This document shows, piece after piece, positions 1 to 64,000 of a stretch of DNA of 64,000 nt. The stretch comes from a virus: positions 32,001 to 96,000 of the IMG/VR virus record IMGVR_UViG_3300037258_000147; one strand, given 5' to 3'. Within the stretch, counting starts at the first letter, position 1, and each line of letters starts with the position of its first letter. The translations under genes were made by a program, and so were the position numbers. The notes beneath the pieces were generated by a model. It was not told the DNA's origin, ran no database searches, and worked only from the letters and a program-made list of their open reading frames with translations.

Positions 1-208
1 CAAGGGCAAATCATTTCTGTTTGCCTCCCTATGTCACCATAGGGGCCGGAGCACATCATAATCCACTTGGGATTCCTCGTCTATGCTCTCTACACATTTA
101 CCAACCTTGCGGTCGGATTTAGCTCGGTATTGTCTCAGGGAGAGTTCCACCGAATTAGCGAGGTTATTCAAGAATCATTGCTGATTCAGGCTGCTTTTCT
201 TGACGAAT
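1..208 (-). mobile_element. Group I intron 2 in major capsid gene (ORF-less, runs off window end)
   Basis: Minus strand has group I core-like elements (AATTCGGTGGAACTC, ATACCGAGCTAAA, TGTAGAGAGCATAGACG, GATGTGCTCCG, P9 CCCTATGGTGACATAGGG). Exon end CTGT pairs with GCAG, giving the U.G at the 5' splice site. The capsid frame hits a stop just inside the intron. Confidence 0.8.
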
Positions 209-976
209 ACAGTTTGTAGTTTTTGGAACCATCTTCTGGGTTTTTGCCCAGGAACACGGAGAAGATCGCGTCGTCTCCAAATATATAAGTGTTATAGTAC
301 GTGTTTCCACTTATTGTTACTGTCGGCGCAGTTGAAGTCTGCTTGAAGGTTACGCCCGCGAACGAAATAACATCATCGTTCTTAGGCAGTTCAAACAGCA
401 TGTTGTTCATTGACGGGTCACGCTTTAGGATATCCGTCAGACCGTTGTAAGAAGTATCGTTCAATACGTCTCTTACTACGTTCGGGTGAATGATCCCGCC
501 AAATTTTCCGTCAACCAATGGCCGAGCATTGACACTGACTAGGGATTGTGCCGCACTACGAATGTTATTCGCAGTTAGGTACGAGCCGTTTGCCAGTTGG
601 ATATTGACTAGCGTATCGACCGCGACAGCCGAGTCCGCCGTTAGTTGGACAAGGGTGTTGAGGGTGAGTGCTAGTCTGTAGTTTAGTTCGTTTGCCAGAT
701 TCTGTAGCAAACCCGGGTCGTCGATGGCAACGTCAAGAGCCAAATCTGAGGAGTTAATAAAGTCAGCGTACTGACCAATTGTAGCCACAATTTTGGTGCT
801 TGATTCTGAGATCGGCGATCCTACGGTACCTTCAGCCGCTTGGTTAATGTTGGCTGCTAGGAGCGAGTAGGTGTAGAACTGAATCTGGTTGCCCTGACGA
901 AGCGGCAACGGACGCTGCTTTGTCATGCTCAAAAACGGCGTCTGGGCTTTTAGGTTGGGGGTAGCTTCACGTTCAA
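209..976 (-). CDS. Major capsid protein, exon 2 (N4 gp56-like HK97-fold)
   Basis: GNQIQFYTY..L...EG motif and IIHPNVVRD motif; lies downstream of scaffold, portal and terminase. Confidence 0.85.
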
Positions 977-1938
977 CAATGTGTTTTAGCCGCCAACATC
1001 TCTGTTGGGGCGTTCTGCATATCACTATGCAGTTCAGACTGTGTCTTCAACTTTTTCAAAGCAATAAGCCTTAGATAGATTTCTTCTCTTTGTTCGGGGC
1101 AATGTTTTTTATGTCCCAATCTTATGTATTCCACAGCAGCTAAAGCCTCTTCTCTTTTCACTACAAGATACGGAAGAGTATTTAGAAAAAACTGTTCAAT
1201 ATGGAGTTTGTTAAAAAGACTCCAAGAATAACAATTTCTTTTTCCTTTTGATCTTACATCTCCGCCGTAGACTTCTTTGCAAGAGTCTAATATGGAACGA
1301 TCATTATTAGCTATGGTCAAAATCAGATGATAACAAATTACATTCCGACTGAGAGTTTTGTTCACTCGGATGCAACCTTCACCATCGAAGAAACCGGCAA
1401 TATAGGCTGGCTCTGCTTTAATATAATTGCTGTTCGTTTCAGTCGTTACGGACCCGTGTTGCTTTAGTTCTTTGAGTTGTTTAGCAACTCCGGTTTTCTG
1501 TTCCTCGGACAGACTGTCCTTGGTCTCGATAAACCGCATTAGAACTTCGGCTTGCTCCCTTTTATATTTCAAATAGGGCAGAATAGTTTTGAGGAAATCA
1601 ACAACGGTGGGAAAGGACTGGAGATACCAAATATACCAGTCTTCCCCTGCTTTGTTGTTTACATTTCTGGAAAAACTTCCTCCGAAATGTAAAACCAGCC
1701 ACTGCATTACCGCCCTTGATTTATTGCTTACATAAACCTTGGGTTCGTAGTAGGTTTTGATCCCTCGTTTGCGGGTGGCGATTCTTGCGCAGCCTTCTGC
1801 GTCAAAAAGCCCAGCCATATAACTCTTTGTTTTCTCTTTCACGGTTTCCTCGGTGTTTTCTGATGCTTTAATATTACCACACCTGATAATATTTGTCAAC
1901 CAGATTTTCGCCGATTTAGAACAGTTTTGATTCACCAA
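973..1938 (-). CDS. Intron-encoded double-motif LAGLIDADG homing endonuclease
   Basis: YMAGLFDAEG and YIAGFFDGEG motifs, each followed by a LPYLxxKrEqA segment; start codon uncertain. Confidence 0.9.
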   Translation of the reverse strand: MVNQNCSKSAKIWLTNIIRCGNIKASENTEETVKEKTKSYMAGLFDAEGCARIATRKRGIKTYYEPKVYVSNKSRAVMQWLVLHFGGSFSRNVNNKAGEDWYIWYLQSFPTVVDFLKTILPYLKYKREQAEVLMRFIETKDSLSEEQKTGVAKQLKELKQHGSVTTETNSNYIKAEPAYIAGFFDGEGCIRVNKTLSRNVICYHLILTIANNDRSILDSCKEVYGGDVRSKGKRNCYSWSLFNKLHIEQFFLNTLPYLVVKREEALAAVEYIRLGHKKHCPEQREEIYLRLIALKKLKTQSELHSDMQNAPTEMLAAKTHC

Positions 1939-1943
1939 GTTTT
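977..1943 (-). mobile_element. Group I intron 1 in major capsid gene
   Basis: P1 ATTCACT/GGTGAAT with U.G; terminal G at 977. Splicing gives in-frame ...AIH-F-EREATPNL. R element CCGTAACGACTGAAACG; S element AAGACACAGTCTGAAC; P9 CTGCATAGTGATATGCAG. Confidence 0.9.
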
Positions 1944-2007
1944 AGTGAATTGCAACTAAGTTAGGAAGCGCCCCGGACGTTACTATGGATGCAGGAGAGT
2001 AACTCAT
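1944..2007 (-). CDS. Major capsid protein, exon 1 (MSYSPASIVTSGALPNLVAIH)
   Basis: AAGGAG RBS upstream of ATG at 2007; 21 codons plus 1 nt ending at the intron P1. Confidence 0.85.
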
Positions 2008-2024
2008 GGTTACTCCTTTGTTGT

Positions 2025-3158
2025 TTAGTTAGAGCGCCGACCTTGCACTTTCTGTCTGCGAACGCCTTGATATAAAGCTTTTATCTGGGCATCGCTCAGA
2101 GAATCTAGGTCCTCGGCTGAGGGCGCGTTTTCGGTTGAGGGCGGTGCGACGGGTGTTACGTCCGACGACCTCAATCCTAACGCCGCTCTCGGGCGCGTCT
2201 CCGTTCGAACAATCCGTTCGTTCGTGGGGCGCGGCGCAGGTTCCGGTTCTGAAGACGGGACCGGCGGAGTTCTCGGGGGTTTGGGAAGTTTGACCAGCAA
2301 ATCATCGCTGCTCAAGTCTTCGAAAGCCTCCTCAATACTTTCTACTGTCCAATTACCAGTAGCAACTAAGCGGTCGAAGGTGGCGTTTTCTTCACCTTTC
2401 TTCACGATTTCACTTAGTTTAAACTTAGAAATCCATCTTACTATCGACTTGAAGTTTTCCCACTGGGGGTCTGGGTAGTAGTCTGGATTGTTTTCAATAA
2501 ATGATTTGGTAGCAGATTCCGCTTGCATTTGAGCTAAAGCATAGGTGCTTTTTTCTGCGGATTGCTGGGTCGTGCTAACCAGTTGTTGGAGAGTAAGTCC
2601 AGTTTTCTTTTGGAACCAGTTCTCCATGGCTAAGTCCGGATTATCTCCCAATTGGGTTTTAATCTCGAAAATTTCATCGGCTGACAGAACTCGATTTATC
2701 GGAAGCGGAACCGGCGGGGGGGTTGGTACCGTTTTTACTGGACTTCCTAGTTTAATCTGCTTGTTCTGTTCCCGAATCTTGTTGGTTGCGTTTATCTGGG
2801 CTTTTGCCAAGCTGGACAGCAATAACTCGTTTTTGGTCTTGCCCCAGTAAACCTGAGGATTTCCTCCAGCAGAACCAACTACTGTTAACTTCCACTGACC
2901 TTTTTCCTTTTCGAGAGTCGCGGTTCCGCCGTCAAACTCTACTGTCTCCGGGCTTTCATCTGGCGGAGGCGGCGGCGGTTCAGGATCGGAGGAAGGAGCT
3001 ACCGGCTGTCTGACAACCTCGGGTTCCAAAACTGGGTGGGGGTCTAAAGTCAGGTCCGGGTCTATTTCATCTAGTCTAGAGCTACTGAAATCTACGTGGG
3101 TAAAGGGGTCGGGATTACCGTTGGCGTCTAATAGCCATTGGTCTATTGTTGCTGGCAT
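2025..3158 (-). CDS. Putative capsid scaffolding protein
   Basis: 377 aa, Pro/Glu-rich, directly upstream of the capsid gene. Confidence 0.6.
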   Translation of the reverse strand: MPATIDQWLLDANGNPDPFTHVDFSSSRLDEIDPDLTLDPHPVLEPEVVRQPVAPSSDPEPPPPPPDESPETVEFDGGTATLEKEKGQWKLTVVGSAGGNPQVYWGKTKNELLLSSLAKAQINATNKIREQNKQIKLGSPVKTVPTPPPVPLPINRVLSADEIFEIKTQLGDNPDLAMENWFQKKTGLTLQQLVSTTQQSAEKSTYALAQMQAESATKSFIENNPDYYPDPQWENFKSIVRWISKFKLSEIVKKGEENATFDRLVATGNWTVESIEEAFEDLSSDDLLVKLPKPPRTPPVPSSEPEPAPRPTNERIVRTETRPRAALGLRSSDVTPVAPPSTENAPSAEDLDSLSDAQIKALYQGVRRQKVQGRRSN

Positions 3159-3311
3159 TTCGTTCTCCTACTCACAATCCGTGAGAGCGGGTTATTTTGT
3201 TCCTAGGTTTTATCCACAAAATGGACTAGTAGTTTTGATGTATTTGATAGCTTGGAATTGTTGTTATTACCGGTGGACTATAATAAGGGTCGAACCTTCA
3301 AAACATGCCAC

Positions 3312-3665
3312 TTATATACCCATCGCTTTCGCTACGTCTGTTGCTTCGCTTAGATTATAGAGATACCGCTGAAATTCTGGGCTTGGGTGTTCTACGAATT
3401 CGACGGCCTTTGGTAAATCTTCTTTGAACTTTCTTAGGAATTCATCTAGGGCGTGTACGGCTGCGTGCGCCCCAATTACCCCAGGGTCTCCGGGCGGTAG
3501 CCTGCGATAAGCTAAATCTATGTCATTGACGTACTGTTCTACGAATTCTACTAAATCTGGCCAAGCGGGAGATACAACAACCCCACGCATCTTGCGTCCG
3601 AATTCGTATAATTCAAAGTCCTGCTCACCTTGCTCTAAAGAAATTTCGTCTAGTTTAGTTGACAT
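3312..3665 (-). CDS. Hypothetical protein (head module)
   Basis: 117 aa ORF between portal and scaffold. Confidence 0.7.
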   Translation of the reverse strand: MSTKLDEISLEQGEQDFELYEFGRKMRGVVVSPAWPDLVEFVEQYVNDIDLAYRRLPPGDPGVIGAHAAVHALDEFLRKFKEDLPKAVEFVEHPSPEFQRYLYNLSEATDVAKAMGI

Positions 3666-3864
3666 TCAAACCCCCAAAGACGTGATCTAGATTAACTATG
3701 TTGGGGCCTTGCGGGGGTTTTGAAGGTGAAAAATTTCCGGGCTTCTTATTCAGGAACCGTCCAGTTTCGTTAAGTAACTTGGTAAGTTCTTCGTCGGACA
3801 GGTTGTCGTATTCCGTGCCGGGGATTGCGTTTGCTTTGGTGATGAAATTAGGCTGGTTAGACAT
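3655..3864 (-). CDS. Hypothetical protein
   Basis: 69 aa ORF with GGAG upstream, overlaps the next start. Confidence 0.55.
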   Translation of the reverse strand: MSNQPNFITKANAIPGTEYDNLSDEELTKLLNETGRFLNKKPGNFSPSKPPQGPNIVNLDHVFGGLNVN

Positions 3865-4088
3865 CTAGGCCGATCTCCCGTTTAGGTCGTCCCTAGTATC
3901 TACCCACGGATCGTATGCTCCATTTGAGGCTCTCTTTTTGCGCTGTTTAAACCAATTATTTATTCTACTGACTAGAATGTTAAATTTGAATTTCCACGTG
4001 TTGAACCACTTCTTCATTCTTTCACCTCTACCGTAATCCACGGTGACGGGTTATTTTGTCCACAAAACGGACGGTTTAGTTTTTTAGA

Positions 4089-6176
4089 TTAAACGAGAGA
4101 GCCGAACCCGCCAGAAGCGGACGGCGCTCCTGTCAAATCCTGCGGGGCTACTGATGCCTTGAAGCCCTCCCTCAAAACGTCTCTTGCCGCTCTCGCAACA
4201 TTTTCTGAGTCGGCTTGTTGTTCTTGTATCTGAGACCTTTGAGCCAACAGTTGCTGTTGTTGCTGGAACTTCTGTTCGTTTACTCCGCCTTGAGATTGCT
4301 GCTGCTGCCTTTGTTTATCTTCGTCCGTCATTGGTACAATAATGTCGTGGAAGTTTTTCATTTCAGCGGCTTCGAACCAGTTCCGGATAATCTCATCTAC
4401 ATTGACTTTCTTGCCTTCGATTGCTAGTTGTTCTACAATAGACGGCTGAGAAAGAAATTGAGTCAATTGGGGGAGGGCCTGAACCATAATCCGGCGAACC
4501 TGCATCTTGGACCCCGCCAGAATATCAAACTTTACTCTAGCGTTTAAGATGTCTAATAAGTCTCCAGGTTTACCTTCTTCATCTAAATACTCATGCTTTA
4601 GTTCGTCAGACATGACGTAGTTTAATTGGGACTCTGGCAACATAGCCCGATTCATTTCCTGAAATTCATATAGCATTGGAACTATAACTTGGTTCGCAAG
4701 TTTGTCCACGAAATCGGAAATCGGGTTGTAAGCACCTTGTAACAGTCCTTGAGCGCCCGCAGAACTTCTAGCTAGATTCGAGTGTCCGGACGACCCAGCT
4801 TGTCCCATAGAACTAATTGGGTTCGCGCCAGATACAGTTTCTACTCTGCCCTGGGACCAGCCTATTAAGGCTCCGGCCTCGGGGACTGGTGCTGGTCTGC
4901 CTAATGGCGCTAAGTCTCCTTGAGAGTCTACTTGAATAATTTTACCAGGACCGATGCGAATATTCTGGGTAGGAATACTCTTTCCACGGACCTGTACAAG
5001 CGGGGTATTTAAAGCAAGAGAAGCGTTGTCAATAATAAGATGGGTGATACCAGTTTGAAGTCTTTGCTCCGCCCCAATCGTGCGCCCGAGACCCAAAGAC
5101 CAGAAAGCTCCTGGGATGTCCCACCATCCGACAGAGAGAAACGGGATTTTCCCGTAAATATTTTTGTCGTTGTAGATTACAAGTTTTTTCTGTAAGGCTA
5201 TTATATAAGTGTTGTTATCCCAACGTTCTAAAACCTCTAGGGGTTTTTGTAACGGATCGGCGGTGGTTTCTTCCCAACGAGGTTCTGCCCGGGCTTCCCA
5301 TAAAGGATTCCTAGAGCCATCTTCAGACACGTTTGATTCTACAGGTTCCTGAGGCGGCAAGAATAATTTTAGTAAGTCGTCTTTGGAAGGAATTGTATAG
5401 CCGGGGCGGTCCCGGAGCTTGTCTAAATCCTCCCACGTCATGTACCGGCGGCGGATAACATATTTTGCCTTGCGGATATCAGGCACATTAAGGCCGGGGT
5501 CTACTAAGACCTCCCGCATGTTTACAATGTGCTCAAATATAGGCCGGTCTACTACTTCTTCAATTACTTCTTCTTCTAATTCCCCAGAAGACAGTCTGGT
5601 TGGGGGAGTGCCAGGAACTAAACTCGGAACTGTCGCAGTAGGAGTTTTACGCTTGATTATTTTCCGTTCTTTAGTAAACTTTTCCCAGCCCCATTGGAAT
5701 AACGCCGTGCCGAATAACAAGCAGTTTCTCGTCCCAAGGACCATTTCTGTCCGGAAATCTATATCGTCTAGTTGATAACCTAATAAAGCAGAAACAGCCC
5801 GGGCAGCCTGAGAACTAGTTCCTGGTCTTTCTTGGGTAACGAACGGAGGATTTTCATAAAACAATCCGGACATTACTTGCGGTACAATACCGTTTACTGA
5901 AGTAGCTACTGTGAAAAACGGGATACTAGCTGCTTCTGTGGTTGTTCCGGGCCAGCAGCGGGGGCTGTTCGGGCTTTCGTAAAGAAATCGACTCGCACTC
6001 CAGCTTAAAATCCAGGCTTTTGTGTTCTCGGCTTGCTCCGCTCTTTGAGCGTCCTGGACCACCAATTTCAAAGCAGGCGAGTCTTCTTCCCAATAGCCGA
6101 CGTGCATCCGAGAAATTGCCTCAGATGGCGTGATATCCATATTAGGGTTTATCTTCGGTTCAGGGAGTATTGACAT
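4089..6176 (-). CDS. Portal protein (podovirus-like)
   Basis: 695 aa with FGTALFQWGW, GKIPF and PGKII motifs and a Gln-rich C-terminal helix; near the terminase. Confidence 0.85.
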   Translation of the reverse strand: MSILPEPKINPNMDITPSEAISRMHVGYWEEDSPALKLVVQDAQRAEQAENTKAWILSWSASRFLYESPNSPRCWPGTTTEAASIPFFTVATSVNGIVPQVMSGLFYENPPFVTQERPGTSSQAARAVSALLGYQLDDIDFRTEMVLGTRNCLLFGTALFQWGWEKFTKERKIIKRKTPTATVPSLVPGTPPTRLSSGELEEEVIEEVVDRPIFEHIVNMREVLVDPGLNVPDIRKAKYVIRRRYMTWEDLDKLRDRPGYTIPSKDDLLKLFLPPQEPVESNVSEDGSRNPLWEARAEPRWEETTADPLQKPLEVLERWDNNTYIIALQKKLVIYNDKNIYGKIPFLSVGWWDIPGAFWSLGLGRTIGAEQRLQTGITHLIIDNASLALNTPLVQVRGKSIPTQNIRIGPGKIIQVDSQGDLAPLGRPAPVPEAGALIGWSQGRVETVSGANPISSMGQAGSSGHSNLARSSAGAQGLLQGAYNPISDFVDKLANQVIVPMLYEFQEMNRAMLPESQLNYVMSDELKHEYLDEEGKPGDLLDILNARVKFDILAGSKMQVRRIMVQALPQLTQFLSQPSIVEQLAIEGKKVNVDEIIRNWFEAAEMKNFHDIIVPMTDEDKQRQQQQSQGGVNEQKFQQQQQLLAQRSQIQEQQADSENVARAARDVLREGFKASVAPQDLTGAPSASGGFGSLV

Positions 6177-6321
6177 TTATCTTCCGTGTGGTACAATGGG
6201 TTCTCAGTCAATCAGACTTGGTGGCTTCGATTTCAGAACTTACCGATAAGGTTCTCGGGTATTGGTGCGCCCCACTCCCTTGTCACGGAGACATTCTGAA
6301 GAGATTATCCATAAAATGGAC

Positions 6322-6660
6322 TCAATAAGTCTGCATCATGGAGTTCGGCTCCATTTGACCTGTCTCGCAATTGATGCTTCCCTTGATCGAGAGTGCGGAC
6401 CCGCCGACTCCCTCACCTTTGTTCTTCATAACCGGAAAATCGGCTTTGCCCCAGACGGACGGGGTTTGGTCCCCGGAGTCTTGGGTGTGCATTGGACCTT
6501 CTTGGGACTCGGTTTGCTTGACTAGCTGTCCAGCGCCTGAGGATTCTCCGGCGGACCCTGAAGGACCGACTGCGGGGAAATCAGTTGCTTTTGCGTAACG
6601 AGGGGATTCTAGATTGCCCCCTAAAGAAATAAGACCGCCCATTTTTGATTCGGTGTTCAT
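6322..6660 (-). CDS. Hypothetical Gly/Ser-rich protein
   Basis: 112 aa with internal repeat KAtDFPav/KADFPV. Confidence 0.65.
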   Translation of the reverse strand: MNTESKMGGLISLGGNLESPRYAKATDFPAVGPSGSAGESSGAGQLVKQTESQEGPMHTQDSGDQTPSVWGKADFPVMKNKGEGVGGSALSIKGSINCETGQMEPNSMMQTY

Positions 6661-6664
6661 TTTG

Positions 6665-6991
6665 TTAACCTCTTGGAATTAGTGCGGGCGGTAATGCCCG
6701 ATTTTCGGATTGTGTCGGAGCAGACGTGCTCCACGGGGGAGTAAAACTTTGTCCATTTAATGGACTTGCTGCTGGTTTCCAACCATTTGGTTTATCTACT
6801 CTAACGTGCGGCTGGACAGTGATTCTGAATAATTCGTAAGTCCCGGTATTTTCGTTGTCAGAATTTTGTGGCATTTTGCTTACAAATCTCTGCCCGGTAG
6901 GAACGTTCCACGAACTTGGAGTCGAGGCATCGGCCCAATGATCGGACAAAACCTCTCCGTTGTCTTCTAGTATCTGTAGGTGGATTTTCAT
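6665..6991 (-). CDS. Hypothetical protein
   Basis: 108 aa, abuts the terminase stop. Confidence 0.65.
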   Translation of the reverse strand: MKIHLQILEDNGEVLSDHWADASTPSSWNVPTGQRFVSKMPQNSDNENTGTYELFRITVQPHVRVDKPNGWKPAASPLNGQSFTPPWSTSAPTQSENRALPPALIPRG

Positions 6992-9112
6992 TTATCCCCA
7001 CAACCCCGCTCCTAGAATATTCGGCATACCGCCGGGGCTGGCGCTTGGTAAGTCGGGTTCTGGTAAGAAATCTGTCATACTAGACATTAAAGGTGATGGA
7101 GAGTCCAAGGACTGAAACATGCCGTCATCTCCTAACAAAAACCTTGAAGGGGACATTTGTTGGTGTGGACTTATTACTCCGTCGTCGCCCATGAAATACG
7201 CTTGACCTAAATTCGGTCGGTAATTAGGGTCGTAGATGTCATACCAGCCTTGACGATCCACATTCGAAAACATTTCTGTTCTATTCTCTACGATGACCTG
7301 AGTTGCTTTGGGAGCATATCTATTAGGCATCTGAGAGATAACATCTGGTATATCGTCGTGGTGGTGACTAACGAGACATTTTTCCCACTCAGAATAAAAG
7401 GCTTCTAGCTGAGGGTCGTCGGGGGCCATGCAGGCGTTCAGAAATTTCAATCGGCCTTCAGCTATCCACGGGTGCATGGACCGCATACGGACACGTTTTG
7501 CGTCGACCTGATTGTCTGTGGGAACCCAATCAATATGGGAGCACACCTCGATTACGCGAGGATTCTGAGTTCTAAGCGCGGTAGAAATAATGGTGGGTTC
7601 GAGTAATTCGGAACCAGCCGCTTTTTCAATGCCGATAATCCACGGCTGTTCTTGTTCTGCTAGGTCTACGATGGCTTGGGCCAAGGCAGAGTGGTTGAAT
7701 CTGCCGCGAATAATTTTTCGGACGTATCCTACGGTTTTTCTGTTTCCGGTTTTAGTTCCGTCTGGTTTTAACTCGTCTTCTTCGGACCATATAATGGACG
7801 CGCCTGTGGAGTAGTCTCTGCCCTTTTTTTGGCTAAAAGCAAAGTCCCAGAACTGGCAGCAGGGACCTTGACGCGGTAGTCTTTGAAACGGGACAACCGA
7901 GCGAACCATAAAAGCTCGATTGAATTCTACGTCACTTGCCGCTTGAGGATTTTGATTAAGTTGACCTTCAGTTACTCTTTCGTTCTTAGTGAACTTACTC
8001 ATAAAGAAAGAGTAAGACATTAAGTTAGGAAGAAGAAGTATACATCCGTCTTCCCCGGCTTCGGAGTAGGTTACGGGGCGGCCTTCTCTGGCTAATTTCT
8101 CGGCAACTTCCTGCTTTATCTGACAACACTTGCCTATTAAGATGTCTACATTAAAGGTCTGGTTATGTAGAAATTGCCATCCCCGACCCTGACGAAGTAC
8201 CAAGACCTCGCCTTTGGTTTTGAACTTGTCGGTTAATTTTCCGTAGTGGTCTACCTCGTGATAACGGGTTCCGATAAACTGAATGTAGAACCCACCCCCT
8301 CCTGGAATCAAAAGGTTCTCGACCAAATCTAATTTTTCGGATACGCTAAGACATTGGGTCTCTGTCTCAGAGTTCTTATCCGAAACAGCATCATCTGCCT
8401 TTATAACTTCGTAATGCCAGCCCGATTTTGTCTTTCCCACTGACGAAGCAACAATCGTAGGTTCCTTACGTCCGGTTTTCTTTGACTTGTAGACTGGGGT
8501 TGTGTAGAGGTTCCCCTTTCTCATGTCTTTGGCTAGACTGCAATGTTCTGGAAAGAATAGATTCGAGAAACTCGGATCATCCTCCCGGATAGTAAACATG
8601 GCCTTGACTTCGCTCATAAAACCAACAGACAAGCTGGCTTCGGCGGTCAGGTATAGGATTCGGATGCTAGGGTATGCAATAACCCACTGGTAGGTGTCTA
8701 CGTGGTCCGAGAAACTTTTAGCTCCTCCACGCGGCCAAAGCAAGACTCTGGTTTTTACGGGACTAAGTTTCTCAATAGAGACAGCGGGGTCTTTCTTGAC
8801 ATATAGGTCCCAAATGGAGTCGTATTGCGGGTCTAAAAATATGTTTTTCTCTATCGGTAGAATTCCACCGTCAGAAGCCGGAATAGCGTCCCAGAGGAAA
8901 TAATGAGCTAACCACCGAATGTCGAATACGCAGCGCCTACGAACTTCTTTCCCCAAAGACGAGGTAGGTACAGTATCTGATCCTAATTTAGAAAGATTCA
9001 CTAAATCTTGTTTTATTTCCAGAAGAAAGGAGTATAGAATATCGTTTGGGATATTCTCTTTACTTCCATATTGATCCTGGAGTGAGTCGAATCTATCTCG
9101 ATTACCTGACAT
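6992..9112 (-). CDS. terL: Terminase large subunit
   Basis: Walker A PRGGAKS, Walker B IKADD, GTRY, nuclease WDFAFS...DYS, HDDIPD. Confidence 0.92.
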   Translation of the reverse strand: MSGNRDRFDSLQDQYGSKENIPNDILYSFLLEIKQDLVNLSKLGSDTVPTSSLGKEVRRRCVFDIRWLAHYFLWDAIPASDGGILPIEKNIFLDPQYDSIWDLYVKKDPAVSIEKLSPVKTRVLLWPRGGAKSFSDHVDTYQWVIAYPSIRILYLTAEASLSVGFMSEVKAMFTIREDDPSFSNLFFPEHCSLAKDMRKGNLYTTPVYKSKKTGRKEPTIVASSVGKTKSGWHYEVIKADDAVSDKNSETETQCLSVSEKLDLVENLLIPGGGGFYIQFIGTRYHEVDHYGKLTDKFKTKGEVLVLRQGRGWQFLHNQTFNVDILIGKCCQIKQEVAEKLAREGRPVTYSEAGEDGCILLLPNLMSYSFFMSKFTKNERVTEGQLNQNPQAASDVEFNRAFMVRSVVPFQRLPRQGPCCQFWDFAFSQKKGRDYSTGASIIWSEEDELKPDGTKTGNRKTVGYVRKIIRGRFNHSALAQAIVDLAEQEQPWIIGIEKAAGSELLEPTIISTALRTQNPRVIEVCSHIDWVPTDNQVDAKRVRMRSMHPWIAEGRLKFLNACMAPDDPQLEAFYSEWEKCLVSHHHDDIPDVISQMPNRYAPKATQVIVENRTEMFSNVDRQGWYDIYDPNYRPNLGQAYFMGDDGVISPHQQMSPSRFLLGDDGMFQSLDSPSPLMSSMTDFLPEPDLPSASPGGMPNILGAGLWG

Positions 9113-9122
9113 AAACCGTCCA

Positions 9123-9389
9123 TTAATTGGACAAATCGTCCTTGTCTTCCGGAGACCAGTATCGGCAACAGCCTTTTATCGGGTCTATAATCTTGAACCC
9201 GGTTTTCTTGTCCGAAGGAACTTGCTTGTCTTTTGCGACTATCTTCTGTCGGCAAAGATTTTTTCCTGTTAAATACTCGCAAGTTCCGCAGTGAATTCTG
9301 AGAGGGGTCTCGATATATTCAGATACACGAGTTCCTTCTCCGTGGGGTTCGGATTTACCCATCGCGGTTTTGGCTCTTGAGTCCGTCAT
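9123..9389 (-). CDS. Small Cys-rich protein
   Basis: CGTCEY...C...GCCRYW pattern, possible metal or Fe-S binding. Confidence 0.6.
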   Translation of the reverse strand: MTDSRAKTAMGKSEPHGEGTRVSEYIETPLRIHCGTCEYLTGKNLCRQKIVAKDKQVPSDKKTGFKIIDPIKGCCRYWSPEDKDDLSN

Positions 9390-9558
9390 TACTTTATTTT
9401 CTTTTCCAAAGCCAATCCGTGCATGTCAATTAGTGGAGATTCTTTTCCGTCTCCGTGAAAGCAGTGACCATACCCAGCCTCGGTAAGTTTATCGTAAATC
9501 TCGTAGTAGGTTTCTTCGGAGACTGGCAGAGTTACGTAGGTGTAAGTGGAGGTAAGCA

Positions 9559-9741
9559 TTACTTTTTTCGTTTCCGGGACTGGCCCGATTCGGACAGGGC
9601 GACTGCGATCGCCTGCTTGGGGTTTGTTACTTTCGGTCCTTTTTTAGAACCTGAATGTAGAGACCCGCTCTTAAACTCATCCATTACCGTTTTTACGGCA
9701 GCGCGTTTTCCAGATTTTGTAGTAGGCTTTTTGTCAGGCAT
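9559..9741 (-). CDS. DUF6496-like basic protein
   Basis: VMDEFKSGSLHSG...KVTNPKQAIAVALSE motif. Confidence 0.75.
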   Translation of the reverse strand: MPDKKPTTKSGKRAAVKTVMDEFKSGSLHSGSKKGPKVTNPKQAIAVALSESGQSRKRKK

Positions 9742-9911
9742 CTACCAACTCCTTAAGCAGTTGCTCACCATAAACAGCTTCGTTTTCTTTCTCGGATGCT
9801 ATTGCAAGATAGCCGTTTAGACGAGAGTTGTTCGCCGACATTCTATCTTGGCGAATCTTTCCAGTCAGGTAAAATCGAAACCGCTCGATAACGTCTGGTG
9901 TCATATTTCCT

Positions 9912-10631
9912 TTAAAATATCGCGGCGGAAATTTTAGCTCCCGCTGCTAGAAACGGATTAGCTATATTCCACGTTCTTACAAAAGGATTCTTACTAGGGT
10001 GCAAATAAGTATAGGTTGCTTTGGTTTCTACTTGATCTCCAGTTTGGAGCATATGCTCCCCAGTTCCGGATATGGCTACAAAGTTTTTGCTTAACGGGCC
10101 GAGGTTATCCACAAAATCCGAAACCGCTTGTTTCTTTAACAAAGTATTTACGTTTGTTCCAATTTCCGTGTACTGGCTGACCATCGGATTTACTCTACCT
10201 AGCATCCCGTGAAAATCATCAAAAATTGTTTCTTCTTGGGAGTCTAATACGGACAGGTTTTTGTCTTCGTGATTAGCAGCAATTTCTAACTGTCCGGCAG
10301 TTAATCTAAAAGTCCCTAGAGTTTTATTTACATCAGCCAAAGTTCCGCAAGGGCCGGGTACGCAATTCCGATTAATGGATTGTAATGTGGTGTTAATTCC
10401 AACTGAGGTGCCCCCAAGTTTTTCGGAAGCACTGGACAAGGACCGCGAGGTTTTGCTGACCGCTGTATCTAGGTTGTTTAAACTCTTGGTAGTCTGGACC
10501 AAAACCGTGGATGCTTGGTTCCCTAAATTCTTAATAGCCCGAGTCGTAGTCCATAAGAAATACGACCCGAATCCTAGAAATATAACTAGAGACAAGCAAC
10601 AAACGATTTTGGACCAGTACAGGAGTTTCAT
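9912..10631 (-). CDS. Membrane-anchored coiled-coil protein (possible lysis accessory)
   Basis: N-terminal TM helix followed by a long helical region. Confidence 0.6.
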   Translation of the reverse strand: MKLLYWSKIVCCLSLVIFLGFGSYFLWTTTRAIKNLGNQASTVLVQTTKSLNNLDTAVSKTSRSLSSASEKLGGTSVGINTTLQSINRNCVPGPCGTLADVNKTLGTFRLTAGQLEIAANHEDKNLSVLDSQEETIFDDFHGMLGRVNPMVSQYTEIGTNVNTLLKKQAVSDFVDNLGPLSKNFVAISGTGEHMLQTGDQVETKATYTYLHPSKNPFVRTWNIANPFLAAGAKISAAIF

Positions 10632-10640
10632 AGTTCCAAA

Positions 10641-11021
10641 CTACGAGATTTGTCCGGACAAGGCGTTCAGGAAGGATACGATTCCGTTGGCTCCTGCTTG
10701 AATCTGAGCAGCAGTTGGAGTAGGGAGTTTATTCTGCTGTGCATACGCAAGTGCGGTTGGGGTGACTGCGGCGATTACTGCGGCCAGTTTCTGAGTTCCC
10801 GTGCCGTTCTGTTGTGCGGCTCCAGCAGCCAAAGCTTCCGTCTTTAGGGACTCGGTGATATAGGTGTTAGCAAGATTTACAAGACCAGTGATTTCTGGGA
10901 ACGCAGTTTCTGCCACACTTTCTCCTGCGGTAATAAGGGCCTGCCCTTGCGGGCTGCCGACATACGCGAATACTTTCTTCACATCCGCGCCAATAGTTTC
11001 TAGTACGCTCTTAAAACTCAT
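10641..11021 (-). CDS. Hypothetical Ala-rich membrane-associated protein
   Basis: 126 aa, ATGA-coupled to the upstream gene. Confidence 0.65.
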   Translation of the reverse strand: MSFKSVLETIGADVKKVFAYVGSPQGQALITAGESVAETAFPEITGLVNLANTYITESLKTEALAAGAAQQNGTGTQKLAAVIAAVTPTALAYAQQNKLPTPTAAQIQAGANGIVSFLNALSGQIS

Positions 11022-11281
11022 TTTGTTGCTCCTTGGGGTTGGGCCGGGGGTACCGGCAAAATAGGATTTGAATTATTCCTCGATATTGGAAGTGCTGTTT
11101 GAACCGAATCCCGAATCCAAGTCCATAATTCCTGCGGGGACTTAGGAATGCTAGGAGGCATATTTTTGGCTATAGACAAGCCTCCCGCGATGGCTCCAGT
11201 TCCGTATGCCTCGGAATGTCGAGTGACATGGCCTCCAATAGTGGACCAGAAGTCGCAAAAGAATTTCCAAAAACAGTCCAT
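11018..11281 (-). CDS. Small putative membrane protein (holin-like candidate)
   Basis: 87 aa with hydrophobic segments. Confidence 0.5.
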   Translation of the reverse strand: MDCFWKFFCDFWSTIGGHVTRHSEAYGTGAIAGGLSIAKNMPPSIPKSPQELWTWIRDSVQTALPISRNNSNPILPVPPAQPQGATK

Positions 11282-11282
11282 T

Positions 11283-11564
11283 TTACATTCCTGCGGGAAG
11301 TGCTTGGGCTTGGGCAGGTTCTGGCGGAGCCGCTGCGGGTGCCGCGCCCTGATCTCCCATTGTTTGGTCTAGGTGATCGTGCAAACTGTTCATATCGGGG
11401 ACTACATGCTGCTCTGTTTCGGGCATACTGCCGTCTTCTTCGGGGGAGAAGTGGTGGTGAGCAATGAATCCTCCCGATTTTCCGCGATGAATTTCTAGGT
11501 GATGCGGCTTTTTGCCGGATTTACTTTTCGACTTTTTTCCGCCCATGGCAGACTTGGCTCTCAT
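11283..11564 (-). CDS. Hypothetical His-rich protein
   Basis: 93 aa with AAGGA RBS. Confidence 0.65.
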   Translation of the reverse strand: MRAKSAMGGKKSKSKSGKKPHHLEIHRGKSGGFIAHHHFSPEEDGSMPETEQHVVPDMNSLHDHLDQTMGDQGAAPAAAPPEPAQAQALPAGM

Positions 11565-11666
11565 ATTTTTTCCTTGTCCATTAAATGGACGATTAGATTG
11601 ATTTTGTTAATTAACTGTCGCGCTCGCGAAGGTCGCGCCTTGTGCGTTGCTCACGGTTCCCCAAAC

Positions 11667-13910
11667 TCACTGTCCGGCGAGGAGCAACTGCGGCGGCGTG
11701 CTGCCCGTGCCACTCGTGGAGTCATTCTCAAACACCTTTTCGTCAAACTGCCGCACATCCGGCCAGAGCATCGTTCCAGTACAAGAGCCCGGGTTTGAAG
11801 CAAGCGCATATTTGATCGTCGTCGTGGTCGAACCGGTCATAAACACTTCCGCTCCGGTAGCTGTCCCGGCTCCGCTGGTTGCGCAACTGCCTCCACTGAT
11901 CTGGAGCGGGCCGATAATGTCGTTCGCATTGCCGGGGAGCCCGGAAACAGTCAGAGTCTCCGTTCCGCTGGTCCAGCTTGAGCCCGTGATGGTGTAGGAG
12001 TTCTGGTAGCTCGTGTCTACCGGTAGATGGTAGTAGGCCAGGGCCGCAGGGTTGTCATAGGCGAATCCATTGACGTGAGGGCCGCTAGTCACGTCAGGTC
12101 CAGCGGCGGGGAAAGGATTCGTCGTCGAACCGGAGCAAGAAGTCGGGAAAGTCGCCCAGCTTGTGCAAACCTTCCACCACGAGAGGCCGGTCCCGCCGGA
12201 AGGATGGGCCGTAGCCGAGTTCATGAAGAACGATGCTGGAATGGTACCCGAACCTCCGCAGACCGCTGGTGTGGAGGGGACCGAGTTTTCAAACGGCACC
12301 GCGTTCCCGCTCAAAGTTACGGGGACCTCGCTCGACTGGCACCGCACCGCATTGTTGACCGTATCGTAGTTGGCCCAGCGCATCAGGCTTGTGGGCGTCA
12401 ACGTGTCGCCAGGACCATGATTCACGCGGAAGATTGCGCCGTCGGACGTGCCCTGATACACGGTGCATTGTTGCCCATTTGTATTGCCGAGCGCATTCGC
12501 AACGGCATTGTCGAAGCGGTGAAACGAGTCGAACGAAAGGCCGTCTCCGGTGATTCCTGCGCTATGGATAAACGGTGGATCGGTGCAGGAATCGTAGTTC
12601 CTAAAGAAAGTGTTCAGGTCGCCGGTGCCCCAGGTATCGTCGTCGTCGATCCAATTCATCTCGTTGCCTTCGTTGAGGAGGAAGGAAACGCCGGAATTGA
12701 AATTGTCATGCTGGTAGTCGGTGGACTGTACGTAGTTCGCCGTGACGTTCTGCGCGAAGTTGTACGCGATCACGTCTCCGGTCGATGCTCCGTGGCCCTC
12801 AAGAAACAGACCGTTTTCAGCCAGATTGTTGATGATGAGGCTGTCGGAATCGTTCCACAGCACCACTTGGAATCCATTGCCGGACATCGTGGCCGGGGCC
12901 GCACCGAAGAAATAGCTATTGGCCAGGAGATTGTTTTTTCCTGCGGTATTGTTCCCAACGATGAGTGCGGTGCCGTTACCGCCAACGAACCGCACGCCTT
13001 TAATCCAGGAAGCGTAGCCAACAAGCGCGGTAGTGGGGCTGACGATGGTCAGGTCTTCAAGTCCGCTGCCAAATCCGCTGGTGCCGCTCGACCAGTAGAG
13101 GACGGCGGTGTTGGACGTTGACCAGTTGGGAAGATAGATTCCTGGCGCGAAGCCGAGAGTGTACGAGCCCCCGCCGTTATTGGTGACGGAGGTTATGACC
13201 ACGACTTGCTTTTGTGAGGTCTGTTGGCCGCTCCCCGAACCGCTGCCGGAGATATTGCAGACACTCGACCCTCCGCAGACAAAGACCGCGCCGTTGTCCG
13301 TGATTGATCCTGTCGGGCAGGAATTGAAGCCGGAAGTGTTCTGCGCGCTTCCGCTGAATCCAGAGTCGCATTGGTTGAACCACGCCAGCGCGTGAACCAC
13401 CGGAGTTGCGCCGGAAGCACTGGTTACCGTGACTGAAGTGGCACCGGCGGATGGGCTGGCGTTCAACGTACCGCCTCCAATTGATCCATTGCCTCCAACG
13501 CTTAGAGTTCCACCGGATTGCGTCAGAATGGTGCTCATCGGACCTGACCCGCGCAGCGTTGTGTAAGCAGCGTTGACGCTGAAATTGGAGCTCATGGAGA
13601 ATGCCCCGGCGGCCAGCAGCAGGTACGATCCTGTCGGATTTGCGGAGGCGCAGGCCGATAGCGCAGTGGCAATCGTTGATGTCGAAGTCCCTGCCGCAAC
13701 CGGTACGGTGATTCCCGCCTGAGCGGAAGTACAGGCTGGACGTGTTGGCGGAGTCCAGGGGTTAGGCGGCATCTCACCGTCAGGCAGCGAAGCGGGGAGG
13801 CCCGCCGATCCCCAATCGATTGCGCGCGCGGGAGCGATGATGCCCGACCATGATTGTGCGGGAACAAGCGAACTAGAAAACAACAGGGCCAGAAGCACAA
13901 TCTTCTTCAT
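11667..13910 (-). CDS. Signal-peptide protein, probable right-handed beta-helix (pectate lyase-like)
   Basis: MKKIVLLALL signal peptide; RAIDW..AG, TTLRGSG, GLEDLTI and Asn-ladder motifs; GC-rich. Confidence 0.75.
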   Translation of the reverse strand: MKKIVLLALLFSSSLVPAQSWSGIIAPARAIDWGSAGLPASLPDGEMPPNPWTPPTRPACTSAQAGITVPVAAGTSTSTIATALSACASANPTGSYLLLAAGAFSMSSNFSVNAAYTTLRGSGPMSTILTQSGGTLSVGGNGSIGGGTLNASPSAGATSVTVTSASGATPVVHALAWFNQCDSGFSGSAQNTSGFNSCPTGSITDNGAVFVCGGSSVCNISGSGSGSGQQTSQKQVVVITSVTNNGGGSYTLGFAPGIYLPNWSTSNTAVLYWSSGTSGFGSGLEDLTIVSPTTALVGYASWIKGVRFVGGNGTALIVGNNTAGKNNLLANSYFFGAAPATMSGNGFQVVLWNDSDSLIINNLAENGLFLEGHGASTGDVIAYNFAQNVTANYVQSTDYQHDNFNSGVSFLLNEGNEMNWIDDDDTWGTGDLNTFFRNYDSCTDPPFIHSAGITGDGLSFDSFHRFDNAVANALGNTNGQQCTVYQGTSDGAIFRVNHGPGDTLTPTSLMRWANYDTVNNAVRCQSSEVPVTLSGNAVPFENSVPSTPAVCGGSGTIPASFFMNSATAHPSGGTGLSWWKVCTSWATFPTSCSGSTTNPFPAAGPDVTSGPHVNGFAYDNPAALAYYHLPVDTSYQNSYTITGSSWTSGTETLTVSGLPGNANDIIGPLQISGGSCATSGAGTATGAEVFMTGSTTTTIKYALASNPGSCTGTMLWPDVRQFDEKVFENDSTSGTGSTPPQLLLAGQ

Positions 13911-14650
13911 TTGAACCCCGCCGCTGTTCCGGCAAATGATTGGAAGCCTGCGCCGATTTGACCGGTAATCGAAGTCTGCGTGCTGCTGAATATGAAATCC
14001 TCACAACCAGAATCGGTAGCTGTAGTCAGGGTTGCTCCAGAGACTCCTCGCAATGTCGCTGATGATGCGCCTATCGTGCCTGCCGTCCATGCGGCCCCTG
14101 ATCCCGAAGCGCCTGCGCACACAATAACCAACTCCGCAGATGCGCCCGTGGAGAATGCTGGCGAGGTCCATTGCGAGGCTGCCGTGGCTTGGTAGCTTCC
14201 CGTTTGAACGTCGAAAGAGGGCGAGCCAGCGACGGTGTAGTGCAGCACGACCAGGCTTGAAAATGTTCCCGCGCCGGTCGCGCAACTAAAGGTTGTGCTG
14301 CCTGTTGAAGTCATCCTACTCCAGGCACCTTGCAACGTTCCCGGACCACCACCCGTAGCTTGCGGCGTTAACGTATTCCATGTAGAGGACGGCGAACTGG
14401 TGAAGGTGAAGGAAGCGACAGCCCCAAAGGTTCGACAATACTGATATACGAAGTCTCCGGCGGTAACAGAAAGGGCCGGGCTGGTTATGGTGCCTCCGCC
14501 CGCCACTTCATCCACAAAAGTGTAGTTGACAAAAGTGTAGGTCGCACCGCCGCCGCCAGTCGCTTGGGGGACGAACGGGAACGGCATCACCGGAGACTGT
14601 GCCGCGCACGATGCACAGAGGACGAGCAGAGCCAGCATCACTTTGCTCAT
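13907..14650 (-). CDS. Signal-peptide Ser/Thr/Ala-rich protein
   Basis: Likely start ATG 14650 (MSKVMLALLVLCASCAAQ), ATGA-coupled on both sides. Confidence 0.7.
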   Translation of the reverse strand: MSKVMLALLVLCASCAAQSPVMPFPFVPQATGGGGATYTFVNYTFVDEVAGGGTITSPALSVTAGDFVYQYCRTFGAVASFTFTSSPSSTWNTLTPQATGGGPGTLQGAWSRMTSTGSTTFSCATGAGTFSSLVVLHYTVAGSPSFDVQTGSYQATAASQWTSPAFSTGASAELVIVCAGASGSGAAWTAGTIGASSATLRGVSGATLTTATDSGCEDFIFSSTQTSITGQIGAGFQSFAGTAAGFK

Positions 14651-16980
14651 CGCACCACTCTCCAGTTGAGTGTCAAGGCTCCGGGCGTGATCGATGCGGA
14701 AGTAGAATTGCAGACTTTGAAATTGACGTTGCCAGAAGTCGGATACGGATAGATACTCAAGACCGCACCCGTAGATGACGCGCCGTAGCCCGTCACTGCC
14801 GTGGGGTCGCCGTTGAAGCCCACTGTGATGGTATCCGTGGTCGCCACGCCGGTTGCCGAGACCGTGACTACTGTTTCGCAAGCTCCAGAGGCTACCGCGC
14901 CGGTGTTCATGGCGGCTGTCCCGCTGGCTATCAGCACGCCGAACGCGCCCGCCGTTCCTGTGTTAACGGCAAGCGCCGTAGCAACGCCAGTGCCGAGACC
15001 CGTAACCGCGCTCAGCGGAGCCGCCGCAACTGTCGTGGCGCACGAACCTGCGGAAGTGGTCACGTTGCCGGTAAGTGCGGGCTGTTGCGCGCACGGCACT
15101 GTGCCGCTGTTGATCTGTGCACCGGAAATGCTCTTGTTGGTCAGCGTCTGCGTGTCGCTCGTGCCGACAATCGCTCCCGATGGTGCAGACTTCCCGGCGA
15201 GCGTGCTTGCATTGCCCCACGCCGCGTTAAAGTTGGTCCCGTCGGTCAGGATAGTGAAGCTGGCAGGACCGAGAACTGTTGAAGGTCCGTTGTACGTCAC
15301 CGTCCCGCTAGTGACGGTCAGTGTGCTGCCGCTGGTAACCTGAAAACTCATGATCCCGCCTGTGCACACAGCAGAAGGCAGCGTCACCGTCACGCTTGCG
15401 GTCACGTAGTAGGAGTTCCCCGCGCAGGATGCGGAGAACGAAGTCCCTTCCGTAGTCTGGTTTGTGTTCGCAGCAGCCGCGCCCATGTCGCCGAGAGCCT
15501 GCGTGGGCGTGCGGTACTGAATCAGGTGGAGCGTCGAAGTCGATTCGGCAAACTCCGGGGTTGTAGTTGTGCCAGAGCCGTCGCTGACATTGCCGCTGCC
15601 GCTGGCGTTTGCCAGTACGAACGCATCGGTCGCCAACTTGGTCGTGTTGTCGCCCACGGTTTGCGTAGTCGCCGCCGTGCCGTTCGGCAGCGCGGGTGTG
15701 CCGCTCAAGTTCGAGGCAGTCCCGCCCACGTTGCACGATGTGCAAGTTCCCGTAAGATTAGTAATAACTCCAGATGTTGGGGTTCCGAGCAACGGGCTAA
15801 CTAAAGTAGGCGAGGTTGCAAATACTGCCGCACCCGAACCGGTTTCATCAGTCAAGGCACTTGCTAAATTCGCGCTGGAAGGTGTTGCTAGGAAGGTAGC
15901 GACTCCAGTTCCTAATCCAGTAATTCCAGATACCGGAACACTAGTAGCTGCAATAGTTCCGCTTCCGGATACCCCAAGAGAAGCCCCAGTTCCAACCACC
16001 ATCGCAGCGGTAGTATTAGTGCTGCTGGTAAGAGCAGAGAAAGCCGAAGAACCAGAACCGCAAGACCCCCAAGTTGGAGTAGCAGCAGGACCTGCTGAAA
16101 GAAAACAATTCCCTAATGTTCCAGCAGAACCGGCTACCTCTAAAGGAGAAGTAGTTCCAGAAAGATTTATCCCAGCAGAATAAGTATTTAGTGCGCTGAA
16201 TGTCTGGGCAATTCCCAAGCCTGCTACTGTAGCACTAGTAGCCGGGAACGTCATTGTAGTAGCGTCTGTTCCGGCAAAAGTAAGGCTGTTACTTATAGTA
16301 AGGGTCTTGGAAGTAGTTCCGCCAGCAACCGAAAACCCTGTTGCGCGCGCAGTGAAAGTCAAACCATTTACGGTAGACGGAGTAATCGCCCCGAGGGTGA
16401 TAGTTAGATTAGGAGTCGTTCCTCCAGAAGAAGTACCAGACACTCCGTTTGCTGTGGCTACCCCAATTGCTGTTACTGTCCCGGTTCCCGGGGCTCCGCC
16501 GTCTGTCAACGTGCAAGTAGAACCAGATACTGTACAGGTAACGACGTGGCCGTTTGTCGGAACCGTAACGAAACCTAAAATTGTGTTTGAAGTAGTAGCA
16601 GCACTTCCCCAAATCGTATGGGCTGCGGAACCCCCGTTAGCTGTCTGAAGAGTTCCCGCACTTGTTCCGTCGATTCCTAAAACTGGGGTAAATGTTAATG
16701 CTGGGGTTGCTCCGGCCATAATCTGACCAACAGAACCTGCAAGGTCTAGCGTAGTCGCGCCCGCACTTCCCCCAACCGCAATAGTAGAATGGGGAGAAGT
16801 AATCGCATCTCCGCCGCCGCTGCTACTAAACGTAAAGGTCTGCCCCGATTGACTAACTCCCGTGCCGTTAAAGATATACGGGGGCGGAACTCCGTTGATC
16901 GTAGGAGATGGAGTCTGCGCACTCGTCCATTTTATGGACAAAAAAGCGAGCGCGATAAATAATAGATTTCTTGCTTTCAC
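14647..16980 (-). CDS. Signal-peptide, tail-fibre/adhesin-like Gly/Thr/Ser-rich protein
   Basis: 777 aa with fibre-like motifs (TDETGSGAAVFATSPTL, DNTTKLATDAFV, DTQTLTNK). Confidence 0.75.
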   Translation of the reverse strand: MKARNLLFIALAFLSIKWTSAQTPSPTINGVPPPYIFNGTGVSQSGQTFTFSSSGGGDAITSPHSTIAVGGSAGATTLDLAGSVGQIMAGATPALTFTPVLGIDGTSAGTLQTANGGSAAHTIWGSAATTSNTILGFVTVPTNGHVVTCTVSGSTCTLTDGGAPGTGTVTAIGVATANGVSGTSSGGTTPNLTITLGAITPSTVNGLTFTARATGFSVAGGTTSKTLTISNSLTFAGTDATTMTFPATSATVAGLGIAQTFSALNTYSAGINLSGTTSPLEVAGSAGTLGNCFLSAGPAATPTWGSCGSGSSAFSALTSSTNTTAAMVVGTGASLGVSGSGTIAATSVPVSGITGLGTGVATFLATPSSANLASALTDETGSGAAVFATSPTLVSPLLGTPTSGVITNLTGTCTSCNVGGTASNLSGTPALPNGTAATTQTVGDNTTKLATDAFVLANASGSGNVSDGSGTTTTPEFAESTSTLHLIQYRTPTQALGDMGAAAANTNQTTEGTSFSASCAGNSYYVTASVTVTLPSAVCTGGIMSFQVTSGSTLTVTSGTVTYNGPSTVLGPASFTILTDGTNFNAAWGNASTLAGKSAPSGAIVGTSDTQTLTNKSISGAQINSGTVPCAQQPALTGNVTTSAGSCATTVAAAPLSAVTGLGTGVATALAVNTGTAGAFGVLIASGTAAMNTGAVASGACETVVTVSATGVATTDTITVGFNGDPTAVTGYGASSTGAVLSIYPYPTSGNVNFKVCNSTSASITPGALTLNWRVVR

Positions 16981-16984
16981 TCAA

Positions 16985-17335
16985 TCACACTGTCCAGTAA
17001 AGATACAAAACGGTTCCAGTCGCAGTTAAACCTGTGACAGCGAAATCTCTCCAAGTAAAAGTTCCGAGCGGTTCTGTCGGTTCGTCCGAATATAAAATAG
17101 AGCGCGCGCCTACGGAGGCGGCCACGGGCAGCGGTGGGTACAAATTAATCGAATCGGATGGGGCCGTAATGGTTACAGTTCCAGCAGACGAGGCTCCGCC
17201 CGTCCCGACTACGAGAACTAATTTGTAGACACGAATTCCTGTGGTATACCCGGCATTTTTGACAGCCGTTATATTGCGCCATGACGTGGTATCAGTATCC
17301 AGAGTCATGGGCTGGTTCAAAGGTTGGTTAGCCAA
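16985..17335 (-). CDS. Hypothetical virion-type protein
   Basis: 116 aa beta-rich, GAGG RBS, TTG start. Confidence 0.65.
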   Translation of the reverse strand: MANQPLNQPMTLDTDTTSWRNITAVKNAGYTTGIRVYKLVLVVGTGGASSAGTVTITAPSDSINLYPPLPVAASVGARSILYSDEPTEPLGTFTWRDFAVTGLTATGTVLYLYWTV

Positions 17336-17344
17336 GGTTACCTC

Positions 17345-17554
17345 TTATAAATCAAAATGATGGCGGATAGCTTGCTTCAGTTTGGATATAACCGCCTGAA
17401 AGTGTACCTGAAGACGCGGCTCAGCCAAATCTCTGGCAACCAACAGATCGCCGAGCCAGTCTTTTAATTCTTGTTCTACGTCGGAGAGAATAAGGGTTCG
17501 GTCCCAAGCCCATAGACAGGCTAAAAGTGCTATGACTAAAAATACGAGCCACAT
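17345..17554 (-). CDS. Small membrane protein
   Basis: N-terminal TM helix, GGAGG RBS. Confidence 0.6.
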   Translation of the reverse strand: MWLVFLVIALLACLWAWDRTLILSDVEQELKDWLGDLLVARDLAEPRLQVHFQAVISKLKQAIRHHFDL

Positions 17555-17578
17555 ATTCCCTCCGACGGTTGGGTTTAA

Positions 17579-18232
17579 TTACAGACGGTTGATAACAAAT
17601 TCGGTCAATGTTAGGGAAGCCCCAATAGTAGTAGCCCAAGTAAACGTCGGGAAGAAGTTTAGGTCGGACGATCCTACGGAAGTAATGCTGGCAGTCGTAA
17701 TTGCTCCGGTTCTTGTTGCCCCGATGGAATAGAACACGGGAAGATTGGCCGAATTCAATTGCTGCGAAGCCGAATCCCAGATAAGCTGAGTCGTGAAACT
17801 GAAATTGGTGGAAACGGAGGTACTAACCGTAGTTGCCCCAGCCGAAGATACACCATTAATTCCAGTACCGCTTGGACCGTGAGTCAACAACTGAGCATAT
17901 GTTGAAGACGTAACTCCGCTGGTAAGAACCGCATTGGACGCCTGATACAGCTTAACGGTTAGTGTGCTGGTTCCCGCTGGTCCGGTTACTTTACCGGCAA
18001 TCTTAACTTCAAACGGGTGACCATCAAATTCTCCGCCCGCAATATCAGGAGAAACTCCCTGCCACAAGACTACGGGGTAGGTTGAAGTTCCTAGGGGGAG
18101 AGTAGGAGAAGGAAGTCCCGGGTAGTATCCGGAAGTGTTAGGAGCAAGCAGTGCTGTTTCTGTCAGTCCGGAGTATTGAGACAGCGGAACTGGGTAACTG
18201 TAAATGCCGACTACGGTGTCTTGGCGTGCCAT
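17579..18232 (-). CDS. Hypothetical Ser/Thr-rich virion-type protein
   Basis: Likely start ATG 18232 (MARQDTVVG) after AAGGA. Confidence 0.7.
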   Translation of the reverse strand: MARQDTVVGIYSYPVPLSQYSGLTETALLAPNTSGYYPGLPSPTLPLGTSTYPVVLWQGVSPDIAGGEFDGHPFEVKIAGKVTGPAGTSTLTVKLYQASNAVLTSGVTSSTYAQLLTHGPSGTGINGVSSAGATTVSTSVSTNFSFTTQLIWDSASQQLNSANLPVFYSIGATRTGAITTASITSVGSSDLNFFPTFTWATTIGASLTLTEFVINRL

Positions 18233-18395
18233 TTTTATTATCCTTTGTGGGGTTTTTGACCGACTTGAAGAAGGGGCTCGGCCTGCCCCACGGTGGTGCA
18301 AAACGCCCGCATACTGGGGGCTAATATTTTGTCCACAAAAATGGACAATGTTGTATTGCAAAACTCTAGTTTTAAGGGGGTTTTGTTATGGAAGA

Positions 18396-18470
18396 TGGAG
18401 CGAAGCAGGGGAATCCGACCCCTTTCTCTGGTTTGGAAGACCAGGGCAACAAGCAATATACCAGCTTCGC
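18396..18470 (-). tRNA. tRNA-Gly(TCC)
   Basis: Cloverleaf; anticodon arm CTGGT-CTTCCAA-ACCAG; CCA end. Confidence 0.85.
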
Positions 18471-18474
18471 AAAT

Positions 18475-18553
18475 TGGTCCCCGAAGGGTGAATTGAACAC
18501 CCGATCTTTCGATTATCGGTCGAATGCTTTAAGCCAACTAAGCTATTCGGGGA
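18475..18553 (-). tRNA. tRNA-Ile(GAT)
   Basis: TTCGA-CCGATAA-TCGAA; C33; CCA end. Confidence 0.85.
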
Positions 18554-18631
18554 TGGTACCAGAGACTGGATTCGAACCAGTGAAATTTTCTTTGTAGGAG
18601 AAACGGTTTAGACCACTCACACCACTCTGGC
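18554..18631 (-). tRNA. tRNA-Val(TAC)
   Basis: TTTCT-CCTACAA-AGAAA; C33; CCA end. Confidence 0.85.
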
Positions 18632-18636
18632 AAATA

Positions 18637-18712
18637 TGGTGCTCTCGGCTAGGCTCGAACTAGCATATCCATTTACGGTACTTACCTTCGGAGGGTAAGC
18701 CGATACGGGAGC
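18637..18712 (-). tRNA. D-armless tRNA-like RNA, anticodon CCG (Arg)
   Basis: Acceptor GCTCCCG/CGAGAGC, 5-nt linker, 7-bp anticodon stem, T arm GCTAG-TTCGAGC-CTAGC, ACCA end. Confidence 0.75.
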
Positions 18713-18813
18713 AAAATTTTTACAGCGGGCCAATGCAATCCAGAACTCGTCAGTTCTTCGTGCCCCTAAGTCGTTAGACATGGACCATTGAATTATGCGC
18801 CCCCGCTGTAACT

Positions 18814-18889
18814 TGGAACCGCTGGCCAGACTCGAACTGGCATCTCCTCTTACTCTGTCTCGTTTAGGAAACGAGTGAGATACAGCGGC
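18814..18889 (-). tRNA. D-armless tRNA-like RNA, anticodon CCT (Arg)
   Basis: Acceptor GCCGCTG/CAGCGGT, CTCGT-TTCCTAA-ACGAG, T arm GCCAG-TTCGAGT-CTGGC, TCCA end. Confidence 0.75.
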
Positions 18890-18893
18890 AAAA

Positions 18894-18969
18894 TGGAGGC
18901 CCCGGAGAGATTCAAACTCCCGACCAATCGGGTAGAAACCGATGACTCTGTTCACTGAGTTACGAGGCC
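18894..18969 (-). tRNA. tRNA-Arg(TCT)
   Basis: ATCGG-TTTCTAC-CCGAT; CCA end. Confidence 0.88.
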
Positions 18970-18973
18970 GAAA

Positions 18974-19486
18974 TTAATAAGTTCTAAGAAGTCTAATGAT
19001 TTGGGCAGAGTCGGCGAACTTTATCCATTCCCCTTCAGCTAGGTGAACATCAAATCTTTCTAGTAGCCCCTTTTCTGCGGAGCGTCTATCCAAACAAAAC
19101 TCGTAGTTCTTGATGTAAAAAGCCTTATGCGGATCGTAGGTTTGATACGAAGCAAGCCTATCCTCAGTGTCAACCGTCATTCCAATCTTCAAATAATCTG
19201 GCCATGTCGGGTTGGCAATGATGTAGACTTGGCCTTCTTTGCAATCTTTCGGCTTGCATCCTCTGGAGAATTTCAATTTTAGTAAATTTAAGCCGTGTAT
19301 CTTCCTAGCCAAATTATAATCAAATTTTTTATTTCCTCCGATGCTCAAAGTTCCGTAAACTTTAACAGACTCAGATATCATCTCTTCTGTTATATCAAAA
19401 GCAGAATATGGAGGTATTATACCGCGTTCGGACAGAATTTCTATCGTCTTTAGGCTTTTTTCACTAGGATTGCTCAAAGGACTCAT
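18974..19486 (-). CDS. T5orf172/GIY-YIG domain protein
   Basis: GQVYIIANPTWPDYLKIGMT...RLASYQT...E...GEW motif. Confidence 0.8.
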   Translation of the reverse strand: MSPLSNPSEKSLKTIEILSERGIIPPYSAFDITEEMISESVKVYGTLSIGGNKKFDYNLARKIHGLNLLKLKFSRGCKPKDCKEGQVYIIANPTWPDYLKIGMTVDTEDRLASYQTYDPHKAFYIKNYEFCLDRRSAEKGLLERFDVHLAEGEWIKFADSAQIIRLLRTY

Positions 19487-19515
19487 CCCTTTTCTAAAGT
19501 TAAACCAACTAGAAT

Positions 19516-19589
19516 TGGTACCTCGCTAGAGAATCGAACTCTATCCAACCGGGGTAAAAACCCGATATGCACCATCACACTCACGAGGC
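19516..19589 (-). tRNA. tRNA-Lys(TTT)
   Basis: TCGGG-TTTTTAC-CCCGG; CCA end. Confidence 0.85.
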
Positions 19590-19629
19590 GTCTTTTATCA
19601 CTCTCGGATTTTGGTGTCATAACTGCTTC

Positions 19630-19854
19630 TCAGCCAACTAGGTAGTCCGTGGTTTTTAATCCCTGTTCGATACGGAACGCTTCATTCCGTTTCCACGTCT
19701 TGCTTATCGACCAACCTAATAGCCTAATCAAACAATATTGAAATTTTGAACCGGAGAAAGCTGTACCATCGTTTGTCCCAAACAAAATTACATGGGCCGG
19801 ATCAGCCACAGACCCTCTCCAAAATATTCTTGCCTGCGTTGGTCCTGTGTACAT
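19630..19854 (-). CDS. Hypothetical protein
   Basis: 74 aa, AGGAG RBS. Confidence 0.55.
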   Translation of the reverse strand: MYTGPTQARIFWRGSVADPAHVILFGTNDGTAFSGSKFQYCLIRLLGWSISKTWKRNEAFRIEQGLKTTDYLVG

Positions 19855-19872
19855 TTTTAACTACTCCTAAAA

Positions 19873-19947
19873 TGGTGGGTTGCCAGATAATCGAAATCTG
19901 TTCTTCCGGGTAAGAACCGGATGCTTCGCCAGCAAAGCTTGCAACCC
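19873..19947 (-). tRNA. tRNA-Lys(CTT)
   Basis: TCCGG-TTCTTAC-CCGGA; CCA end. Confidence 0.85.
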
Positions 19948-19953
19948 GTTAAC

Positions 19954-20394
19954 TTACGGTATTGTGGTTACGGTAACAGTAACTGTTGTAGTAGTTCCAC
20001 TTGGGGTAGAAGGAACGCCTGGAGTTCCGGGGACTACTACGAAAGCTGGAGCAGAAGAACCGCTTACTGCCGATGCTTGTTGAGTTTGAACTACGTAACA
20101 ATAACTCGTTCCTGATGTTACGGATGAATCGACATATGCGGTTGCCTGCGGAGCAGAAACCCCAACTGAAGAATAAGACGACGCAGTTAGTGGGCAAGTT
20201 GTTCCGGTAACTGGGGTTTTAGAAACCAGAAAAGTACAAGGTGCCGAAGTGCTGCATCCGGACCAACCAGGGGAAGCAGCAGGAACTGTCCAACTCAAAT
20301 TAACCTGAAAAGAAGTCTGAGTTATCTGAGACTCGGCAGAACTTCCAAACACCAGCAGTCCAGCAAAAACCACAAACAGGAATATCTTCTTCAC
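19954..20394 (-). CDS. Secreted fibronectin type III-like protein
   Basis: Likely GTG start at 20394, signal peptide, VNLSWT...YVD..V..G..YCYVV. Confidence 0.7.
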   Translation of the reverse strand: MKKIFLFVVFAGLLVFGSSAESQITQTSFQVNLSWTVPAASPGWSGCSTSAPCTFLVSKTPVTGTTCPLTASSYSSVGVSAPQATAYVDSSVTSGTSYCYVVQTQQASAVSGSSAPAFVVVPGTPGVPSTPSGTTTTVTVTVTTIP

Positions 20395-20437
20395 GTGTTT
20401 TAGCCTTTCATGTCGTTCAAAATTCTTGAATATCGAA

Positions 20438-20529
20438 TGGTGGGCGACGAGGGAATCGAACCCGTCTGGCATCTCTCATCTAGAGACTACAGGGTTTATA
20501 AGGCCCCGCCCCGTCCTACGGCATCGCCC
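20438..20529 (-). tRNA. 8/4 allo-tRNA-like RNA, anticodon TAT
   Basis: 8-bp acceptor GGGCGATG/CGTCGCCC, D arm CCGT-AGG-ACGG, long variable arm, short T stem, ACCA end. Confidence 0.7.
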
Positions 20530-20550
20530 AAACTTGTCCATTTAATGGAC

Positions 20551-20621
20551 TGGTCCCGAAGCGTGGAATCAAACCACTCACCTGGTCTTATGAGAACCAG
20601 TGCTGAATCATCAGCCTCGGG
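20551..20621 (-). tRNA. Compact 8/4 tRNA, anticodon CAT
   Basis: CCCGAGGC/GCTTCGGG acceptor, 6-bp anticodon stem, GTGG/CCAC T stem, 71 nt. Confidence 0.7.
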
Positions 20622-20627
20622 TAAAAC

Positions 20628-20702
20628 ATGGCAGGAGATGAAGGATTTGAACCCTCGAATCCCGGGTTGGAGCCGGGCGGTTTCCGTTAAGCCTAATCTC
20701 CC
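20628..20702 (-). tRNA. tRNA-Trp(CCA)
   Basis: CCCGG-CTCCAAC-CCGGG; GCCA end. Confidence 0.88.
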
Positions 20703-21121
20703 AAAAGATACTCGGATGCATTTTTTAGTAGAGAAGGATCGTCCTTAAAATGACCAATCCCTAGATTGCAACTCCTGCACAACAATCCTCTTACTTTTCC
20801 CGTAAGATGATCGTGATCAACATGCAAAGGTTTGTCGTCTTTCTTACCACAAATCTTACAAATCCCATTCTGCTGCGAAAATAAGAATAGGTATTCCGCT
20901 CCCGTCATCCCATATCTATTTGCTATTTTATAGCTAGGATGTGCTTTGTTCCATTTGTTTGCTTTAGAAATATATTTTTCTATGTTTCTGAGATAATGTT
21001 CTCTACGATAGTCGGCCTGGCAATCTCGGCATTGTTTATGCCTTATCCCTCTCGCTTCATCTCTAAAAGCAAAATCTTGTTCTTCGTCTTTAGAAGTATG
21101 ACATTTAGAACAAATACTCAT
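20693..21121 (-). CDS. Endonuclease VII-like (His-Me) nuclease
   Basis: QNGICKICG...LHVDHDH.TGKVRGLLC..CN..IG motif; stop codon overlaps the tRNA-Trp 5' end. Confidence 0.88.
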   Translation of the reverse strand: MSICSKCHTSKDEEQDFAFRDEARGIRHKQCRDCQADYRREHYLRNIEKYISKANKWNKAHPSYKIANRYGMTGAEYLFLFSQQNGICKICGKKDDKPLHVDHDHLTGKVRGLLCRSCNLGIGHFKDDPSLLKNASEYLLGD

Positions 21122-21136
21122 TTTATTATCAAGAAG

Positions 21137-21213
21137 TGGTAGCCCTAGTAGGATTCGAACCTACACTATGACTCGTTCGTAGCGAGTATGACTTTCCAGT
21201 TGCCGATAGGGCC
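21137..21213 (-). tRNA. tRNA-Arg(ACG)
   Basis: ACTCG-CTACGAA-CGAGT; CCA end. Confidence 0.88.
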
Positions 21214-21221
21214 GTAAAACT

Positions 21222-21295
21222 TGGTCTCCGAGCGGGGATTCAAACCCCGGACGCCGCGCCCCAAACGCGGAATGTTTTCACTACACTACTCAGAG
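21222..21295 (-). tRNA. tRNA-Pro(TGG)
   Basis: CCGCG-TTTGGGG-CGCGG; C1-G72, A73. Confidence 0.88.
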
Positions 21296-21300
21296 ATAAA

Positions 21301-21379
21301 TGGTGCGGGTGGCAGGATTTCAACCTGCGATCTCCTGTTCCCGAAACAGGCGCGTTAAGGCAAACTTCGCTACACCCAC
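21301..21379 (-). tRNA. tRNA-Pro(CGG)
   Basis: CCTGT-TTCGGGA-ACAGG; CCA end. Confidence 0.85.
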
Positions 21380-21494
21380 TTAAACTTTTCGGCCACGATA
21401 AAACTCTGTTCCCCCGCTTCCGACTAGGTTCGAACCTTCTGGGCGTTGGGTGTCTTGTTTTATCTTCGCTCTTTCGAACTAGGCCAAAACTTTA

Positions 21495-21569
21495 TGGTGG
21501 ACTCGGGCGGACTTGAACCGCCATCGCGCAAGGCTTCAACATGCCGCTCTACATTGGAGCTACGAGTCC
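21495..21569 (-). tRNA. tRNA-Phe(GAA)
   Basis: GCATG-TTGAAGC-CTTGC; CCA end. Confidence 0.85.
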
Positions 21570-21750
21570 GAATTTTGATATACGACTTGAGGTCGCTGCG
21601 ACTCCCGTAGGGGCCACTCTTTCTTGTGGTGTCAGCCAAAGCAACCCGATAGACATCTGACAATGCCCGTCAAATTACTCCCGTATAAACTTGGTGGACC
21701 TGTTGTCATCCCTCCGCGCTTTCGCTACGCGGCCCTATGAGGGTTTACGA

Positions 21751-21826
21751 TGGTGGACCCGGAGGGATTGCAACCCTCAAAACTACATTGCAGGTGTAGT
21801 ATGATCGCATGTTTCATCACGGGCCC
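21751..21826 (-). tRNA. tRNA-Ala(TGC)
   Basis: G3.U70, A73; CTACA-CCTGCAA-TGTAG; C33. Confidence 0.85.
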
Positions 21827-22076
21827 GTTTAAATCCAGTATACATTCCATCTTTTGCTAGAAAATGTTCAAGATCGTGGCAATTAGGACACAAAATTTCC
21901 AAATTGGACGGATCATTATTTGCGTGACTACGATCCTTATGGTGAACCTTCAAAATTCCAACTTGTTCATCATATCCGCATCGATTGCATTTCGAGGGAT
22001 AGTTTCTTCTTGCAATTTCCCGATAAGTCCCCTCTGGGGGGGGGGGGGGCGACCACCGAAGCAAGATATCCACCAT
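21783..22076 (-). CDS. HNH endonuclease (N-terminus possibly degenerate)
   Basis: CNRCGY...LKVHHKD...NN..SNL..LCPNCH; 3' end reads into tRNA-Ala. Confidence 0.75.
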   Translation of the reverse strand: MVDILLRWSPPPPPEGTYREIARRNYPSKCNRCGYDEQVGILKVHHKDRSHANNDPSNLEILCPNCHDLEHFLAKDGMYTGFKRARDETCDHTTPAM

Positions 22077-22144
22077 CTGTAGAACTTCTACGCTACAGAA
22101 CGTTCGTCACTCCAGAGTTTAGCATCCTCTGACACTTTCAAAAA

Positions 22145-22377
22145 GTCCCGCTGGTCCTCACCAATACCCGAGTCGAACGGGAAAGCGGGTTTGTCGCAGC
22201 CTACCATTAGAAGACGGTCCAAAGACCGGAGAGATTCGAACTCTCATTTACGACCCACATCAAGCCAGACATCCTATCCACTAGACGACGCTCCGACTCG
22301 GGGACTGTTTACTCGTGTTTGCATCCACGTCAGTCCTTGCTCAGAACGGGATGATTCGAACATCCGTCCTCTGGCAC
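22145..22377 (-). ncRNA. Tandem circularly permuted tRNA-like modules (YrlA-like topology)
   Basis: Three TTCGA T-arms; two of them are followed by a loop-closed acceptor stem and a D arm. Confidence 0.7.
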
Positions 22378-22379
22378 CT

Positions 22380-22455
22380 TGGAGGGAAGGGAGCGAGTCG
22401 AACGCTCTAAAGACATGATCCACAATCATGCGCCGCACCGTTTGGCTTCCAACCC
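22380..22455 (-). tRNA. tRNA-His(GTG)
   Basis: CATGA-TTGTGGA-TCATG; CCA end. Confidence 0.8.
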
Positions 22456-22674
22456 AATTTTTGTTGTCCATTTTATGGACTAAATTTGAGGACCAGACCG
22501 TTGGACACCTCGTTGCTTATTGCGGTCGGCTTGATCTCTTTTATGCGGAAGCCGAGTGGTAATCTTCCGCAGAGCCAAACTCACGGTGTAAATTTGTCGG
22601 TGCTCTCCCTGGTGTCACACCACTGGTTAGGCAAAAGGTATTAGCTCTGCTACCGGGCAAGGTGTCGCCCATTA

Positions 22675-22745
22675 TGGAGCCGATGTACGGAGTTCAACCG
22701 TCAGGAACTCTTTACAGGAGAGTGCCGCTTGCGAAGCACATCGGC
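22675..22745 (-). tRNA. Compact 8/4 tRNA, anticodon TGT (Thr)
   Basis: Perfect 8-bp GCCGATGT/ACATCGGC, D arm GCTT-CGC-AAGC, T stem ACGG/CCGT, 71 nt. Confidence 0.75.
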
Positions 22746-22829
22746 TAACTTTTCGGTGGTATCTTCCCTCAAACCCTGATACTAGGTCCCTCATCTGAGT
22801 CCTTGCAGACCCCAGCACCGATGAAATTC

Positions 22830-22988
22830 GAGTGATGACGAATCGGACTTGATACCGATTCCTACTTTCGCGGTTGCGCCGCTACCATGCCACTAGGGAA
22901 TCTCTTAATGTACACTCAGTTCTACCCCGGTAGGAGAAGCCCTAACACCTTCAAAGCTGCACGTCCATCCGTGCGGATCGTCATCACC
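22830..22988 (-). ncRNA. Large tRNA-shaped RNA with expanded anticodon domain
   Basis: GTGATGACG/CGTCATCAC stem, D arm GCAC-GGATGGAC-GTGC, T-like arm ATCGG-TATCAAGT-CCGAT; starts just downstream of a promoter. Confidence 0.6.
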
Positions 22989-22994
22989 AAATAC

Positions 22995-23023
22995 ATTGTC
23001 TCACAACTCTAAAAACTTGTCAA
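22995..23023 (-). promoter_or_regulatory. Sigma70-type promoter inside the tRNA array
   Basis: TTGACA-17 nt-GACAAT. Confidence 0.6.
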
Positions 23024-23035
23024 CCTAAATTTTGT

Positions 23036-23344
23036 CTAAATCGTATCGTTTTGTTCTAAAGACTCTAACAGCCACAAATCTACAGACAGTTGGGTCCGAT
23101 CTTCTTGGTACCCGATCTCCTGTCCATTTTCTGGAAGCAGTTTTTCCGCCAAGATTAGAGTTGGTTCTATTAAAGAATCTAACCAAGGGTAGTCTGTTCT
23201 GGCCCGATCAAGTTCGGCCATATCCGCTAAAATCAGATTGCCGCTGTCCATTTGTGAAAATATATCAGGAAGAGGCGGCGCTGGTTTTTGCGCTTTGTGG
23301 TGATGGAAGCCGAGGATCACATATAACAAACCTACTGAAATCAT
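23036..23344 (-). CDS. Hypothetical protein
   Basis: Likely ATG 23344 after AAGGA; hydrophobic N-terminus. Confidence 0.5.
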   Translation of the reverse strand: MISVGLLYVILGFHHHKAQKPAPPLPDIFSQMDSGNLILADMAELDRARTDYPWLDSLIEPTLILAEKLLPENGQEIGYQEDRTQLSVDLWLLESLEQNDTI

Positions 23345-23362
23345 AGCTTCCTTTTCAAAGAG

Positions 23363-23434
23363 AGGTCGAAGTCGGAACTGCCCCGACACCGTATCCATAC
23401 CAGGGATACATTCTTCTAGTTAAACTATTCGACC
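23363..23434 (-). tRNA. tRNA-Thr(GGT), divergent T loop, no encoded CCA
   Basis: TATCC-CTGGTAT-GGATA; acceptor GGTCGAA/TTCGACC. Confidence 0.7.
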
Positions 23435-23438
23435 AAAT

Positions 23439-23514
23439 TGGAGCACCTGACCGGAGTCGAACCGGTGACTTCCTCTTTACGGGAGAGGCGCTGTGCCGTC
23501 TGAGCCACAGGTGC
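23439..23514 (-). tRNA. tRNA-Thr(CGT)
   Basis: CCTCT-CCCGTAA-AGAGG; C33; CCA end. Confidence 0.88.
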
Positions 23515-23727
23515 AGTAAGGTATCATAAAAGTGACCTTAAGTAGGTTAAGGTGTCATATATGACACCTTAGTCCATTATATGGACTGAAATTTATGCCA
23601 ACTCGGTGGACGAAAGTTCGAGGGGGGTGTCTAATCGTCTACCTCTGGTCGCGACTAGTTCTAGGCCGCTGGCTGGAGCTTCTTCGCCTTATCACAGACC
23701 CTTATCCGCAAAAAGGTTGAATAGAAA

Positions 23728-23802
23728 TGGAGCGGGCGACGGGTCTTGCCCCCGCAACCTTTGCATTGGCAACGCAATGTTCTGCAATTGAACTACGCCC
23801 GC
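23728..23802 (-). tRNA. tRNA-Gly(GCC)
   Basis: TTGCG-TTGCCAA-TGCAA; CCA end. Confidence 0.85.
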
Positions 23803-23806
23803 GAAA

Positions 23807-23882
23807 TGGCAGGGAGTACAGGAATCGAACCTGTCTGGGTGGGTCCAAAGGCCACCGCCTGAAACCAATCGGCCAACTCCCT
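23807..23882 (-). tRNA. tRNA-Gln(TTG)
   Basis: GTGGC-CTTTGGA-CCCAC; GCCA end. Confidence 0.85.
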
Positions 23883-23890
23883 GTAAAACT

Positions 23891-23964
23891 TGGCACCCCG
23901 TCGTGGATTCGAACCACGATACTCTGCTTCAGAAACAGAAGTCCTGCCGTTGAACGAACGGGGT
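23891..23964 (-). tRNA. tRNA-Gln(CTG)
   Basis: TCTGT-TTCTGAA-GCAGA; GCCA end. Confidence 0.88.
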
Positions 23965-23969
23965 AAATT

Positions 23970-24044
23970 TGGCTCCTCCCCTCCGACTCGAACGGAGACC
24001 TTTTTGGTTAACTGCCAAAAGCAATGCCATTATGCTAGAGAGGA
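23970..24044 (-). tRNA. tRNA-Asn(GTT)
   Basis: TTTGG-CAGTTAA-CCAAA; A33; GCCA end. Confidence 0.85.
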
Positions 24045-24050
24045 ATAAAA

Positions 24051-24569
24051 TCAAAAAGTGCGAAGAGTTCTGATGATTTCCAGGGAATTAGAATGCTTAA
24101 TCCATTCTCCCTCTTCGAGGTGAAAACCAAAATCATCCAACAACTTCTTTTCTGCTTCTCTTCTATCAAGAACGAATTCGTAATTCTTGATGTAAAAAGC
24201 CTTGAAAGGATCATACGTCTGATACGAATCCAGTCTCGCTTCCGAATCTACAGACATGCCTATCTTGATGTGATCCGGCCAGGCTGGGTTACCGATCAAG
24301 TAGATTTGTCCTTCTTTACAATCCTTCGGTTTGGCTCCTCGATGAAACTTCAATCTTAAGAGTTCTAGGCCCGCTAATTTTCTGGCGTACCTATATTGGA
24401 ATTTTCCATTACTTTTCGGGGCAAGACTACCATAGATTCGGATGTACTCGGAAAGCATTTCTTCTGTAATATCGAAGGTTGTGTACGGAGGGACAATATC
24501 TGCATCCGAGAGAAGTCTTACAGTTTCTGCAATTCTTTCTGTTCTTCCTATTTCTTTAGGGTTGCTCAA
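24051..24569 (-). CDS. T5orf172/GIY-YIG domain protein (paralog of 18974..19486)
   Basis: GQIYLIGNPAWPDHIKIGMS motif; near-colinear with its paralog. Confidence 0.8.
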   Translation of the reverse strand: MSNPKEIGRTERIAETVRLLSDADIVPPYTTFDITEEMLSEYIRIYGSLAPKSNGKFQYRYARKLAGLELLRLKFHRGAKPKDCKEGQIYLIGNPAWPDHIKIGMSVDSEARLDSYQTYDPFKAFYIKNYEFVLDRREAEKKLLDDFGFHLEEGEWIKHSNSLEIIRTLRTF

Positions 24570-24592
24570 CGGCTCTCCCCTTTTGAATTTTA

Positions 24593-24669
24593 TGGTAGGG
24601 ATGGTGAGGCTCTAACTCACTAGGACGTGGGTGAAGGCCACGGCACTCGAACACTTTGTATTCATCCCC
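24593..24669 (-). tRNA. tRNA-Glu(TTC)
   Basis: CGTGG-CCTTCAC-CCACG; C33; divergent D and T loops. Confidence 0.75.
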
Positions 24670-24822
24670 ATAAATTTGTGCGACTTACTCGGTGATCGAG
24701 TCGAACGATCCCCCGCTACTTTTGCATTCACGGGTGACAACCAGGGTTCCGTCCTCAGCATCAGATTTGCTGTCTTCCGCCTTGTAGTCCTAATGGACAG
24801 CCGCACAAACTATTTTAAAACT

Positions 24823-25503
24823 TTAAAACGCTACATCACTCCAGGTCAGTTGAATATTTTTGTACAAAGTATTCAATCCTCCAGGTACTAAAGTTTCTGT
24901 TTGCAACTGAATAGCCGCGACTGAAGACCAGTTTGAGGTTTGACTAGGTAGTTCTTGCAAATTACTCGGGACTGAAAATTCTGTGGCTCCCCAAGTAGTA
25001 GACAGCATACTGAACTTGTTGTTCGGTACGTCTATGAAATATCTGAAACTTATTGGCGTCCAAGTGTCAGGAGCCAGAGTTGGTTTAAACCCAGTGTCTA
25101 TCCAGCCCGGAGGGGATGTGTCGATCTGCCAGCTTCCGGTAGACAAATTCAACTGTGAACTAAAGTTGAAGACATTAGGAATCTGTGTACTTGCGTTGGG
25201 GGCTGATTGCGAAACTACTTTTACGTCAATCTCCAGCCGTCCCAAAACAGGAAGATCAAAAGACGAAACGTAAACTTGTAAATCCAATCCCAGATATGGT
25301 AAAAAAATTCCGGGGATACTAGGGACCGGGCGCTTATTGGTTACTAACGCCCCACCAAAAGCTGAGGTACTTACGTTGGTTACCTTCAGAGCCCCAGACG
25401 GAAGTAACGTCGGGATAAAAGCTGAAGAAGGAATAGGATTTACGCTTGCTCCGGTTTGTACTACCCACGTGCCTTTTTCCAGTCCATCATCAATTACCCG
25501 CAT
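24823..25503 (-). CDS. Hypothetical beta-rich protein
   Basis: 226 aa, AGGAG RBS. Confidence 0.7.
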   Translation of the reverse strand: MRVIDDGLEKGTWVVQTGASVNPIPSSAFIPTLLPSGALKVTNVSTSAFGGALVTNKRPVPSIPGIFLPYLGLDLQVYVSSFDLPVLGRLEIDVKVVSQSAPNASTQIPNVFNFSSQLNLSTGSWQIDTSPPGWIDTGFKPTLAPDTWTPISFRYFIDVPNNKFSMLSTTWGATEFSVPSNLQELPSQTSNWSSVAAIQLQTETLVPGGLNTLYKNIQLTWSDVAF

Positions 25504-25514
25504 TAGTCTCCTAT

Positions 25515-25589
25515 TGGTAGCCTACCAGAGAATCAAACTCTGTTCTCGATCTTGAGAAAATCGCATCCTAATCAGTAGAAGAGTAGGCC
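25515..25589 (-). tRNA. tRNA-Glu(CTC)
   Basis: CGATT-TTCTCAA-GATCG; CCA end. Confidence 0.85.
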
Positions 25590-25635
25590 GTTTTATATTC
25601 CACGCCAACGAATTACTGTCATGGTTACTCCTAAA

Positions 25636-25710
25636 TGGCGGGACCGACGAGAATCAAACTCGCATCTTTCTCCTCGACAGGGAGACATCTTATCATTAGA
25701 CTACGGTCCC
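25636..25710 (-). tRNA. tRNA-Asp(GTC)
   Basis: TCTCC-CTGTCGA-GGAGA; GCCA end. Confidence 0.88.
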
Positions 25711-25713
25711 AAT

Positions 25714-25791
25714 TGGTTGCGGCTCTCGGGAGTTGAACCCGGTATCCCAAGGGTATGAGTCTTGGATGGTCATCCGTTCCACTCAGCCGCA
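25714..25791 (-). tRNA. tRNA-Met(CAT), initiator-like acceptor stem
   Basis: TGCGGCT/AGCCGCA-ACCA; CAAGA-CTCATAC-CCTTG. Confidence 0.78.
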
Positions 25792-26406
25792 TCAAAATTT
25801 AAAAATTCCTGCATCATATTCCCAATGATGATTTGGACACAAGGGTAGGAGGTTATCAATATCATTGATCTCTCTTATCAAAGTGTCAGTAGAAAAAGAG
25901 GAAACTGATCTAATATGAGCAACGTCAACGTGATTCGAATACCCGCAAACACAGCATTTCTTCTCTTTACCCCCGTCTAGGTATGTCTGTCTGGCATGTC
26001 GTTGAATCGAACTTCTAGCAGATTGATACCCGCCTCTTCGACCAAACAACTCGCCTTTCGTCCACCCCGAAAGTTTCCCAGTTCTAGTTTTCTTTAAGCC
26101 TCGAACTTTCTTGCACTCTTCAGAACAAGTAAACTTTCTTTTAGGAACAGGAGCCCCACAGACCCGACATCTACGAGAAATATTCTTGTTTCGTTTCCTT
26201 TTCTTAGGAAATTTTGCATTGTTAAAACTCGCAGAACAAGTTCTGTTACAGAACTTCTTTTGTCGAATTTCAGATACTTTCCTTTTTGGATCAATAGTAA
26301 TCATTGACAAACAATGCTTACAAAAATTAGGGTTTGCTAAGTACCTTTCCTCCGCTCTCTGCCTTTGCAGTAAAGCGGAGACTATCGAACCACTTGATTT
26401 TGCCAT
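25792..26406 (-). CDS. HNH endonuclease
   Basis: Zn-finger CxxC repeats; DVAHI...N.IDNL..LCPNHHWEYD. Confidence 0.85.
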   Translation of the reverse strand: MAKSSGSIVSALLQRQRAEERYLANPNFCKHCLSMITIDPKRKVSEIRQKKFCNRTCSASFNNAKFPKKRKRNKNISRRCRVCGAPVPKRKFTCSEECKKVRGLKKTRTGKLSGWTKGELFGRRGGYQSARSSIQRHARQTYLDGGKEKKCCVCGYSNHVDVAHIRSVSSFSTDTLIREINDIDNLLPLCPNHHWEYDAGIFKF

Positions 26407-26485
26407 ACCTAAACGTAAGTTTCCTTTCTCGTATGTTTTATCATACCACAGAAGTCCAGATAATGGAAATCTTTTCTGTGAAAAA

Positions 26486-26572
26486 TGGTGGGTTGTGTAG
26501 GGCTTTAACCTACCATGCTCGAAGGAGCGCCACTTTTACAGAGTGGGAGCCGTACGCCCGGCAATACAACCC
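26486..26572 (-). tRNA. tRNA-Tyr(GTA)
   Basis: CCACT-CTGTAAA-AGTGG; variable arm present. Confidence 0.85.
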
Positions 26573-26577
26573 AAAAA

Positions 26578-26662
26578 TGGAGGAGAGCAGCCGAATCGAA
26601 CGGCCATCCCGAAGGAGCCCCGGTTTTCAAGACCGGATGTATCACCATCAACAGTGCTCTCC
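26578..26662 (-). tRNA. tRNA-Ser(TGA)
   Basis: CCGGT-CTTGAAA-ACCGG; variable arm; can fold as 7/5 or 8/4. Confidence 0.85.
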
Positions 26663-26745
26663 GAATATAACATGACAAGTTATAAAAAGTCAAGGTCCTA
26701 TATATGGGTCGTTAATCCACTATACGACCTATATATGAACCAAAA

Positions 26746-26833
26746 TGGCGGAAGATGAAGTAATCGAAACCTTGTCCATTTAATGGACAGCATCGGGTTC
26801 GAGCCGATTTGACCGCCTTGGTCGCCATCTTCC
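26746..26833 (-). tRNA. tRNA-Ser(CGA), 8/4-type
   Basis: GGAAGATG/CATCTTCC acceptor; ATCGG-CTCGAAC-CCGAT; variable arm is the GTCC-N7-GGAC palindrome. Confidence 0.8.
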
Positions 26834-26869
26834 GTTAACTTGGCCATGTTAATTATCATGGCCGTGATA

Positions 26870-26957
26870 TGGCGGATGGGACAGGACTCGAACCTGCACA
26901 TGCTTTCACATGAGCCGACTTTCCAAGCCGGTGCGATACCGTTCCGCTCACCCATCC
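26870..26957 (-). tRNA. tRNA-Ser(GGA)
   Basis: CCGGC-TTGGAAA-GTCGG; variable arm. Confidence 0.88.
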
Positions 26958-26979
26958 AATTTTTACTGTACAGCAAATA

Positions 26980-27072
26980 TGGCGGAGAGTGAGGGCTTCG
27001 ATCCCCCGTGTCCAAATAATGGACAGCCTCTGTTTAGCAAACAGGCACAATACCGGGCTCTGTCAACTCTCC
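26980..27072 (-). tRNA. tRNA-Ser(GCT)
   Basis: CTGT-TTGCTAA-ACAG; variable arm is the GTCC-N7-GGAC palindrome. Confidence 0.85.
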
Positions 27073-27078
27073 AAAAAT

Positions 27079-27258
27079 TTAAACTTTCATTCTCCGGTAG
27101 TCTGTCCAAGCTTCTTTTCTTGTACTTCCTATTCCCAGAACTTGTTCCCAACGATCACGGCCTCCTATGGAATAGGGTTTGGGAGGCAAAAAACCACCAA
27201 AGCATACTACGAATCCACTGTTGTCTTCTAAACTACGGCAATAAACTTTGTCAGACAT
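27079..27258 (-). CDS. Hypothetical protein
   Basis: ATG 27258 after GGAG; 59 aa. Confidence 0.5.
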   Translation of the reverse strand: MSDKVYCRSLEDNSGFVVCFGGFLPPKPYSIGGRDRWEQVLGIGSTRKEAWTDYRRMKV

Positions 27259-27490
27259 TGTTTCTCCAGCTTGGTGCGGCTTCGAGCCGTCAGCGCCAAC
27301 GGTTGACTCTCCGTAAAACTTTCTTAGTCTAGACTTTGAGTCTAGCAATCTGGACCTTTCGCCGCCGGTCGCCCAGTGGGGGTTTAGCGCCCAGATAACG
27401 CCCCTATCTCGTAACCGTGATTGGCCGCTCCACAATCCTTCGGACTCGGTTATTTGATAATCTATGTGTCAAACACAGTGCTAAGAAACT

Positions 27491-27566
27491 TGGTCCCCGC
27501 GCCCAGATTCGAACTGGGAAAATTACTGGGTTTGAGCCAGTCGCTCTGCCGTTTCGCTACGCGGGG
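27491..27566 (-). tRNA. tRNA-Leu(CAA), short variable loop
   Basis: ACTGG-CTCAAAC-CCAGT; C1-G72, A73. Confidence 0.85.
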
Positions 27567-27572
27567 GTGATA

Positions 27573-27658
27573 TGGTGGGCACGGCGAGACTCGAACTCGC
27601 AATCGGTTTTACCCTTCCGGTTTCTAAGACCGGCGCTTTGCCATTTTGCTACGCGCCC
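27573..27658 (-). tRNA. tRNA-Leu(TAG)
   Basis: CCGGT-CTTAGAA-ACCGG; variable arm. Confidence 0.88.
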
Positions 27659-27666
27659 GTAAAATA

Positions 27667-27742
27667 TGGAGGTCCAGATCGGACTCGAACCGACGATTAA
27701 GAGTTTTGCAGACTCTCGCATTTGCCGCTTTGCTACTGGACC
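27667..27742 (-). tRNA. tRNA-Cys(GCA)
   Basis: AGAGT-CTGCAAA-ACTCT; U73. Confidence 0.9.
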
Positions 27743-27743
27743 A

Positions 27744-27818
27744 TGGTGCGATAGGAGGGACTCGAACCCTCAGACGCTGGGTTTTAAATCCAGATGATTT
27801 GCCATTCTCTACTATCGC
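27744..27818 (-). tRNA. tRNA-Leu(TAA), short variable loop
   Basis: CTGGA-TTTAAAA-CCCAG; ACCA end. Confidence 0.85.
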
Positions 27819-27842
27819 GTGTCCATTATTTGGACTAAATTT

Positions 27843-28068
27843 AACGTCAAACGTCGGAAAAGAAAACCGACAGGACAATATTCGAAGTCCGATAAGCGAA
27901 GTCCAAAGTGCAGAAATGCTCCATACTTCCCGCGTCAATATGCAGTCGATTCTAAGAATCTAATATTAGCGGGCGTCACAAAGCGTCAATGCTGGCGGAG
28001 TGTTAACTCCAAGCGATCCTATTTTTTAGGTAGGGTCAGCCGGTTGTCCTTCTCTTCGGTTTGACGGG
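27843..28068 (-). ncRNA. Structured, repeat-bearing RNA downstream of 28091..28660
   Basis: Closing stems CGTCAAAC/GTTTGACG and GGACAA/TTGTCC enclose recurring short pyrimidine-rich units. Confidence 0.55.
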
Positions 28069-28090
28069 GATGGCCGAGGCCGTCCCAAGC

Positions 28091-28660
28091 TTAGATGAGA
28101 TCGTATTTCTTGAGGACAGTTTCTTCCTCTTCAGATAGTTCGATCTCATGTCTGATGTTCAAATCAAGTAGCTTGTCGCTTAGACTTTGCTTGCGCTTGC
28201 GGAGATCAGACACTTCCTTAAGATACGTCGGAATCCATCCTTGCGGAATAGCCCCCGTTGTGAAAGAGTTGGACCGAGGGGAATAGGAATTAACCGGTTG
28301 TTCCTTCTTCAGATCGGCGTGTGCTTCGAATAGCACGTTCTCGTCCGGAGCGAAAGACGAGACGGAAGCAAGAGGCTTCAAAACTGCGGCCAGTTTGTCA
28401 ATATGGGCGACTTCGGAAAGAATCGCCGATACCCCCGCTTCGTGGCTCTCGTTCGAAACCTTCTGCCGGATCGAGTACAATACCGCTAGCAAATATCGGG
28501 TCTTATCCAAAGCCGCTTGGAAAATACTCGCCGCGTGGATAATTGCCAGCTTGGGATCATCGTACTTCCCAATCGATACTTGGGTCGAAATCGAAGTTGA
28601 CCCGATGCTCTCGTTGATCAACAATTGAAGTGCATTTGCTTTTCTCAGCGTTAGTTTCAT
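28091..28660 (-). CDS. Coiled-coil hypothetical protein (MKLTLRKANALQ...)
   Basis: 189 aa helical protein, GGAG RBS. Confidence 0.8.
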   Translation of the reverse strand: MKLTLRKANALQLLINESIGSTSISTQVSIGKYDDPKLAIIHAASIFQAALDKTRYLLAVLYSIRQKVSNESHEAGVSAILSEVAHIDKLAAVLKPLASVSSFAPDENVLFEAHADLKKEQPVNSYSPRSNSFTTGAIPQGWIPTYLKEVSDLRKRKQSLSDKLLDLNIRHEIELSEEEETVLKKYDLI

Positions 28661-28693
28661 GACATTCTCCAGCTTTCGCTCGGGGTTTTAAAA

Positions 28694-28811
28694 TTTAGTG
28701 GTTGGTCAGGCGACTCCGTCTGATGTCGTTTCGGGGAATCCACTCGACTGGCTCGAACAGGTAACTGACCTCGTCCCTTGAGTTTCATACATCCGCGCTG
28801 CAACCACTAAA
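28694..28811 (-). ncRNA. Promoter-proximal structured RNA with T-loop
   Basis: 11-bp terminal stem TTTAGTGGTTG/CAACCACTAAA; CTG-TTCGAGC-CAG; TGTGGTATAAT just upstream. Confidence 0.55.
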
Positions 28812-28844
28812 GACATTATACCACAGATTTTTGTTTTGTGCGGA

Positions 28845-29387
28845 TCAGCAGAAAAGATATTTTTTCCACCGTTGGTCCTCATCAAGTCCCACAAGTCTTA
28901 ATAACATACGCGACGTGTGGATCGTTAGCCTACCTGGGATATGCAGCAACGGCATGTCTGCTTCTTCGGGGGTTCGATCCCCTTTCTTCAAATTACAAAA
29001 TTTGCAGGCAGACGCTAGGTTATCCCAAAAAAATCCGCCGCCGCGAGACTCCGGAAGAATGTGATCTAGCGTCAAAACCACTTTGGTGGGTTTACCATTT
29101 ATGATTTTGATGGACCCCTCCTTTGCCCCGCAATACAAACACAAGTAGTGATCTCGTGCATATATGTTTGGCCGAGTCAAGAGCGAAATCCGAATAGGAA
29201 TTTTTTTATAATTCCGGAGCCTGATAACGCAGGGCAAGGGGATTCCGGGGTAGACTTCAACTCCGTAGTCTTCTTCTGCTACTGCCGCTCCTTTAACCAA
29301 TAGCTTTAAAGCGTTCTTGGCCCGAGTGATTGAAACGGGCTCAAAACTCGCGTTCAAAACTAAAACAGCTTTATTAACCAGTGACAA
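28845..29387 (-). CDS. HNH endonuclease (McrA-like family)
   Basis: VLVLNASFEP...RDHYLCLYCG...LTLDHILP.SRGG...W.NL..AC..CN..KG. Confidence 0.88.
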   Translation of the reverse strand: MSLVNKAVLVLNASFEPVSITRAKNALKLLVKGAAVAEEDYGVEVYPGIPLPCVIRLRNYKKIPIRISLLTRPNIYARDHYLCLYCGAKEGSIKIINGKPTKVVLTLDHILPESRGGGFFWDNLASACKFCNLKKGDRTPEEADMPLLHIPGRLTIHTSRMLLRLVGLDEDQRWKKYLFC

Positions 29388-29412
29388 TTGGTTTCCTTCT
29401 TAAACTGAAACC

Positions 29413-29440
29413 ATTATACCACAGAATTCCGAAATGTCAA
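29413..29440 (-). promoter_or_regulatory. Sigma70 promoter
   Basis: TTGACA-16 nt-TATAAT with TGTGG extended -10. Confidence 0.75.
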
Positions 29441-29656
29441 AATCATTCCATCATGGAACTAAAGAACCCAGTCTTTGTCCATTTTATGGACTAAACTTTG
29501 TGAATGAGAAGCCCGTTCTCTACTCGTTCTGCTACTAACTTATACGAGCGAAAGGTACAGTAGACTTTATCTAATCCAGTGTGTTCAAGGAGTCCAACCA
29601 TACTCTGAAAGTTTCAAGTTTAATAGGACGTGGTTTTCTTTCAAGTTTTTTAGCCA

Positions 29657-29884
29657 TTACGCCTCCAAAAAATATCCGCGCCTCAGCAACTCCCCGTACG
29701 CAAGTTGTCTAATGGCTTTGTCTGCTAGGTTAACATCATCTTGGTCGTTGCTTATCAACAATTTAAGGAGAATAACGTCGGAAGGTTCTTTGCACCGGAG
29801 AGCGGCTCGAACTTCGTCAGTCTTTCGAATTACCTTTTTGTGTCCAGCGACAAAGATTTTTCTTCTGTCGAATTTCATTACCAA
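29657..29884 (-). CDS. Hypothetical protein
   Basis: ORF coupled to the upstream gene. Confidence 0.55.
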   Translation of the reverse strand: MVMKFDRRKIFVAGHKKVIRKTDEVRAALRCKEPSDVILLKLLISNDQDDVNLADKAIRQLAYGELLRRGYFLEA

Positions 29885-30228
29885 ATAGTCCTAAAAGCTC
29901 CGACTATAGCCAGACGCTTCATTTCTTTTTGCCACAAAAATCCGTGACCCGCGAAAACTCGGGTTGATTTTCCTTGCACTCTTAAATGTAGATGACACAT
30001 CTCATGAAGCAGGGACTGGAGGGCACGACATTCGGCTCCCAATTTCTTCATCATAGGGTTTAAACAAATCTCTGTATCTTCCAGAGTATGAGTCCAAACT
30101 AAGAGTTGCGCGGCTCTTTTATGAGTAGTTTTGGAACTCCAGATTACAGCGGCATCTACAGGTAATTTATTCCCAAAGTACCTTTTGTTGAAAATATCGT
30201 ACTGCAACTTCAACCAACGATTAGTCAT
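29878..30228 (-). CDS. SprT-like Zn metalloprotease
   Basis: FNKRYF...LLHEMCH...HG..W..EM. Confidence 0.8.
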   Translation of the reverse strand: MTNRWLKLQYDIFNKRYFGNKLPVDAAVIWSSKTTHKRAAQLLVWTHTLEDTEICLNPMMKKLGAECRALQSLLHEMCHLHLRVQGKSTRVFAGHGFLWQKEMKRLAIVGAFRTIW

Positions 30229-30539
30229 TGGGTAAGATACTCAACTAAACTTGGATTCTCTTGCAAGACCTGAAGCAGGACCGGGGCCGTTGCAGTCACA
30301 AAATTTTCTTCATCAAACACATTACCAGGGACTTCTGAAATATCTCCGCAGGCGTGTAACAATTCGTGAACTAATATTTCCTGCGCTTTAGACCGTTTGA
30401 GTCTTTGAATTATCCATATTTCCAGGGAATTAGAATCTACGTGCCCGTTGTCATTTGGCATCGTACCTGCGGGCTTCCTTAAAATCGAGTAGGTGTGTGG
30501 ACCTACTTTAACTGAAGCGGGCATGGGTTTGGGCTTCAT
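30225..30539 (-). CDS. HExxH metallopeptidase-like protein
   Basis: ILVHELLHA...EE..V...L.QVL..NP. Confidence 0.72.
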   Translation of the reverse strand: MKPKPMPASVKVGPHTYSILRKPAGTMPNDNGHVDSNSLEIWIIQRLKRSKAQEILVHELLHACGDISEVPGNVFDEENFVTATAPVLLQVLQENPSLVEYLTQ

Positions 30540-30618
30540 TGTCCGTCCAGAAAATGGAATTCTTTTTAAAGGCCAGAGAATTACTCGGCCCCGCACAGAT
30601 TTGTTTATTTTGTCAAAC

Positions 30619-31170
30619 TCAAACCACGAACACGTCTTTATGCGCGTTATAAGTCTGGATTACGGACAAGCTTCTTTTGGGATCAGTAGACCATCTGCTA
30701 GTATTAAACTGCCAGGAACCTGAGGGGAACGTCACTACCGGGTGGGATATAGTATCATTTAGGGTCCCCTGCTTAACCCAAGACGCCGAAACCAAACGGA
30801 CAAAATCTTCGCCGGTAGTAGCTTCAAGAGCTTCTGAATAATAATTAGGCAGAGATTTTAAAACTCTGATCCGGGCAGAAAAGCAGTCCGCGTAAGATTC
30901 GAAGACCGGCCACTTCGCCGAGACCATTACTGAGACGCCGTGTAAAACCTCTCTGGTCTGGATTTCGTCTACTTGCCCAGTCCACCAGCCTGGTTGCTTT
31001 AAACCGAACACGTCTTTGTCCCTATAGGCCAACCCAGACTGTCCATTAACGGAGGAGTATGACGCAGATTCCAGAAAGGCTTCTGCCGCAGCGTATCCAG
31101 GAAACGGGTGGTCAGAAGTCTTGGCTTCTGAAACCATCAGGCGCGCGAATTCTAGTTCTGGTTCAGTCAT
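30619..31170 (-). CDS. Glucosaminidase/muramidase (FlgJ-like), probable endolysin
   Basis: AEAFLES...FGLK...TRE.....F.SY.D...WSTDP. Confidence 0.75.
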   Translation of the reverse strand: MTEPELEFARLMVSEAKTSDHPFPGYAAAEAFLESASYSSVNGQSGLAYRDKDVFGLKQPGWWTGQVDEIQTREVLHGVSVMVSAKWPVFESYADCFSARIRVLKSLPNYYSEALEATTGEDFVRLVSASWVKQGTLNDTISHPVVTFPSGSWQFNTSRWSTDPKRSLSVIQTYNAHKDVFVV

Positions 31171-31261
31171 ACAAAATCCGAACAACTCATGTAGTAATTA
31201 CAAACCGGACAGACTAGCTTGCATTTGAATTCGGTTAACGTACTGGAACAGTTGGGGCAAA

Positions 31262-31603
31262 TCAGGCAACATGCTCTAATTCTATTTTTTCTATTTTTAG
31301 ATTCTCGGGGGCCATCATCCGGTCTACCAGTTCGTCTATGTTCTTCCACCTCCCCAAACGCTTCAGGGACTCTAATCTGTGCCATGCTTTGAAAGTAGGA
31401 GACTCTACACATTTAAGAAAAGCCGCTTCCTTGTTCTTGCGTTGATCTCGACCGTCTCTGTGCTCGGCCCGGGCTCCGGATTCGGGATGGATACATCGGA
31501 CTCCGTTCTGCTTGGCGTTTCGGTGCTGACCGCCGTTACCTCCAGTGCAGAAGGTCTGAAACTCGAAGTTTTTTGCGGTCAAAGAAAATAATAGAGTTTT
31601 CAT
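31262..31603 (-). CDS. Peptide chain release factor-like (RF-1 GGQ domain) peptidyl-tRNA hydrolase
   Basis: GGNGGQHRN....VRCIHPESG......R.Q..NK..AF. Confidence 0.88.
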   Translation of the reverse strand: MKTLLFSLTAKNFEFQTFCTGGNGGQHRNAKQNGVRCIHPESGARAEHRDGRDQRKNKEAAFLKCVESPTFKAWHRLESLKRLGRWKNIDELVDRMMAPENLKIEKIELEHVA

Positions 31604-31604
31604 T

Positions 31605-31870
31605 TTCAGGTTCTTGTGTTAACTACTTAAATAACATTTGAATTCATTGTTATTTATTTAATTACTAATTTTTATTTTAAGTTGTTTGTTATCAGCGAGT
31701 CGATGATTAGGGGTTATTTAAATTTGGTGTTTACTATTTAAATAACATTGTTGTATTTCTGATTGGGGATTTCAAAAGTGTTTTCCCGAGTTTTTGGAGA
31801 CTTTTTAAACTTTTTTGTTTATAACAAAGAAGTTAGGATGTGTTTATCAATTAGTTACTAGGGTCCACTG
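31605..31870. other. AT-rich non-coding region with IHF-like sites (possible pac/ori)
   Basis: Very AT-rich; TATCAATTAGTTA at 31845-31857 matches the IHF consensus WATCAANNNNTTR. Confidence 0.45.
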
Positions 31871-32187
31871 AGATGAAAGAGAGGTTGCTAGGTCACTGGT
31901 AGCCGCTCGGCACTCCTCAAGGGGGTTAGGCCGCCCGTACCTGGCTTCTCAATCTAGGGTCCCCTAAGTCTTTTGTACTGAGCAACTTAAAACCTTGTCG
32001 AGTGTACTACTAGACATACTCTCTGTCTATACCTCGACCTAGTTCCGTCACACTTTCGTCTCAATCGTGCGTATATCATTGATATAAAAGGCCGATTGAT
32101 AACGAACGTTGTAGATGGCCGATTGGGCCGTCTGTCCGATACCCTAGTTGCTCTAGGCTATTCTGTAGAAAATATAGTCATGTAACC

Positions 32188-32388
32188 CTATCCCCGCGTC
32201 CCCAGGACATTAGGTCTATCCCCTGCTACCGTCTTAATGCGTGCTAATCGCGGTTTACGGTAGGCTTTAACCCGTTTGATGGCGGACAGTTGACGTGTAG
32301 CGTCTAGTATCTGCTCTGTTGAGGACGTCATATCCTCTATTATCCTAATCAGAGCTAGTTCCATTCTTTGGGTTAGGGTTTTAGGCAT
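32188..32388 (-). CDS. Small basic helical protein (first leftward gene)
   Basis: 66 aa from ATG 32388; function unknown. Confidence 0.45.
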   Translation of the reverse strand: MPKTLTQRMELALIRIIEDMTSSTEQILDATRQLSAIKRVKAYRKPRLARIKTVAGDRPNVLGTRG

Positions 32389-32592
32389 TATGGGCGCTAT
32401 AGGGTGCGTGCGGTAACGGGCTGGTAGAGCCATTGCGGTTCGGCGCGGGAGTGGTCCCTGAATGTACGATAGTACGCGCGATTGCCAGCCCGAGCTTAAG
32501 GTTGTCATATACTTATACGGTAATAGCGCGCGGATTTTTCACTATTCCGGTAGTTTTCCACAAACTATTTTCAAACTATTTTCAGAATTCGC

Positions 32593-32621
32593 TTGACACG
32601 TGGCTTGGACTAGCCTATATT
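32593..32621 (+). promoter_or_regulatory. Early sigma70 promoter
   Basis: TTGACA-17 nt-TATATT at the strand switch. Confidence 0.7.
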
Positions 32622-32646
32622 CGCTCTTGTCAGGCGCAGTTATGGC

Positions 32647-35600
32647 TTGCAGGGAATAGGAGTAAGAAGGGCACAAGCAAAGTCTTTCGACCCGTACGAT
32701 TACGCGGTCGAGTTGGGAGCAACGGAATTCCGTGGGGGAATCAATTGGACTTGGGTAACCTTCACGGAAGAGGATACACGGCAGAAATTCGATGCCGAAT
32801 GCAGGCGGAATGGTTATCGGGTCCGGGATTACGGCGAGTGTAAGACGCAATACCATCATTATCAAGACTAGGATGAAACCGGCCTAGTGCCGTAACGCGC
32901 CTATGTCCAGTCTCCAGTCTGGAATGAGAGAAAGCGGAGAGCGGAGGAAAACATGAAATTAGTAATCGAGATCGACTTTGGCAATGACGCTATGCAGCGG
33001 TATTCACAAGCGCGCGCCGTTATCCAAGACGCGGTAGGCACGTCCGGGTACCGCGCGAAACCGCATATAGGCGATTCCGGATCATTGCGGGACGTGAACG
33101 GGAATCGGGTAGGATTCTGGGAAGTAGAGGAAAACTAACATGCAGCGCTTTGAATATGTGATATGGGGTTTGCCGAAAGATTCGACAGACCCGATTGACG
33201 AAAAGGTGCTATACACTCAAGCTAAGAATGAGGCGGATATTGAACGGGTTAAAGAGCGTGCGGCGCAGATACGGCTGGCACTCCTTTCGTATCCAGATTC
33301 TGGATTTGAAAGATATTCCCGATTTTTCAGACCCAAAGCTCATTAGCTAACGGAGGAAAACATGCAAGCAACTTACCACGATATGACTCCGGCCATCGGG
33401 CAGAAGGTAGTGGTCCGATTTGAAGAGATCGGTGTTAGCTGCCAAGTAGTCAATGTCAAGTCATCCTACGGTCGTATCCGGTTACTCGTTTCCCCGGAGC
33501 TTGGAAATGGGGAGCAATGGGTGGAATTATCCCGGGTCAGGCCACGATCTAACGAAACGGCTATTGTAGCCCGCTAACCCGTCCATTTTGTGGACAAAAT
33601 CGAGGAAACAAAGGAGTTACGGAGATGAACGGAATGAATCCAAAGGAAATGGGGTATTCGGATGCGGCAAACTCTGTCGCACCGAATTCCAATCAAGCCC
33701 TGTTTAACCGTCAAGAGTATATCGACGGGTACGCACAAGGCAGTATAGATAGAGATGCCGACAATTCCATTCTGTACGAGGTAATCATTGGAAACATCGG
33801 CACAGTGTACAGCGGAAAGGATGGGTTTGAGGCATTCAAGCGGTTTCAAATCTATTCAGGACAATCTAAGGGTAATTATGGGCGTGCAACGGGCGAAGAC
33901 GTTACGCTCATGAAAAATGGGGAAATACGCAAGGAATTTATCGGATCAACGTCACGCGAACAGACGGAGGATTAACCGGGCCTTGCCCGTAACGCACCAT
34001 TGCCCGATTCCAAGCTCGGGATGAGAAAGACGGAGGACGGAGGAAATATGGATTACTTGGACACTAATCGAGTAGTGAAGCGGGTCATCTCGGAGGTGGG
34101 AGGAACAATCGCCACTAACGGGATACAGGAATTGTCGCGCGAGGAGCGTGGCGGAATCAGCACGTTTGGGTACGTCCGCACATGCCTCTATGCCACGGCA
34201 TACAACGCGGTTAGGGCAATGCCTGGGTTTGATATGTCCTATAACGAGTTTTGCATGGCGGTCGATCAGGAAACGAAATTAAGTCTGAGTTTTTATCCGG
34301 CAAACGCTAGACGATAACATGAAATCTCCCCTATTAGCAATCTCAGCTTTTATCCTTGCGCGCATATTGTTTGTTTTGATGACGCGTAAACGTAAACTCT
34401 AAACCTTGTCCAGAAAATGGACGGCGCGCGCCGGAGAAACCTTGACACTCTCAGTAGACTCTCTAGCATTTATTGGAATCCTTACCTGTTTGGGATTCTT
34501 GGCGGCCATCGGCTTGGGTAAGCTGTATGGCTGGATTTTTAACTAGTCCAGAAAAGCGAGTAACCATGCCTAAGCTCCTACGCGGCGTCTTCTACGCTCT
34601 AACCTTCGAGCTATCGGCAGCCGGTTTCCTGTATGCTGTCTACCGGTTTTTCCTAAGTCTGAATTAGTCCGAAAAATGGACTGATTCCTAACAAGAGAAT
34701 GTCTCACGGCGCAATGAAAGGACCATCAAATGATAGCACGTAATAGGTTTATGGCTGCATCGAAAGAACAAGCACTAGAGCGGATGGAATATCAGTCTGT
34801 AATGTGCTTGGACCAAGTAGCAGCGGTAAACGAATGGCCGTGGATATACACAAACGCGCAGGTACTCGCCGAAGCTTGTGCGCATTGGGCTTTTGCGGCA
34901 TATCCCGAATTGCGAGTGAATGACGATTTTTGGCAAAATTAATTCACCTTACGGCGAAAGAGAGAGAGACTGTATGCGTCTGACAATTCAAGTTTTTCAA
35001 AATGGGGAAGCGGTCGGGGAATATGTAGCCAATTTTCCGAAGGAAACAGAGACGGAAGCCGTTGACTTGTTTCTGCAACATGCACGCATCGATCTACGGT
35101 ATCGCTTTCTAGGGGAATACGGATTCGTCCAACCGTCGGAAAAGTATTATCTGGTGCTGGCATGAAACCACCGAAGAAATGCAATTGCTACGTCCACGCA
35201 ACGGCAGATTACACTAAGCATTCGCGGGATGCGGTTTTAATCCGTAGGGTTCGACGCGCTGGGCTAGAGCAAGCAAGAAAGTGCCGAATCAGAGCACAAA
35301 GCGAGAGTGACCAGAAAGAGAAAAACTATTTGGAAACCGTTGCTATCTGTGCCGAATGGGAGGCTTGGGTCTGCTTAGTTCATCTCCGAGACATCAAGGC
35401 AAACCGGGCATACGAGAAAAGTTAGTCCATTTAATGGAAAACCTGGAGTTTTATGGGTCATTCCGCGCGCAGCATATTGCCTGACCGCCACCGGGCGTTA
35501 ACCCGGTACACTACCGCAGAGGCAATCAGCCTCATGGAGACGGACATGACATACACGCTGATCATGATCAACGAGCAGGGCGCATCGGAAGAAACCCGCT

Positions 35601-35722
35601 ACCTTATCAGCAAGGCTGATGTGCGCCGCCAAATTCGCACATGGGACGCCAAAGGCATGACAGCCCGCGTTTACACGAGCGATGGTGAGTGCGTATATGA
35701 CGGCTCAGCGCTCTCGTTTTAA
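32647..35722 (+). CDS. Cluster of ~10 small early hypothetical genes (32647-32871, 32953-33138, 33140-33346, 33362-33577, 33625-33975, 34048-34317, 34730-34942, 34974-35165, 35162-35425, 35546-35722)
   Basis: Short ORFs, most with GGAG(G) RBS; typical host-takeover region layout. Confidence 0.65.
32890..32944 (+). ncRNA. Twister ribozyme (type P1)
   Basis: CCG-UAA-CGC-GC-CUAUG-UCCAG-UCUC-CA-GU-CUGGA...GCG-GA-GAG-CGG matches P1/P2/P4/T1/T2. Confidence 0.78.
33987..34040 (+). ncRNA. Twister ribozyme (possibly degenerate)
   Basis: CCG-UAA-CGC-AC-CAUUG-CCCGA-UUCC-AA-GC-UCGGG...GACG-GA-GGA-CGG; mismatches in P2 and T2. Confidence 0.6.
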
Positions 35723-35981
35723 CCTTCGCCGCGCGGTATCCACCGTAAGCGGAGCGTCCGCCGTGGTAGGCGGGGCCGGTAAATTTAGTCCATTTTTCGG
35801 ACAAAACTCGTTGACAAGTCTATTTACCCATGATAGGGTGTAACCAAACGAAAAGGGGAAACCATGTTCCTGCTTCTAGTTGTACTGTTAACCTTCGGCG
35901 GTATGCACGGGCCGGTAACTCACCCGAAAACCCCGCCGCTTACCTTTCGCTGGAAATAGACCGTTGCCGGATCGTAACCGG

Positions 35982-36041
35982 CTCTCAATGCAGCCGCCTT
36001 ACGGCGAGAGTCACAAGCCTCTATAAATGCAGAGTGGGGAG
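35982..36041 (+). ncRNA. Twister ribozyme with P3
   Basis: CUCUC-AA-UGCA-GC-CGCCuuacGGCG-AGAG-UCAC-AA-GC-CUCU-AUAAA-UGCA-GA-GUG-GGGAG. Confidence 0.82.
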
Positions 36042-36046
36042 GAAAT

Positions 36047-36460
36047 ATGGAAACGGAGAAGGATTTTCAAACGGAAGCTAACGAGGCAGGCGAAAGGTTT
36101 GTTGAGGCGGCCCGTGTGCTGCTCGAAACGCTACGCAAGGCTGAAGAAAAAGAGGACGAAGAGGTCCAAGACGATATTACCCAAGAAATTGAGGAGTATC
36201 CGCTTTCTGTCTTGGTACGGTCTGGATGGTACGTTCCCGGCCAAAACACCGAAGACAACAAGCCAGAAGAATACGAGATTTTGCTTGGGACGGGCGGCCC
36301 AGCTTCTCGGATCGTGGGCCGGTTGGATGAATATCTACAGCCCGGGACAGCAACCTTCGAATACCAAGACTGGTTCAAGCCTTGGACGGCGGCGAAATTG
36401 AGCGGGGAGCAGAAAGGCATATTGCTTGAGTTCGCCTCTCATTTCTGGTTCGGCGAGTAA
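36047..36460 (+). CDS. Acidic phage early protein
   Basis: EEYEILLGTGGPASRI...YQDW motif; GGAGG RBS. Confidence 0.75.
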   Translation: METEKDFQTEANEAGERFVEAARVLLETLRKAEEKEDEEVQDDITQEIEEYPLSVLVRSGWYVPGQNTEDNKPEEYEILLGTGGPASRIVGRLDEYLQPGTATFEYQDWFKPWTAAKLSGEQKGILLEFASHFWFGE

Positions 36461-36495
36461 CCCAACTTTGTCCACAAAATGGACGGAAAAGAGGA

Positions 36496-37179
36496 ATGAA
36501 AATGGATATCAAGAATCTAGAGGATGTGGTTATTTACACATCCGCACTGCTCACAATCAAAGACGCTCTAGTAGAGGCTGTGTTAAAACGCGCGAACCTG
36601 TGCGGCGCGAACCTGTACGGCGCGAACCTGTGCGACGCGAACCTGTGCGACGCGAACCTGTGCGGCGCGAACCTGTACGGCGCGAACCTGTACGGCGCGA
36701 ACCTGTGCGGCGCGAACCTGTACGGCGCGAACCTGTACGGCGCGAACCTGTGCGGCGCGGACCTGCGCGGCGCGAACCTGCGCGGCGCGAACCTGTACGG
36801 CGCGGACCTGTACGGCGCGTACCTGAGCGGGACTAAAAATTCAGACATTGCTTTATCTCGGATTCAATTCATCCCGGAAACGGGAAGTTTTGAAGCGTGG
36901 AAGAAATGCGCGGACGGGGTTATTGTGAAGCTGCTCATCCCCGAAGATGCGGAACGTTCCCACGGAGCAGAACGGAAGTGCAGAGCCTCCAAAATTGTCG
37001 TATTGGATGTATTCGGAGCGGACTACGGCGTATCTGGCGGTGAATATGGAAAGATTGAATACCGCAAAGGGCAAACGGTGGAGCCAAAAAACGGATGGAA
37101 CGAGGACCGTTGGACAGTCTGCGGGGCTGGTATCCATTTCTTTCTCACTCGGGCGGAGGCCGAAAACTACGAGTTTTGA
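36496..37179 (+). CDS. Pentapeptide-repeat protein with DUF5758-like C-terminal domain
   Basis: ~16 A(N/D)LxG repeats; KCRASK...CGAGIHFFLTR.EA. Confidence 0.88.
   Translation: MKMDIKNLEDVVIYTSALLTIKDALVEAVLKRANLCGANLYGANLCDANLCDANLCGANLYGANLYGANLCGANLYGANLYGANLCGADLRGANLRGANLYGADLYGAYLSGTKNSDIALSRIQFIPETGSFEAWKKCADGVIVKLLIPEDAERSHGAERKCRASKIVVLDVFGADYGVSGGEYGKIEYRKGQTVEPKNGWNEDRWTVCGAGIHFFLTRAEAENYEF
36589..36829 (+). repeat. 15-bp tandem repeat (GCGAACCTGTRCGGC)n
   Basis: Directly visible, about 16 units. Confidence 0.95.
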
Positions 37180-37201
37180 TCTACCCCGCTGCGGCGGGTA
37201 T

Positions 37202-37274
37202 GCTCCCAATAACCAGCGTCCGGCCTAGAACGTCACGCGGGGGCGGGCAACACTAACGTTAGTGGCTAATGGTT
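37202..37274 (+). ncRNA. HDV-like ribozyme
   Basis: P1 GCUCCC/GGGGGC, P2 AACCA/UGGUU, P3 GCG/CGC, L3 UCC pairing with P1.1 GG, P4 CACUAAC/GUUAGUG, J4/2 CUAA. Confidence 0.7.
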
Positions 37275-37285
37275 CGAGGTGAGGA

Positions 37286-39469
37286 ATGAAACTCGTTTCA
37301 AACGCAACTACAATCGCAGAGTTCCGCGCAGATGTTCTCCAATACATCGAACTTCGCGCCGAGCAAAACCGAGCGGCTGAAAGGTCGGTCACCGGAAAGA
37401 ACATCAAGAAGATGTATATTCATGCCGCGTCTGAGATTCAGTCTATCGCCGATGATCTGCGCTATATGGACTCTGGGAATAAGGTAGCGTAATGCGTATT
37501 TTCCGGTCTCCAATATCCCGGATCAGTTGGAGGAGCGGGAATTTTCTTACATCCCAGGCGCGATCCTTGTCTGAGGTAATCAAGGGTCCGGCTAGACACC
37601 TTACGGCAAAGCCGGATTTTGTCTGCGCTGCCTGTACAAAGAATATGCACTACGCATGTGTTAGTAAAAGGTGCGAGTGCGGAAAGAAGCATTTATGACC
37701 CAAAATTTTTCCTTGACAGACCAACTAGGGTTGGCTATAATCATTGTAGCAATTTTGGAGTTGTGGTTTTTGTGGTAACTGGAATCTGTCCGAAAAATGG
37801 ACAAAAGAGGGGTTATGGAAATCAAAACCAGCACACTAGGGCCGTCTTGGGACGACTTTGAAACCGCAAGAATGAAAAGGGAAGACGAAAACGTAGCGCG
37901 GCGGGTAGCAGACTACCAGCGGCGCGGCGGATGGTTCGACCAAACCGAAGAGGAATTGTGATAGTCCCTCTGCAATACTGCTGTGACGCGCCCGGATGTA
38001 CGCAGGTTCGGACGGATACGAACCGATGGTGGGTCGTCTACACGGGATACCCCAGCCATATCGGAGTGTATACGTGGGATCACGCCGAGGCGGATCACAA
38101 ACTGGACAGCACGGACTCCCGCCACTTCTGCGGCCAAACTCACGCTCTGCAATTCGTATCATCTGAGATGGGGGTAAAATGAAACTCTCCTTCGAGGATT
38201 TTGTCTACTACTCGGAATGGCTTGAGATAGTTCGGATGGGGAATTTTGTCGGCGAGTATGAATTACGAAAAATTATTCTCAAGAAAATCCGAGAATTCAG
38301 ACGAGGCCGCCCACTTTTTGCCGGACCCTACGGGGATAAATCCGCGTGGGCTGGAATGGTCCGCAATTGGTACAAGGCATATGTGGAGGAAGCATGAAAC
38401 ACACGGAGATATTTTATTCTCTCTGCGAGGCCCACACTATTCTGTGTCTAGCCTGCGATAGGGCCGGAAACGCGGCGGATGTTTGGTGGATTCCCTTTTT
38501 CGGGCGGAACCGCTGGCGAGCCTACCGCACTGCACTCCATGCTATGGAGTACCTGCAAAAACAGGTAGGCGAAGAATACTCGCTGGCTGTTGAGGAGCTT
38601 TGCCAATGACCAATCTTTCAACCAGAAAGTCAAAGTGTATTGTCCAGTTTTCGGACACGATTCGGGAGCGGGGCCGGTTACGTGAAGTCATTATGGAGTT
38701 CTCACCCTACGGTATTAAAGTCCGACTCAAGGGCATGAGAAGTTCATACGATATTTCCCCGGCCTCTATCTACAACTCTGCTGTGCTTAAGTTTGTGGCA
38801 GCACAAAAATCTGAGAAGAAGGCCAAGAAAGCGGGGAGGAAATGAGGCAAGTGCGAAATAAATTATGGCTGCATAGTGGCTACCGGATCGGAGAAAACGG
38901 ATTCATATTTAACCGTCCAGCCTGTCGGTTGTGTAAATTGTTCGACGCCCGAGTTTGCGAAAATAAGTATTGCGTTTTTTGCTTTGTCGGACTCTTGGAG
39001 ATTCGGGGGATATGGGGATCGAGACGACGGCGGACTACGGGGGCTATCGTGCGCAGGACTCGAAAGATTTACAGGAACTCAGTTAGTCCGAAAAATGGAC
39101 AACCTGAATGACCAATCAGCTAGGCGATCTAACAGCCCGACAAGAAGCCTTACGGCATCTACGTTCCAGATGGATGAAATTATTCTTGACTAAGCCCTGG
39201 ACTTCGGATAACGTAAGGGAGAGAGCTTTGATTTGTGAGAAGATTGTTAAGTGGGGTGCAAAGTGAAAACCTACGAAGTAAAAGTACCGATTGCCGGACA
39301 CGCTTATGTTTATGTCGAGGCTGACTCGGAAGAAGAGGCTATCACAACGGCTGTGAGTGCGGCTGAGTTGCAGGATTTAGGCGGCTGGGAAGCCCTGCGG
39401 AAATTCAACATGGGCAACGTCTGTTACTGCCCGCAACCTTGGGAAGCAGAAGCTGCGGAAATGGAATAA
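37286..39469 (+). CDS. Cluster of small hypothetical genes (37286-37492, 37492-37698, 37958-38182, 38179-38397, 38394-38609, 38606-38845, 39263-39469)
   Basis: Translationally coupled short ORFs. Confidence 0.6.
37713..37741 (+). promoter_or_regulatory. Consensus sigma70 promoter
   Basis: TTGACA-17 nt-TATAAT. Confidence 0.8.
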
Positions 39470-39471
39470 CC

Positions 39472-40545
39472 GTGACTACCAAGCGCCGAGCAACATACCA
39501 ATATGACGGAACCGTAGGCGGGAAACGTCTACGGTTTTCGCTCGGAACTACTGACTCAAAATCTGCCGCGAAGTTAGAGCAGCGGATTGGGTTTGCTATC
39601 GCAGAAGGCCCGAAACCCGAAGTCTGGGAGAGCCTGAAACCTTCATTACCTCTAAGGAGCTATCAAGTCTTGACCTCAGTTATCGGCCTTACGGCGTTAC
39701 CAAATCTACGTGAATTTGAAGACACTTGGGAAAAACATTTAGACACGAGAAGGCGGCTTGGAGAAATTACCGAGTCTACTTACGACCTTTACGCTAAAGC
39801 GTCCAGGGATTTCTTCGCCCGAATGATCGAACTGAATGTCGGGAAAATGGACGAACTTACTCCAAGCGCCGTAGACGAGTATCTGGTTTGGAGACTTGAA
39901 AGCATAAAGGCAAAGGGAGGGTCTGGCCGAGGAGTAGTTACCATATCCAAGATACTTGTCCAGATTTTTGAATTGGGTATTAGGGACGGGCTGCTCAAAA
40001 CGTCGCCACTTAAGCACAAGTATAGACCAGACACAGACCCGAAAGCTCCTGATCCGTTTACCGATTCCGAAGTCCAGAAAATGGAAAATTCAGCGGATGG
40101 AATTGACCGGCTTGCTTTTCTTTTGTTGAAATGGACAGGACTAAGAAAGTCGGACGCGAGTTCGGTTACTTGGTCGGCCATAAACTGGGAGAAAGAAACT
40201 CTGACGTGGGAAACTAAAAAGCGCCATAAACAAGTCATAGTACCTTTACATGCCTCGTTAATGGCCGAGTTGAAAAAATATCGGGACGATTCAGATGTCC
40301 AAATTTTACCAATGGCCCAGAACCGGCTGTATCAACTCGTAGTAAATCTCGGAAAGAAATCTGGGGTCGAAAACTGTCACCCTCACAGATTTCGGGCATG
40401 GTTTGTATGTCGTTTGCTGGCTAAAGGTGCGAGTTTATTTGACGTGTCCAAAATGATCGGAGACTCCCACCAGGTTGTGGAAAAATATTATTCTGCTATT
40501 ACCGATGGACAACAAGAACGGGTCCGTGGTATACTAGCGGCGTAG
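39472..40545 (+). CDS. int: Tyrosine recombinase/integrase
   Basis: TGLRKSD, K, HPHRFR, GDS...Y catalytic set; N-terminal arm-binding-like segment. Confidence 0.88.
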   Translation: MTTKRRATYQYDGTVGGKRLRFSLGTTDSKSAAKLEQRIGFAIAEGPKPEVWESLKPSLPLRSYQVLTSVIGLTALPNLREFEDTWEKHLDTRRRLGEITESTYDLYAKASRDFFARMIELNVGKMDELTPSAVDEYLVWRLESIKAKGGSGRGVVTISKILVQIFELGIRDGLLKTSPLKHKYRPDTDPKAPDPFTDSEVQKMENSADGIDRLAFLLLKWTGLRKSDASSVTWSAINWEKETLTWETKKRHKQVIVPLHASLMAELKKYRDDSDVQILPMAQNRLYQLVVNLGKKSGVENCHPHRFRAWFVCRLLAKGASLFDVSKMIGDSHQVVEKYYSAITDGQQERVRGILAA

Positions 40546-40736
40546 GGCGGATTTAGTCCACAAAATGGCCCGGAGGAAAGCATTGGTACGCTTCGGTCGG
40601 CGGAACCTCAGTTACTCGGCACGGAGAGTCCAAGTGGAGCAGCAAAGCCATGGCGGAACTCAATGCCGAAAAATGGGCACAAGAAAACTGTGTGATAATC
40701 GAGCCCTCCATTTAATGGACTCAAGAAAGGACTGAA

Positions 40737-41274
40737 ATGGTAACTTGGATCAAAGACGCAAACGGCAATAAATGTTCTGTCGAGCATTGGGGGTCGGAAG
40801 AGGCGGCGCAGAAGGCGCTGGACTCCCTCCAGGACTGCAAAAACTGTATTAACTGCTCCTACTGCTCCGGCTGCTCCGGCTGCTCCGGCTGCTCCGGCTG
40901 CTCCGGCTGCTCCGATATCGCCTTTGAGCGATTCTTTATCGCTCAAAGGCGATCCGGAATCGAAGTGGGCCGGACCGCCTGCGGTGCCAAAAATAGAGAA
41001 CATCCACAAGAAAATCTACGAGGCCGCTTCGATTCCGCCAAAAGCTTTAGATATGGGCAACTGGCATGCCTGCGGAACCACTCATTGTCGCGGCGGATGG
41101 GCGGTGCATCTGGCCGGTGATGCTGGATACGCCTTGGAGCAGTTTCATGGGACGTTGCTGGCCGCGCAACTCATCTACCGCGAGAGTGGCTGCCCCATCA
41201 GCCCATGCCGGTTCTTCGACAGCAACGCCGACGCCTTAGCCGACATGAAGCGGCTGGCCGAACAGGATTCATAG
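40737..41274 (+). pseudogene. (CSx)n repeat protein, frameshifted at a 16-bp inverted repeat
   Basis: N-terminal CSG repeats in one frame, C-terminal GTTHCRGGW domain in the +1 frame. Confidence 0.6.
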
Positions 41275-41291
41275 TGCAAGAAAGGACTGCA

Positions 41292-43032
41292 ATGACAAAG
41301 TACCAGGAGATCGCAGCGCAAGCGTGCACATGTTTGAAGGAAGGCAGCGCGCGTTGCAAGTTTCCGCATCCATGCCGCCGCTGCGGTGAGTATCATCCGG
41401 GCGTCTCCTGCTATTGGCACGCTCATGGAAAGACGGCGGAAGATAAACCGGCTGCTGGGCGCGTGTTCCAGCGCTCAGGTGGATCGCTGGGATGCGATGA
41501 GTGCTGCAACGGAGACCGCTGTGATGATCGAACACACAAAGATCGGGATAATTGCCCATTTTGCTTGGGAAGCGGTGAGCCGAGGGGAGAACATGCTGAG
41601 TGCAAAGTACCGGAAGATCGCAGATGAAGCGTATGAGGACGACGCAAGGTTCGATCTTTACGCCGCCTGCGAAGCCGTAGGCGCGGCCATGCTGGCGGAC
41701 GCGACGGAGCCGGGAGCGCCGATGAGCGAGGCGGACACGGAGTCGGTGAGCTACGCTCTTGCGCAGATGGAGCGGTGCTACACCTTCCTGCCTTCTCACG
41801 GCAGCATTGGCGAGGAAGGTAAGGACAATTACGCATGGGGAATGCGCCGCTTAAAGGAAATCCTCGCCAAGCGCAGGCAGCCACCCGCGCAGGGGGATGC
41901 GCCACCGGAGCGCGGGCTGGTATCGCTGGATGCAGTGGAGAAGGCCATACGGGATCAGGGCAACACTTCTGGCGGCTGGAATGCATTTATCGCTGGCGTC
42001 CGCGCGCGCCTCGCCCCGCCTGCGAAGAAGACGGCGGAGGAACGGGTGACCATACGCGGACGGTCACCGCGCTCGCGTGTGTCGGAATACTGGGAAGTCC
42101 TCCTTGACGGCGCGCCTGTGTACAGGTTCGACCAGCGCGAGTGCGCAGAAATCTACCGCGCTGGCCTGATCGCCAAGTTGGAGAAGGAGGCGGGCAAAGA
42201 TGAAGGTCAGTGGGATCGAAGTCAATTTCGCAAGGCCGGTTGAATTGACAGACAACCAGCGGCGCTCCATCCACGCTGTAGTAGGAGAAGCCGCGCGCAA
42301 GACTGAAACATTTGAGTTCGTTCATTGGGCTGCGGGAACTGGCTGCAAGCCCAATTGGTCAAAAACCGATTGCGCCATTTTGGGTATGACGCTGACAGCA
42401 GATTCTCCCGAGAGGGGAGAGCCCGCATGGGATGATTCTGTGTTCTACATCGAAACCGCAACGCGAGAGCGCTACGCTTCAGAACCGTTTAAGCCGTACG
42501 CGAGAGCAAAGACCAATGCGGATAGATTCTGCGAACTGTTAGAGACCATCGATCAGCGTTGCACATCTGTCGATGGTCCTGTGACGCCGACGCTTACAGA
42601 AGCCACAGCAGATGAATTACGCAAACTGTATTTGTTTGCCGACAGGATCAGGAAGGAGGGGCAGCAGTGAGTATCACGTCTGAAATAAGAGGCCGTACGG
42701 TTACGGCGGCGGAGGCGCGTGAATCTGTGCGACGCCTTGTCAACTCCCACTTCCATAACCCAGACAGCGCGCGCGTTAGCATCCCAGCAGATGTGCGCGA
42801 CGATGATCTGATTGCGTCTGACTACGTGGAAGAATCTGCGGCCCTGTCCGAGTCCCACAGAGAACTCAGGGAGGCCGCGAAAAAAGCTGAAAGGTGCCTC
42901 ACCGAGTTGTACCCATCGGACCCGACAGCGGTTGAACACGAAGCTGAATACTACGCCGTGAACAAAGTATTGAACGAATTACGCGCTGCTCTCTCGCGTG
43001 CATCTCTGGCTCTGGCACTGGAGGTTGACTAG
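41292..43032 (+). CDS. GC-rich cassette of four hypothetical genes (41292-41627, ~41593-42243, 42200-42670, 42667-43032)
   Basis: Overlapping ORFs with higher GC content. Confidence 0.6.
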
Positions 43033-43181
43033 GTTTGTCCATAAAATGGACGGTTTGCTGTGTCAACAACCTAGTTCACACGACTAAACAGCAAGTCCAT
43101 TTTCCGACTTTTTTGGGCAACCTTGGGCGGCCTTGGTTCATCTTACTAACTAACCTCCCCCGAGGAGGAGAAGGAGATGAC

Positions 43182-43841
43182 ATGAGGACTAAACAGATTT
43201 CAGATGCTCCCCCCGAAATGTTCCAAGGGTGGGAAAAGTTGGAACCCAACGAGCAAACCAAGATTACGGTCGAAACCCATGCTCTCGAAAAGGCGGCTAA
43301 CACTCTCGAAATGTCCAATTTGGAAATCGGAGAGCATCTGGACAACATCAGTCTGGTCTTAGCCCCCAAACGCCAGTTCAACAAGTGGCTGCTGTGGTGG
43401 CTGGACAGCCGGAAGAGGGCCAAGAGCCGGTCATGGGCCTATCAAGCTCTGGCCGAGTATCAGGCTATTAAAAACCATATCCCCAAACCAGTTCTTGAGG
43501 TAGCCAAGGAGCGGGGAGTCAAATTAAGCCCCTTGGTGTTGGCCCAAAACCCTCCGCCCAAGACCCAGGACAAGGGGAAGATTCTGGAGTATGTCAACAA
43601 CCTGAAGCCCTCACGAGTCGAAATTGCCAAGTCCCCAGAGACCTTGTTAAAGGAGTGCGTGAACTTTGTTGGCACCAGATGGGCGCAACTGCCCAACAAC
43701 CACAAAACCAGAACAGCCTTTATGAGATCGCTGCTGGGAATGCTTCTGGGCAAATTTGGGGTGGCGTCTGAGCAGAGTTTTGCTCCAATGGCGATCCCGG
43801 ACAACTTCAAGGTACAGAGGGGGCGTCCCAAAGCAGCATGA
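43182..43841 (+). CDS. DUF3102-like helical protein (possible DNA-binding)
   Basis: LEIGEHL...F.KWL...SRSWAYQ; ATG 43182 after AGGAG. Confidence 0.6.
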   Translation: MRTKQISDAPPEMFQGWEKLEPNEQTKITVETHALEKAANTLEMSNLEIGEHLDNISLVLAPKRQFNKWLLWWLDSRKRAKSRSWAYQALAEYQAIKNHIPKPVLEVAKERGVKLSPLVLAQNPPPKTQDKGKILEYVNNLKPSRVEIAKSPETLLKECVNFVGTRWAQLPNNHKTRTAFMRSLLGMLLGKFGVASEQSFAPMAIPDNFKVQRGRPKAA

Positions 43842-44040
43842 GCACTTTGCTTATCAGCTTCCGAGACGGTAATCGGTTTTTGTCTTGTGAATCCTGCGGA
43901 GGGGCTGGAACAAAAACAAATGCAAGGTGTCCTGACTGCGGGCTGAGGTTCCTCAGGATTCGAGTCAAAAACGAAGACGGAAAAATTATCCACCATGAGG
44001 GGTCTGAGAAATCGGACCCCCTTATTTTTTAATTATTGTG

Positions 44041-44067
44041 TTGACAAAACCAAAATCATGCTATAAT
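44041..44067 (+). promoter_or_regulatory. Promoter for a stand-alone ncRNA
   Basis: TTGACA-15 nt-TATAAT with extended TG. Confidence 0.6.
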
Positions 44068-44072
44068 AAACG

Positions 44073-44217
44073 TGGTTGCGATGGCGTGTTCAACACGCAC
44101 CTATTCTCGGTGGTAGCCGAATCGTATGTCGGGTAGGAACGAGGGTAGCGACGGGGTTCGATTCCCCTAGTAGAGCGCGGGCGGCTCACGCTGCTGCGGG
44201 TCTGGTGCTCGCAACCA
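44073..44217 (+). ncRNA. Structured RNA with T arm and ACCA-ending terminal stem
   Basis: TGGTTGCGA/TCGCAACCA; GGGG-TTCGATT-CCCC; several hairpins. Confidence 0.6.
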
Positions 44218-44467
44218 AAATTTTTAGTCCGTTTTCTGGACAAAACATGGTATAATGCGCTCATGGAACCTGACCAAACACAACTTGCCTGTATCGAGGA
44301 ATATGCCCAGAAAACCGGACGCGGCGCTGCCGACTGTTTATTCGAAGCTATTGACGACTGGATTAAAGTAGTCGCCCTTACTGTTTCTCAACCAGAGAAG
44401 TTCAATGTAATACAATTTCCGTTGCAGGTAAGCGTGAATTAGTCCATAAAATGGACGGAGAGGTGCG

Positions 44468-44710
44468 ATGAAAATCACGGTAACTCAGACGCACATTAAG
44501 AACGCCAAGAGGATGAATTTAGGCAAATGCCCTATCGCTCTGGCGTTGCATAATTACGGGTGGAAGAAGCCTTTGGTACGCTACAATACGGTCTCGGAAG
44601 GTCCCTGCGGACTACCCCACCGTCTGCCCCCCAGAGCATCCGCTTTCATCTGCCGTTTTGACCGAGGCAAGCCTGTTAAGCCTTTTACTTTCGAACTGGA
44701 CACTGACTAA
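44468..44710 (+). CDS. Small paralog family member 1 (CP(I/V)ALAL...FD.G..V.PF.FE)
   Basis: Motif shared with three other ORFs in the window. Confidence 0.75.
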   Translation: MKITVTQTHIKNAKRMNLGKCPIALALHNYGWKKPLVRYNTVSEGPCGLPHRLPPRASAFICRFDRGKPVKPFTFELDTD

Positions 44711-45420
44711 TGACCCAAGACGAACTATTCGTATCCTTGTTTTGTGACCAACTATCTAATATAGCCAAGGGTATAAGACAAATGAGAAGTTGGTATGTTT
44801 TTTCGGACAAACGTCTGGGGGGTTTGGAAGATATTTTCAGGAAAGACGCGGCGGATTTTTCCGAGTACCAGAAAATGTTTCAAGTTTAGGAGGATTTTAT
44901 GACCAAACGATATTCCGCAGGGGCTATAGCGGACTATTATGATTACACAAACCTCGAATCTTCAGAAGACGGCAAGTTTGTCCTTTTTTCGGACTACGAA
45001 ATCCTTCTGACGGCAATTCGTGAGGCCCTTATTGCCATTAGAGAAGGATACACCTATAATGCCCAAGCCCAATTGGAATGTGGGCTGAAAAATGTAGGGG
45101 AGAAAATATGACCCAAATGTCCAAACAAGAGTATCATGATACCTGTTTCCAGCAGACCAAACCAGAGCCTGAGGTAGACACAAGTGTGCCCTTGTGGGTG
45201 TGGTTTATTGGTCTTGGCTTAGTAGCTCTGGTCTGGATGATTTTTTCTCAAGGAGTTCACTAATGCACAAAACTTTCTGGACGTTACTCCACGATCCGGC
45301 TCATCGGGAATTTGAAATTTTCCTGATGGTAGTATTTGGCGGAGTAGTAGGCGCGGCTTTGTGGCCTTGGATTAAGAAACACTGGGGCCATCATGTTTCT
45401 AGGGATAAAAAGGAGGGGGT

Positions 45421-45660
45421 ATGAAGGTTGTAGTTACTCGGCAGCATATTTTGGATGGAAAGAAAGTCCGCACCCGGGCGTGTCCAGTCGCCTTGGCTCT
45501 CAGAGACTCTGGATGGAAAGAACCGGTTGTGGGGGTTTCTATTTGCTGGGAGGACGGAGTGGGGAAGCCTTTTGTTCTTCCTCTAAAAGTGCAGAGTTTT
45601 ACAAACAGATTTGACAACGGACTTCCAGTCGAACCTTTTGAATTCGAGTTGTCCGATTAA
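45421..45660 (+). CDS. Small paralog family member 2
   Basis: CPVALAL...RFDNGLPVEPFEFEL. Confidence 0.75.
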   Translation: MKVVVTRQHILDGKKVRTRACPVALALRDSGWKEPVVGVSICWEDGVGKPFVLPLKVQSFTNRFDNGLPVEPFEFELSD

Positions 45661-47849
45661 TGGACAAAGTGTGGTTGGACTACGAAAGCCGAAGTACGGT
45701 TTCTCTAGAAGAAAAAGGATTGGATAATTACGTCAAGGGGCCTACTCAGGTCCTGCTTGCGGCCTACGCCTTTAATGACTTGGCTCCTAAGCTGTGGCAA
45801 CCACACCTTAGCCCAGAGATGCCTAAGGACCTGAAAGACGCCCTACTCGACCCCTTCATGCAAGTCTGGAGTTGGAACACGAGTTTCGAACGACAGGTAA
45901 CCAAGCACGTTTTAGGCATTGACAAGCCGATTGAAGAATGGCGGGACCCGATGTGCAATGCTCGGTATCTGGGACTTCCTGGATATCTGGAAGACGCCGG
46001 AAAAATCCTCGGGCTCAAAGACTCCCAAGCCAAAATCAAAGATGGTAGCCGACTAATAAAGTTGTTTTGCGAGCCTGTTGATTCGGGTGGCCGAGAAACT
46101 CTGTTTGGAATCTCAGAGCCGACATTCAATAGCTGGCACACCCACCCAAAGGATTGGGAATTGTTCTGTAAGTATTGCAAACAAGATGTGGTTGCGGAAA
46201 GAGTGCTTGCCCAAAAAATGTCGAAGTTTCCTCTTCCTCAGGAGGAACTAGAGACTTGGTTCTTGGATCAGCATATTAATGCACGGGGATGGCCGGTAGA
46301 TTTACCCACGGTCGAAGGTGCTCGGAAAATTGTCGAATTAGAATTGAAACCCTTAGTAGCCCGTCTGAAAGAACTAAGTGGATTGGACAATGTAAATTCT
46401 AGAAACCAAATCCTGGAATGGGTTTCGGAGCGCGGATACGTCTTCTCAAGTCTTGGTAAAGATTTTGTTGCGCGCGCGCTTGCTGGGGAATGTAATCTAA
46501 CCCCAGAGTGCCGAGAGGTTCTCGAAATCCGAGGACAAACCGCAAAATCTAGTGTGTCTAAGTACACAGCTTTAGCCGATATGACCTCCTCAGACGCTAG
46601 GATACGTCACCAGTACACCTATTACGGGGCACATACAGGCCGATGGGCCGCGCACGGCGTAAACATGGGTAATTTGTTTAAGCCGACAAAAGAAGTTGAA
46701 AATAAACTGGGCTTGGCCGTTAATCTTGTCCGAAAAATGGACTTTGAGGCAATACGAAAAGAATTTAGCAAGCCTATGGAAGTCGCTGCTTCGGTCCAGC
46801 GGTCGGCCTTTCGAGCCCCTGAGGGTTTTAAATTCGTGTGGGCGGACCTCGCGGGCATCGAAAACCGGGGGCTAATGTATCTCTCTCATTGCGAGGCCCT
46901 AAAGAAGGTCTACGAAGGAAAATTTACCTACTACGGACCCGACTGTCCAGAAAAAGAAATATTAAACGGACAAGAGTTCGCGCTAGACCCGTACCTAATG
47001 TTTGCTGTTCGCATGTTTAATATGAGCTACCGCGATTTATGGATAGAGTGGAAAATCAAGGGGGACAAGACCAAGAGAGATTTGTGCAAAGCTCCTGTAC
47101 TGGGCGGAGGATACGCTCTCGGAGCCGGAGAAGAAGAGATAGATAAAAAAACTGGACTACCATACTGGACCGGTTTGATGGGCTACGGAAGAAAAATGGG
47201 AATCGAAATCCCCCACGACTTAGCCGAGCAATCTATCAAGGTTCTCCGCGAAGAATGGAACGAAGTTGTCTGGCTCTGGAAAGACATGGAAAAAGCCTTC
47301 GCATTTGCTGTCCGGCATCCTGGTCATTTAACCGGGGTTGGGTTGCCTCATACCAAGCGAGAGGAGGAATATTTCGAGGAAAAGGGCCGGAAAATTTATG
47401 AGCCGATAATCTCGTTTCTGTGTCATGGTGCCAAAATCCTTGAAATGATTCTGCCGTCTGGACGGTCTTTATTTTACTTTGACCCCCGAGTAGCGTTTGA
47501 AGAAAAAGAATGGAAGGGAAGAAAATACCAGCAAGACACGCTGTACTACAAATCCAAGGACCCGAAGACCAAACAATGGGTGGAAATGGATACGTTTGGG
47601 GGCCACTTGGTTGAAAATGGGGATCAGGCTATATGCCGAGATGTGCTGGTCCATGGGATGAAAAAAGCGGATAAAATGGGATTTGAAATATGCGGGTCTA
47701 CATATGACGAGGTGATTACCTTAGTTCCTTTAAACAGTCCTCTTGGGGTAAAAGAACTTTGCGAGTGCCTTACCGACCCGCCTCTGTTTTGTGGACTAGA
47801 TTTGCCGTTAGCCGCCGAAGGAATTGAGGATTTCATCTACCATAAATAA
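45660..47849 (+). CDS. DNA polymerase, family A
   Basis: Exonuclease DYE and YCKQDV; HTGRW; motif A DLAGIE; motif B R..K...LG.GY; motif C TYDE. Confidence 0.9.
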   Translation: MDKVWLDYESRSTVSLEEKGLDNYVKGPTQVLLAAYAFNDLAPKLWQPHLSPEMPKDLKDALLDPFMQVWSWNTSFERQVTKHVLGIDKPIEEWRDPMCNARYLGLPGYLEDAGKILGLKDSQAKIKDGSRLIKLFCEPVDSGGRETLFGISEPTFNSWHTHPKDWELFCKYCKQDVVAERVLAQKMSKFPLPQEELETWFLDQHINARGWPVDLPTVEGARKIVELELKPLVARLKELSGLDNVNSRNQILEWVSERGYVFSSLGKDFVARALAGECNLTPECREVLEIRGQTAKSSVSKYTALADMTSSDARIRHQYTYYGAHTGRWAAHGVNMGNLFKPTKEVENKLGLAVNLVRKMDFEAIRKEFSKPMEVAASVQRSAFRAPEGFKFVWADLAGIENRGLMYLSHCEALKKVYEGKFTYYGPDCPEKEILNGQEFALDPYLMFAVRMFNMSYRDLWIEWKIKGDKTKRDLCKAPVLGGGYALGAGEEEIDKKTGLPYWTGLMGYGRKMGIEIPHDLAEQSIKVLREEWNEVVWLWKDMEKAFAFAVRHPGHLTGVGLPHTKREEEYFEEKGRKIYEPIISFLCHGAKILEMILPSGRSLFYFDPRVAFEEKEWKGRKYQQDTLYYKSKDPKTKQWVEMDTFGGHLVENGDQAICRDVLVHGMKKADKMGFEICGSTYDEVITLVPLNSPLGVKELCECLTDPPLFCGLDLPLAAEGIEDFIYHK

Positions 47850-47907
47850 TCCAGATCGCGGATTGACAACTCGAAACATGTGGTATAATGCGAACAAAGG
47901 AGAAAAA

Positions 47908-48870
47908 GTGGAACATATCCCTTTCCCCGAAATTCATCAATTTCGGAACACGATTAGAACTGTGCGAGAACGAGCAGAATGCGACGGAGTTCCTCTTCCA
48001 ATCATTACTTTTGTGGGATCGGTGAAATTGCACGGAACTAACGCTTCGATTGTGTTTCCCGAATCGGGAGGGTACTATTGTCAGTCTCGCTCTCACGTAA
48101 TCACACCAGGACAAGACAACGCTGGATTTGCTCGTTGGGTCGAAAACAACAAAGAATTGTTCGAGCGTCTAGAGAAGTCCGGAGTGATTCTATATGGAGA
48201 GTGGTGCGGGCAAGGAATTCAAAAGGGCGTGGCCATATCACATATGCCGAAGAAATTCATCGTGTTTTCTGTCCGAAAACTGGACAATTTGTCTTGGTTT
48301 TCCAAACTGGGGGTCTGCGTCCTGCTGGAAGGGTTACTTTGTATCTATGATTATCCAAATTGGACCTTGGATATTGACTTTTCTCGTTCCGAGGACTCTC
48401 AGAATCGCTTGGTAGAATTGACCACTGCTGTCGAAACCGAGTGCCCTGTAGGAAAGGCTTTCGGGGTTTCTGGAGTAGGAGAAGGCGTAGTTTGGTGGCC
48501 TGAATCTCATCCGACATTCAACACCGAGGGGTTGGCCTTCAAGGTAAAGGGAGAAAAACATTCCGAATCCAAAGTAAAGAGTCTAGCTTCCGTGGATGTG
48601 GAAAAATTGGAAACCGTCAAGGAATTGGTAAACACAATCATAACCGATCACCGTTTGGAAAAGAAACTAGATTCTCTCCAAGAGCGAGGCATTTCTTTTG
48701 ACATCAAAAATACTGGGCAGTTTCTAAAGCTGATAGGGGCCGACGTTTGGAAGGAAGAATCTGACACCATTCTGGCCTCTGGATTCAAAGAAAGCGAGAT
48801 CATGGGAGCCGTCCAGAAACGGGCGAAACAGTGGTGGATGGAGCAACTAGCGAATGTGGCCGTGGTCTAA
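47908..48870 (+). CDS. RNA ligase (Rnl2-like)
   Basis: KLHGTN, YGEWCG.GIQ, GEGVVW, FKVK; GTG start after AAGGAG. Confidence 0.82.
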   Translation: MEHIPFPEIHQFRNTIRTVRERAECDGVPLPIITFVGSVKLHGTNASIVFPESGGYYCQSRSHVITPGQDNAGFARWVENNKELFERLEKSGVILYGEWCGQGIQKGVAISHMPKKFIVFSVRKLDNLSWFSKLGVCVLLEGLLCIYDYPNWTLDIDFSRSEDSQNRLVELTTAVETECPVGKAFGVSGVGEGVVWWPESHPTFNTEGLAFKVKGEKHSESKVKSLASVDVEKLETVKELVNTIITDHRLEKKLDSLQERGISFDIKNTGQFLKLIGADVWKEESDTILASGFKESEIMGAVQKRAKQWWMEQLANVAVV

Positions 48871-49049
48871 AATCCAGAAACTCGAAAAAGATATCGAGGT
48901 ACTATGCCAGACTCAGAATAATCTGGTGGATTATATCGACCGGTTAACCGGAATTCGGCATGTTGTTATGGGCCGAACTTTGTACAAGATATCTCATGGC
49001 GGCTTGTTTGAAGTCAAATTTAAACACAAGTTCAGAATTAGGAGCGAAC

Positions 49050-49304
49050 ATGGCGGCGAAGAAACTGAAAATTCGAGTATTGGCTAGACACATCGAACAC
49101 GGGAAAAGAGGCAGCGAAAGTTGCCCCATTGCGTTAGCCTTACGGGAAAACGGGTTTAAAAGAGCTTGGGTATCTTCCGACTCTTGGTCCAAAACGAGCA
49201 ACGGTCAGGAACGATCTTTACCCAAAGAAGCGCACAAGTTTATCAACGGATATGACTCTGGCAAGAAGGTCTTGCCCTTCACCTTCGAAATTGACCCCAA
49301 TTAG
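49050..49304 (+). CDS. Small paralog family member 3
   Basis: CPIALAL...YDSGKKVLPFTFEI. Confidence 0.72.
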   Translation: MAAKKLKIRVLARHIEHGKRGSESCPIALALRENGFKRAWVSSDSWSKTSNGQERSLPKEAHKFINGYDSGKKVLPFTFEIDPN

Positions 49305-49312
49305 GAGAAAAA

Positions 49313-49696
49313 ATGGACTATACAATGAACCGGCTGGCGAATTGCACAAACCGGTACCAAGGAAAGTATAAGCGGGTTTTGTGCGTGTGCTCCGCCGGGC
49401 TTTTGCGGTCGCCTACTATGGCTTGGGTCTTGTCTCAAGAACCATACAACTTTAATACTAGGGCCGCTGGATTATCCAAAGAATTCGCCCTGATTCCAGT
49501 AGATCAAGTCCTGTTGACGTGGGCAGATGAAATCGTGTGTGCGTCTCCGGACCAAGCAGAAAAAATCCGGGAAATGATGGAGGAGGACCGGCCTATTGTG
49601 GTTTTGAATATCGAAGACAACTACCGGTATCGGGACCCGAATTTGGTAGAGGCTATCAAAGCGGCGTACCCAGACCCTAACGAATTGTCCAGTTAA
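49313..49696 (+). CDS. Low-molecular-weight protein tyrosine phosphatase-like
   Basis: VLCVCSAGLLRSPT P-loop; WAD; IEDNY.Y.DP.L. Confidence 0.82.
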   Translation: MDYTMNRLANCTNRYQGKYKRVLCVCSAGLLRSPTMAWVLSQEPYNFNTRAAGLSKEFALIPVDQVLLTWADEIVCASPDQAEKIREMMEEDRPIVVLNIEDNYRYRDPNLVEAIKAAYPDPNELSS

Positions 49697-49711
49697 TGGA
49701 CCAGGAGGAGC

Positions 49712-50417
49712 ATGTCAGACCCCAGAGAAGTAGCCGCCGAAATTATCGACTTGATTTTCCACCAACCGCACGTTGACGCAGACACCCCGCTTGAAGAAGT
49801 CCATTTATTGGAATCAGTAGCCGATATTTTGGAAGAAGCGTTTGGGGAAGTAGAATCCGATCTTAACGAGGCTTTAGCAGACGAACGGGTGACAGAACTC
49901 GAACGTGAGACAGACCTTCTGCGGGACGATGCAGATAAATTAAGGGAAGAACTTGAGGAAGCAAACAGAAAGCTGGAAATCTTGGTATGACTAAAAACGA
50001 ATATAGAATTTACGGAGCCGTCTGTACCATATTCTGCCTGATATTTGCTTGTTTTTCAGACACTAGTGACGTGGCTGCCGGGGTGTCTATAGCAATTGGA
50101 ATTCTTGGAATCTTGTCATGGGGGCGGTACATGTGGCTGGATTATACGGACAACGAACCGCCGGGACCTTTGGGGATGGCATGACAGACTCAGAACTTAT
50201 TTTAAAACAGCAGAAAACCATAGACAAGCTCGAACGTAAACTAGCTCGGTTGGAAAAACGTTTGATGGCTAAACAGAAATACGAAACCGCGCTACTGATT
50301 AATACCGGGGCTACTCCGAGATATGTAGCAGAAATTCATGAGAAGGATCGGGTTGCTTTGTCCGATGAGGAGAGAGAAAAATGTCTGGATTTAAAGCGAA
50401 AACTATCAAAACGATAA
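49712..50417 (+). CDS. Three small hypothetical genes (49712-49990, 49987-50184, 50181-50417)
   Basis: ATGA-coupled ORFs. Confidence 0.6.
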
Positions 50418-51322
50418 TTTCTAAAAAGATTAACAAGTGGATCGAAACTATTGAGGACGAATCTCTGCGCGAAAAGGTGCGAGAGAACGTCATCGTAACA
50501 GGAGGTAGCATTGTTTCCATGCTTCTCGGAGAGCCGGTCAATGATTTCGATGTGTATTTCCGAGATCACGATACTACCTCGGCTATAGCAAATTACTACG
50601 TGGACCGCTTCCCCGATAAGAAAGGTAATACCGATTTTAAATTGGTGGTGACCGACGACGGAGAAAGAGTCAAGGTTCACGCGAAGTCCGCAGGAGTTGT
50701 CAGCGAAACTACTCCCGCAGGGGAGTACAGATATTTTGAGGGATTCCCCGACTCGCAGGGGTCCGATTATGTTGCCAAAGTCTTGGATAACCCCGAGGAA
50801 ATCGAAGACACGCATGAAGACACGCAAATCGAGGTCTCCAAAAACCCCCTGGAGGGGAAATTTCGACCTGTCTTTTTGAGCAGCAACGCCATTACTCTAA
50901 GCGATAAAATTCAAATCGTTTTGAGATTCTACGGAGAACCGGACAAGATTCACGAGAATTACGATTTTGTCCACTGTACGTCTTATTGGCAAAGTTGGGA
51001 TGGGAAATTGGTCTTGCGCCCAGAGGCTCTGGAAAGTTGCTTGTCCAAAGAACTAAAGTACGTGGGAAGCAAGTATCCTATCTGCTCGGTAGTCCGACTG
51101 CGAAAATTTATTTCTCGCGGATGGAGAATAAACGCGGGACAGATTCTGAAAATGTGCTTGCAAATCAGCGAACTAGACCTTACTGATGTGTCTGTTTTGG
51201 AAGATCAATTGACTGGGGTGGATACAGCGTATTTCTTACAGGTAATAGACCGACTTAAGGAAAAGGACCCGGAGAAAGTCAATACTGCGTATTTGGTTGA
51301 AATTTTAGATCGGATGTTTTAA
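50381..51322 (+). CDS. Pol beta-superfamily nucleotidyltransferase
   Basis: VTGGSIVS....PVNDFDVYF; NAITLS..IQIV; YDFVH. Confidence 0.75.
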   Translation: MSGFKAKTIKTIISKKINKWIETIEDESLREKVRENVIVTGGSIVSMLLGEPVNDFDVYFRDHDTTSAIANYYVDRFPDKKGNTDFKLVVTDDGERVKVHAKSAGVVSETTPAGEYRYFEGFPDSQGSDYVAKVLDNPEEIEDTHEDTQIEVSKNPLEGKFRPVFLSSNAITLSDKIQIVLRFYGEPDKIHENYDFVHCTSYWQSWDGKLVLRPEALESCLSKELKYVGSKYPICSVVRLRKFISRGWRINAGQILKMCLQISELDLTDVSVLEDQLTGVDTAYFLQVIDRLKEKDPEKVNTAYLVEILDRMF

Positions 51323-51503
51323 GGAGGTATATGAACATAATCGAAGCCGCAAAATTGTTGAAGAAAGGCGAACTCCTGATGCGTGAATTGGGGTTCGTTG
51401 CTACGATTGGCTGGGATGGAATGCTCGTAAACGTAGAATCCGGCGAAGAGCCTTTCGGGTTCTTCATAGAGGAACTTTTGTCCGAAAAATGGACGGTGGT
51501 TCA

Positions 51504-52436
51504 ATGAGTAACCTCGCCCTAGAACTCCGGCCTCAAAAACTCGAAGACGTGTTGGGAAATGAAAACACCAAAAAAGCCATCAAGTCTTTCATAGAGAAAG
51601 ATAATCTCCCGAACGTGTTTCTGTTTTCGGGACCTCCTGGTACTGGAAAAACTACGTTAGCCGAGATTGTTGCTAAATCCACGGGAGGAGATGAGTCCTC
51701 GATTCATAAGATTAACGGGTCCGTCCGAAACAAGGTAGAAGACGCCAGAGAAATTTCGGAGATGGCTAATAGTAGTCCATTAAATGGACGACGACGTGTG
51801 TTCATTATCGACGAATTTCATCGATGGACTGACAGCGCACAGGACGCCATTAAAGACACCATGGAAAAAACTCCGTGTTTGTGGCTTCTGACTACGGACC
51901 AGCCCGAAAAAATTTCTTCTGCCGTCTTGTCTAGAGCTTCTGCGGCTACTTTTAAGCTGAAATCTCTGAATCGTGGAGAAATCTCCAAATTGATTCTATC
52001 AGCCGCCCCCAGTCTCGCCTCTGGTACTGGAGTTGGAATAGGAGACTTTCTGGACAGCAAGGGCGTGACCTCTCCCCGAGAAATCCTAGGCGTCCTAGAC
52101 CAGGTGCTTGCTGGGGTGCCTATTGAAGAGGCTATCCATGGGGCCGAACACGAGCCTTTATACAAAGACATTGGCGGGGCTGTATTAAGAGGCGATTGGG
52201 CTAAGACCTCCTCTCTCTTATCTCAAGTAAAAACTGCTGATTCCCGTGGCATGATTTCGGTAGTGTCCGCGTTTTTACGATCTGAGATTTTAAAAAATCC
52301 TATTGGGGGAAGAGCAGATGCTCTAGCTACGTGCTTAGTTGGGGTTGATTCTTTAGGATTTGCGGATGGTACGGCTTATGGGGCTGTTACTGGACTTTTG
52401 TATAAAACATGCAAGGCTCTTGGAGGGGCGAAATGA
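51504..52436 (+). CDS. Clamp-loader AAA+ ATPase (DnaX gamma/tau-like)
   Basis: LRPQKLEDVLG; GPPGTGKTT; IIDEFH; SR. Confidence 0.85.
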   Translation: MSNLALELRPQKLEDVLGNENTKKAIKSFIEKDNLPNVFLFSGPPGTGKTTLAEIVAKSTGGDESSIHKINGSVRNKVEDAREISEMANSSPLNGRRRVFIIDEFHRWTDSAQDAIKDTMEKTPCLWLLTTDQPEKISSAVLSRASAATFKLKSLNRGEISKLILSAAPSLASGTGVGIGDFLDSKGVTSPREILGVLDQVLAGVPIEEAIHGAEHEPLYKDIGGAVLRGDWAKTSSLLSQVKTADSRGMISVVSAFLRSEILKNPIGGRADALATCLVGVDSLGFADGTAYGAVTGLLYKTCKALGGAK

Positions 52437-52986
52437 GTAATTTCGTAGAAGTAGAACAAGCCGACTATAAGGCTTTTGTAAACGCAGACCACGTAGCCCT
52501 GATTACTCCGACCAAATTAATCGGAGAAACTGGACTGATTTTGATTAACGGAGTTAGCCTGCAAATTAAAGGCACGATGCACGAATTCCTGGAAAAATCC
52601 AAAGGAAATACGGGCCGATTCTTGGAATTGTGATATAATGAGTTTGATGCTGGACATTAGTTACTGGTCGCAGCAGGGACGGCGTACCGTGCTTAGAGGC
52701 ACAACCCGGGAATCCGGATCAGGAGGTACGCCGCTATTTTGTCCATAAAATGGACTAGGAGAAAAATGCTGATTTTAATCGTACTCTCCAGTATTTTCTG
52801 GGTTGTCTCCGGAATCTGGGGATTTATCTATTGGTGGACGCCCGAATATGATCTTAGGCTGAAAGACCTCGAATTGTTTTTGGTATCCGGCCTCCTCGGA
52901 CCATTTTCTTGGTGGGCTGGATATGATATTCACGGAAAACATAAACACGAACCCGCAGTATTAATTAAAAAAGAGAGTGAAGTAAA

Positions 52987-54285
52987 ATGAAATTTACTGA
53001 AGAAGAACTGAAAGCGTTTCGCGCAGAATATGCTAAGGGCGCTACAGACAGCCAGTTTTCGTTGTTCATTGCTGAGTGCGAGGCTAGGAATCTACGACCT
53101 GGACCTCATCTCGTATTTCAATTGAGAAACGCCAAGGAATGGGATGCTACTGTCGGAGCCAAGGTTTTTGTAAAGAAACCTTATTGGATTACTACCGTGT
53201 CGGCCCTGCGGCTAATTGCCCAAAGAACTGGCGAATACCTCGGGCAGGGTCCGGGGGAGTTTATTTATCTGGACAAGGACGGGAATCCGTCGGTCACCTC
53301 AGAAATTCCTCTGCCCGACCCAGAAGACAAACGGTATCCCAGAGTTCCGTGGGTAGTCCGGACCAAGGTTTACCGTAAAGGTTTTGCCGAACCAATGATT
53401 GGATTGGCTAGATTCGACGCCTATGCCGGTACCATGACCGTAAACAACGAAACCGTGTTGACTGACATGTGGTCTAAGCGTGGACCAGAGCAACTGCAAA
53501 AATGTTCGGAGGCGCTTGCCCTGCGCAAAGCCTTTAGCGAGGAATTAGGATCGCTTTATCTGGCCGAGGAAATTAAAGACGAGGAGACTAATCTGACTCC
53601 CTCCGAAGTAACCCCGGCTAGTTCAATTCCTCTCCCTCCCCCAGCGCCAGCAGTCAACCAAGTTCCCGCAGTTGGTACCGAAACCCCAAGACCGAACGAA
53701 CCCGTAAAAGTCGAATATCACACTGATAAAGTTCCGGCGACTTTGCCCGAACATAGTGGAACTAGTTTGGTTGTTGCGGCGGACTCGGCAGCGACTCAAA
53801 TTCCGGCGGTTTCCGAGTCAAAACCAAGTTCGACAAAAGAGAAAAAGAAACCAGGGCGCAAGCCGAAAGATAAAGAAAGTCCGGAAAATGGACAAGACCC
53901 CGCGCTTATGGTAACTGACGCGGATTTTGAGCCGAGTACTTCCCCGGCACCGGTTTTTGATTCGTCTGCTAACCAGAAAGAGGCTAAGGAATTCGTAGAA
54001 GCAGTATCGTCATTTACTGCGGACGATGCTGTCTCCCGAGGCTTACCAGTTCCAGAAGACCCGTTACCCGATGAAATTCAGAAAAAGGATTTCGCTAATC
54101 GAGCAAGACAGTATGCTAAGGAGGCTGGAGTTGACAGTTCAATTCTAGGGGCGTATGCTCTTAAGTTGTCCGACAAAACTTCTTCGAAATACATGACTGT
54201 TGGGAATTGGAATCTAGTGTTTTCCAACCTCGAAAAGTCCAAGACCGAAGGAAATCTCAAGGAACTTCTGAAAGGCGGCGCATGA
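52987..54285 (+). CDS. RecT/Bet-family single-strand annealing protein
   Basis: F...C....L.P; R.IAQRTGEY.G; W.KRG..QL.KCSEALALRKAF. Confidence 0.85.
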   Translation: MKFTEEELKAFRAEYAKGATDSQFSLFIAECEARNLRPGPHLVFQLRNAKEWDATVGAKVFVKKPYWITTVSALRLIAQRTGEYLGQGPGEFIYLDKDGNPSVTSEIPLPDPEDKRYPRVPWVVRTKVYRKGFAEPMIGLARFDAYAGTMTVNNETVLTDMWSKRGPEQLQKCSEALALRKAFSEELGSLYLAEEIKDEETNLTPSEVTPASSIPLPPPAPAVNQVPAVGTETPRPNEPVKVEYHTDKVPATLPEHSGTSLVVAADSAATQIPAVSESKPSSTKEKKKPGRKPKDKESPENGQDPALMVTDADFEPSTSPAPVFDSSANQKEAKEFVEAVSSFTADDAVSRGLPVPEDPLPDEIQKKDFANRARQYAKEAGVDSSILGAYALKLSDKTSSKYMTVGNWNLVFSNLEKSKTEGNLKELLKGGA

Positions 54286-54502
54286 ACCACTTTGAAGTCT
54301 ATCTGAAATCTACCAGCACTCCGGTTCCGGTAGAAGCCGAAAACTACTTTTGTGAAAAAGACAGCCAGACAGTGTTCTATACCGGCGGTGACGAAGTAGC
54401 CCGATTTGGATCGGAAAATGTACGAAATATCGAGAGGCTAGTTCCTCTTGTCTACCCGAAAACTTAAATTTAATTTGTCCATAAAATGGACGGGAGAATT
54501 GA

Positions 54503-55063
54503 ATGCCAATTTACTATGTAAAATCAGCCACTTATTCCGGCGACCAAGGTCCTCAGTCCCGGGTCATTGCAATCGAAGCGGATTATTACGTTACCTCAGA
54601 ACACGGTGACTACGAATTTATCAAGCGTGGCGTAGGTTCTCAAGACAACCGAACCGTGGCCACAGTCCAAGGTCGAGATGTATTTGCGGTATTTGAAGAA
54701 GGCGCGCGTCGAAGCGAGTTTTTGGAAGACCTTGCTGTAGAAGACGTTGAAGACTCCGACGACGTTTGTCTAGATTGTAGATTTTCAGAACTTCTAGAGT
54801 CCGAGGAGTTCTTTGATGCGGTTTGCAAAGCATATGACGTTATCCAACAAGCCGACGCAGAGTCCGAGGAGCTTCCTACTATCCACAAGCGTAAGTATCG
54901 GGGCGACGAATATTGGGGCTTTCTAAACGACGACGGGAATTTTGTCCCTTTTTTCAGCAGGTTGGACGCCGAAGACGGGTGGAAAGTCCGTCCGGAGTTA
55001 AAGACCCGTTGGTCTACCCTTCCCATCCACGAAACCGAACTTGTTAAGGAGACCGTCCAGTGA
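54503..55063 (+). CDS. Hypothetical acidic protein
   Basis: 186 aa, GGAG RBS. Confidence 0.7.
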   Translation: MPIYYVKSATYSGDQGPQSRVIAIEADYYVTSEHGDYEFIKRGVGSQDNRTVATVQGRDVFAVFEEGARRSEFLEDLAVEDVEDSDDVCLDCRFSELLESEEFFDAVCKAYDVIQQADAESEELPTIHKRKYRGDEYWGFLNDDGNFVPFFSRLDAEDGWKVRPELKTRWSTLPIHETELVKETVQ

Positions 55064-55503
55064 GCGGATATTGCAATGTGACAGTAGTAGGGGGTCTGGG
55101 CAAGGACCCTGAGGTCCGGGCCACGCCCAACGGTAAAAAAGTAGCTAATTTTTCAGTAGCTGTGGACCAAGGATTTGGAGACAATAAGAAAACCGAATGG
55201 GTTAACGTAGTAGTTTTTGACAAACTCGCTGAACTTGCTGAGAAGTATCTCAAAAAGGGTAAGCAAGTAGCCTTGTCCGGGACCCTCCGAACCACTTCCT
55301 GGGACGACAAGCAATCTGGACAGAAGCGGTACAAAACCGAGGTTGTGGCCAGGGACTTGACTTTTATGGACACTCGTTCCGGCTCGACTGAAAACCGGGC
55401 GTCAGCCGCGCCTCCAGCCCGCCAACAAACCGCTCCCCCGGTCAGGGGTGCCCAAGACCCGTTCGCGGATACAGAAATCTCGGATGACGATATACCCTTT
55501 TAG
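55060..55503 (+). CDS. ssb: Single-stranded DNA-binding protein
   Basis: OB fold GKDPEVR...TEW; C-terminal DDDIPF. Confidence 0.95.
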   Translation: MSGYCNVTVVGGLGKDPEVRATPNGKKVANFSVAVDQGFGDNKKTEWVNVVVFDKLAELAEKYLKKGKQVALSGTLRTTSWDDKQSGQKRYKTEVVARDLTFMDTRSGSTENRASAAPPARQQTAPPVRGAQDPFADTEISDDDIPF

Positions 55504-55505
55504 CC

Positions 55506-55751
55506 ATGAAAATCCAAGTTATTGAAAAACATATTACCGACGGCAAGCGGGGGTCGTGTACGCACGATCCTGTTGCCTTGTCCCTATTAGATGCCGGATT
55601 CCAAAAACCCTGGGTCAGCCCCGGATACCTTGCCTGGAGGTTTGAAAACAAAGATTACTTTCAGGCTATACCAGAAAACGTGCTAGAATTTATGAAACAA
55701 TTTGATAACGGGCAGTTGGTATACCCGTTCGATTTTGAGGTGGATGGATGA
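55506..55751 (+). CDS. Small paralog family member 4
   Basis: DPVALSL...QFDNGQLVYPFDFEV. Confidence 0.72.
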   Translation: MKIQVIEKHITDGKRGSCTHDPVALSLLDAGFQKPWVSPGYLAWRFENKDYFQAIPENVLEFMKQFDNGQLVYPFDFEVDG

Positions 55752-56077
55752 AACTTCTATGTAAAATATTCGGGTGCTGCCTGGAAGAAAACGGTCCTGC
55801 GTGCCGCCGATGCGGTGTTTGGCTATACGATTGGAGATTCGTTGACCGAGAAATGTCGTGGCTAGGTCCTTGGTATTCTACTACTTGGTGGGTTTCTTGC
55901 AATCGAAATTGGATTTCTCACGCTTGCGGAAACACAGACTGCGGGAAGAGATTATTTTTCACTTCAAAAGCGTGTTGCTCAGATAAATGTTATGATAGTT
56001 GGATACCATTCTGATTAGCCGATCCCAATAACCACAGCTGTGGCTGAAATTCAAGAAGAATTGGTTAAAAAATCCAC

Positions 56078-57106
56078 ATGGTAAAAGCTAACAAAAAGAT
56101 ACCCTCAAAACCAATATCCCTGAATGACGAGCAACAGGCCGTGGTGTCGGCCCGATCCGGGGTTTTCCAAGTCCAGGCAGGCCCGGGAAGTGGAAAGACT
56201 TTTGCTTGTACCCAGCGTATGGCCGGAATCCTGAAAGAAGGGGTTTCGCCAGACGATTTACTTTCTTTGTCCTTTACCTCAACCGGGGCGAAAAACCTAA
56301 AGACTAAAATCGAGGAAATTACCGGGGCCTTGTCCATTAATCGGACAGCCGGTACAATGACTTTTCACGGAATGGGGTTGAGATTTGCCCAAGAAGAAAG
56401 AGATGCGTTTAATTTTAAGGTTGCTGAATTCCCTCTTGCTACGGAGCCCGTGGCGTGCAAGCTGTCTGCCGAGGCCGCAAGACGATATGAAATTGATCCC
56501 CGCCTACTCCGGTCCCAGACAAGCCTATATAAGCGGAACCGGATTTCTCCTGCTGAGGCTGTCAAGAGAAGTGAGGCTTCACTCAAACCCCAGGAACTGA
56601 AACTCGCTTTAGCCTATAAGAACTACGACGCCAAAATGAAGGAAAACGGGGTTTTGGATTTCGACTCTCTAATGTACGAAATGGTGGAACTTCTAGAGAA
56701 ACCAGATGTCCGGAAAAGATGGCAGTATAAATACGTAATTTGCGACGAGGCCCAAGACTGTTGTATTACGGACTGGCAGTTACTGAAGCTCATTACTGAG
56801 AAACACGGAAACTTAATGTGCGTAGGGGACCCCGGCCAGTCGGTTTTCGGATTTCGAGGAGCTTCCCCAGACTTGTTTTTGAATATGGAAAAAATGTTCC
56901 CCGCAGTTCGGAAATTGTTTTTGGCCGCGAACTACCGAAGCACCCCAGAGTTAGTGTCTTTCTTGAAAGAAATCGGACCAGTTCCTGAGTTGGCTGAAAA
57001 ATTTCATACGTTAAACAGTTCAGGACCTGCGCCCGAAATAAAAGGTTTTGGAAACCAACAAGACGAAATAAACTGGATAGTTGGCAAGATCAAGGAGTCC
57101 ATTTAA
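56078..57106 (+). CDS. UvrD/PcrA helicase, N-terminal half
   Basis: AGPGSGKT, TFH, DEAQD, VGDPGQSVFGFRGA, NYRS. Confidence 0.9.
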   Translation: MVKANKKIPSKPISLNDEQQAVVSARSGVFQVQAGPGSGKTFACTQRMAGILKEGVSPDDLLSLSFTSTGAKNLKTKIEEITGALSINRTAGTMTFHGMGLRFAQEERDAFNFKVAEFPLATEPVACKLSAEAARRYEIDPRLLRSQTSLYKRNRISPAEAVKRSEASLKPQELKLALAYKNYDAKMKENGVLDFDSLMYEMVELLEKPDVRKRWQYKYVICDEAQDCCITDWQLLKLITEKHGNLMCVGDPGQSVFGFRGASPDLFLNMEKMFPAVRKLFLAANYRSTPELVSFLKEIGPVPELAEKFHTLNSSGPAPEIKGFGNQQDEINWIVGKIKESI

Positions 57107-57921
57107 TGGACAAGTCTGTCGCTATTTTAAACCGAACAAATCGGGGACTCCGGCCCTTTGAAGACGCTTTGTCCGAGGCTGGAGTGAAATACTACCTCGT
57201 AGGCCGAAGTGGTTTCTGGAGCCAGCCTGAGATTCGGGCAGTCGTTTCAATCCTGGGCTGTGTTTTGTACCCGGCAGACCACTATCTCATGGGGGCTGTT
57301 TCCTCTCCGTTCTGGCCAACAAAATTTCTGCCAAAAACGAAAATTTTATCCAGACTAAAAGAAATTAGAGGAGAGCAACCTAAGGAATCTGCAATATCTC
57401 ACTGGCAGATGCTTACCACAAGACCGGAATCGGTAGTAGAATCGAAAAACCTAGGGGCACTTCGAGAGTTTACTCAGTTCGTACACTCGCTCTCCCGATA
57501 CCGGGATTTAAGAGCAGTAGACGGACTAAAGTCTGTTATGGCGACTCTAAAAGTCGGGGATTATTTTTCTGAAATAGAGGAAACCCCAGACTCAAGTCCT
57601 CTCGACAATCTCCAGGAACTCTTAAGGTTGTCCGAAAAATGGACAAATATCCGGGAGTTTATGGATTACACTAGGCGAGCTTCGGCGGCTAGTAAGGGTC
57701 GTAAAGGAGTGGCTTTAAGTACGATCCACGGATTCAAAGGCATGGAGTCTGATATTGTGTTCCTGGTAGGGTGTCAGGAAGGCCAAATGCCTCACTCTAA
57801 ATCAACGGACTTACCTGAAGAAAGAAATCTGTTTTTCGTCGGGTGCTCTCGCCCGAAACAGGGACTTTACATTACTTACACTGGGGTCCCTTCACAATTT
57901 TTGAAAAAGGAACCCTCATGA
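57106..57921 (+). CDS. UvrD/PcrA helicase, C-terminal half
   Basis: VAILNRTN; LSTIHGFKGME; EERNLFFVGCSR. Confidence 0.9.
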   Translation: MDKSVAILNRTNRGLRPFEDALSEAGVKYYLVGRSGFWSQPEIRAVVSILGCVLYPADHYLMGAVSSPFWPTKFLPKTKILSRLKEIRGEQPKESAISHWQMLTTRPESVVESKNLGALREFTQFVHSLSRYRDLRAVDGLKSVMATLKVGDYFSEIEETPDSSPLDNLQELLRLSEKWTNIREFMDYTRRASAASKGRKGVALSTIHGFKGMESDIVFLVGCQEGQMPHSKSTDLPEERNLFFVGCSRPKQGLYITYTGVPSQFLKKEPS

Positions 57922-60043
57922 CCAAAAATCTCGCAGATACCACCCCCGAAATTCACAAACGTTGGTTTGCGGGCAAGAAATTGATTGATGTCGTCGGCTT
58001 CGAGCCGTACATCCGCTATGTGTTCGAGGGCGGCGGATATTTCGAGCAATACCGGCGTCTCGGCGAATTAAACTGGGTCAAGGTTGAAAACGGACTGCCT
58101 CCTAATAGCCCCGTAGGTCCAGAAACCGATCTGGTTCTTGTCCACACGAATCGAGAGTATCTTCCCAATATCACTACTGCTTCGGGAGAATACACAGAAG
58201 ATGGATTTCAGTGGACCTTAGATAATAAAAGGGTCCTTGAGCCAGTATGGGGAGGACGCGACCCCCTTAAAGTAACCGAGTGGGCCGCTATTAGCTTACC
58301 AATAAATCATGAAGGAAAGGTTTCCGAATGCACAAAAAACACATAACTTATGATCTGACTTGTGATCGATGCGAGCACCCTGTAGATCGTTTGAGTCAGT
58401 TGTATCTTAAGACTCCGCTGGTCGTTCGGGAGCACGGCTACGAAAATTCTCGGGATGAGACTATCTCTGAACTTTGTGACGACTGCTGGGATACATTGAT
58501 GGCGTTCTTGGGTAAAGAAACTAATTGGTGGAGAAAACTTTTCCATTTTCAAAAGAAGGAGATACCATGTCCCTGATGTCTCGTTTATCTGAAATAATGC
58601 CCAAGAAATCAGAATCTCTGTTTGCTGGTAAACTACGTATTAAACAATATCCTATTCGACACTCTGCGGATGCCTTTCTAGGTTGGCTTGGGGACGACTT
58701 ACCAAAAACCAGAGAAGAAGTACACGCGAGTCTTTGGGTATTTGGAGAAATGCTTTGCGGAGATATGGAAAAACAGGTCAACCATTCCATGAAACTGGTT
58801 GAGGACGTTATATCCAAGCATGTAAACCCAATATATGTAATAAAGAAGGAGAAAAATGAAACCAGTATCACCAGTTATTAAGGGTTTTGAGGAACATGAA
58901 TTTCTCTTAGCCAAAGACCAAAAACAATACCTCCCAATCCCAACTTTGGTTGCCGAGGGAGATGAAAAGAGTTTCATAAGTCGCTGGGAATTTACTCCAG
59001 AGGAAAAGGAGTTGATAGCAGCGGGAGGAACTCTGCTCTACCACCAACTTACTTTTGGAAACGATTTTCAGCCGATTTGTTTTGAAATCGTCGGTCCTAA
59101 GGAGAAGTTATGACTTGGTGGAATAAAGTGGCATTAAAAGAACCAGAAATACTTGGGTACAGCAGGCTTGGGGAGATGATTCCTTGCTCCAATCCCGAAA
59201 ATGTTGTACTGATTCCCGTAGCCCCACCTCCCGATCTATCCACCAAACCCGAAGATAAAATCGGGTATTGTTTTGGATATGTCTGTCCAAAAAAGCATGT
59301 CAACGAGACTTTTGACAGCATTACTATAGATGGATACAAGGAACGCAGAGCTTGTCAGACGTGCGGGGGTGTTGCGAAACCGGCTGTGGTGAAGAGGATT
59401 AGCGAAGCTCGGTGGGTAAATCACGACCGATCCTCTTCTTATGGTCTCAAACCAGACCCCGATTGGAGGTGGAGGCATGAAGTTTTCGCAGGTAGGTTCT
59501 CCGACGCGAATTGGATGATTCAGTGGACCCGACGTGAATTCTTACATTATCTGGACTCTCCAAGGTCCGCTAGGAAGAAGAAATGAAGCAAAAGCAAAAG
59601 ACCGAAGTTCTTCAGGAAATCAAGCACCCAATTACCGGTAGGGAGCCTTTTCTAGCATTCAACCAGCCTAAATTGATTATAAATATTCACGATTATTCCG
59701 GGCGGTCTCATAATTTCTTGGACGGATGGTGTGCCTCGTTTCACCCTTTCCGGAGAGGAGATACTCTAAAGTTCCAACTATGCCGAGAATATCAGGTCGA
59801 ACTAACTTGGTGGGAGCAATTGTTGGCTTGGTTTAGAGAGGTAAAATGAACGCTATCGGCGTCCCTTTGAGCTCTCCAAACTGGTGGAAGAATTGTGTAG
59901 ACCAAGACGGAAACCCTGTCCACATCCTTACCATGAAAGATTTGGAGGAGATGATTCCTAAAGAGATTATAGACAGGCTGGCTGCGGAACTCGGCAAAAG
60001 ACTGAATGAGACGATAACTAAGATAGGGAGAAATATGCTATGA
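57918..60043 (+). CDS. Cluster of hypothetical genes (57918-58346, 58328-58576, 58567-58881, 58856-59113, 59110-59586, 59583-59849, 59846-60043)
   Basis: Coupled ORFs on the plus strand. Confidence 0.6.
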
Positions 60044-61203
60044 GTTTGTACACTAGTGCTTCGGGGAGGGCCGTCAATCACGCTTCAAGTTCCAGTTTGG
60101 ATACCTACAGGCTGTGCCGACGGAAATTCAAGCTGTCCCGCATCGATGGCTGGCGGCAGAAATCCAGGAAAGCTAGTCTAGAAATTGGCAAGTGCCTTGA
60201 GACCGCTTTACAGTATTATTACGAAAATGGCTGTAAGCCTGATGATTTTTCGGACGAGTGGAAACGCTTGTGGCTGAAATTCGAGTCGATTGAACTCGTC
60301 TATACAGACCAGGAACAAGACTGGAAAACCGTTTACCAGTTAGGTACCGAGTGGGCGAAATTATTCCACGTAATCCGCGATACTCTGCCCATCCGAAATC
60401 CTAAGTGGCAACTCCAGTTTTTGAAGGAACTGTGGCCGGGTGACTTGAATCTTGGCGGCATCAACTTCATGGGATATGTGGATATCCTTTCGATTTTAGC
60501 AGACGGGACTCGGTTAATTATCGATGTAAAAACTGCGAAGTCTAGTTTACCCATAACCTCGGGAATGATGGCCCTTGACGGGCAGCTTCGTAAATACGCT
60601 TGGCTTTCCGGAATCCGAGAAGTCGGGTTTTTGAACTTCGTTAAGTGCGACCCAAATTCTTTCCGTAAAGGAGTTGGGGTAACACTACTAGAAGATACTA
60701 GAGACTGGAAAGCCGGTCAGGTTCTGGTAGTCGCTAAATATTCGGCGGCAAAAGAAGATTCTGCGGAGTTATTTTACTTAGGTACCGAAGAAACCGTCCA
60801 TAAAATGGACGAAGAACTTGACGCGATTTCTGGAAAAGGGGCTAAAGAAAAAACAGAGGCTGTTTTCTCCGGATATCTGGCAGACGGGAGACTTTGCGTA
60901 ATAACAAGATCGGCGCTCACCAAAGTTAAAATCCAGTTTGTTCGTGGTACAATACCCGAAGAAGACCTGCCCGAAATTGGCCAGCAACTAGGTACAGATA
61001 CCTATGCTATATTTCAGGCGCAGAAAACCGGATATCCGGCAGATGGGGGAGTAAGATTTCCAAACGCGATCTGTGGATGGTGTGAGATGCGTGGAATTTG
61101 CCTAAAGGACAACAGGCTGCGGGACGAACTTCTCGTCCAAATAGGCCCCAAAGTTGAAGAGGATGACTGGCTAAAGGAACTGGAAACAGAGGAGACGGAA
61201 TGA
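60040..61203 (+). CDS. PD-(D/E)XK nuclease (RecB/Cas4-like, Fe-S cysteines)
   Basis: SSSLDTYRLCRRK; GYVD...IIDVKT; QLRKY; CGWCEMRGIC. Confidence 0.85.
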   Translation: MSLYTSASGRAVNHASSSSLDTYRLCRRKFKLSRIDGWRQKSRKASLEIGKCLETALQYYYENGCKPDDFSDEWKRLWLKFESIELVYTDQEQDWKTVYQLGTEWAKLFHVIRDTLPIRNPKWQLQFLKELWPGDLNLGGINFMGYVDILSILADGTRLIIDVKTAKSSLPITSGMMALDGQLRKYAWLSGIREVGFLNFVKCDPNSFRKGVGVTLLEDTRDWKAGQVLVVAKYSAAKEDSAELFYLGTEETVHKMDEELDAISGKGAKEKTEAVFSGYLADGRLCVITRSALTKVKIQFVRGTIPEEDLPEIGQQLGTDTYAIFQAQKTGYPADGGVRFPNAICGWCEMRGICLKDNRLRDELLVQIGPKVEEDDWLKELETEETE

Positions 61204-62117
61204 TCGACAAACCCTATGACGAATACTCGGGCAAGGTCATAAAAAACCTGCTGACTTGGCAACAGGTCGGTTACATAAACAGAAAAGTTGTGTTCTCAGA
61301 ATCCTGTGTTGGCAATTTGTCCGTCCGAGAGCTTCGTGGTTTGCTCGCCGACGCTTGGTTAGCCGGACTCGCGTACAGCTTGAATCTGATTGAAGGGGAG
61401 ATGTGATGTTCACTCGGCTTAAAAGAGTTTGGAAGGTCCTGCGCGGGAAGGAATATGGCTATCCCCCGTCAGAAGTCATCTACGTGAAATCCGGAAAAGC
61501 AGAAAATCAGTTTGTCCAGCTTCTCGCTTGGCGGGATACAGTTCTCGCTCTGGATGCGCAGGGTAAGATTTGGGAACTTCGAGAGCAGGCAGGATATCCC
61601 TATGGATTTGTAAACCAACTTGTTCAGGAAAGTCCGAGGAGCTACTGATGAAAGAAGAATACAAAGCATCTTGGAATGAAGAAATTACTGACTGCTGTGA
61701 GGTTAGTCCTCAGTACGGAGGAGGATATCCGGAATATTACAAGAAGTGTCCACAATGTGGGGACGGCTCTCTATTTTGGCCCACAAAAACCCATTACGTC
61801 TATCATCCTAGCAGCTACGAGAAGAATTTGGAAGATAGGATCAAAAGTTTGGAGCAAGAGGCATGAGTCTATCCAGACGTGGTTTCTTTGGTATGCTGGC
61901 TGGTCTGGCGGCTTGTCCATTATTCGGACTAAAAAGCCTATACGCTGGTCCTATTCCCGGGCATAATTACGTCTTCCACTATAAGAATTTTATCTGCGAC
62001 GACGTAGTCTCCCCCAAAAATAGTATTGACCCCAAAAATTACGATGACTACTGCCGAGTATTTACGTGGAAACATGAACCCGGAATTCTTTGGTGGTCTA
62101 AGGAGAGTCATGACTAA
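61200..62117 (+). CDS. Four small hypothetical genes (61200-61406, 61403-61648, 61648-61866, 61863-62117)
   Basis: Coupled ORFs; the last has an SRRGFFG Tat-like N-terminus. Confidence 0.55.
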
Positions 62118-62742
62118 ACTCGTACTAATTTCTGACACCCACGGTAAGCACAGACAGTTTGATGTTCCAGACGGAGATATTTTGATCCACGCCGGGGATA
62201 TTATGACCTCTGGCTGGGACGTATCGGAAGTCATAGATTTCGATGTCTGGTTAGGGTCTCTACCCCATCCGTTTAAAATCGTAATCGCTGGTAACCACGA
62301 CTGGATTTTCGAGAAGTATTACGCTACTAGACAGCATATCACCAACGCTTTGTACCTAGAAGATTCTGGCATCGAAATGATGGGTCTGAAATTTTGGGGA
62401 TCGCCAGTCCAGCCGGAATTCAATAATTGGGCCTTCAACCGAAAACGCGGCGAAGATATTCAGAAACACTGGGACAAAATCCCGGACGACACGGACGTTT
62501 TAATCACCCACGGACCTCCTAGTGGGATTTTAGACTGGACCAAACCTGGACGGGAAAGTTTAGGCTGCCGAAATCTACGTAAAACTATAGATCAAATCAA
62601 ACCAAAACTTCACGTGTTCGGGCATATTCATGGGGGTTACGGGGTGAGTAGAGTAGAAGATACCACTTTTGTAAACGCCTCTTTGCTAGACGAAGCCTAT
62701 AGACCTGCTAATGAACCGGTTGTCGTGGAGTTGTCCGATTAA
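62110..62742 (+). CDS. Calcineurin-like metallophosphoesterase
   Basis: ISDTH, HAGD, IAGNHD, THGPP, FGHIH. Confidence 0.9.
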   Translation: MTKLVLISDTHGKHRQFDVPDGDILIHAGDIMTSGWDVSEVIDFDVWLGSLPHPFKIVIAGNHDWIFEKYYATRQHITNALYLEDSGIEMMGLKFWGSPVQPEFNNWAFNRKRGEDIQKHWDKIPDDTDVLITHGPPSGILDWTKPGRESLGCRNLRKTIDQIKPKLHVFGHIHGGYGVSRVEDTTFVNASLLDEAYRPANEPVVVELSD

Positions 62743-63242
62743 TGGAATTATATAGGGAAGCAGTAGTCAGTGACGACCAGAAATACCGCTATACTCTTTA
62801 CCGGGAATGGCGGGAGGATATTTTCGACCCGCTGAAAATTCTGAACTTCGTCATGTTGAATCCTTCCAAGGCAGACGGGCTGGTAGACGACCCGACTATC
62901 CGAAAATGTATTGGTTACGCAAAAATCGGCGATTTCAACGCAATTCGCGTAGTTAATTTATTCGCTCTGCGCTCTACTGACCCTAAACAGTTACAATACG
63001 AGTACGTTAACGGAGGTGATACAATAGGCCCGTTGAACGATTCCTATGTCCGAGAACTGCCTTCGGAAGAAACTGTTTGTGTGGCTTGGGGTTCTACCTT
63101 CCAAAACAAACCTTGGGTCCAAAACAGAATTGCTAAAACTTTCCAGTTTCTAAACAGGAAACTATACTGTCTCAAAAAGACCAAAGACGGCCATCCGTGC
63201 CATCCAGTGATGCTCGGATACGGACCTTTAATCGAATTTTAG
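62742..63242 (+). CDS. DUF1643 family protein
   Basis: YRYTL.REW; FVMLNPSKAD..DDPTIR; NLFALRSTDP; AWG; HP. Confidence 0.85.
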   Translation: MELYREAVVSDDQKYRYTLYREWREDIFDPLKILNFVMLNPSKADGLVDDPTIRKCIGYAKIGDFNAIRVVNLFALRSTDPKQLQYEYVNGGDTIGPLNDSYVRELPSEETVCVAWGSTFQNKPWVQNRIAKTFQFLNRKLYCLKKTKDGHPCHPVMLGYGPLIEF

Positions 63243-63264
63243 TCCGAAAAATGGACGGAAACAC

Positions 63265-63831
63265 ATGAGCTTATCAAAGAAAACCAGATTCGAAATATTC
63301 AAGAGAGATGGGTTCACTTGCCAGTATTGCGGGCAGCGGCCTCCTGAAGTCGTGCTTGAAGTAGACCATATTCACCCCTCTTCCAAGGGTGGTTCTGACG
63401 ACGAAATCAACCTCATAACTTCTTGTTTCGACTGCAATCGTGGGAAATCTGATAAGAAGATTGGGGACATCCATCCACGCCCGGACGCAGACATAAGGTA
63501 TCTTGAGACTCAGCAGGAAATCGGAGAAGCAAAGAGATATCTCACATCCCAAGAACAACTTGCCGTAGTCCAAAAACAGATTAAAGAGCGCCTCAAGGAT
63601 TTGTGGACTGAGTATTTGACCCCAACCTACGCACCTTCAGATAAACAGTTCGGGGCTTGGTTAGCGTGGCATAGTCCAGAAGACTTAGACTTTGCAATTC
63701 GTAGGGCTTCAGGAAAATACCAAAGCGGGTCCCTTCAAAGAGGAAACGAAAAGTACTCCTGCGAAAGCTGTATCCGATATGTCAGCGGCATCATGAAGAG
63801 CGTAGCACAAGAACGAGAAGCCAATGGATGA
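63265..63831 (+). CDS. HNH endonuclease domain protein
   Basis: RFEIFKRDGFTCQYCG...LEVDHIHP.SKGG.D...NL.TSC.DCNRGKS. Confidence 0.9.
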   Translation: MSLSKKTRFEIFKRDGFTCQYCGQRPPEVVLEVDHIHPSSKGGSDDEINLITSCFDCNRGKSDKKIGDIHPRPDADIRYLETQQEIGEAKRYLTSQEQLAVVQKQIKERLKDLWTEYLTPTYAPSDKQFGAWLAWHSPEDLDFAIRRASGKYQSGSLQRGNEKYSCESCIRYVSGIMKSVAQEREANG

Positions 63832-64000
63832 AGAAAAAACGCCGTATAAAAACCCACTGGCTGGTCTTGACTTGCGAGGAGTCCAAGCTCTCTTGAAAGA
63901 GCGGCTCTCTGTATTGGCGCATGGGTACAAATTACCCTACATGCAGTGGTATGAAGACGATTTCAAGAGTTCGGAGGGCGTCGAGGAGATGGCCCCGCTG
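63824..64000 (+). CDS. YdaU/DUF1376-like replication protein (partial)
   Basis: ...KLPYMQWYEDDF...M motif; truncated by the window end. Confidence 0.55.
   Translation, partial: MDEEKTPYKNPLAGLDLRGVQALLKERLSVLAHGYKLPYMQWYEDDFKSSEGVEEMAPL

Follow-up and report, generated by a model that had tools for sequence, protein, structure and literature searches.

Two compact phage tRNA genes with anticodons CAU and UGU whose best fold is an 8/4 cloverleaf

Introduction

Two genes of 71 nt in the tRNA array of a phage raise the question whether a tRNA of class-I size can be built on an 8/4 branch, with an 8-bp acceptor stem and a 4-bp T stem, and still serve in translation. The 8/4 fold has been described for allo-tRNAs and for Ser and His tRNAs (Mukai et al., Nucleic Acids Res 2017, PMC5389517), and tRNA clusters of phages are among the places where the Ser and His forms have been found (PMC5389517). 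The first-pass annotation, whose account of this background is correct according to the same paper, had assigned the two genes to a class-I-sized 8/4 family with an altered elbow.

Two uncalled genes in a near-complete array

The window, i.e., the whole 64-kb stretch of DNA that was analysed, belongs to a phage record of 104,680 bp. It carries a tRNA array at 18.4-27.8 kb, in which one strand carries 28 tRNAs called by ARAGORN and about 8 other tRNA-like genes that end in CCA. Both CAT and TGT are missing from the 28 called genes. Compact 71-nt genes for these two anticodons had been proposed from the sequence, and both were confirmed, on the minus strand:

20551..20621, minus strand: c1, tRNA gene with anticodon CAU, 71 nt (sequence, MFE fold, ARAGORN -mt, synteny)
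20614..20621, minus strand: c1 acceptor 5' strand, tRNA positions 1-8 (partner strand 20555-20562)
20604..20613, minus strand: c1 D hairpin, 3-bp stem UGA/UCA, loop UGAU with G18 and A19 (fold, pair probabilities)
20590..20592, minus strand: c1 anticodon CAT, loop CUCAUAA on a 6-bp stem (fold and ARAGORN)
20563..20577, minus strand: c1 T arm, 4-bp stem GUGG/CCAC, 7-nt loop UUUGAUU with U56 (fold)
22675..22745, minus strand: c2, tRNA gene with anticodon UGU (Thr), 71 nt (sequence, MFE fold, ARAGORN, synteny)
22738..22745, minus strand: c2 acceptor 5' strand, positions 1-8 (partner strand 22679-22686)
22727..22737, minus strand: c2 D hairpin, 4-bp stem GCUU/AAGC, loop CGC with G18 and C19 (fold, pair probabilities)
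22714..22716, minus strand: c2 anticodon TGT, loop CCUGUAA with C at position 33
22687..22701, minus strand: c2 T arm, 4-bp stem ACGG/CCGU, 7-nt loop UUGAACU with G56 (fold)

No TGT gene other than c2 was found in the array, and a second CAT gene, likewise uncalled by ARAGORN, lies at 25714-25791. Standard ARAGORN detected neither c1 nor c2; only its metazoan-mitochondrial mode or an 80% score cut did. Searched as 83-nt slices, the two genes gave no match to RF00005 at E ≤ 10 (gathering threshold 29 bits), and an Rfam search of the array and the slices returned for them only noise, e.g., a snoRNA model at 17 bits. The canonical class-I traits of an 8-9 linker, a 7-11-nt D loop with G18G19, and C56 are not present in either gene.

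The shared plan consists of an 8-bp acceptor stem, a 4-bp T stem and a 3-4-bp D hairpin with a 3-4-nt loop that follows the acceptor stem without a linker, in a co-linear cloverleaf. The MFE folds thereby bear out the tiny linker-free D arm and the 8- and 4-bp stems of the first reading. Its remark that length and architecture agree while the sequences are unrelated also held, as the structural alignment of c1 with c2 runs without a gap across 71 nt; MAFFT did not reproduce this gap-free alignment. The variable region measures 4-5 nt (2 nt in the MFE fold).

In c2, the encoded 3' end is CCA after discriminator U73, and the MFE fold is an 8/4 cloverleaf with a z-score of -2.8. All 8 bp of the acceptor stem are Watson-Crick pairs, including U8:A65 with a pair probability of 0.95; bases 49 and 65 face each other as a G.A mismatch. 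Thus, 8:65 is paired, 49:65 is unpaired and the branch holds 12 bp in all, which is what defines an 8/4 tRNA. The 8/4 fold is ahead of 7-bp alternatives by 1.2-1.4 kcal/mol, and part of the ensemble adopts a 9/3 alternative (G9.U). ARAGORN named the gene Thr(tgt) both at -ps80 and in -mt mode. The identity set known for ThrRS from E. coli comprises G1-C72, C2-G71, G35, and U36, all four of which are found in c2 (4/4), and U73 is shared with the other Thr tRNAs of the arrays examined. Judged by these sequence marks, c2 is a tRNA-Thr(UGU). Position 33, a near-universal U in tRNAs, is C in c2.

The encoded 3' end of c1 is CCA after discriminator A73, and its MFE fold is likewise an 8/4 cloverleaf (z-score -2.4). 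One G.U pair stands among the 8 bp of the acceptor stem, C8 forms a Watson-Crick pair with G65 (canonical numbering), and the 49:65 juxtaposition is an A.G mismatch. The pair probability is 0.72 for C8:G65 versus 0.27 for C8 in the D stem, and 8/4 is ahead of 7-bp alternatives by only 1.0 kcal/mol. In metazoan-mitochondrial mode ARAGORN called c1 Met(cat) with an 8-bp acceptor and a 4-bp T stem. The gene has the elongator tRNA-Met marks of CAU, A73, and the canonical loop CUCAUAA. Initiator tRNA-Met is marked by a 1:72 mismatch and three G-C pairs at the foot of the anticodon stem; these are absent from c1, where C1-G72 is paired and the anticodon stem has no GGG/CCC run. As a CAU tRNA, c1 is therefore most likely an elongator Met tRNA, and it may alternatively be an Ile2 tRNA with lysidine at C34.

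The gap between the CCA of the Trp tRNA and the start of c1 is 7 nt. On its other side, a palindrome GTCCAT-W4-ATGGAC at 20536..20550 directly touches the CCA end. This palindrome occurs genome-wide, with 18 distinct sites in the window versus 0 expected.

Neighbours and related phages

Two further members of the array, both on the minus strand, bear on the comparison:

20438..20529, minus strand: UAU tRNA of allo-tRNA type, 92 nt, with a long variable arm (neighbour of c1)
26746..26833, minus strand: tRNA-Ser(CGA), 8/4, with G8-C65 and an A49.C65 mismatch (sequence/fold)

The UAU tRNA has an 8-bp acceptor stem, no linker, a 4-bp D stem and a 3-nt loop, and is conserved in L091, L092, L094, and L095 as well as in many further phage arrays. 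The Ser(CGA) gene is 8/4, so the published 8/4 class is present in the array of c1 and c2; related arrays hold two to three 8/4 Ser tRNAs each. An ARAGORN-called Cys gene in the array is probably a Val gene that was apparently mis-assigned.

The related phages share 66-70% terminase identity. A 777-aa tail-fibre-like protein was also tried as a guide to relatives and set aside, as its matches shared only a modular C-terminal domain and no DNA of the tRNA region. The slot orders Trp-Met(CAT)-UAU-Lys(CTT) and Thr(CGT)-Thr(GGT)-Thr(TGT) are kept in the related phages, with c1 syntenic with their CAT tRNA and c2 with their Thr(TGT). These positional orthologues are 7/5. The 7/5 Thr(TGT) orthologues share with c2 the loop CCUGUAA (seen in those of L091, L110, and L111), the T loop UUGAACU and the 3' end. 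The CAT slot varies among relatives, being canonical in L091/L092, carrying a mini D arm in L111, and folding poorly in L095.

An exact scan of IMG/VR with the c1 anticodon arm gave no match, nor did patterns of either gene that fixed the loops and ends and left the stems free. A scan of JGI metagenomes with c2 returned only 7/5 orthologues and none of the same fold. The "family" of the first-pass annotation thus shrinks to two singleton genes in one genome, with 7/5 genes in the orthologous positions and no same-fold orthologue found in these collections, from which very close records may be missing.

8/4 or 7/5

The two genes might instead be working tRNAs with a 7/5-type branch and a purine-purine mismatch at 49:65, better termed "mini-D-arm" than 8/4; base 8 would then act as a one-base linker in c2, and in c1 it would start a D stem of 4 bp. 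Several observations are in line with this proposal. The energy gap is only 1-1.4 kcal/mol, C8 has a pair probability of 0.27 in the c1 D stem, and ARAGORN draws c2 as 7/5 with a mismatch. The positional orthologues are 7/5, and so are the Met tRNA of L111 (4360-4431) and the Trp tRNAs of L091/L092, whose mini D arm likewise lacks a linker; in that Met tRNA and in the relatives' Trp tRNAs, C8 closes a D stem of 4 bp. However, the MFE fold and the ensemble prefer 8/4, and so do the paralogues.

The paralogue sample comprised 233 tRNAs from 19 phage arrays. A Watson-Crick 8:65 pair was present in 10 of the 13 tRNAs without a 49:65 pair versus 13/220 with one (Fisher p = 2.6e-9). The ten are c1, c2, and eight tRNAs of the published 8/4 types (seven Ser tRNAs with a long arm, one tRNA for His); both genes under study thus join a non-pairing 49:65 to a Watson-Crick 8:65 for which the background rate is 13/220. 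The three array tRNAs without either pair show A.C or U.C at 49:65, never a purine-purine mismatch. From the rate of 8:65 pairing in tRNAs without a 49:65 pair, 8/4 is the better reading of c1 and c2, and we regard the 7/5 proposal as doubtful. The fold assignment of c1 as an 8/4 tRNA is nevertheless partly ambiguous, owing to the energy margin of only 1-1.4 kcal/mol and the lack of a same-fold orthologue among those found. Thr(GGT) of L111 and Thr(CGT) of L109 were considered as further class-I 8/4 tRNAs and rejected, since 7/5 is the best fold of either one, with G.U pairing at 49:65 and a D stem of 6 bp.

The elbow contact

The first reading had pointed to D loops with "no GG" and to an altered elbow. 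The former is literally true, although each loop has a G followed by the complement of base 56. Across the arrays, a G with the complement of N56 was found in the D region of 212/220 tRNAs versus 170 ± 4 after shuffling, and among tRNAs without C56 the 19:56 rule was obeyed in 50/52 versus 33 ± 2.8 shuffled. The rule is kept in c1 (A19:U56) and c2 (C19:G56), each preceded by G18. On this covariation test, an elbow lost for want of GG was rejected and the altered elbow finds no support, and the contact between D loop and T loop looks preserved rather than lost. The evasion of host tRNases or modification enzymes that the first reading had suggested is speculative. Anticodon loops with C33 and swapped elbow pairs occur throughout the arrays, and they may be the more interesting lead.

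Proposed role of the two genes

We think it probable, from sequence and predicted fold, that c1 and c2 belong to a near-complete array as genuine tRNA genes with a compacted 8/4 body, and that their products are charged and decode. Base 8 would pair with base 65, so that an 8-bp acceptor stem stacks on a 4-bp T stem; such stacking would preserve the feature recognised by EF-Tu, an acceptor branch of 12 bp (Mukai et al. 2017, PMC5389517). The D arm would shrink to a short hairpin (stem 3-4 bp, loop 3-4 nt) straight after the acceptor stem, still providing G18 and a base 19 partner for T-loop base 56, and the anticodon helix would be longer by two extra pairs. The genes are presumably co-transcribed with the rest of the array, host enzymes would trim the transcripts, and their products could then be charged by host MetRS and ThrRS via anticodon, discriminator, and first acceptor pairs. 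During infection they would decode AUG and ACA/ACG like their 7/5 counterparts in related phages. In 23 long ORFs, ACA accounts for 125/691 Thr codons, and ATG occurs 160 times.

A bolder and rather unlikely proposal is that this phage group has purposely remodelled its tRNAs, with c1 and c2 as the most extreme members of a "stealth" set that is charged and used on host ribosomes while going unseen by host tRNA-targeting nucleases or other defence factors. Its features would be the 8/4 branches, linker-free mini D arms, A:U/C:G/U:A elbow pairs, and C33 loops.

Less likely again are decaying or non-translational tRNA-like genes, either pseudogenes with a D-arm deletion or decoys and regulators acting off the ribosome. 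The rejection of both genes by standard detectors would fit, as would the failure to find a same-fold orthologue (in IMG/VR and, for c2, JGI metagenomes) and the structural instability of the CAT slot across relatives. Damaged-looking array members do exist; for example, Thr(GGT) of the window lacks CCA and its T loop is odd, L093 holds a remnant of 66 nt at 4091-4156, and the Met gene of L095 folds poorly. In addition, some irregular 8/4 tRNAs are charged yet unused in translation (Mukai et al. 2017, PMC5389517). In c1 and c2, however, all helices are intact, CCA and cognate-type discriminators are retained, the 12-bp acceptor branch is exactly maintained in the best fold, and the 19:56 pair with G18 persists despite a D loop of 3-4 nt. 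Their anticodon loops are identical to those of functional-looking orthologues; moreover, c2 is the sole TGT gene found, and CAT has one other gene.

Finally, chance cloverleaf-like folds in spacer DNA, with nothing in their favour beyond the silence of standard tools, are extremely improbable and effectively refuted, since the genes have the strand, spacing, CCA and synteny of array tRNAs, and a strict architecture descriptor gave exactly 2 matches, c1 and c2, on both strands of the 64-kb window and 0 in 30 first-order Markov simulations of it, also without the CCA requirement. Class searches relied on hand-written descriptors. Class-I size with 8/4 as the best fold, as first proposed, therefore stands above chance by folds, pair probabilities, descriptor, and paralogue statistic.

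If the genuine tRNAs that we favour are charged and used, the 8/4 design reaches past Ser, His, Cys, and Sec to class-I Met and Thr, and a linker-free D arm of 10-11 nt can still make the elbow contact. Compact natural tRNAs of this kind are useful scaffolds for orthogonal translation. Because standard tRNA finders overlook such genes, counts of phage tRNA complements come out too low; in this array about 8 of ~36 genes were missed. The swapped 19:56 pairs and C33 also offer a testable handle on whether host tRNA-targeting defences shape phage tRNAs.

Comparison with known systems

Relative to published 8/4 tRNAs, c1 and c2 appear to be new in combining Met and Thr anticodons, class-I size and no linker. 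With 8/4 His and Ser tRNAs they share the 12-bp branch split as 8+4 (in c1 less certainly, by its best fold), the location in phage arrays, and a compact D arm (loop of 3-4 nt); with 8/4 His they also share the class-I size. An 8/4 His tRNA was recovered at L046:15402-15476, together with several 8/4 Ser tRNAs, one of them in the window. In contrast to these, c1 has a Met-type (CAU) and c2 a Thr (UGU) identity, both absent from the reported set, the D stem has 3-4 bp versus 5-6, and the elbow pair is A:U or C:G versus G:C. The L046 His tRNA has one nucleotide between acceptor and D stems, whereas c1 and c2 have none.

Allo-tRNAs (8/4 or 9/3) have the same 8-bp acceptor stem leading directly into a short-looped D hairpin, and the neighbouring UAU gene shows the same 5' architecture as c1 and c2. 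Allo-tRNAs are recognised by a long variable arm, Ser-type G73/U73, and a mostly non-Ser anticodon. This combination was not found in c1 or c2, which differ in having neither the long arm nor Ser-type identity (c1 has A73) and in anticodons that agree with the acceptor-end marks.

The tRNA-Pyl of M. alvus works without an acceptor-to-D linker and with a 4-nt D loop (PMC7609411), and tRNA-Pyl and mammalian mitochondrial tRNA-Ser(UCN) are active on ribosomes (PMC7609411). Both resemble c1 and c2 in a linker of 0-1 nt, a GG-less D loop of 4-5 nt, an anticodon stem that is longer or interrupted, and a short variable loop. Their acceptor branch, however, is 7/5, their anticodons are others (tRNA-Pyl is marked by CUA, c1 and c2 have CAU and UGU), and PylRS is a dedicated synthetase. 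The resemblance to these tRNAs is one of architecture only, with no homology.

Similar tRNAs are also found in the same phage group, in the mini-D-arm 7/5 tRNAs for Trp of L091/L092 (70-71 nt) and Met of L111 (72 nt), the latter in the same array slot as c1. They too place the D hairpin directly after the acceptor stem and have a 3-nt loop, but they differ from c1 and c2 in a Watson-Crick or wobble pair at 49:65, a 5-bp T stem, and GG D loops paired with C56.

Genome context and tRNA array

The window covers bases 32001-96000 of an IMG/VR virus record of 104,680 bp with a completeness estimate of 97%, and PHROG matches identified a large terminase, a portal protein, a DNA polymerase and a RecT-like protein. 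The 28 tRNA genes called by ARAGORN share the minus strand and fall within 18.4-27.8 kb of the window, interspersed with endonuclease VII and HNH homing-type genes. A scan for a 7-bp terminal helix followed by NCCA showed that CCA is encoded in nearly all of these tRNA genes, Thr(GGT) and His not being picked up. It also yielded about eight extra tRNA-like genes missed by, or below threshold in, ARAGORN and Rfam, including the two studied here, c1 (anticodon CAU) and c2 (UGU).

Further tRNA genes of the array (window coordinates, all minus strand)
24593-24669: Glu(UUC), CCA-ended, missed by ARAGORN
25515-25589: Glu(CUC), CCA-ended, missed by ARAGORN
25714-25791: second CAU tRNA, CCA-ended, missed by ARAGORN; upstream of Asp and syntenic with a Met gene of phage locus L111
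26746-26833: Ser(CGA), CCA-ended, missed by ARAGORN; 8/4 fold
23362-23434: Thr(GGT), without encoded CCA; non-canonical T loop GGCAGUU
22380-22455: His, by eye with two U.U acceptor-stem mismatches and without G-1
18814-18889: CCU-anticodon tRNA-like gene
20438-20529: long-arm UAU tRNA

The CCU gene (76-79 nt) is kept in a related phage (L095:964-1042); its acceptor stem and anticodon arm are only about 7 nt apart, with a D-like segment located 3' of the anticodon arm. The UAU tRNA (91-95 nt) is of allo-tRNA type: its acceptor stem has 8 bp, its D hairpin follows without a linker and its variable arm is long. Further copies are at L091:7201-7293, L092:7049-7139, L095:578-671 and L098:783-877 and in L099, L100, L103 and L106; the gene is conserved beside the CAT tRNA in this phage group and is present in several unrelated phage arrays too. 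The window has the palindrome GTCCAT-W4-ATGGAC at 18 distinct sites where 0 are expected (20536-20550, 22466-22480, 26774-26788, 27010-27024 and about 14 more). One of these copies is directly next to the CCA of c1 and another is ahead of tRNA-His; two others make up the variable arms of Ser(CGA) and Ser(GCT).

About 35 of some 200 array tRNAs carry C rather than the near-universal U at position 33, examples in the window being 18554-18631 (minus strand), 23439-23514, 18475-18552, 21751-21826, 24593-24669 and 22675-22745. The ARAGORN call 'Cys(aca)' at 18554-18631 appears to be an artefact of forced U33: with C33, the loop CCUACAA makes this gene a probable Val(UAC) with A73, filling an otherwise missing Val slot.

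Architecture of c1 and c2

The first-pass annotation had described two compact 71-nt tRNAs with an 8-bp acceptor stem and a 4-bp T stem (8/4), alike in length and architecture and unrelated in sequence. This description was borne out for c1 (20621 to 20551) and c2 (22745 to 22675), both on the minus strand and 71 nt long with CCA counted in. The two are structurally co-linear with zero gaps, an alignment that a sequence aligner did not reproduce.

Structural elements of the two genes
Acceptor stem: c1, 8 bp; c2, 8 bp
Acceptor-to-D-arm linker: c1, none; c2, none
D stem / loop: c1, 3 bp / UGAU; c2, 4 bp / CGC
Connector: c1, 3 nt; c2, 3 nt
Anticodon arm, 7-nt loop: c1, CUCAUAA; c2, CCUGUAA
Variable loop: c1, 4-5 nt; c2, 4-5 nt
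T stem / loop: c1, 4 bp / 7 nt; c2, 4 bp / 7 nt
Discriminator and 3' end: c1, A73, CCA; c2, U73, CCA

The minimum-free-energy folds of both are this cloverleaf plus two pairs extending the anticodon helix (z-scores -2.4 for c1 and -2.8 for c2). A strict architecture descriptor, run on both strands (128 kb of real sequence), matched only c1 and c2; it matched nothing in 30 simulated windows, whether or not CCA was required. No ORF of at least 60 aa overlaps c2; the sole ORF overlapping c1 (112 aa, plus strand, 20410-20748) extends over three tRNA genes and is likely to be spurious.

Identity as tRNA genes

In 83-nt slices, the Rfam tRNA model gave zero matches for c1 or c2 at E ≤ 10, and standard ARAGORN calls neither, while both are called in its metazoan-mitochondrial mode, where c1 is shown with an 8-bp acceptor stem and a 4-bp T stem. 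Against these standard-tool negatives we regard genomic context as decisive and take c1 and c2 to be tRNA genes. CAT and TGT are absent from the 28 ARAGORN-called anticodons; c2 is the sole TGT gene found, and CAT has the second, uncalled gene at 25714-25791. Homologous arrays occur in phages whose terminase is 66-70% identical, and among these relatives the orders Trp, CAT, long-arm UAU, Lys(CTT) and Thr(CGT), Thr(GGT), Thr(TGT) are conserved, with c1 and c2 exactly in the CAT and TGT slots. c2 shares the loop CCUGUAA, the T loop UUGAACU and the 3' end with Thr(TGT) of L091, L110 and L111, and its identity marks (G1-C72, C2-G71, G35, U36, U73) are those of all other array Thr tRNAs. c1 has CAU, A73, a paired 1:72 and an anticodon stem not of initiator type. 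The phage's codon use shows ACA for 125 of 691 Thr codons and 160 occurrences of ATG in 23 long ORFs.

8/4 or 7/5 fold

The standard 7/5 fold uses a 49:65 pair, which cannot form in c1 (A.G) or c2 (G.A), while 8:65 is Watson-Crick in both (C-G and U-A). A table of these positions was drawn up for 19 phage arrays, which together gave 233 distinct CCA-ended tRNAs. Where 49:65 is unpaired (13 tRNAs), 8:65 is Watson-Crick in 10 and not in 3; where it is paired (220 tRNAs), the figures are 13 and 207 (odds ratio 53, Fisher p = 2.6e-9). The ten comprise c1, c2, seven long-arm Ser tRNAs and one His tRNA (L046:15402-15476; clean 8/4 fold, z = -4.3), and the seven Ser and the His of L046 match exactly the 8/4 types published from phage tRNA clusters (Mukai et al. 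2017, PMC5389517). In the three exceptions, base 8 is U and 49:65 is A.C or U.C. Because of this association and the published types, we conclude that 8/4 is a real class within these arrays and that c1 and c2 carry its signature.

Modeled thermodynamics supports 8/4 weakly: the 8:65 pair probability is 0.72 in c1 and 0.95 in c2, and 8/4 is favored over 7-bp alternatives by 1.0 kcal/mol (c1) and 1.2-1.4 kcal/mol (c2). In c1 the alternative has C8 closing a 4-bp D stem, as base 8 also does in the 7/5 Met of L111 (4360-4431) and the 70-71-nt Trp of L091 and L092; in c2 a 9/3 form is populated too. We consider the 8/4 fold probable in c1 and well supported in c2.

The elbow pair

Elbow positions were compared in 19 arrays (window 18.4-27.8 kb, L046, L082, L086, L087, L089-L095, L098, L099, L102, L103, L106, L107 and L109), with L110 and L111 scanned additionally. 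In 52 of 220 array tRNAs the T loop has a base other than C at position 56; the D loop of such tRNAs shows a G and, next to it, the base that can pair with 56 (GA with U56, GC with G56, GU with A56). A G with the complement of base 56 was present in 212 of all 220 tRNAs (170 ± 4 with N56 shuffled) and in 50 of the 52 without C56 (33 ± 2.8). The 19:56 pair, other than G:C in 52 of 220 tRNAs, covaries through all four Watson-Crick combinations, a diversity unusual in non-mitochondrial tRNAs.

Both c1 (UGAU, U56) and c2 (CGC, G56) follow the rule, so G18 and a Watson-Crick 19:56 pair remain available despite their tiny D loops. An altered elbow, earlier read from the missing GG, was therefore not upheld. 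The kept pair argues for a selected, normal L shape and speaks against a lost elbow as well as against decay.

Orthologues and origin

The architecture was not found in any other gene examined in IMG/VR, one metagenome scan and the fetched phage loci, the collections scanned possibly lacking records very close to this genome. An exact scan of IMG/VR for the c1 anticodon arm gave zero matches, as did loop-and-end patterns of both genes with stems left free, and all that the metagenome scan with c2 brought up were 75-nt orthologues of the 7/5 type. Under a relaxed descriptor, the L046 His was the only clear class-I 8/4 tRNA in 1.5 Mb of fetched phage loci. When c2 is compared with its orthologues, the 8-9 linker and five D-loop bases are gone, the connector is two bases longer, and one pair belongs to the acceptor stem instead of the T stem. 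The CAT slot holds a canonical tRNA in L091 and L092, a mini D arm in L111, a poor fold in L095 and the probable 8/4 form here, and is structurally unstable across the phage group.

A Sec-like D arm (6 bp, 4-nt loop) was seen in four class-I tRNAs: Thr at L111:1846-1921, Thr and one more tRNA at L109 2080-2155 and 2896-2971 (minus strand), and Met at L095:494-571. Two of these, from different amino-acid families, have an identical D-arm sequence.

Proposed working and comparison with known tRNAs

From the sequence features, statistics and synteny, we infer that c1 and c2 are probably transcribed as part of the array, after which host RNase P and 3' nucleases would trim them; the encoded CCA makes CCA addition unnecessary. 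Near-normal L-shape dimensions would follow from the 12-bp acceptor branch, the 19:56 pair and the lengthened anticodon helix, and charging may proceed via the anticodon, discriminator and first acceptor pairs, all intact. A functional precedent for a linker-free D arm with a 4-nt loop is M. alvus tRNA-Pyl (PMC7609411).

An allo-tRNA reading was rejected because there is no long variable arm and identity marks agree with the anticodons; c1 and c2 are not Pyl tRNAs either. Among known classes the (8/4) tRNA-His and tRNA-Ser of phage clusters come closest; c1 and c2 differ from these in being Met-type and Thr, in lacking the acceptor-to-D linker, in a D stem of 3-4 bp and in an elbow pair other than G:C. 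Each a singleton with a small fold margin and a predicted function, they would extend the known 8/4 kind to Met-type and Thr tRNAs.

What the first reader, a model, noticed from the sequence alone, without database searches (positions are those of the whole stretch)
22145..22377. Tandem array of circularly permuted tRNA mimics directly downstream of tRNA-His
Seen (minus strand): module 1 is CCAGA, T arm GGATG-TTCGAAT-CATCC, acceptor helix CGTTCTGA/TCGGAGCG capped by an extra hairpin (GGACTG...CAGTCC), D arm GTC-TAGTGGATAG-GAT, then TCTGG. Module 2 is GTCGT, T arm GAGAG-TTCGAAT-CTCTC, acceptor CGGTC-TTTG-GACCG, D-like TCT-AATGGT-AGG, then GCGAC. Module 3 is a reduced unit, CCCGCT...CCCG-TTCGACT-CGGG...AGCGGG. 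The order is T arm, loop-closed acceptor, D arm, so the tRNA is opened at the anticodon. Known: this topology matches the tRNA-like domain of bacterial YrlA Y RNAs and permuted tRNA genes. However, YrlA is a single module next to a Ro60/Rsr gene, and no TROVE protein is in this window. Inference: a multivalent tRNA-elbow mimic with no anticodon and no CCA, possibly a decoy or sponge for tRNA-targeting defences or tRNA-binding enzymes, or a substrate of the phage RNA ligase.
Basis: partly seen in the sequence, partly recalled or inferred. Interest (0 to 1): 0.9.

Follow-up and report, generated by a model that had tools for sequence, protein, structure and literature searches.

The report
Handle-less tRNA mimic RNAs in phage
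Right after the histidine tRNA gene of an uncultured 105-kb phage lie two (perhaps three) small RNA genes that fold like a tRNA written in rotated order, with a sealed amino-acid end and no anticodon. They look like the tRNA-shaped 'head' of bacterial Y RNAs, but the phage has no detectable Ro60 partner, so they are probably free tRNA look-alikes.

Summary
On the minus strand, module 1 (22375-22264) and module 2 (22254-22193) are complete tRNA cloverleaves in rotated order: closing stem, 4-nt variable loop, T arm, loop-sealed acceptor arm, D arm, closing stem. Module 3 (22189-22147) is only a T-arm-like hairpin inside a 6-bp stem, with no support beyond its sequence.

Module 1 is conserved in the same slot (tRNA-His-CCA, then AGGTG) in one related phage. 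There, four T-stem pairs, two acceptor pairs and the tertiary 15:48 pair have changed on both sides and still pair. A third, near-complete relative lacks it.

It is not a decoding tRNA: there is no anticodon loop and no CCA. It is not a YrlA family member: RF02553 scores 15 bits on module 2 against a threshold of 69 and nothing on module 1, there is no Ro-binding handle, and no TROVE gene was found. It is also not tied to the phage RNA ligase.

Best reading: Ro60-independent tRNA-body mimics cut out of the tRNA operon. What they do in trans or in cis is inferred, not shown.

This scan has noted similar 'handle-less' mimics on other phage DNA. I found no paper describing them.

The parts
22380..22455 (-). 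tRNA-His(GTG) with encoded CCA. Its 3' end is 5 nt upstream of module 1.
   Evidence: ARAGORN; Rfam tRNA model 36.4 bits.
22264..22379 (-). Module 1: AGGTG leader, 6-bp closing stem (22375-22370 with 22269-22264), 4-nt variable loop, T arm, 7-8-bp acceptor stem sealed by an extended hairpin, 2-nt linker, D arm.
   Evidence: Coordinates. De-permuted ARAGORN call. Only permuted tRNA in the genome. MFE fold is the rotated cloverleaf. A covariance model built from the relative's copy alone hits it at 31.7 bits, E about 1e-9. Compensatory pairs.
22313..22330 (-). Tip of the module 1 acceptor arm: 4-bp stem with an 8-nt loop G(A/G)TGCAAA (loop 22325-22318).
   Evidence: The loop is 7/8 identical in the relative although the rest of the arm differs. 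Its last six bases equal positions 33-38 of the phages' own tRNA-Cys anticodon loop. Meaning unknown.
22193..22254 (-). Module 2: 5-bp closing stem, 4-nt variable loop, T arm, 5-bp acceptor stem with a tetraloop, 3-nt linker, weak 3-bp D arm with GG.
   Evidence: Coordinates. Relaxed descriptor hit. MFE fold is a four-way junction. The Rfam YrlA model aligns its T, AS and D elements at 15.4 bits, far below threshold. No homolog found elsewhere.
22147..22189 (-). Module 3: 6-bp stem enclosing a 4-bp T-arm-like hairpin and a 3-bp hairpin. No acceptor arm.
   Evidence: Sequence; MFE fold, z = -1.2. No comparative support. Weakest part.
22113..22131 (-). Hairpin in the leader of the HNH gene with loop GATGCTAAA, which resembles the module 1 tip loop.
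   Evidence: 5/5 stem here and at the same place after tRNA-His in relative G002, with two covarying pairs. The link to module 1 is weak (alignment p about 0.01).
21783..22076 (-). HNH homing-endonuclease ORF (97 aa), downstream neighbour. It overlaps the 5' half of tRNA-Ala (21826-21751).
   Evidence: Pfam HNH, 1.3e-6. The G002 homolog is 193 aa.
22995..23023 (-). Promoter-like site upstream of the sub-operon that holds tRNA-His and the modules.
   Evidence: TTGACA-17-GACAAT with TG, a consensus match only. No terminator-like site on this strand before the modules.

Best explanation
Modules 1 and 2 are genes for non-decoding, tRNA-shaped RNAs. Each is a full tRNA body (acceptor/T-arm stack, D arm, elbow contacts) written in rotated order. 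The acceptor end is sealed by a loop, and the 5' and 3' ends sit where the anticodon loop would be. This is the architecture of the tRNA-like 'head' of YrlA Y RNAs, but without the Ro60-binding handle and, as far as can be detected, without a Ro60 gene.

Shown: the fold, its statistical rarity, its position in a tRNA slot, and selection for pairing in module 1.

Inferred:
- They are transcribed with the tRNA operon.
- They are freed passively: 3' processing of tRNA-His makes the 5' end, and cleavage further downstream makes the 3' end.
- The free RNA then acts as a tRNA look-alike that cannot be charged or decode. It would occupy or recruit a factor that reads the tRNA body (elbow plus acceptor/T helix) rather than the anticodon.
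- Module 1 of this phage, with 7-8 acceptor pairs, may also be nicked by RNase P, as M. smegmatis YrlA is. The shorter arms of module 2 and of the relative's copy probably are not.
For: Structure:
- All junction lengths of modules 1 and 2 match a tRNA.
- U8:A14, G18G19, the T-loop and G53:C61 are present.

Rarity:
- Module 1 is the only hit of two independent detectors in 104.7 kb, and shuffles give none.

Selection:
- In relative G001 (portal 71% identical) the element sits in the same slot after His-CCA plus AGGTG.
- Compared with it, 4 T-stem pairs and 2 acceptor pairs are changed on both sides and still pair.
- The Levitt pair is G15:C48 here and A15:U48 there.
- A model built from G001 alone retrieves module 1 at E about 1e-9, ahead of every tRNA-tRNA junction.
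- Same-slot tRNAs of the two phages are only 53-97% identical, so a neutral remnant would have lost its pairing.
- In G001 no T arm follows the D arm, so a linear reading is impossible there.

Not a tRNA: the best linear reading scores 23 bits against 29, with broken stems.

Precedent: the YrlA topology and its recognition by tRNA enzymes (PMC4201824).
Against: - Only two genomes carry module 1, so covariation rests on one pairwise comparison.
- A 98%-complete relative (G002) lacks it, so it is dispensable.
- Modules 2 and 3 have no homologs at all.
- There are no expression or processing data.
- The invariant leader and closing stem could be kept for a DNA-level reason, since the array is full of homing endonucleases.
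- No binding partner is identified.
Confidence: 0.5

Rival explanations
1. Cis-acting punctuation or stability element. The tRNA-shaped modules exist to guide or block host RNases on the polycistronic transcript, for example by defining the 3' trailer of tRNA-His or capping the 5' end of the HNH message. They would have no role as free RNAs.
For: Module 1 always directly follows His-CCA with the same 5-nt spacer. The modules precede an HNH ORF here. M. smegmatis YrlA is an RNase P substrate (PMC4201824).
Against: G002 matures the same tRNA-His slot without it. G001 has module 1 but no HNH gene after it. RNase P would cut inside the acceptor cap, not at the His junction. A plain hairpin would do the job, yet the tertiary tRNA contacts are kept.
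Confidence: 0.2
2. Recombination debris. The modules are remnants of tandem tRNA genes (3' half, spacer, 5' half) left by homing-endonuclease-driven rearrangement, with no function.
For: The array holds HNH, T5orf172 and EndoVII genes. The D arm and closing stem are of the Glu/Gln-tRNA type. Modules 2 and 3 are unique to this phage. G002 lacks the element. The HNH leader is weakly similar to module 1.
Against: Six doubly compensated pairs plus a compensated tertiary pair between two phages whose real tRNAs have diverged to a median of about 64% identity. There are no close paralogs of either half in the arrays. The same rotated arrangement occurs twice in a row, with tRNA-exact junction lengths.
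Confidence: 0.15
3. True Y RNA: the modules bind a Ro60-like ring protein of the phage or host that sequence models miss.
For: Same head architecture as YrlA. Phage Ro60-like proteins recognisable mainly by structure sit beside tRNA arrays in other phages (PMC11482910; PMC12282133).
Against: No TROVE or DUF2828 match in six frames of a 97%-complete genome (the DUF2828 control rang nowhere, so that test is weak). No long handle and no GNCGAA motif. RF02553 gives no hit on module 1. The large unknown neighbours look like tail fibre and beta-helix tailspike. Several other large proteins stay unannotated.
Confidence: 0.1
4. Permuted tRNA gene. The ends are joined by an RNA ligase and the acceptor cap is removed, giving a working tRNA, as in red-algal permuted tRNA genes.
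For: The 3' half lies upstream of the 5' half. The phage has an RNA ligase (PF09414). Module 1 has a 7-8-bp acceptor stem.
Against: The sequences that would form the anticodon loop are not conserved in length or sequence between the two phages. There is no CCA or usable discriminator. G001's acceptor has 6 pairs with a bulge and an 8-nt cap. G001 lacks the ligase and G002 has it without module 1.
Confidence: 0.03

Closest known systems
YrlA (Y RNA-like A; Rfam RF02553), the Ro60/Rsr-bound Y RNA of bacteria and mycobacteriophages (Chen et al. 2014, PMC4201824)
   Same: The order is closing stem, variable loop, T arm, loop-sealed acceptor-like stem, 2-nt linker, D arm, closing stem. tRNA tertiary contacts are kept, including a covarying 15:48 pair. 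The Rfam model aligns these elements on module 2.
   Different: No long 5'/3' handle and no GNCGAA motif. No TROVE gene within 4 kb or anywhere in the genome. Scores are far below the 69-bit threshold. The T and D stem sequences are not the near-invariant YrlA ones. The modules sit in tRNA slots of a tRNA operon, two or three in tandem.
Phage Ro60-like proteins beside tRNA arrays (Bas63 gp130, PMC11482910; Listeria phage CKA15_055, PMC12282133; Thermus phage phiLo Ro60 with Yrl1/Yrl2, PMC12135203)
   Same: Phage context, next to or inside tRNA gene arrays. Those authors suspect that some 'tRNA genes' are Y RNAs.
   Different: Those cases are defined by the protein. Here no such protein was found, and the RNAs lack a handle.
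Circularly permuted tRNA genes of Cyanidioschyzon merolae and some green algae
   Same: The 3' half is encoded upstream of the 5' half, with a spacer between the acceptor strands.
   Different: Those mature into charged, decoding tRNAs through a circular intermediate. Here there is no conserved anticodon loop and no CCA, and in the relative the acceptor is too short.
tmRNA tRNA-like domain, including two-piece (permuted) tmRNA
   Same: A T arm plus acceptor stack on a long helix instead of an anticodon arm. 17 nt of module 1 (leader, closing strand, variable loop) equal the stretch before the T arm of an actinobacterial tmRNA.
   Different: No tag reading frame, no alanine-type free acceptor end, and a full D arm. 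ARAGORN and Rfam find no tmRNA here. The 17-nt identity was selected by my own search pattern and is probably chance.

Membership tests
YrlA (RF02553) | Reaches the Rfam gathering score (69 bits) | tested here: not met
   No hit on module 1 at E<=10. Module 2 scores 15.4 bits, and only with lax filters.
YrlA (RF02553) | T arm, acceptor-like stem-loop and D arm in that order inside a closing stem | tested here: met
   topology as described in PMC4201824.
YrlA (RF02553) | Long 5'/3' handle with the GNCGAA(N)G Ro-binding motif | tested here: not met
   The closing stems are 5-6 bp. The handle positions of the model are unmatched. There is no such motif in the flanks.
YrlA (RF02553) | Encoded within about 4 kb of a Ro60/TROVE gene on the same strand | tested here: not met
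   PF05731 gives no match in six frames of the 104,680-nt, 97%-complete genome, and the controls rang.
tRNA (RF00005) | Linear cloverleaf with anticodon loop and free acceptor end | tested here: not met
   The best linear reading (module 1 D arm plus module 2 T arm) scores 23 bits against 29, with mismatched stems. Module 1 is tRNA-like only after de-permutation.
Permuted tRNA gene (algal type) | Halves that can be joined into a conserved 7-nt anticodon loop; a removable spacer leaving discriminator plus CCA | tested here: not met
   The flanks beyond the closing stem differ between the two phages, there is no CCA, and the relative's cap is an 8-nt loop.
tmRNA (one- or two-piece) | Detected by ARAGORN or Rfam; tag ORF with resume codon | tested here: not met
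   no plausible tag frame on reading the sequence.
Handle-less permuted tRNA mimics of phage tRNA arrays (class noted earlier by this scan, unpublished as far as I could find) | Rotated tRNA body with sealed acceptor, short closing stem, in a tRNA slot, no Ro60 gene | tested here: met
   The class itself rests on AI notes that I did not verify, apart from seeing unrelated long-stem mimics in L010 and L205.

The most novel reading that the evidence does not exclude
Free-standing tRNA-body mimics are a Ro60-independent class of phage RNAs with a job of their own. They are released from the tRNA operon by the cell's tRNA-processing enzymes. They then bait or block a host factor that reads the tRNA elbow and acceptor/T helix. 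In the module 1 lineage, the sealed acceptor tip also displays a conserved anticodon-loop-like sequence (U-GCA-AA, the same as the phage tRNA-Cys loop, and containing an Ala codon), so the RNA would present a bait loop on a tRNA body.
Probability: 0.25. Interest if true: 0.8.

Novelty: new variant of a known kind. Interest (0 to 1): 0.58.

Why it matters
The tRNA-like half of bacterial Y RNAs has no assigned function. Here that half occurs alone, without the Ro60-binding half or Ro60, so whatever it does must be done by the tRNA-shaped body itself. That makes the question directly testable.

It also means that some 'slots' in large phage tRNA arrays are not tRNAs. This matters for annotation and for models of how phages handle host attacks on tRNA.

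This locus adds three things: a tandem arrangement, a second phage showing compensatory evolution that includes a tertiary pair, and a natural loss variant (G002) for comparison.

Tried and rejected
- Exact and degenerate DNA pattern scans for module 1 found only G001 plus ordinary tRNAs, tmRNAs and noise. Collections scanned: IMG/VR, metagenome contigs and one-genome-per-species prokaryote contigs.
- BLASTN of the region against cultured phages found no match.
- The portal protein has no prophage relatives in prokaryote genomes, so the host is unknown. An Atlas hint points to Acidobacteriota for the tailspike only.
- The flanking 189-aa protein led to a relative (L002) with no tRNA array.
- Model R1 found nothing in 22 related records or in 62 other loci beyond tRNA-tRNA junctions.
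- ARAGORN with introns on duplicated windows gives many false 'permuted' calls at tRNA-tRNA junctions when the minimum intron is above 0. I used only the setting that suppresses them.
- tmRNA, attP-fragment and small-ORF readings were considered and dropped. There is no tag frame. The integrase is 17 kb away. The short ATG frame inside module 1 is absent from G001.
- The MAFFT pairwise alignment of the two module 1 copies misaligns the acceptor, so pairs were counted by explicit segmentation rather than with the count of structure pairs.

Full report
Setting. The window is bases 32001-96000 of a 104,680-nt IMG/VR phage record judged 97% complete. Its minus strand carries a tRNA array from 27818 to 18396. 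ARAGORN tRNAs there and Rfam 20. The array is interspersed with homing-endonuclease genes of the HNH, T5orf172 and EndoVII types. tRNA-His(GTG) with its encoded CCA occupies 22455-22380. A promoter-like site lies upstream at 23023-22995, and no terminator-like site follows on that strand (consensus matches only).

The observation.
- Module 1 (22375-22264) reads: 6-bp closing stem, 4-nt variable loop, 5-bp T stem with TTCGAAT, a 7-bp acceptor stem plus a T:A pair whose strands are joined by a 44-nt extended hairpin, a TC linker, a 4-bp D stem with GG in its loop, one base, and the closing stem.
- Module 2 (22254-22193) has the same plan with a 5-bp acceptor stem, a tetraloop and a weak D arm.
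- Module 3 (22189-22147) is a 6-bp stem around a 4-bp T-arm-like hairpin and a 3-bp hairpin.
- RNAfold gives exactly these folds as the minimum-energy structure of each isolated module, with z-scores of -1.2 to -1.8, tRNA-like in size.
- The 256-nt stretch folded as one RNA is no better than shuffles.

Is it more than chance?
- After swapping its halves, module 1 is called a tRNA by ARAGORN.
- Running ARAGORN with introns on tandem-duplicated 260-nt windows makes a permuted tRNA look like an intron-containing one. This finds module 1 as the only such element in the genome.
- A strict descriptor of the rotated cloverleaf finds only module 1, and a relaxed one only modules 1 and 2. It gave none in 30 Markov shuffles and four in 1.7 Mb of unrelated loci, one of them a true mimic and one a junction of identical tandem tRNAs.
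- Two adjacent hits within 180 nt are therefore not chance. Module 3 has no such support.

Relatives.
- The portal protein finds 33 related IMG/VR contigs. Two long ones, G001 (110 kb, 100% complete) and G002 (106 kb, 98% complete), have syntenic tRNA arrays.
- In G001, tRNA-His-CCA is followed by the same AGGTG and the same closing strand, then a compact 77-nt copy of module 1, then an odd tRNA-Ala(TGC) 10 nt later.
- In G002, tRNA-His is followed directly by the leader of an HNH gene, and there is no module.
- Pattern scans of IMG/VR, metagenome contigs and prokaryote genomes found no further copy, nor did BLASTN against cultured phages.

Selection.
- Between the two copies, the leader, the closing stem, most of the D arm and the T loop are nearly invariant.
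- Four of five T-stem pairs and two acceptor pairs are changed on both sides and still pair. Three more pairs switch between G-U and G-C.
- The tertiary Levitt pair is G15:C48 here and A15:U48 in G001, and also in module 2. U8:A14 is kept.
- A covariance model built from the G001 copy alone finds window 22264-22380 at 31.7 bits, E about 1e-9 in 127 kb. The next hits are tRNA-tRNA junctions at 21 bits or less with broken closing stems.
- Same-slot tRNAs of the two phages are only 53-97% identical, with a median near 64%. Module 1 has therefore evolved as the real tRNAs have, not as a neutral remnant.
- Neither half has a close paralog in the three arrays.
- In G001 no T arm follows the D arm, so the linear reading that Rfam scores at 23 bits here cannot apply there.

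What it is not.
- It is not a decoding tRNA. There is no anticodon loop and no CCA, and the bases beyond the closing stem differ between the phages.
- It is not a tmRNA. A 17-nt identity to an actinobacterial tmRNA was selected by my own pattern and is probably chance.
- It is not a member of YrlA. RF02553 gives nothing on module 1 and 15.4 bits on module 2 against a threshold of 69. Only the T, acceptor-like and D elements align, and the handle is unmatched.
- No TROVE or DUF2828 match exists in six frames. The DUF2828 control did not ring, so that test is weak.
- The two large unknown genes next to the array look like a tail fibre and a beta-helix tailspike. Several other large proteins remain unannotated, so a cryptic Ro-like fold is not excluded.
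- It is not tied to the phage RNA ligase (window 47824-48870, PF09414). That gene is present in G002, which lacks module 1, and absent from G001, which has it.

How it most likely works.
- Shown: a tRNA body with a sealed acceptor end, sitting in a tRNA slot and under structural selection.
- Inferred: it is transcribed with the operon and released by the processing of its neighbours. It then acts as an uncharged, non-decoding look-alike for a factor that reads the elbow and acceptor/T helix.
- The precedent is YrlA. Its head is modified by tRNA enzymes, and in M. smegmatis, where the acceptor stem has 7 pairs, it is cut by RNase P and receives CCA (PMC4201824).
- By that rule, module 1 of this phage may be nicked. 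Module 2 and the G001 copy probably are not.
- A purely cis-acting role and a debris origin are the main rivals. G002 shows that the element is dispensable.

Unexplained detail.
- The acceptor tip of module 1 ends in an 8-nt loop, G(A/G)TGCAAA, that is 7/8 identical in G001 although the arm below it is 6 bp there and about 19 bp here.
- The loop's last six bases equal positions 33-38 of the phages' own tRNA-Cys anticodon loop.
- A hairpin with loop GATGCTAAA follows at 22131-22113 in the HNH leader. It recurs right after tRNA-His in G002 with two covarying stem pairs.
- The leader is weakly similar to module 1 (p about 0.01). The leader may be a decayed or re-purposed paralog. I could not settle this.

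Comparison and novelty.
- Phage Y RNAs with Ro60 are known (PMC4201824, PMC12135203). Ro60-like proteins beside phage tRNA arrays have been noted, with the guess that some tRNA genes are Y RNAs (PMC11482910, PMC12282133).
- In five literature searches I found no description of handle-less, Ro60-less permuted mimics in tRNA arrays.
- Notes of this scan report similar elements in at least 15 other phage genomes. I treat these as leads. In passing I saw unrelated long-stem mimics in L010 and L205.
- This locus is therefore a new variant of a known kind, not a new kind.

Noticed in passing
window 22036-22049 (minus strand): A run of 14 C lies in the leader just upstream of the 97-aa HNH ORF start at 22076. 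The G002 homolog is 193 aa and has an interrupted C-run there, so the gene here looks N-terminally shortened or phase-variable.
   Followed up: partly
window 21783-21826: The 3' end of the HNH ORF overlaps the first 44 nt of tRNA-Ala(TGC) on the same strand. Its stop codon lies in the anticodon stem.
   Followed up: no
L057 6521-6596 (G001): A tRNA-Ala(TGC)-like gene with a 4-nt D loop and an extended anticodon stem is missed by ARAGORN and by the Rfam tRNA model. Several tRNAs of these phages are non-canonical, and other notes on this genome say the same.
   Followed up: no
L010 178-253 (+); L205 about 2930-3010 (-) and 13470-13590 (-): Unrelated phage contigs carry permuted, acceptor-sealed tRNA mimics with long (7-10 bp) closing stems and a shared 5' ACAGCAG / GCAGCAAAC-like motif. 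This is the 'handled' form of the same idea.
   Followed up: partly
window 39439-40545 (+) and 47824-48870 (+): A tyrosine integrase and an RNA ligase (PF09414). The ligase is present in G002 but absent from G001. The integrase is in all three phages, yet no prophage relatives were found in prokaryote genomes.
   Followed up: partly
window 22366-22382 (minus strand) vs L114 915-931: 17 nt (end of His CCA, leader, closing strand, variable loop) are identical to the stretch before the T arm of an actinobacterial tmRNA. This is probably chance, given that the search pattern fixed 13 of them.
   Followed up: partly
window 11667-13910 (-): A 747-aa protein next to the array resembles beta-helix / pectate-lyase-like proteins found mostly in Acidobacteriota. 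This is a weak hint at the host.
   Followed up: no

Follow-up and report, generated by a model that had tools for sequence, protein, structure and literature searches.

Results

Layout of the locus

The stretch of viral DNA analysed here (the window) comprises 64,000 nucleotides of the 104.7-kb genome of an uncultured soil phage. Three gaps with putative ribozymes lie between small genes where the phage's + strand gene block begins, and they share one layout: a hairpin is followed by a predicted cut site, a candidate ribozyme body, a Shine-Dalgarno (SD) sequence, and a start codon. All three elements are preceded by a hairpin and end in GGAGG, 5-6 nt ahead of an ATG. The genes downstream of elements 1, 2, and 3 are unrelated to each other. 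The original prediction had placed three twister ribozymes in these gaps, and the elements with all their parts were confirmed by direct reading (Table 1).

Table 1. Features of the three elements and their surroundings; positions refer to the window.
Feature	Position	Strand	Description	Basis
Promoter candidate	32593-32621	+	sigma-70-like, TTGACA-17-TATATT; 11/12 matches; ~270 nt upstream of element 1; heads + strand small-gene block	
Hairpin 5' of element 1	32880-32892	+	CGGC-CUAGU-GCCG; 3' arm holds P1 CCG; ends one base before cut-site U	
Element 1	32890-32944	+	P3-less variant twister; 3-bp P2; predicted cut U32893/A32894	read directly, family covariation
Element 1 P1	32890-92 / 32942-44	+	CCG / CGG	read directly
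Element 1 P2	32896-98 / 32934-36	+	CGC / GCG	read directly
Element 1 P4	32906-10 / 32919-23	+	UCCAG / CUGGA	read directly
Element 1 T1	32912-14 / 32939-41	+	CUC / GAG	read directly
Element 1 T2		+	outer pair G32899.U32918, plus C-G	
Element 1 L4 loop		+	UCUCCAGU; C32915 where every other member has A	
Downstream of element 1	32943-33138	+	SD GGAGG 32943-47, overlaps P1 3' strand CGG 32942-44; 61-aa ORF from ATG 32953	
Hairpin 5' of element 2	33977-33989	+	CGGGC-CUU-GCCCG; 2 nt past UAA (33973-75) of upstream gene; overlaps P1 5' strand	
Element 2	33987-34040	+	P3-less variant twister; predicted cut U33990/A33991	read directly, family covariation
Element 2 P1	33987-89 / 34038-40	+	CCG / CGG	read directly
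Element 2 P2		+	CGC/G(A)CG, bulged A34030	
Element 2 P4	34003-07 / 34016-20	+	CCCGA / UCGGG	read directly
Element 2 T1	34009-11 / 34035-37	+	UCC / GGA	read directly
Element 2 T2		+	outer pair A33996.C34015, plus C-G	
Element 2 L4 loop		+	UUCCAAGC, canonical	
Downstream of element 2	34039-34317	+	SD GGAGG 34039-43, overlaps P1 3' strand CGG 34038-40; 89-aa ORF from ATG 34048	
P0 hairpin of element 3	35966-35982	+	GCCGG-AUCGUAA-CCGGC; within a 21-mer that recurs exactly upstream of the L090 variant twister	
Element 3	35982-36041	+	canonical type-P1 twister; predicted cut C35986/A35987	RF03160 match, intact pseudoknots
Element 3 P1	35982-86 / 36037-41	+	CUCUC / GGGAG, 4-5 bp	read directly
Element 3 P2		+	4 bp	
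Element 3 P3		+	short, CGCC/GGCG	
Element 3 P4		+	AGAG/CUCU	
Element 3 T1	36012-14 / 36034-36	+	CAC / GUG	
Element 3 T2	35993-94 / 36017-18	+	GC / GC	
Element 3 L4 loop		+	(G)UCACAAGC(C), fits consensus U-NNN-AAGC	
Downstream of element 3	36038-36460	+	SD GGAGG 36038-42, overlaps P1 3' strand 36037-41; 137-aa ORF from ATG 36047	

The cut-site trinucleotide is UAA in elements 1 and 2 and CAA in element 3, thus N/AA in all three. The 3' strand of L1 reads GAGAG, GAGGA, and GAGUG, respectively, and starts with GA in each case. All three elements thus retain the catalytic parts. The catalytic G of the Oryza sativa ribozyme is position 45 (PMC5408937), which by our own mapping of that sequence is the first G of GAGGG.

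The number of sigma-70-like sites in the region did not exceed that in shuffled sequences, so the promoter candidate serves as context only. Besides the candidate in Table 1, promoter-like sites were seen at 34442 and near 35812; from these, transcripts shorter than one long early message could arise.

Rfam searches and the canonical element 3

Element 3 was matched by the Rfam model RF03160 (twister-P1) with 52.2 bits (E 8.6e-9 in the 64-kb window and 4.8e-10 in a search of 3.6 kb), a score below the curated gathering threshold of 67.2 bits. It was the only RF03160 match in the whole 104.7-kb genome. The pseudoknots T1 and T2, which are not scored by this model, fit exactly. The assignment of element 3 as a canonical type-P1 twister is thus well supported computationally, by the model and by the intact pseudoknots.

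At the gathering threshold, Rfam reported only tRNAs across the window, and for elements 1 and 2 there were no Rfam matches even at E<=10. A search with the Rfam twister models had been proposed as a check of the original prediction. It bore out element 3, although below the threshold; for elements 1 and 2 it gave no model match, an outcome that the prediction had named as part of its own refutation, and their identification as twisters therefore rests on other evidence. MFE folding did not single out the three regions against shuffled sequences either (z from -0.74 to +0.65), but these scores are uninformative because the fold is pseudoknotted.

A family of variant twisters

Pattern scans of IMG/VR and JGI contigs recovered homologues of elements 1 and 2 on 20 other viral and metagenome contigs, giving 23 distinct sequences. 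Many of the members are closely related and the search pattern fixed part of the sequence, so UAACGC, AUGAGA, and CGGAG owe some of their conservation to the way in which the members were found. Matches on L088, L093/L103/L114, L096, L097/L098, L101, L118, L119, and L127 had neither P4 nor T1 and were discarded as chance pattern matches. Among 185,579 prokaryote genomes the pattern matched only once, in Bradyrhizobium; this match is without P4 and due to chance, and hence no host or prophage was found.

Read directly, elements 1 and 2 differ from each other in 15 columns, and 10 of these belong to compensatory pairs of P4 and T1. Over the 23 sequences the twister fold including both pseudoknots left 93.1% of the cells paired, compared with 31-51% in controls in which the partners were slid by 1-3 columns, and 13 of the 16 pairs were changed on both sides. 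Both-side changes occur in P1 (95.5% of cells paired), P2 (88.4%), and P4 (100%). The predicted covariation of T1 and P4 holds throughout the family: T1 exists in four versions and P4 in 15, all of them fully paired. The observed score was reached by none of 500 shuffles. The family has no P3, a 3-bp P2, a longer linker between P4 and P2, and a T2 outer pair that is mostly A.C (element 2 and 12 other members) or G.U (nine sequences), with G-C in one; the inner C-G pair is present in 22 of the 23 sequences. At the first A of AAG in the loop, element 1 carries a C, where all 22 other members have A.

Some members bridge the gap to the established models. RF03160 scored two of them on contig L128 (782-838, 36 bits, E 8e-5; 1117-1171, 39 bits, E 1e-5) and a third on L126 (25 bits). 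L128 also carries a Twister-P5 match at 2108-2166 (54.9 bits, cut-off 37.6) that shares the 3-nt P2 strand and the G.U pair in T2 with the variant family. Conversely, the model R2, built from variants only, recovered element 3 (18.9 bits, E 0.002).

It could be argued that elements 1 and 2 are ordinary intergenic sequence fitting a loose twister template by chance, as the missing Rfam matches and the MFE folds no better than shuffles would allow. We regard this as exceedingly improbable, since more than 15 independent contigs carry homologues in which all helices as well as T1 show compensatory changes, and since the family model has no strong match in the 104.7-kb genome other than elements 1 and 2, element 3 coming next. 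Computationally, the family-wide covariation and the bridging sequences scored by Rfam give good support to elements 1 and 2 being twister ribozymes. With RF03160 and the pseudoknots for element 3, the predicted twister identity is thus well supported for all three. Judged from sequence comparison, the family of elements 1 and 2 is a variant form of the twister that goes undetected by Rfam 15.

We also considered elements 1 and 2 as type-P5 twisters using the upstream hairpin as P1. This was rejected, as element 1 and most members lack a P2'/GAG strand ahead of the hairpin. Upstream of element 2 there is ACGGAGGA, 5 nt from the hairpin and within coding sequence.

Placement before genes and occurrence in relatives

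In 18 of the 21 variant-family matches examined (19 distinct sequences), and additionally on L126, an SD sequence and a start codon follow 8-15 nt past the point where the P1 3' strand begins. The proteins encoded downstream in other phages are unrelated to each other. The proposed fusion of the P1 3' strand to the ribosome-binding site is therefore real and recurs ahead of unrelated genes in other phages; in the members on L128, L107, L109, and L110, P1 is without an SD sequence. A hairpin overlapping the P1 5' strand is present upstream of most members.

Contig L089, with 80% amino-acid identity to the window in the flanking genes, carries one Twister-P5, two variant twisters, and one HDV-like ribozyme in its small-gene region. 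On contig L090 a variant twister is found at the site syntenic with element 3. In genome G001, whose DNA polymerase is 62% identical, Twister-P5 (61.9 bits), Hammerhead_II (42.5 bits), and an HDV-like ribozyme (48.7 bits) all exceed their cut-offs, and each lies directly ahead of an SD sequence and ATG. RF03160 and the model R1 had no match in G001 or in G002, the second relative by DNA polymerase; these phages contain ribozyme classes other than the RF03160 twister. Since other ribozyme classes occupy the slots between stop codon and ribosome-binding site in relatives, we argue that cleavage itself is the selected function.

No GenBank phage was matched in a megablast search with 30-40 kb of the window, and no relatives were obtained via the 137-aa protein downstream of element 3. 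The 79 loci with a 227-aa pentapeptide-repeat protein turned out not to be syntenic relatives. A search of sequencing runs for this DNA listed two soil-metagenome DNA runs and no RNA run.

Discussion

Probable transcript processing

The best reading of the three elements is, plausibly, transcript processing: elements 1-3 are probably cis-acting self-cleaving twisters between small genes that split a multi-gene transcript into units. This role has already been suggested for bacterial twisters (PMC6765202), and in high-throughput tests about 94% of natural twister candidates were active (PMC11662667). By established twister chemistry, self-cleavage would take place after U32893, U33990, and C35986. 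The upstream product would then end one nucleotide past the hairpin, with a 2',3'-cyclic phosphate at its terminus. The downstream product would carry a 5'-OH and begin with the compact ribozyme, directly after which its own ribosome-binding site would come. If the transcripts are early and polycistronic and the elements cleave in vivo, as we infer, stability and translation would both be affected: the multi-gene transcript would be converted into separately stable, context-insulated units, and a host nuclease would not be needed. Where the host has RNase J, the downstream RNA can be destabilised and not protected by a 5'-OH end, for which glmS is the precedent.

Elements 1 and/or 2 could instead be twister-derived leaders that no longer cleave and act as 5' insulators, stand-by sites, or protein-binding elements, only element 3 being catalytic. 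Their lack of an Rfam match, the 3-bp P2, the A.C pair in T2 of element 2, and the A-to-C exchange in the loop of element 1 fit such an explanation. Twisters stay active with bulges, deletions, or mismatches in P1, P2, and P4 and with G.U in the 2-bp pseudoknot; other mismatches in this pseudoknot usually lower cleavage strongly, and an upstream P0 hairpin reduced the mean in vitro cleavage from 0.85 to 0.40 (PMC11662667). An altered number of base pairs in P2 may disturb the active site, as a review warns (PMC5408937). Nevertheless, the catalytic nucleotides and both pseudoknots are kept with compensatory changes in 23 sequences, which a mere structured leader would not need. The switching of T2 between the isosteric G.U and A.C pairs points to selection on geometry and not to decay. 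Moreover, at the syntenic site a canonical twister is replaced by a variant, and equivalent slots in relatives hold other catalytic classes. We therefore consider non-cleaving leaders rather improbable.

Possible roles of P1 and the upstream hairpin

A further possibility is that cleavage gates translation. P1 would hide the SD sequence until the RNA is cut; the loss of its short 5' strand, carried off on the upstream fragment, would then open the ribosome-binding site. This implies that the downstream gene is translated from processed RNA only. In all three elements the P1 3' strand overlaps the SD sequence, and P1 of element 3 covers four of its five bases. Family outliers show covariation in P1 (UCU/AGA, GAC/GUC, AAC/GUU), and an engineered twister with SD/anti-SD pairing in P1 tunes expression via SD accessibility (PMC5052635). 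On the other hand, P1 of elements 1 and 2 and most of the family has only 3 bp and covers two SD bases, it competes there with a stronger, earlier-transcribed GC hairpin of 4-5 bp that uses the same CCG, and catalysis dispenses with P1 (PMC5408937). Gating is also at odds with the four contigs whose P1 is without SD, and with the hammerhead, HDV-like, and P5-type twister ribozymes that fill the same slots in relatives without pairing to the SD sequence. Comparing precursor and 3' product with ViennaRNA, we saw no clear change in SD accessibility, from which nothing can be concluded because the predicted folds omit the twister fold. We regard gating as unlikely in general. The predicted control of ribosome-binding site exposure finds weak support, mainly in element 3, and is disfavoured in elements 1 and 2, where a 3-bp P1 faces the competing hairpin.

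In the variant family the helix beside the cut site would come mainly from the upstream hairpin. Taken further, the family may form an active, structurally distinct twister subclass: P1 would be supplied by the hairpin and not by the 3' tail, P2 would have one pair fewer, and T2 would be kept to a wobble geometry of G.U or protonated A.C. Hairpin, ribozyme, and ribosome-binding site would move as one mobile cassette, and the hairpin, competing with the 3-bp P1/SD pairing, would create a switch. For element 2, whose hairpin starts 2 nt past a stop codon, a ribosome ending on the upstream gene would melt the hairpin, and upstream translation would thus be coupled either to cleavage or to the opening of the following gene's ribosome-binding site. 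This reading is speculative and rather unlikely.

Significance of the transcript-processing reading

Reviews still call it open what the thousands of twisters and hammerheads in bacteria and phages do (PMC5408937, PMC6765202). The phage group described here offers a compact, testable case for ribozyme function, as four kinds of ribozyme (twister P1, twister P5, hammerhead II, and HDV-like) share the slots between stop codon, ribosome-binding site, and start codon in related genomes. The arrangement argues for RNA-only processing in phages, where T7 employs the host RNase III. Because Rfam 15 misses the variant family, surveys based on Rfam undercount phage ribozymes. The restriction of T2 to G.U or A.C is a specific structural prediction. 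Furthermore, the natural module of hairpin, twister, and ribosome-binding site mirrors RiboJ and the twister SD constructs and is a possible source of parts for synthetic biology.

Comparison with known systems

Our elements share with the type-P1 twister (clan CL00120, RF03160; Roth et al. 2014, reviewed in PMC5408937) the order P1, N/AA, P2, GC(C), optional P3, P4, further the 8-nt loop U-NNN-AA-GY, apart from the C in element 1, the A-rich linker, P2', GAG followed by NN, P1', the pseudoknot T1, and a T2 whose outer pair deviates in elements 1 and 2. Element 3 agrees in all these respects, and differs in the nucleotide before the cut, C and not U, and in its score under the gathering threshold. 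The P3-less architecture of elements 1 and 2 is also that of the O. sativa Osa-1-4 twister (PMC5408937). About 20% of twisters are P3-less, and a P0 hairpin occurs in about 10% of the tested candidates (PMC11662667). Elements 1 and 2 have a hairpin like the optional P0 stem-loop, but it overlaps the P1 5' strand. Where the type-P1 twister has a 4-bp P2, a P4-P2 linker of about 5 nt, and G-C as the outer T2 pair, their family has 3 bp in P2, sometimes with a 1-nt bulge, and elements 1 and 2 have a linker AUGAGA(G)AA(A/G) of 9-10 nt and G.U or A.C as the outer pair.

The early polycistronic mRNA of phage T7 is processed at RNase III sites. These sites are likewise intercistronic, lie in a region of small genes, release gene-sized units, and leave a hairpin on the upstream 3' end. 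In contrast to T7, which relies on a host enzyme, the RNA would here cut itself, the products would carry a 5'-OH and a cyclic phosphate, and the downstream RNA would keep the structured element at its 5' end.

The closest designed counterparts are engineered ribozyme parts. In a twister with SD/anti-SD pairing in P1 (Felletti et al. 2016, PMC5052635), cleavage frees the SD sequence held in P1. In this twister, in the RiboJ insulator (PMC6206723), and in ribozyme-assisted polycistronic co-expression (PMC9872166) a self-cleaving ribozyme lies directly 5' of a bacterial ribosome-binding site, as it does here. In all of these parts cleavage strips the upstream context. Whereas they were designed, the phage module occurs in nature, recurs ahead of unrelated genes, and carries a conserved upstream hairpin.

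Identification of the three elements and their genome setting

The source record, an IMG/VR virus genome of 104,680 bp (window: bases 32001 to 96000), was judged to be 97% complete, and a search of sequencing runs found the phage DNA in soil metagenomes. Up to about 32.5 kb the minus strand carries structural genes (portal and large terminase) together with over 20 tRNA genes. At about 32.6 kb a plus strand block starts, which opens with many small ORFs without known family; replication genes come next (integrase-like, DNA polymerase, RecT-like and exonuclease). From the gene order and the sigma-70-like promoter candidates (see table) it is a reasonable guess that the small-gene block is early. 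Three very small ORFs for hydrophobic peptides sit between el2 and el3, the last of them just upstream of el3.

Within this block three twister ribozymes, el1, el2 and el3, fused to ribosome-binding sites had been predicted. A direct check of the sequence found all their parts in place, and the fusion was confirmed as well: each element terminates in GGAGGAAA with an ATG 5-6 nt further on. The ORFs opened by these ATGs comprise 61, 89 and 137 codons, respectively. The twister assignment was borne out by the Rfam models for el3, which matches twister-P1, whereas el1 and el2 gave no match even at E<=10.

Features of the window and ribozyme sites of the closest relatives
Feature	Position	Strand	Remarks
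el1	32890-32944	+	predicted twister
el2	33987-34040	+	predicted twister
el3	35982-36041	+	predicted twister
HDV-like homologue	37202-37276	+	before SD and ATG 37286; RF02682 21.1 bits, E 0.05 in 211 nt
tRNA gene array	18399-27818	-	>20 genes
Partial group I intron match	1015-1120	-	near left end; 29.4 bits, E 0.0015
Sigma-70-like promoter candidate	32593-32621		strong
Sigma-70-like promoter candidate	34442-34469		weaker
Hydrophobic-peptide ORFs	34319-34402, 34566-34667, 35864-35959		27, 33, 31 aa
Octamer ACGGAGGA	33964-33971, 34030-34037, 34037-34044		end of upstream coding sequence; P2'/L1; P1'/SD
Inverted-repeat copies (examples)	33581-33595, 34408-34422, 34667-34681, 35788-35802, 36470-36484, 37788-37802
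Ribozyme sites, contig L084	8353-8407, 8634-8702, 6885-6956 (-)
Ribozyme sites, contig L089	5468-5525, 7886-7944, 11591-11661

Element 3

The twister-P1 model RF03160 aligns end to end with 35982-36040 at 52.2 bits (E 4.8e-10 in 3.6 kb, 8.6e-9 in 64 kb), a score below the curated cut-off of 67.2 bits. In the Rfam model search this was the only real twister-P1 match in the whole genome. Both twister pseudoknots lie outside the covariance model and are exact in el3: T1 is formed by CAC (36012-14) with GUG (36034-36) and T2 by GC (35993-94) with GC (36017-18). P2 comprises 4 bp, P3 is short, the loop is canonical, and a P0 hairpin is present at 35966-82. Immediately 5' of the cut the element has C in place of the usual U, a position known to be less conserved (PMC5408937). 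In our view el3 is a genuine type-P1 twister, and we consider it quite likely to cleave.

An identical 21-mer, ACCGTTGCCGGATCGTAACCG, is found at 35961-35981 and in contig L090 (minus strand, just 5' of 6095). It adjoins two different twister types on the upstream side, the surrounding sequence being otherwise diverged, and may mark the edge of a module or a site of recombination.

Elements 1 and 2 and their variant family

The elements el1 and el2 are 85% identical. Six of the 15 differing columns make up three compensatory P4 pairs and another four make up two compensatory T1 pairs. With a DNA pattern derived from both elements true homologues were recovered in IMG/VR and JGI metagenome contigs; a second pattern with P1, P2 and the 3' end left free yielded additional ones, and a covariance model detected further copies missed by both patterns. 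In the resulting alignment of 25 matches (23 distinct) the twister fold was counted with both pseudoknots. Paired cells amount to 93.1% compared with 31-51% when the partners were slid by 1-3 columns, both-sided changes occur in 13 of the 16 pairs, and none of 500 shuffles reached the observed covariation. P4 and T1 are 100% paired, P4 in 15 versions and T1 in four (CUC/GAG, UCC/GGA, CCC/GGG, CAC/GUG). Further versions exist of P2 (UGC/GCA, CCU/AGG, UGUG/CACA) and P1 (UCU/AGA, GAC/GUC, AAC/GUU). UAACGC, AUGAGA and CGGAG were pre-set by the patterns in most members, so that their conservation, though not the covariation, is partly by construction.

The outer T2 pair of the family is G.U in 9, A.C in 13 and G-C in one case and never A-U. 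Since G.U is isosteric with protonated A.C, the pattern looks like selection for wobble geometry, phylogenetic non-independence restricting how heavily the counts can be weighed. P2 has three pairs in contrast to four in canonical twisters, with a single-base bulge (A, C or U) on its 3' strand in eight members, and a P4-P2 linker of 9-10 nt (AUGAGA...) is present where other twisters insert the optional P5. P3 is absent from the family, as it is from about 20% of twisters, among them the O. sativa ribozyme (PMC5408937).

On the unrelated viral contig L128 two twisters (1117-1171 and 782-838) reach 39 and 36 bits with RF03160 and combine a 4-bp P2 with the linker type of the variant family. The type-P5 twister of the same contig (54.9 bits, cut-off 37.6) has a 3-nt P2 strand and a G.U pair as in the family. 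The closest relative of el1, on contig L126, reaches 25 bits on RF03160. When a model built solely from variant sequences was run over the genome, el3 came out as the next best match at 18.9 bits (E 0.002).

In high-throughput assays about 94% of natural twister candidates were active, and bulges, deletions and mismatches in P1, P2 and P4 as well as G.U in the 2-bp pseudoknot were tolerated, most other mismatches in this pseudoknot reducing cleavage (PMC11662667). At loop position 32915, where the other 22 members all have A, el1 carries a unique A-to-C exchange. Cleavage appears somewhat more probable than its failure for el2, which has an A.C pair, and evenly balanced for el1.

Around el2 the octamer ACGGAGGA is present in three copies, the last two of which permit an alternative register with the SD itself as P2'/T1 strand. 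In el1 CGGAG is found twice, 8 nt apart.

The upstream hairpin

Most of the family, el1 and el2 included, has a GC-rich hairpin of 4-5 bp that stops one base before the cut-site U. The 3' arm of this hairpin holds the CCG of P1 that would pair with the downstream CGG. Because both use this CCG, hairpin and P1 are predicted to be mutually exclusive. The hairpin is the stronger of the two and is transcribed earlier; P1 is dispensable in twisters (PMC5408937). In el3 and in contig L099 the overlap is one base only. The suggested gating of the ribosome-binding site by P1, resembling an engineered twister with the SD in P1 (PMC5052635), is plausible only for el3. P0 hairpins lowered the average cleavage in vitro from 0.85 to 0.40, for which the authors blame alternative conformations. 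In el2 and several relatives the hairpin comes just after the stop codon of the upstream gene.

The module in other phages

The order hairpin, twister, SD and start codon is found ahead of at least 17 unrelated proteins. It is also present in the L126 and L128 copies, with a short spacer before the SD in L128. The latter contig holds five twisters within 3.3 kb (200-3485; four type P1, one type P5), four of them preceded by a hairpin of the CUCCUGGCG...CGCCAGGAG type; an AAAGGA-type SD and ATG follow each of the five.

Contig L089, whose genes share up to 80-87% amino-acid identity with those at 28.8-32.4 kb of the window, contains in its small-gene region a Twister-P5 (42 bits, cut-off 37.6), two variant twisters and an HDV-like element (11591-11661; 39.8 bits, below the Rfam cut-off of 44). 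Inspection of the sequence showed that each of the three twisters is closely followed by an SD and a start codon. The genome G001 (62% DNA-polymerase identity to the window phage) has Twister-P5, Hammerhead_II and HDV-F-prausnitzii matches (61.9, 42.5 and 48.7 bits), all above the cut-offs and each just ahead of SD and ATG. For five of the six Twister-P5, Hammerhead_II and HDV-like sites in L084 and L089 the sequence was inspected, and SD and start codon directly follow in these five.

The HDV-like homologue of the window, whose low score is due to an insertion, aligns with above-threshold HDV-F-prausnitzii matches in relatives (L084 6885-6956, 48.7 bits). It appears to bring the ribozymes of the gene block with el1-el3 to four, belonging to a different class from the other three. 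Contig L090 carries a variant twister at the site of el3, the equivalence being marked by the identical upstream 21-mer and a homologous downstream pentapeptide-repeat gene. Ribozyme classes are interchanged at equivalent sites between related phages, and this is the best argument that self-cleavage would be the selected function.

A permuted tmRNA (RF04321, 94 bits) at 12428-12805 of L095, a viral contig with a family member, is either phage-encoded or belongs to a prophage flank.

A genome-wide inverted repeat

A 15-nt inverted repeat, GTCC[AG]-N5-[CT]GGAC with AT-rich N5, is present in about 70 copies in the 104.7-kb genome (146 strand-matches versus 6.9 +/- 3.1 in shuffles). Its sites lie along both gene blocks, mostly intergenic in the stretch inspected (32.8-36.2 kb). 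The repeat is kept in relatives; it is a stem of the hammerhead match in G001 and P4 of the HDV-like matches in G001 and L089. As it forms ribozyme stems there, it is presumably transcribed. Candidate functions are those of a protein-binding hairpin, processing signal or terminator.

Proposed role

The ribozymes would most likely serve to process multi-gene transcripts by RNA alone. After cleavage the hairpin would cap the upstream product, and the downstream product would carry a 5'-OH and the folded ribozyme with its own ribosome-binding site adjoining. The effect of a 5'-OH on RNA stability depends on the host nucleases. Twisters near phage genes are already known. Processing of polycistronic transcripts by twisters has been suggested in reviews and is not settled (PMC6765202). 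The literature searched contained no account of twister-RBS modules occurring naturally in phage operons. The textbook comparison is the T7 RNase III processing sites, to which the proposed processing by ribozymes is parallel. It is likewise parallel to the engineered RiboJ (PMC6206723) and pRAP (PMC9872166) designs.
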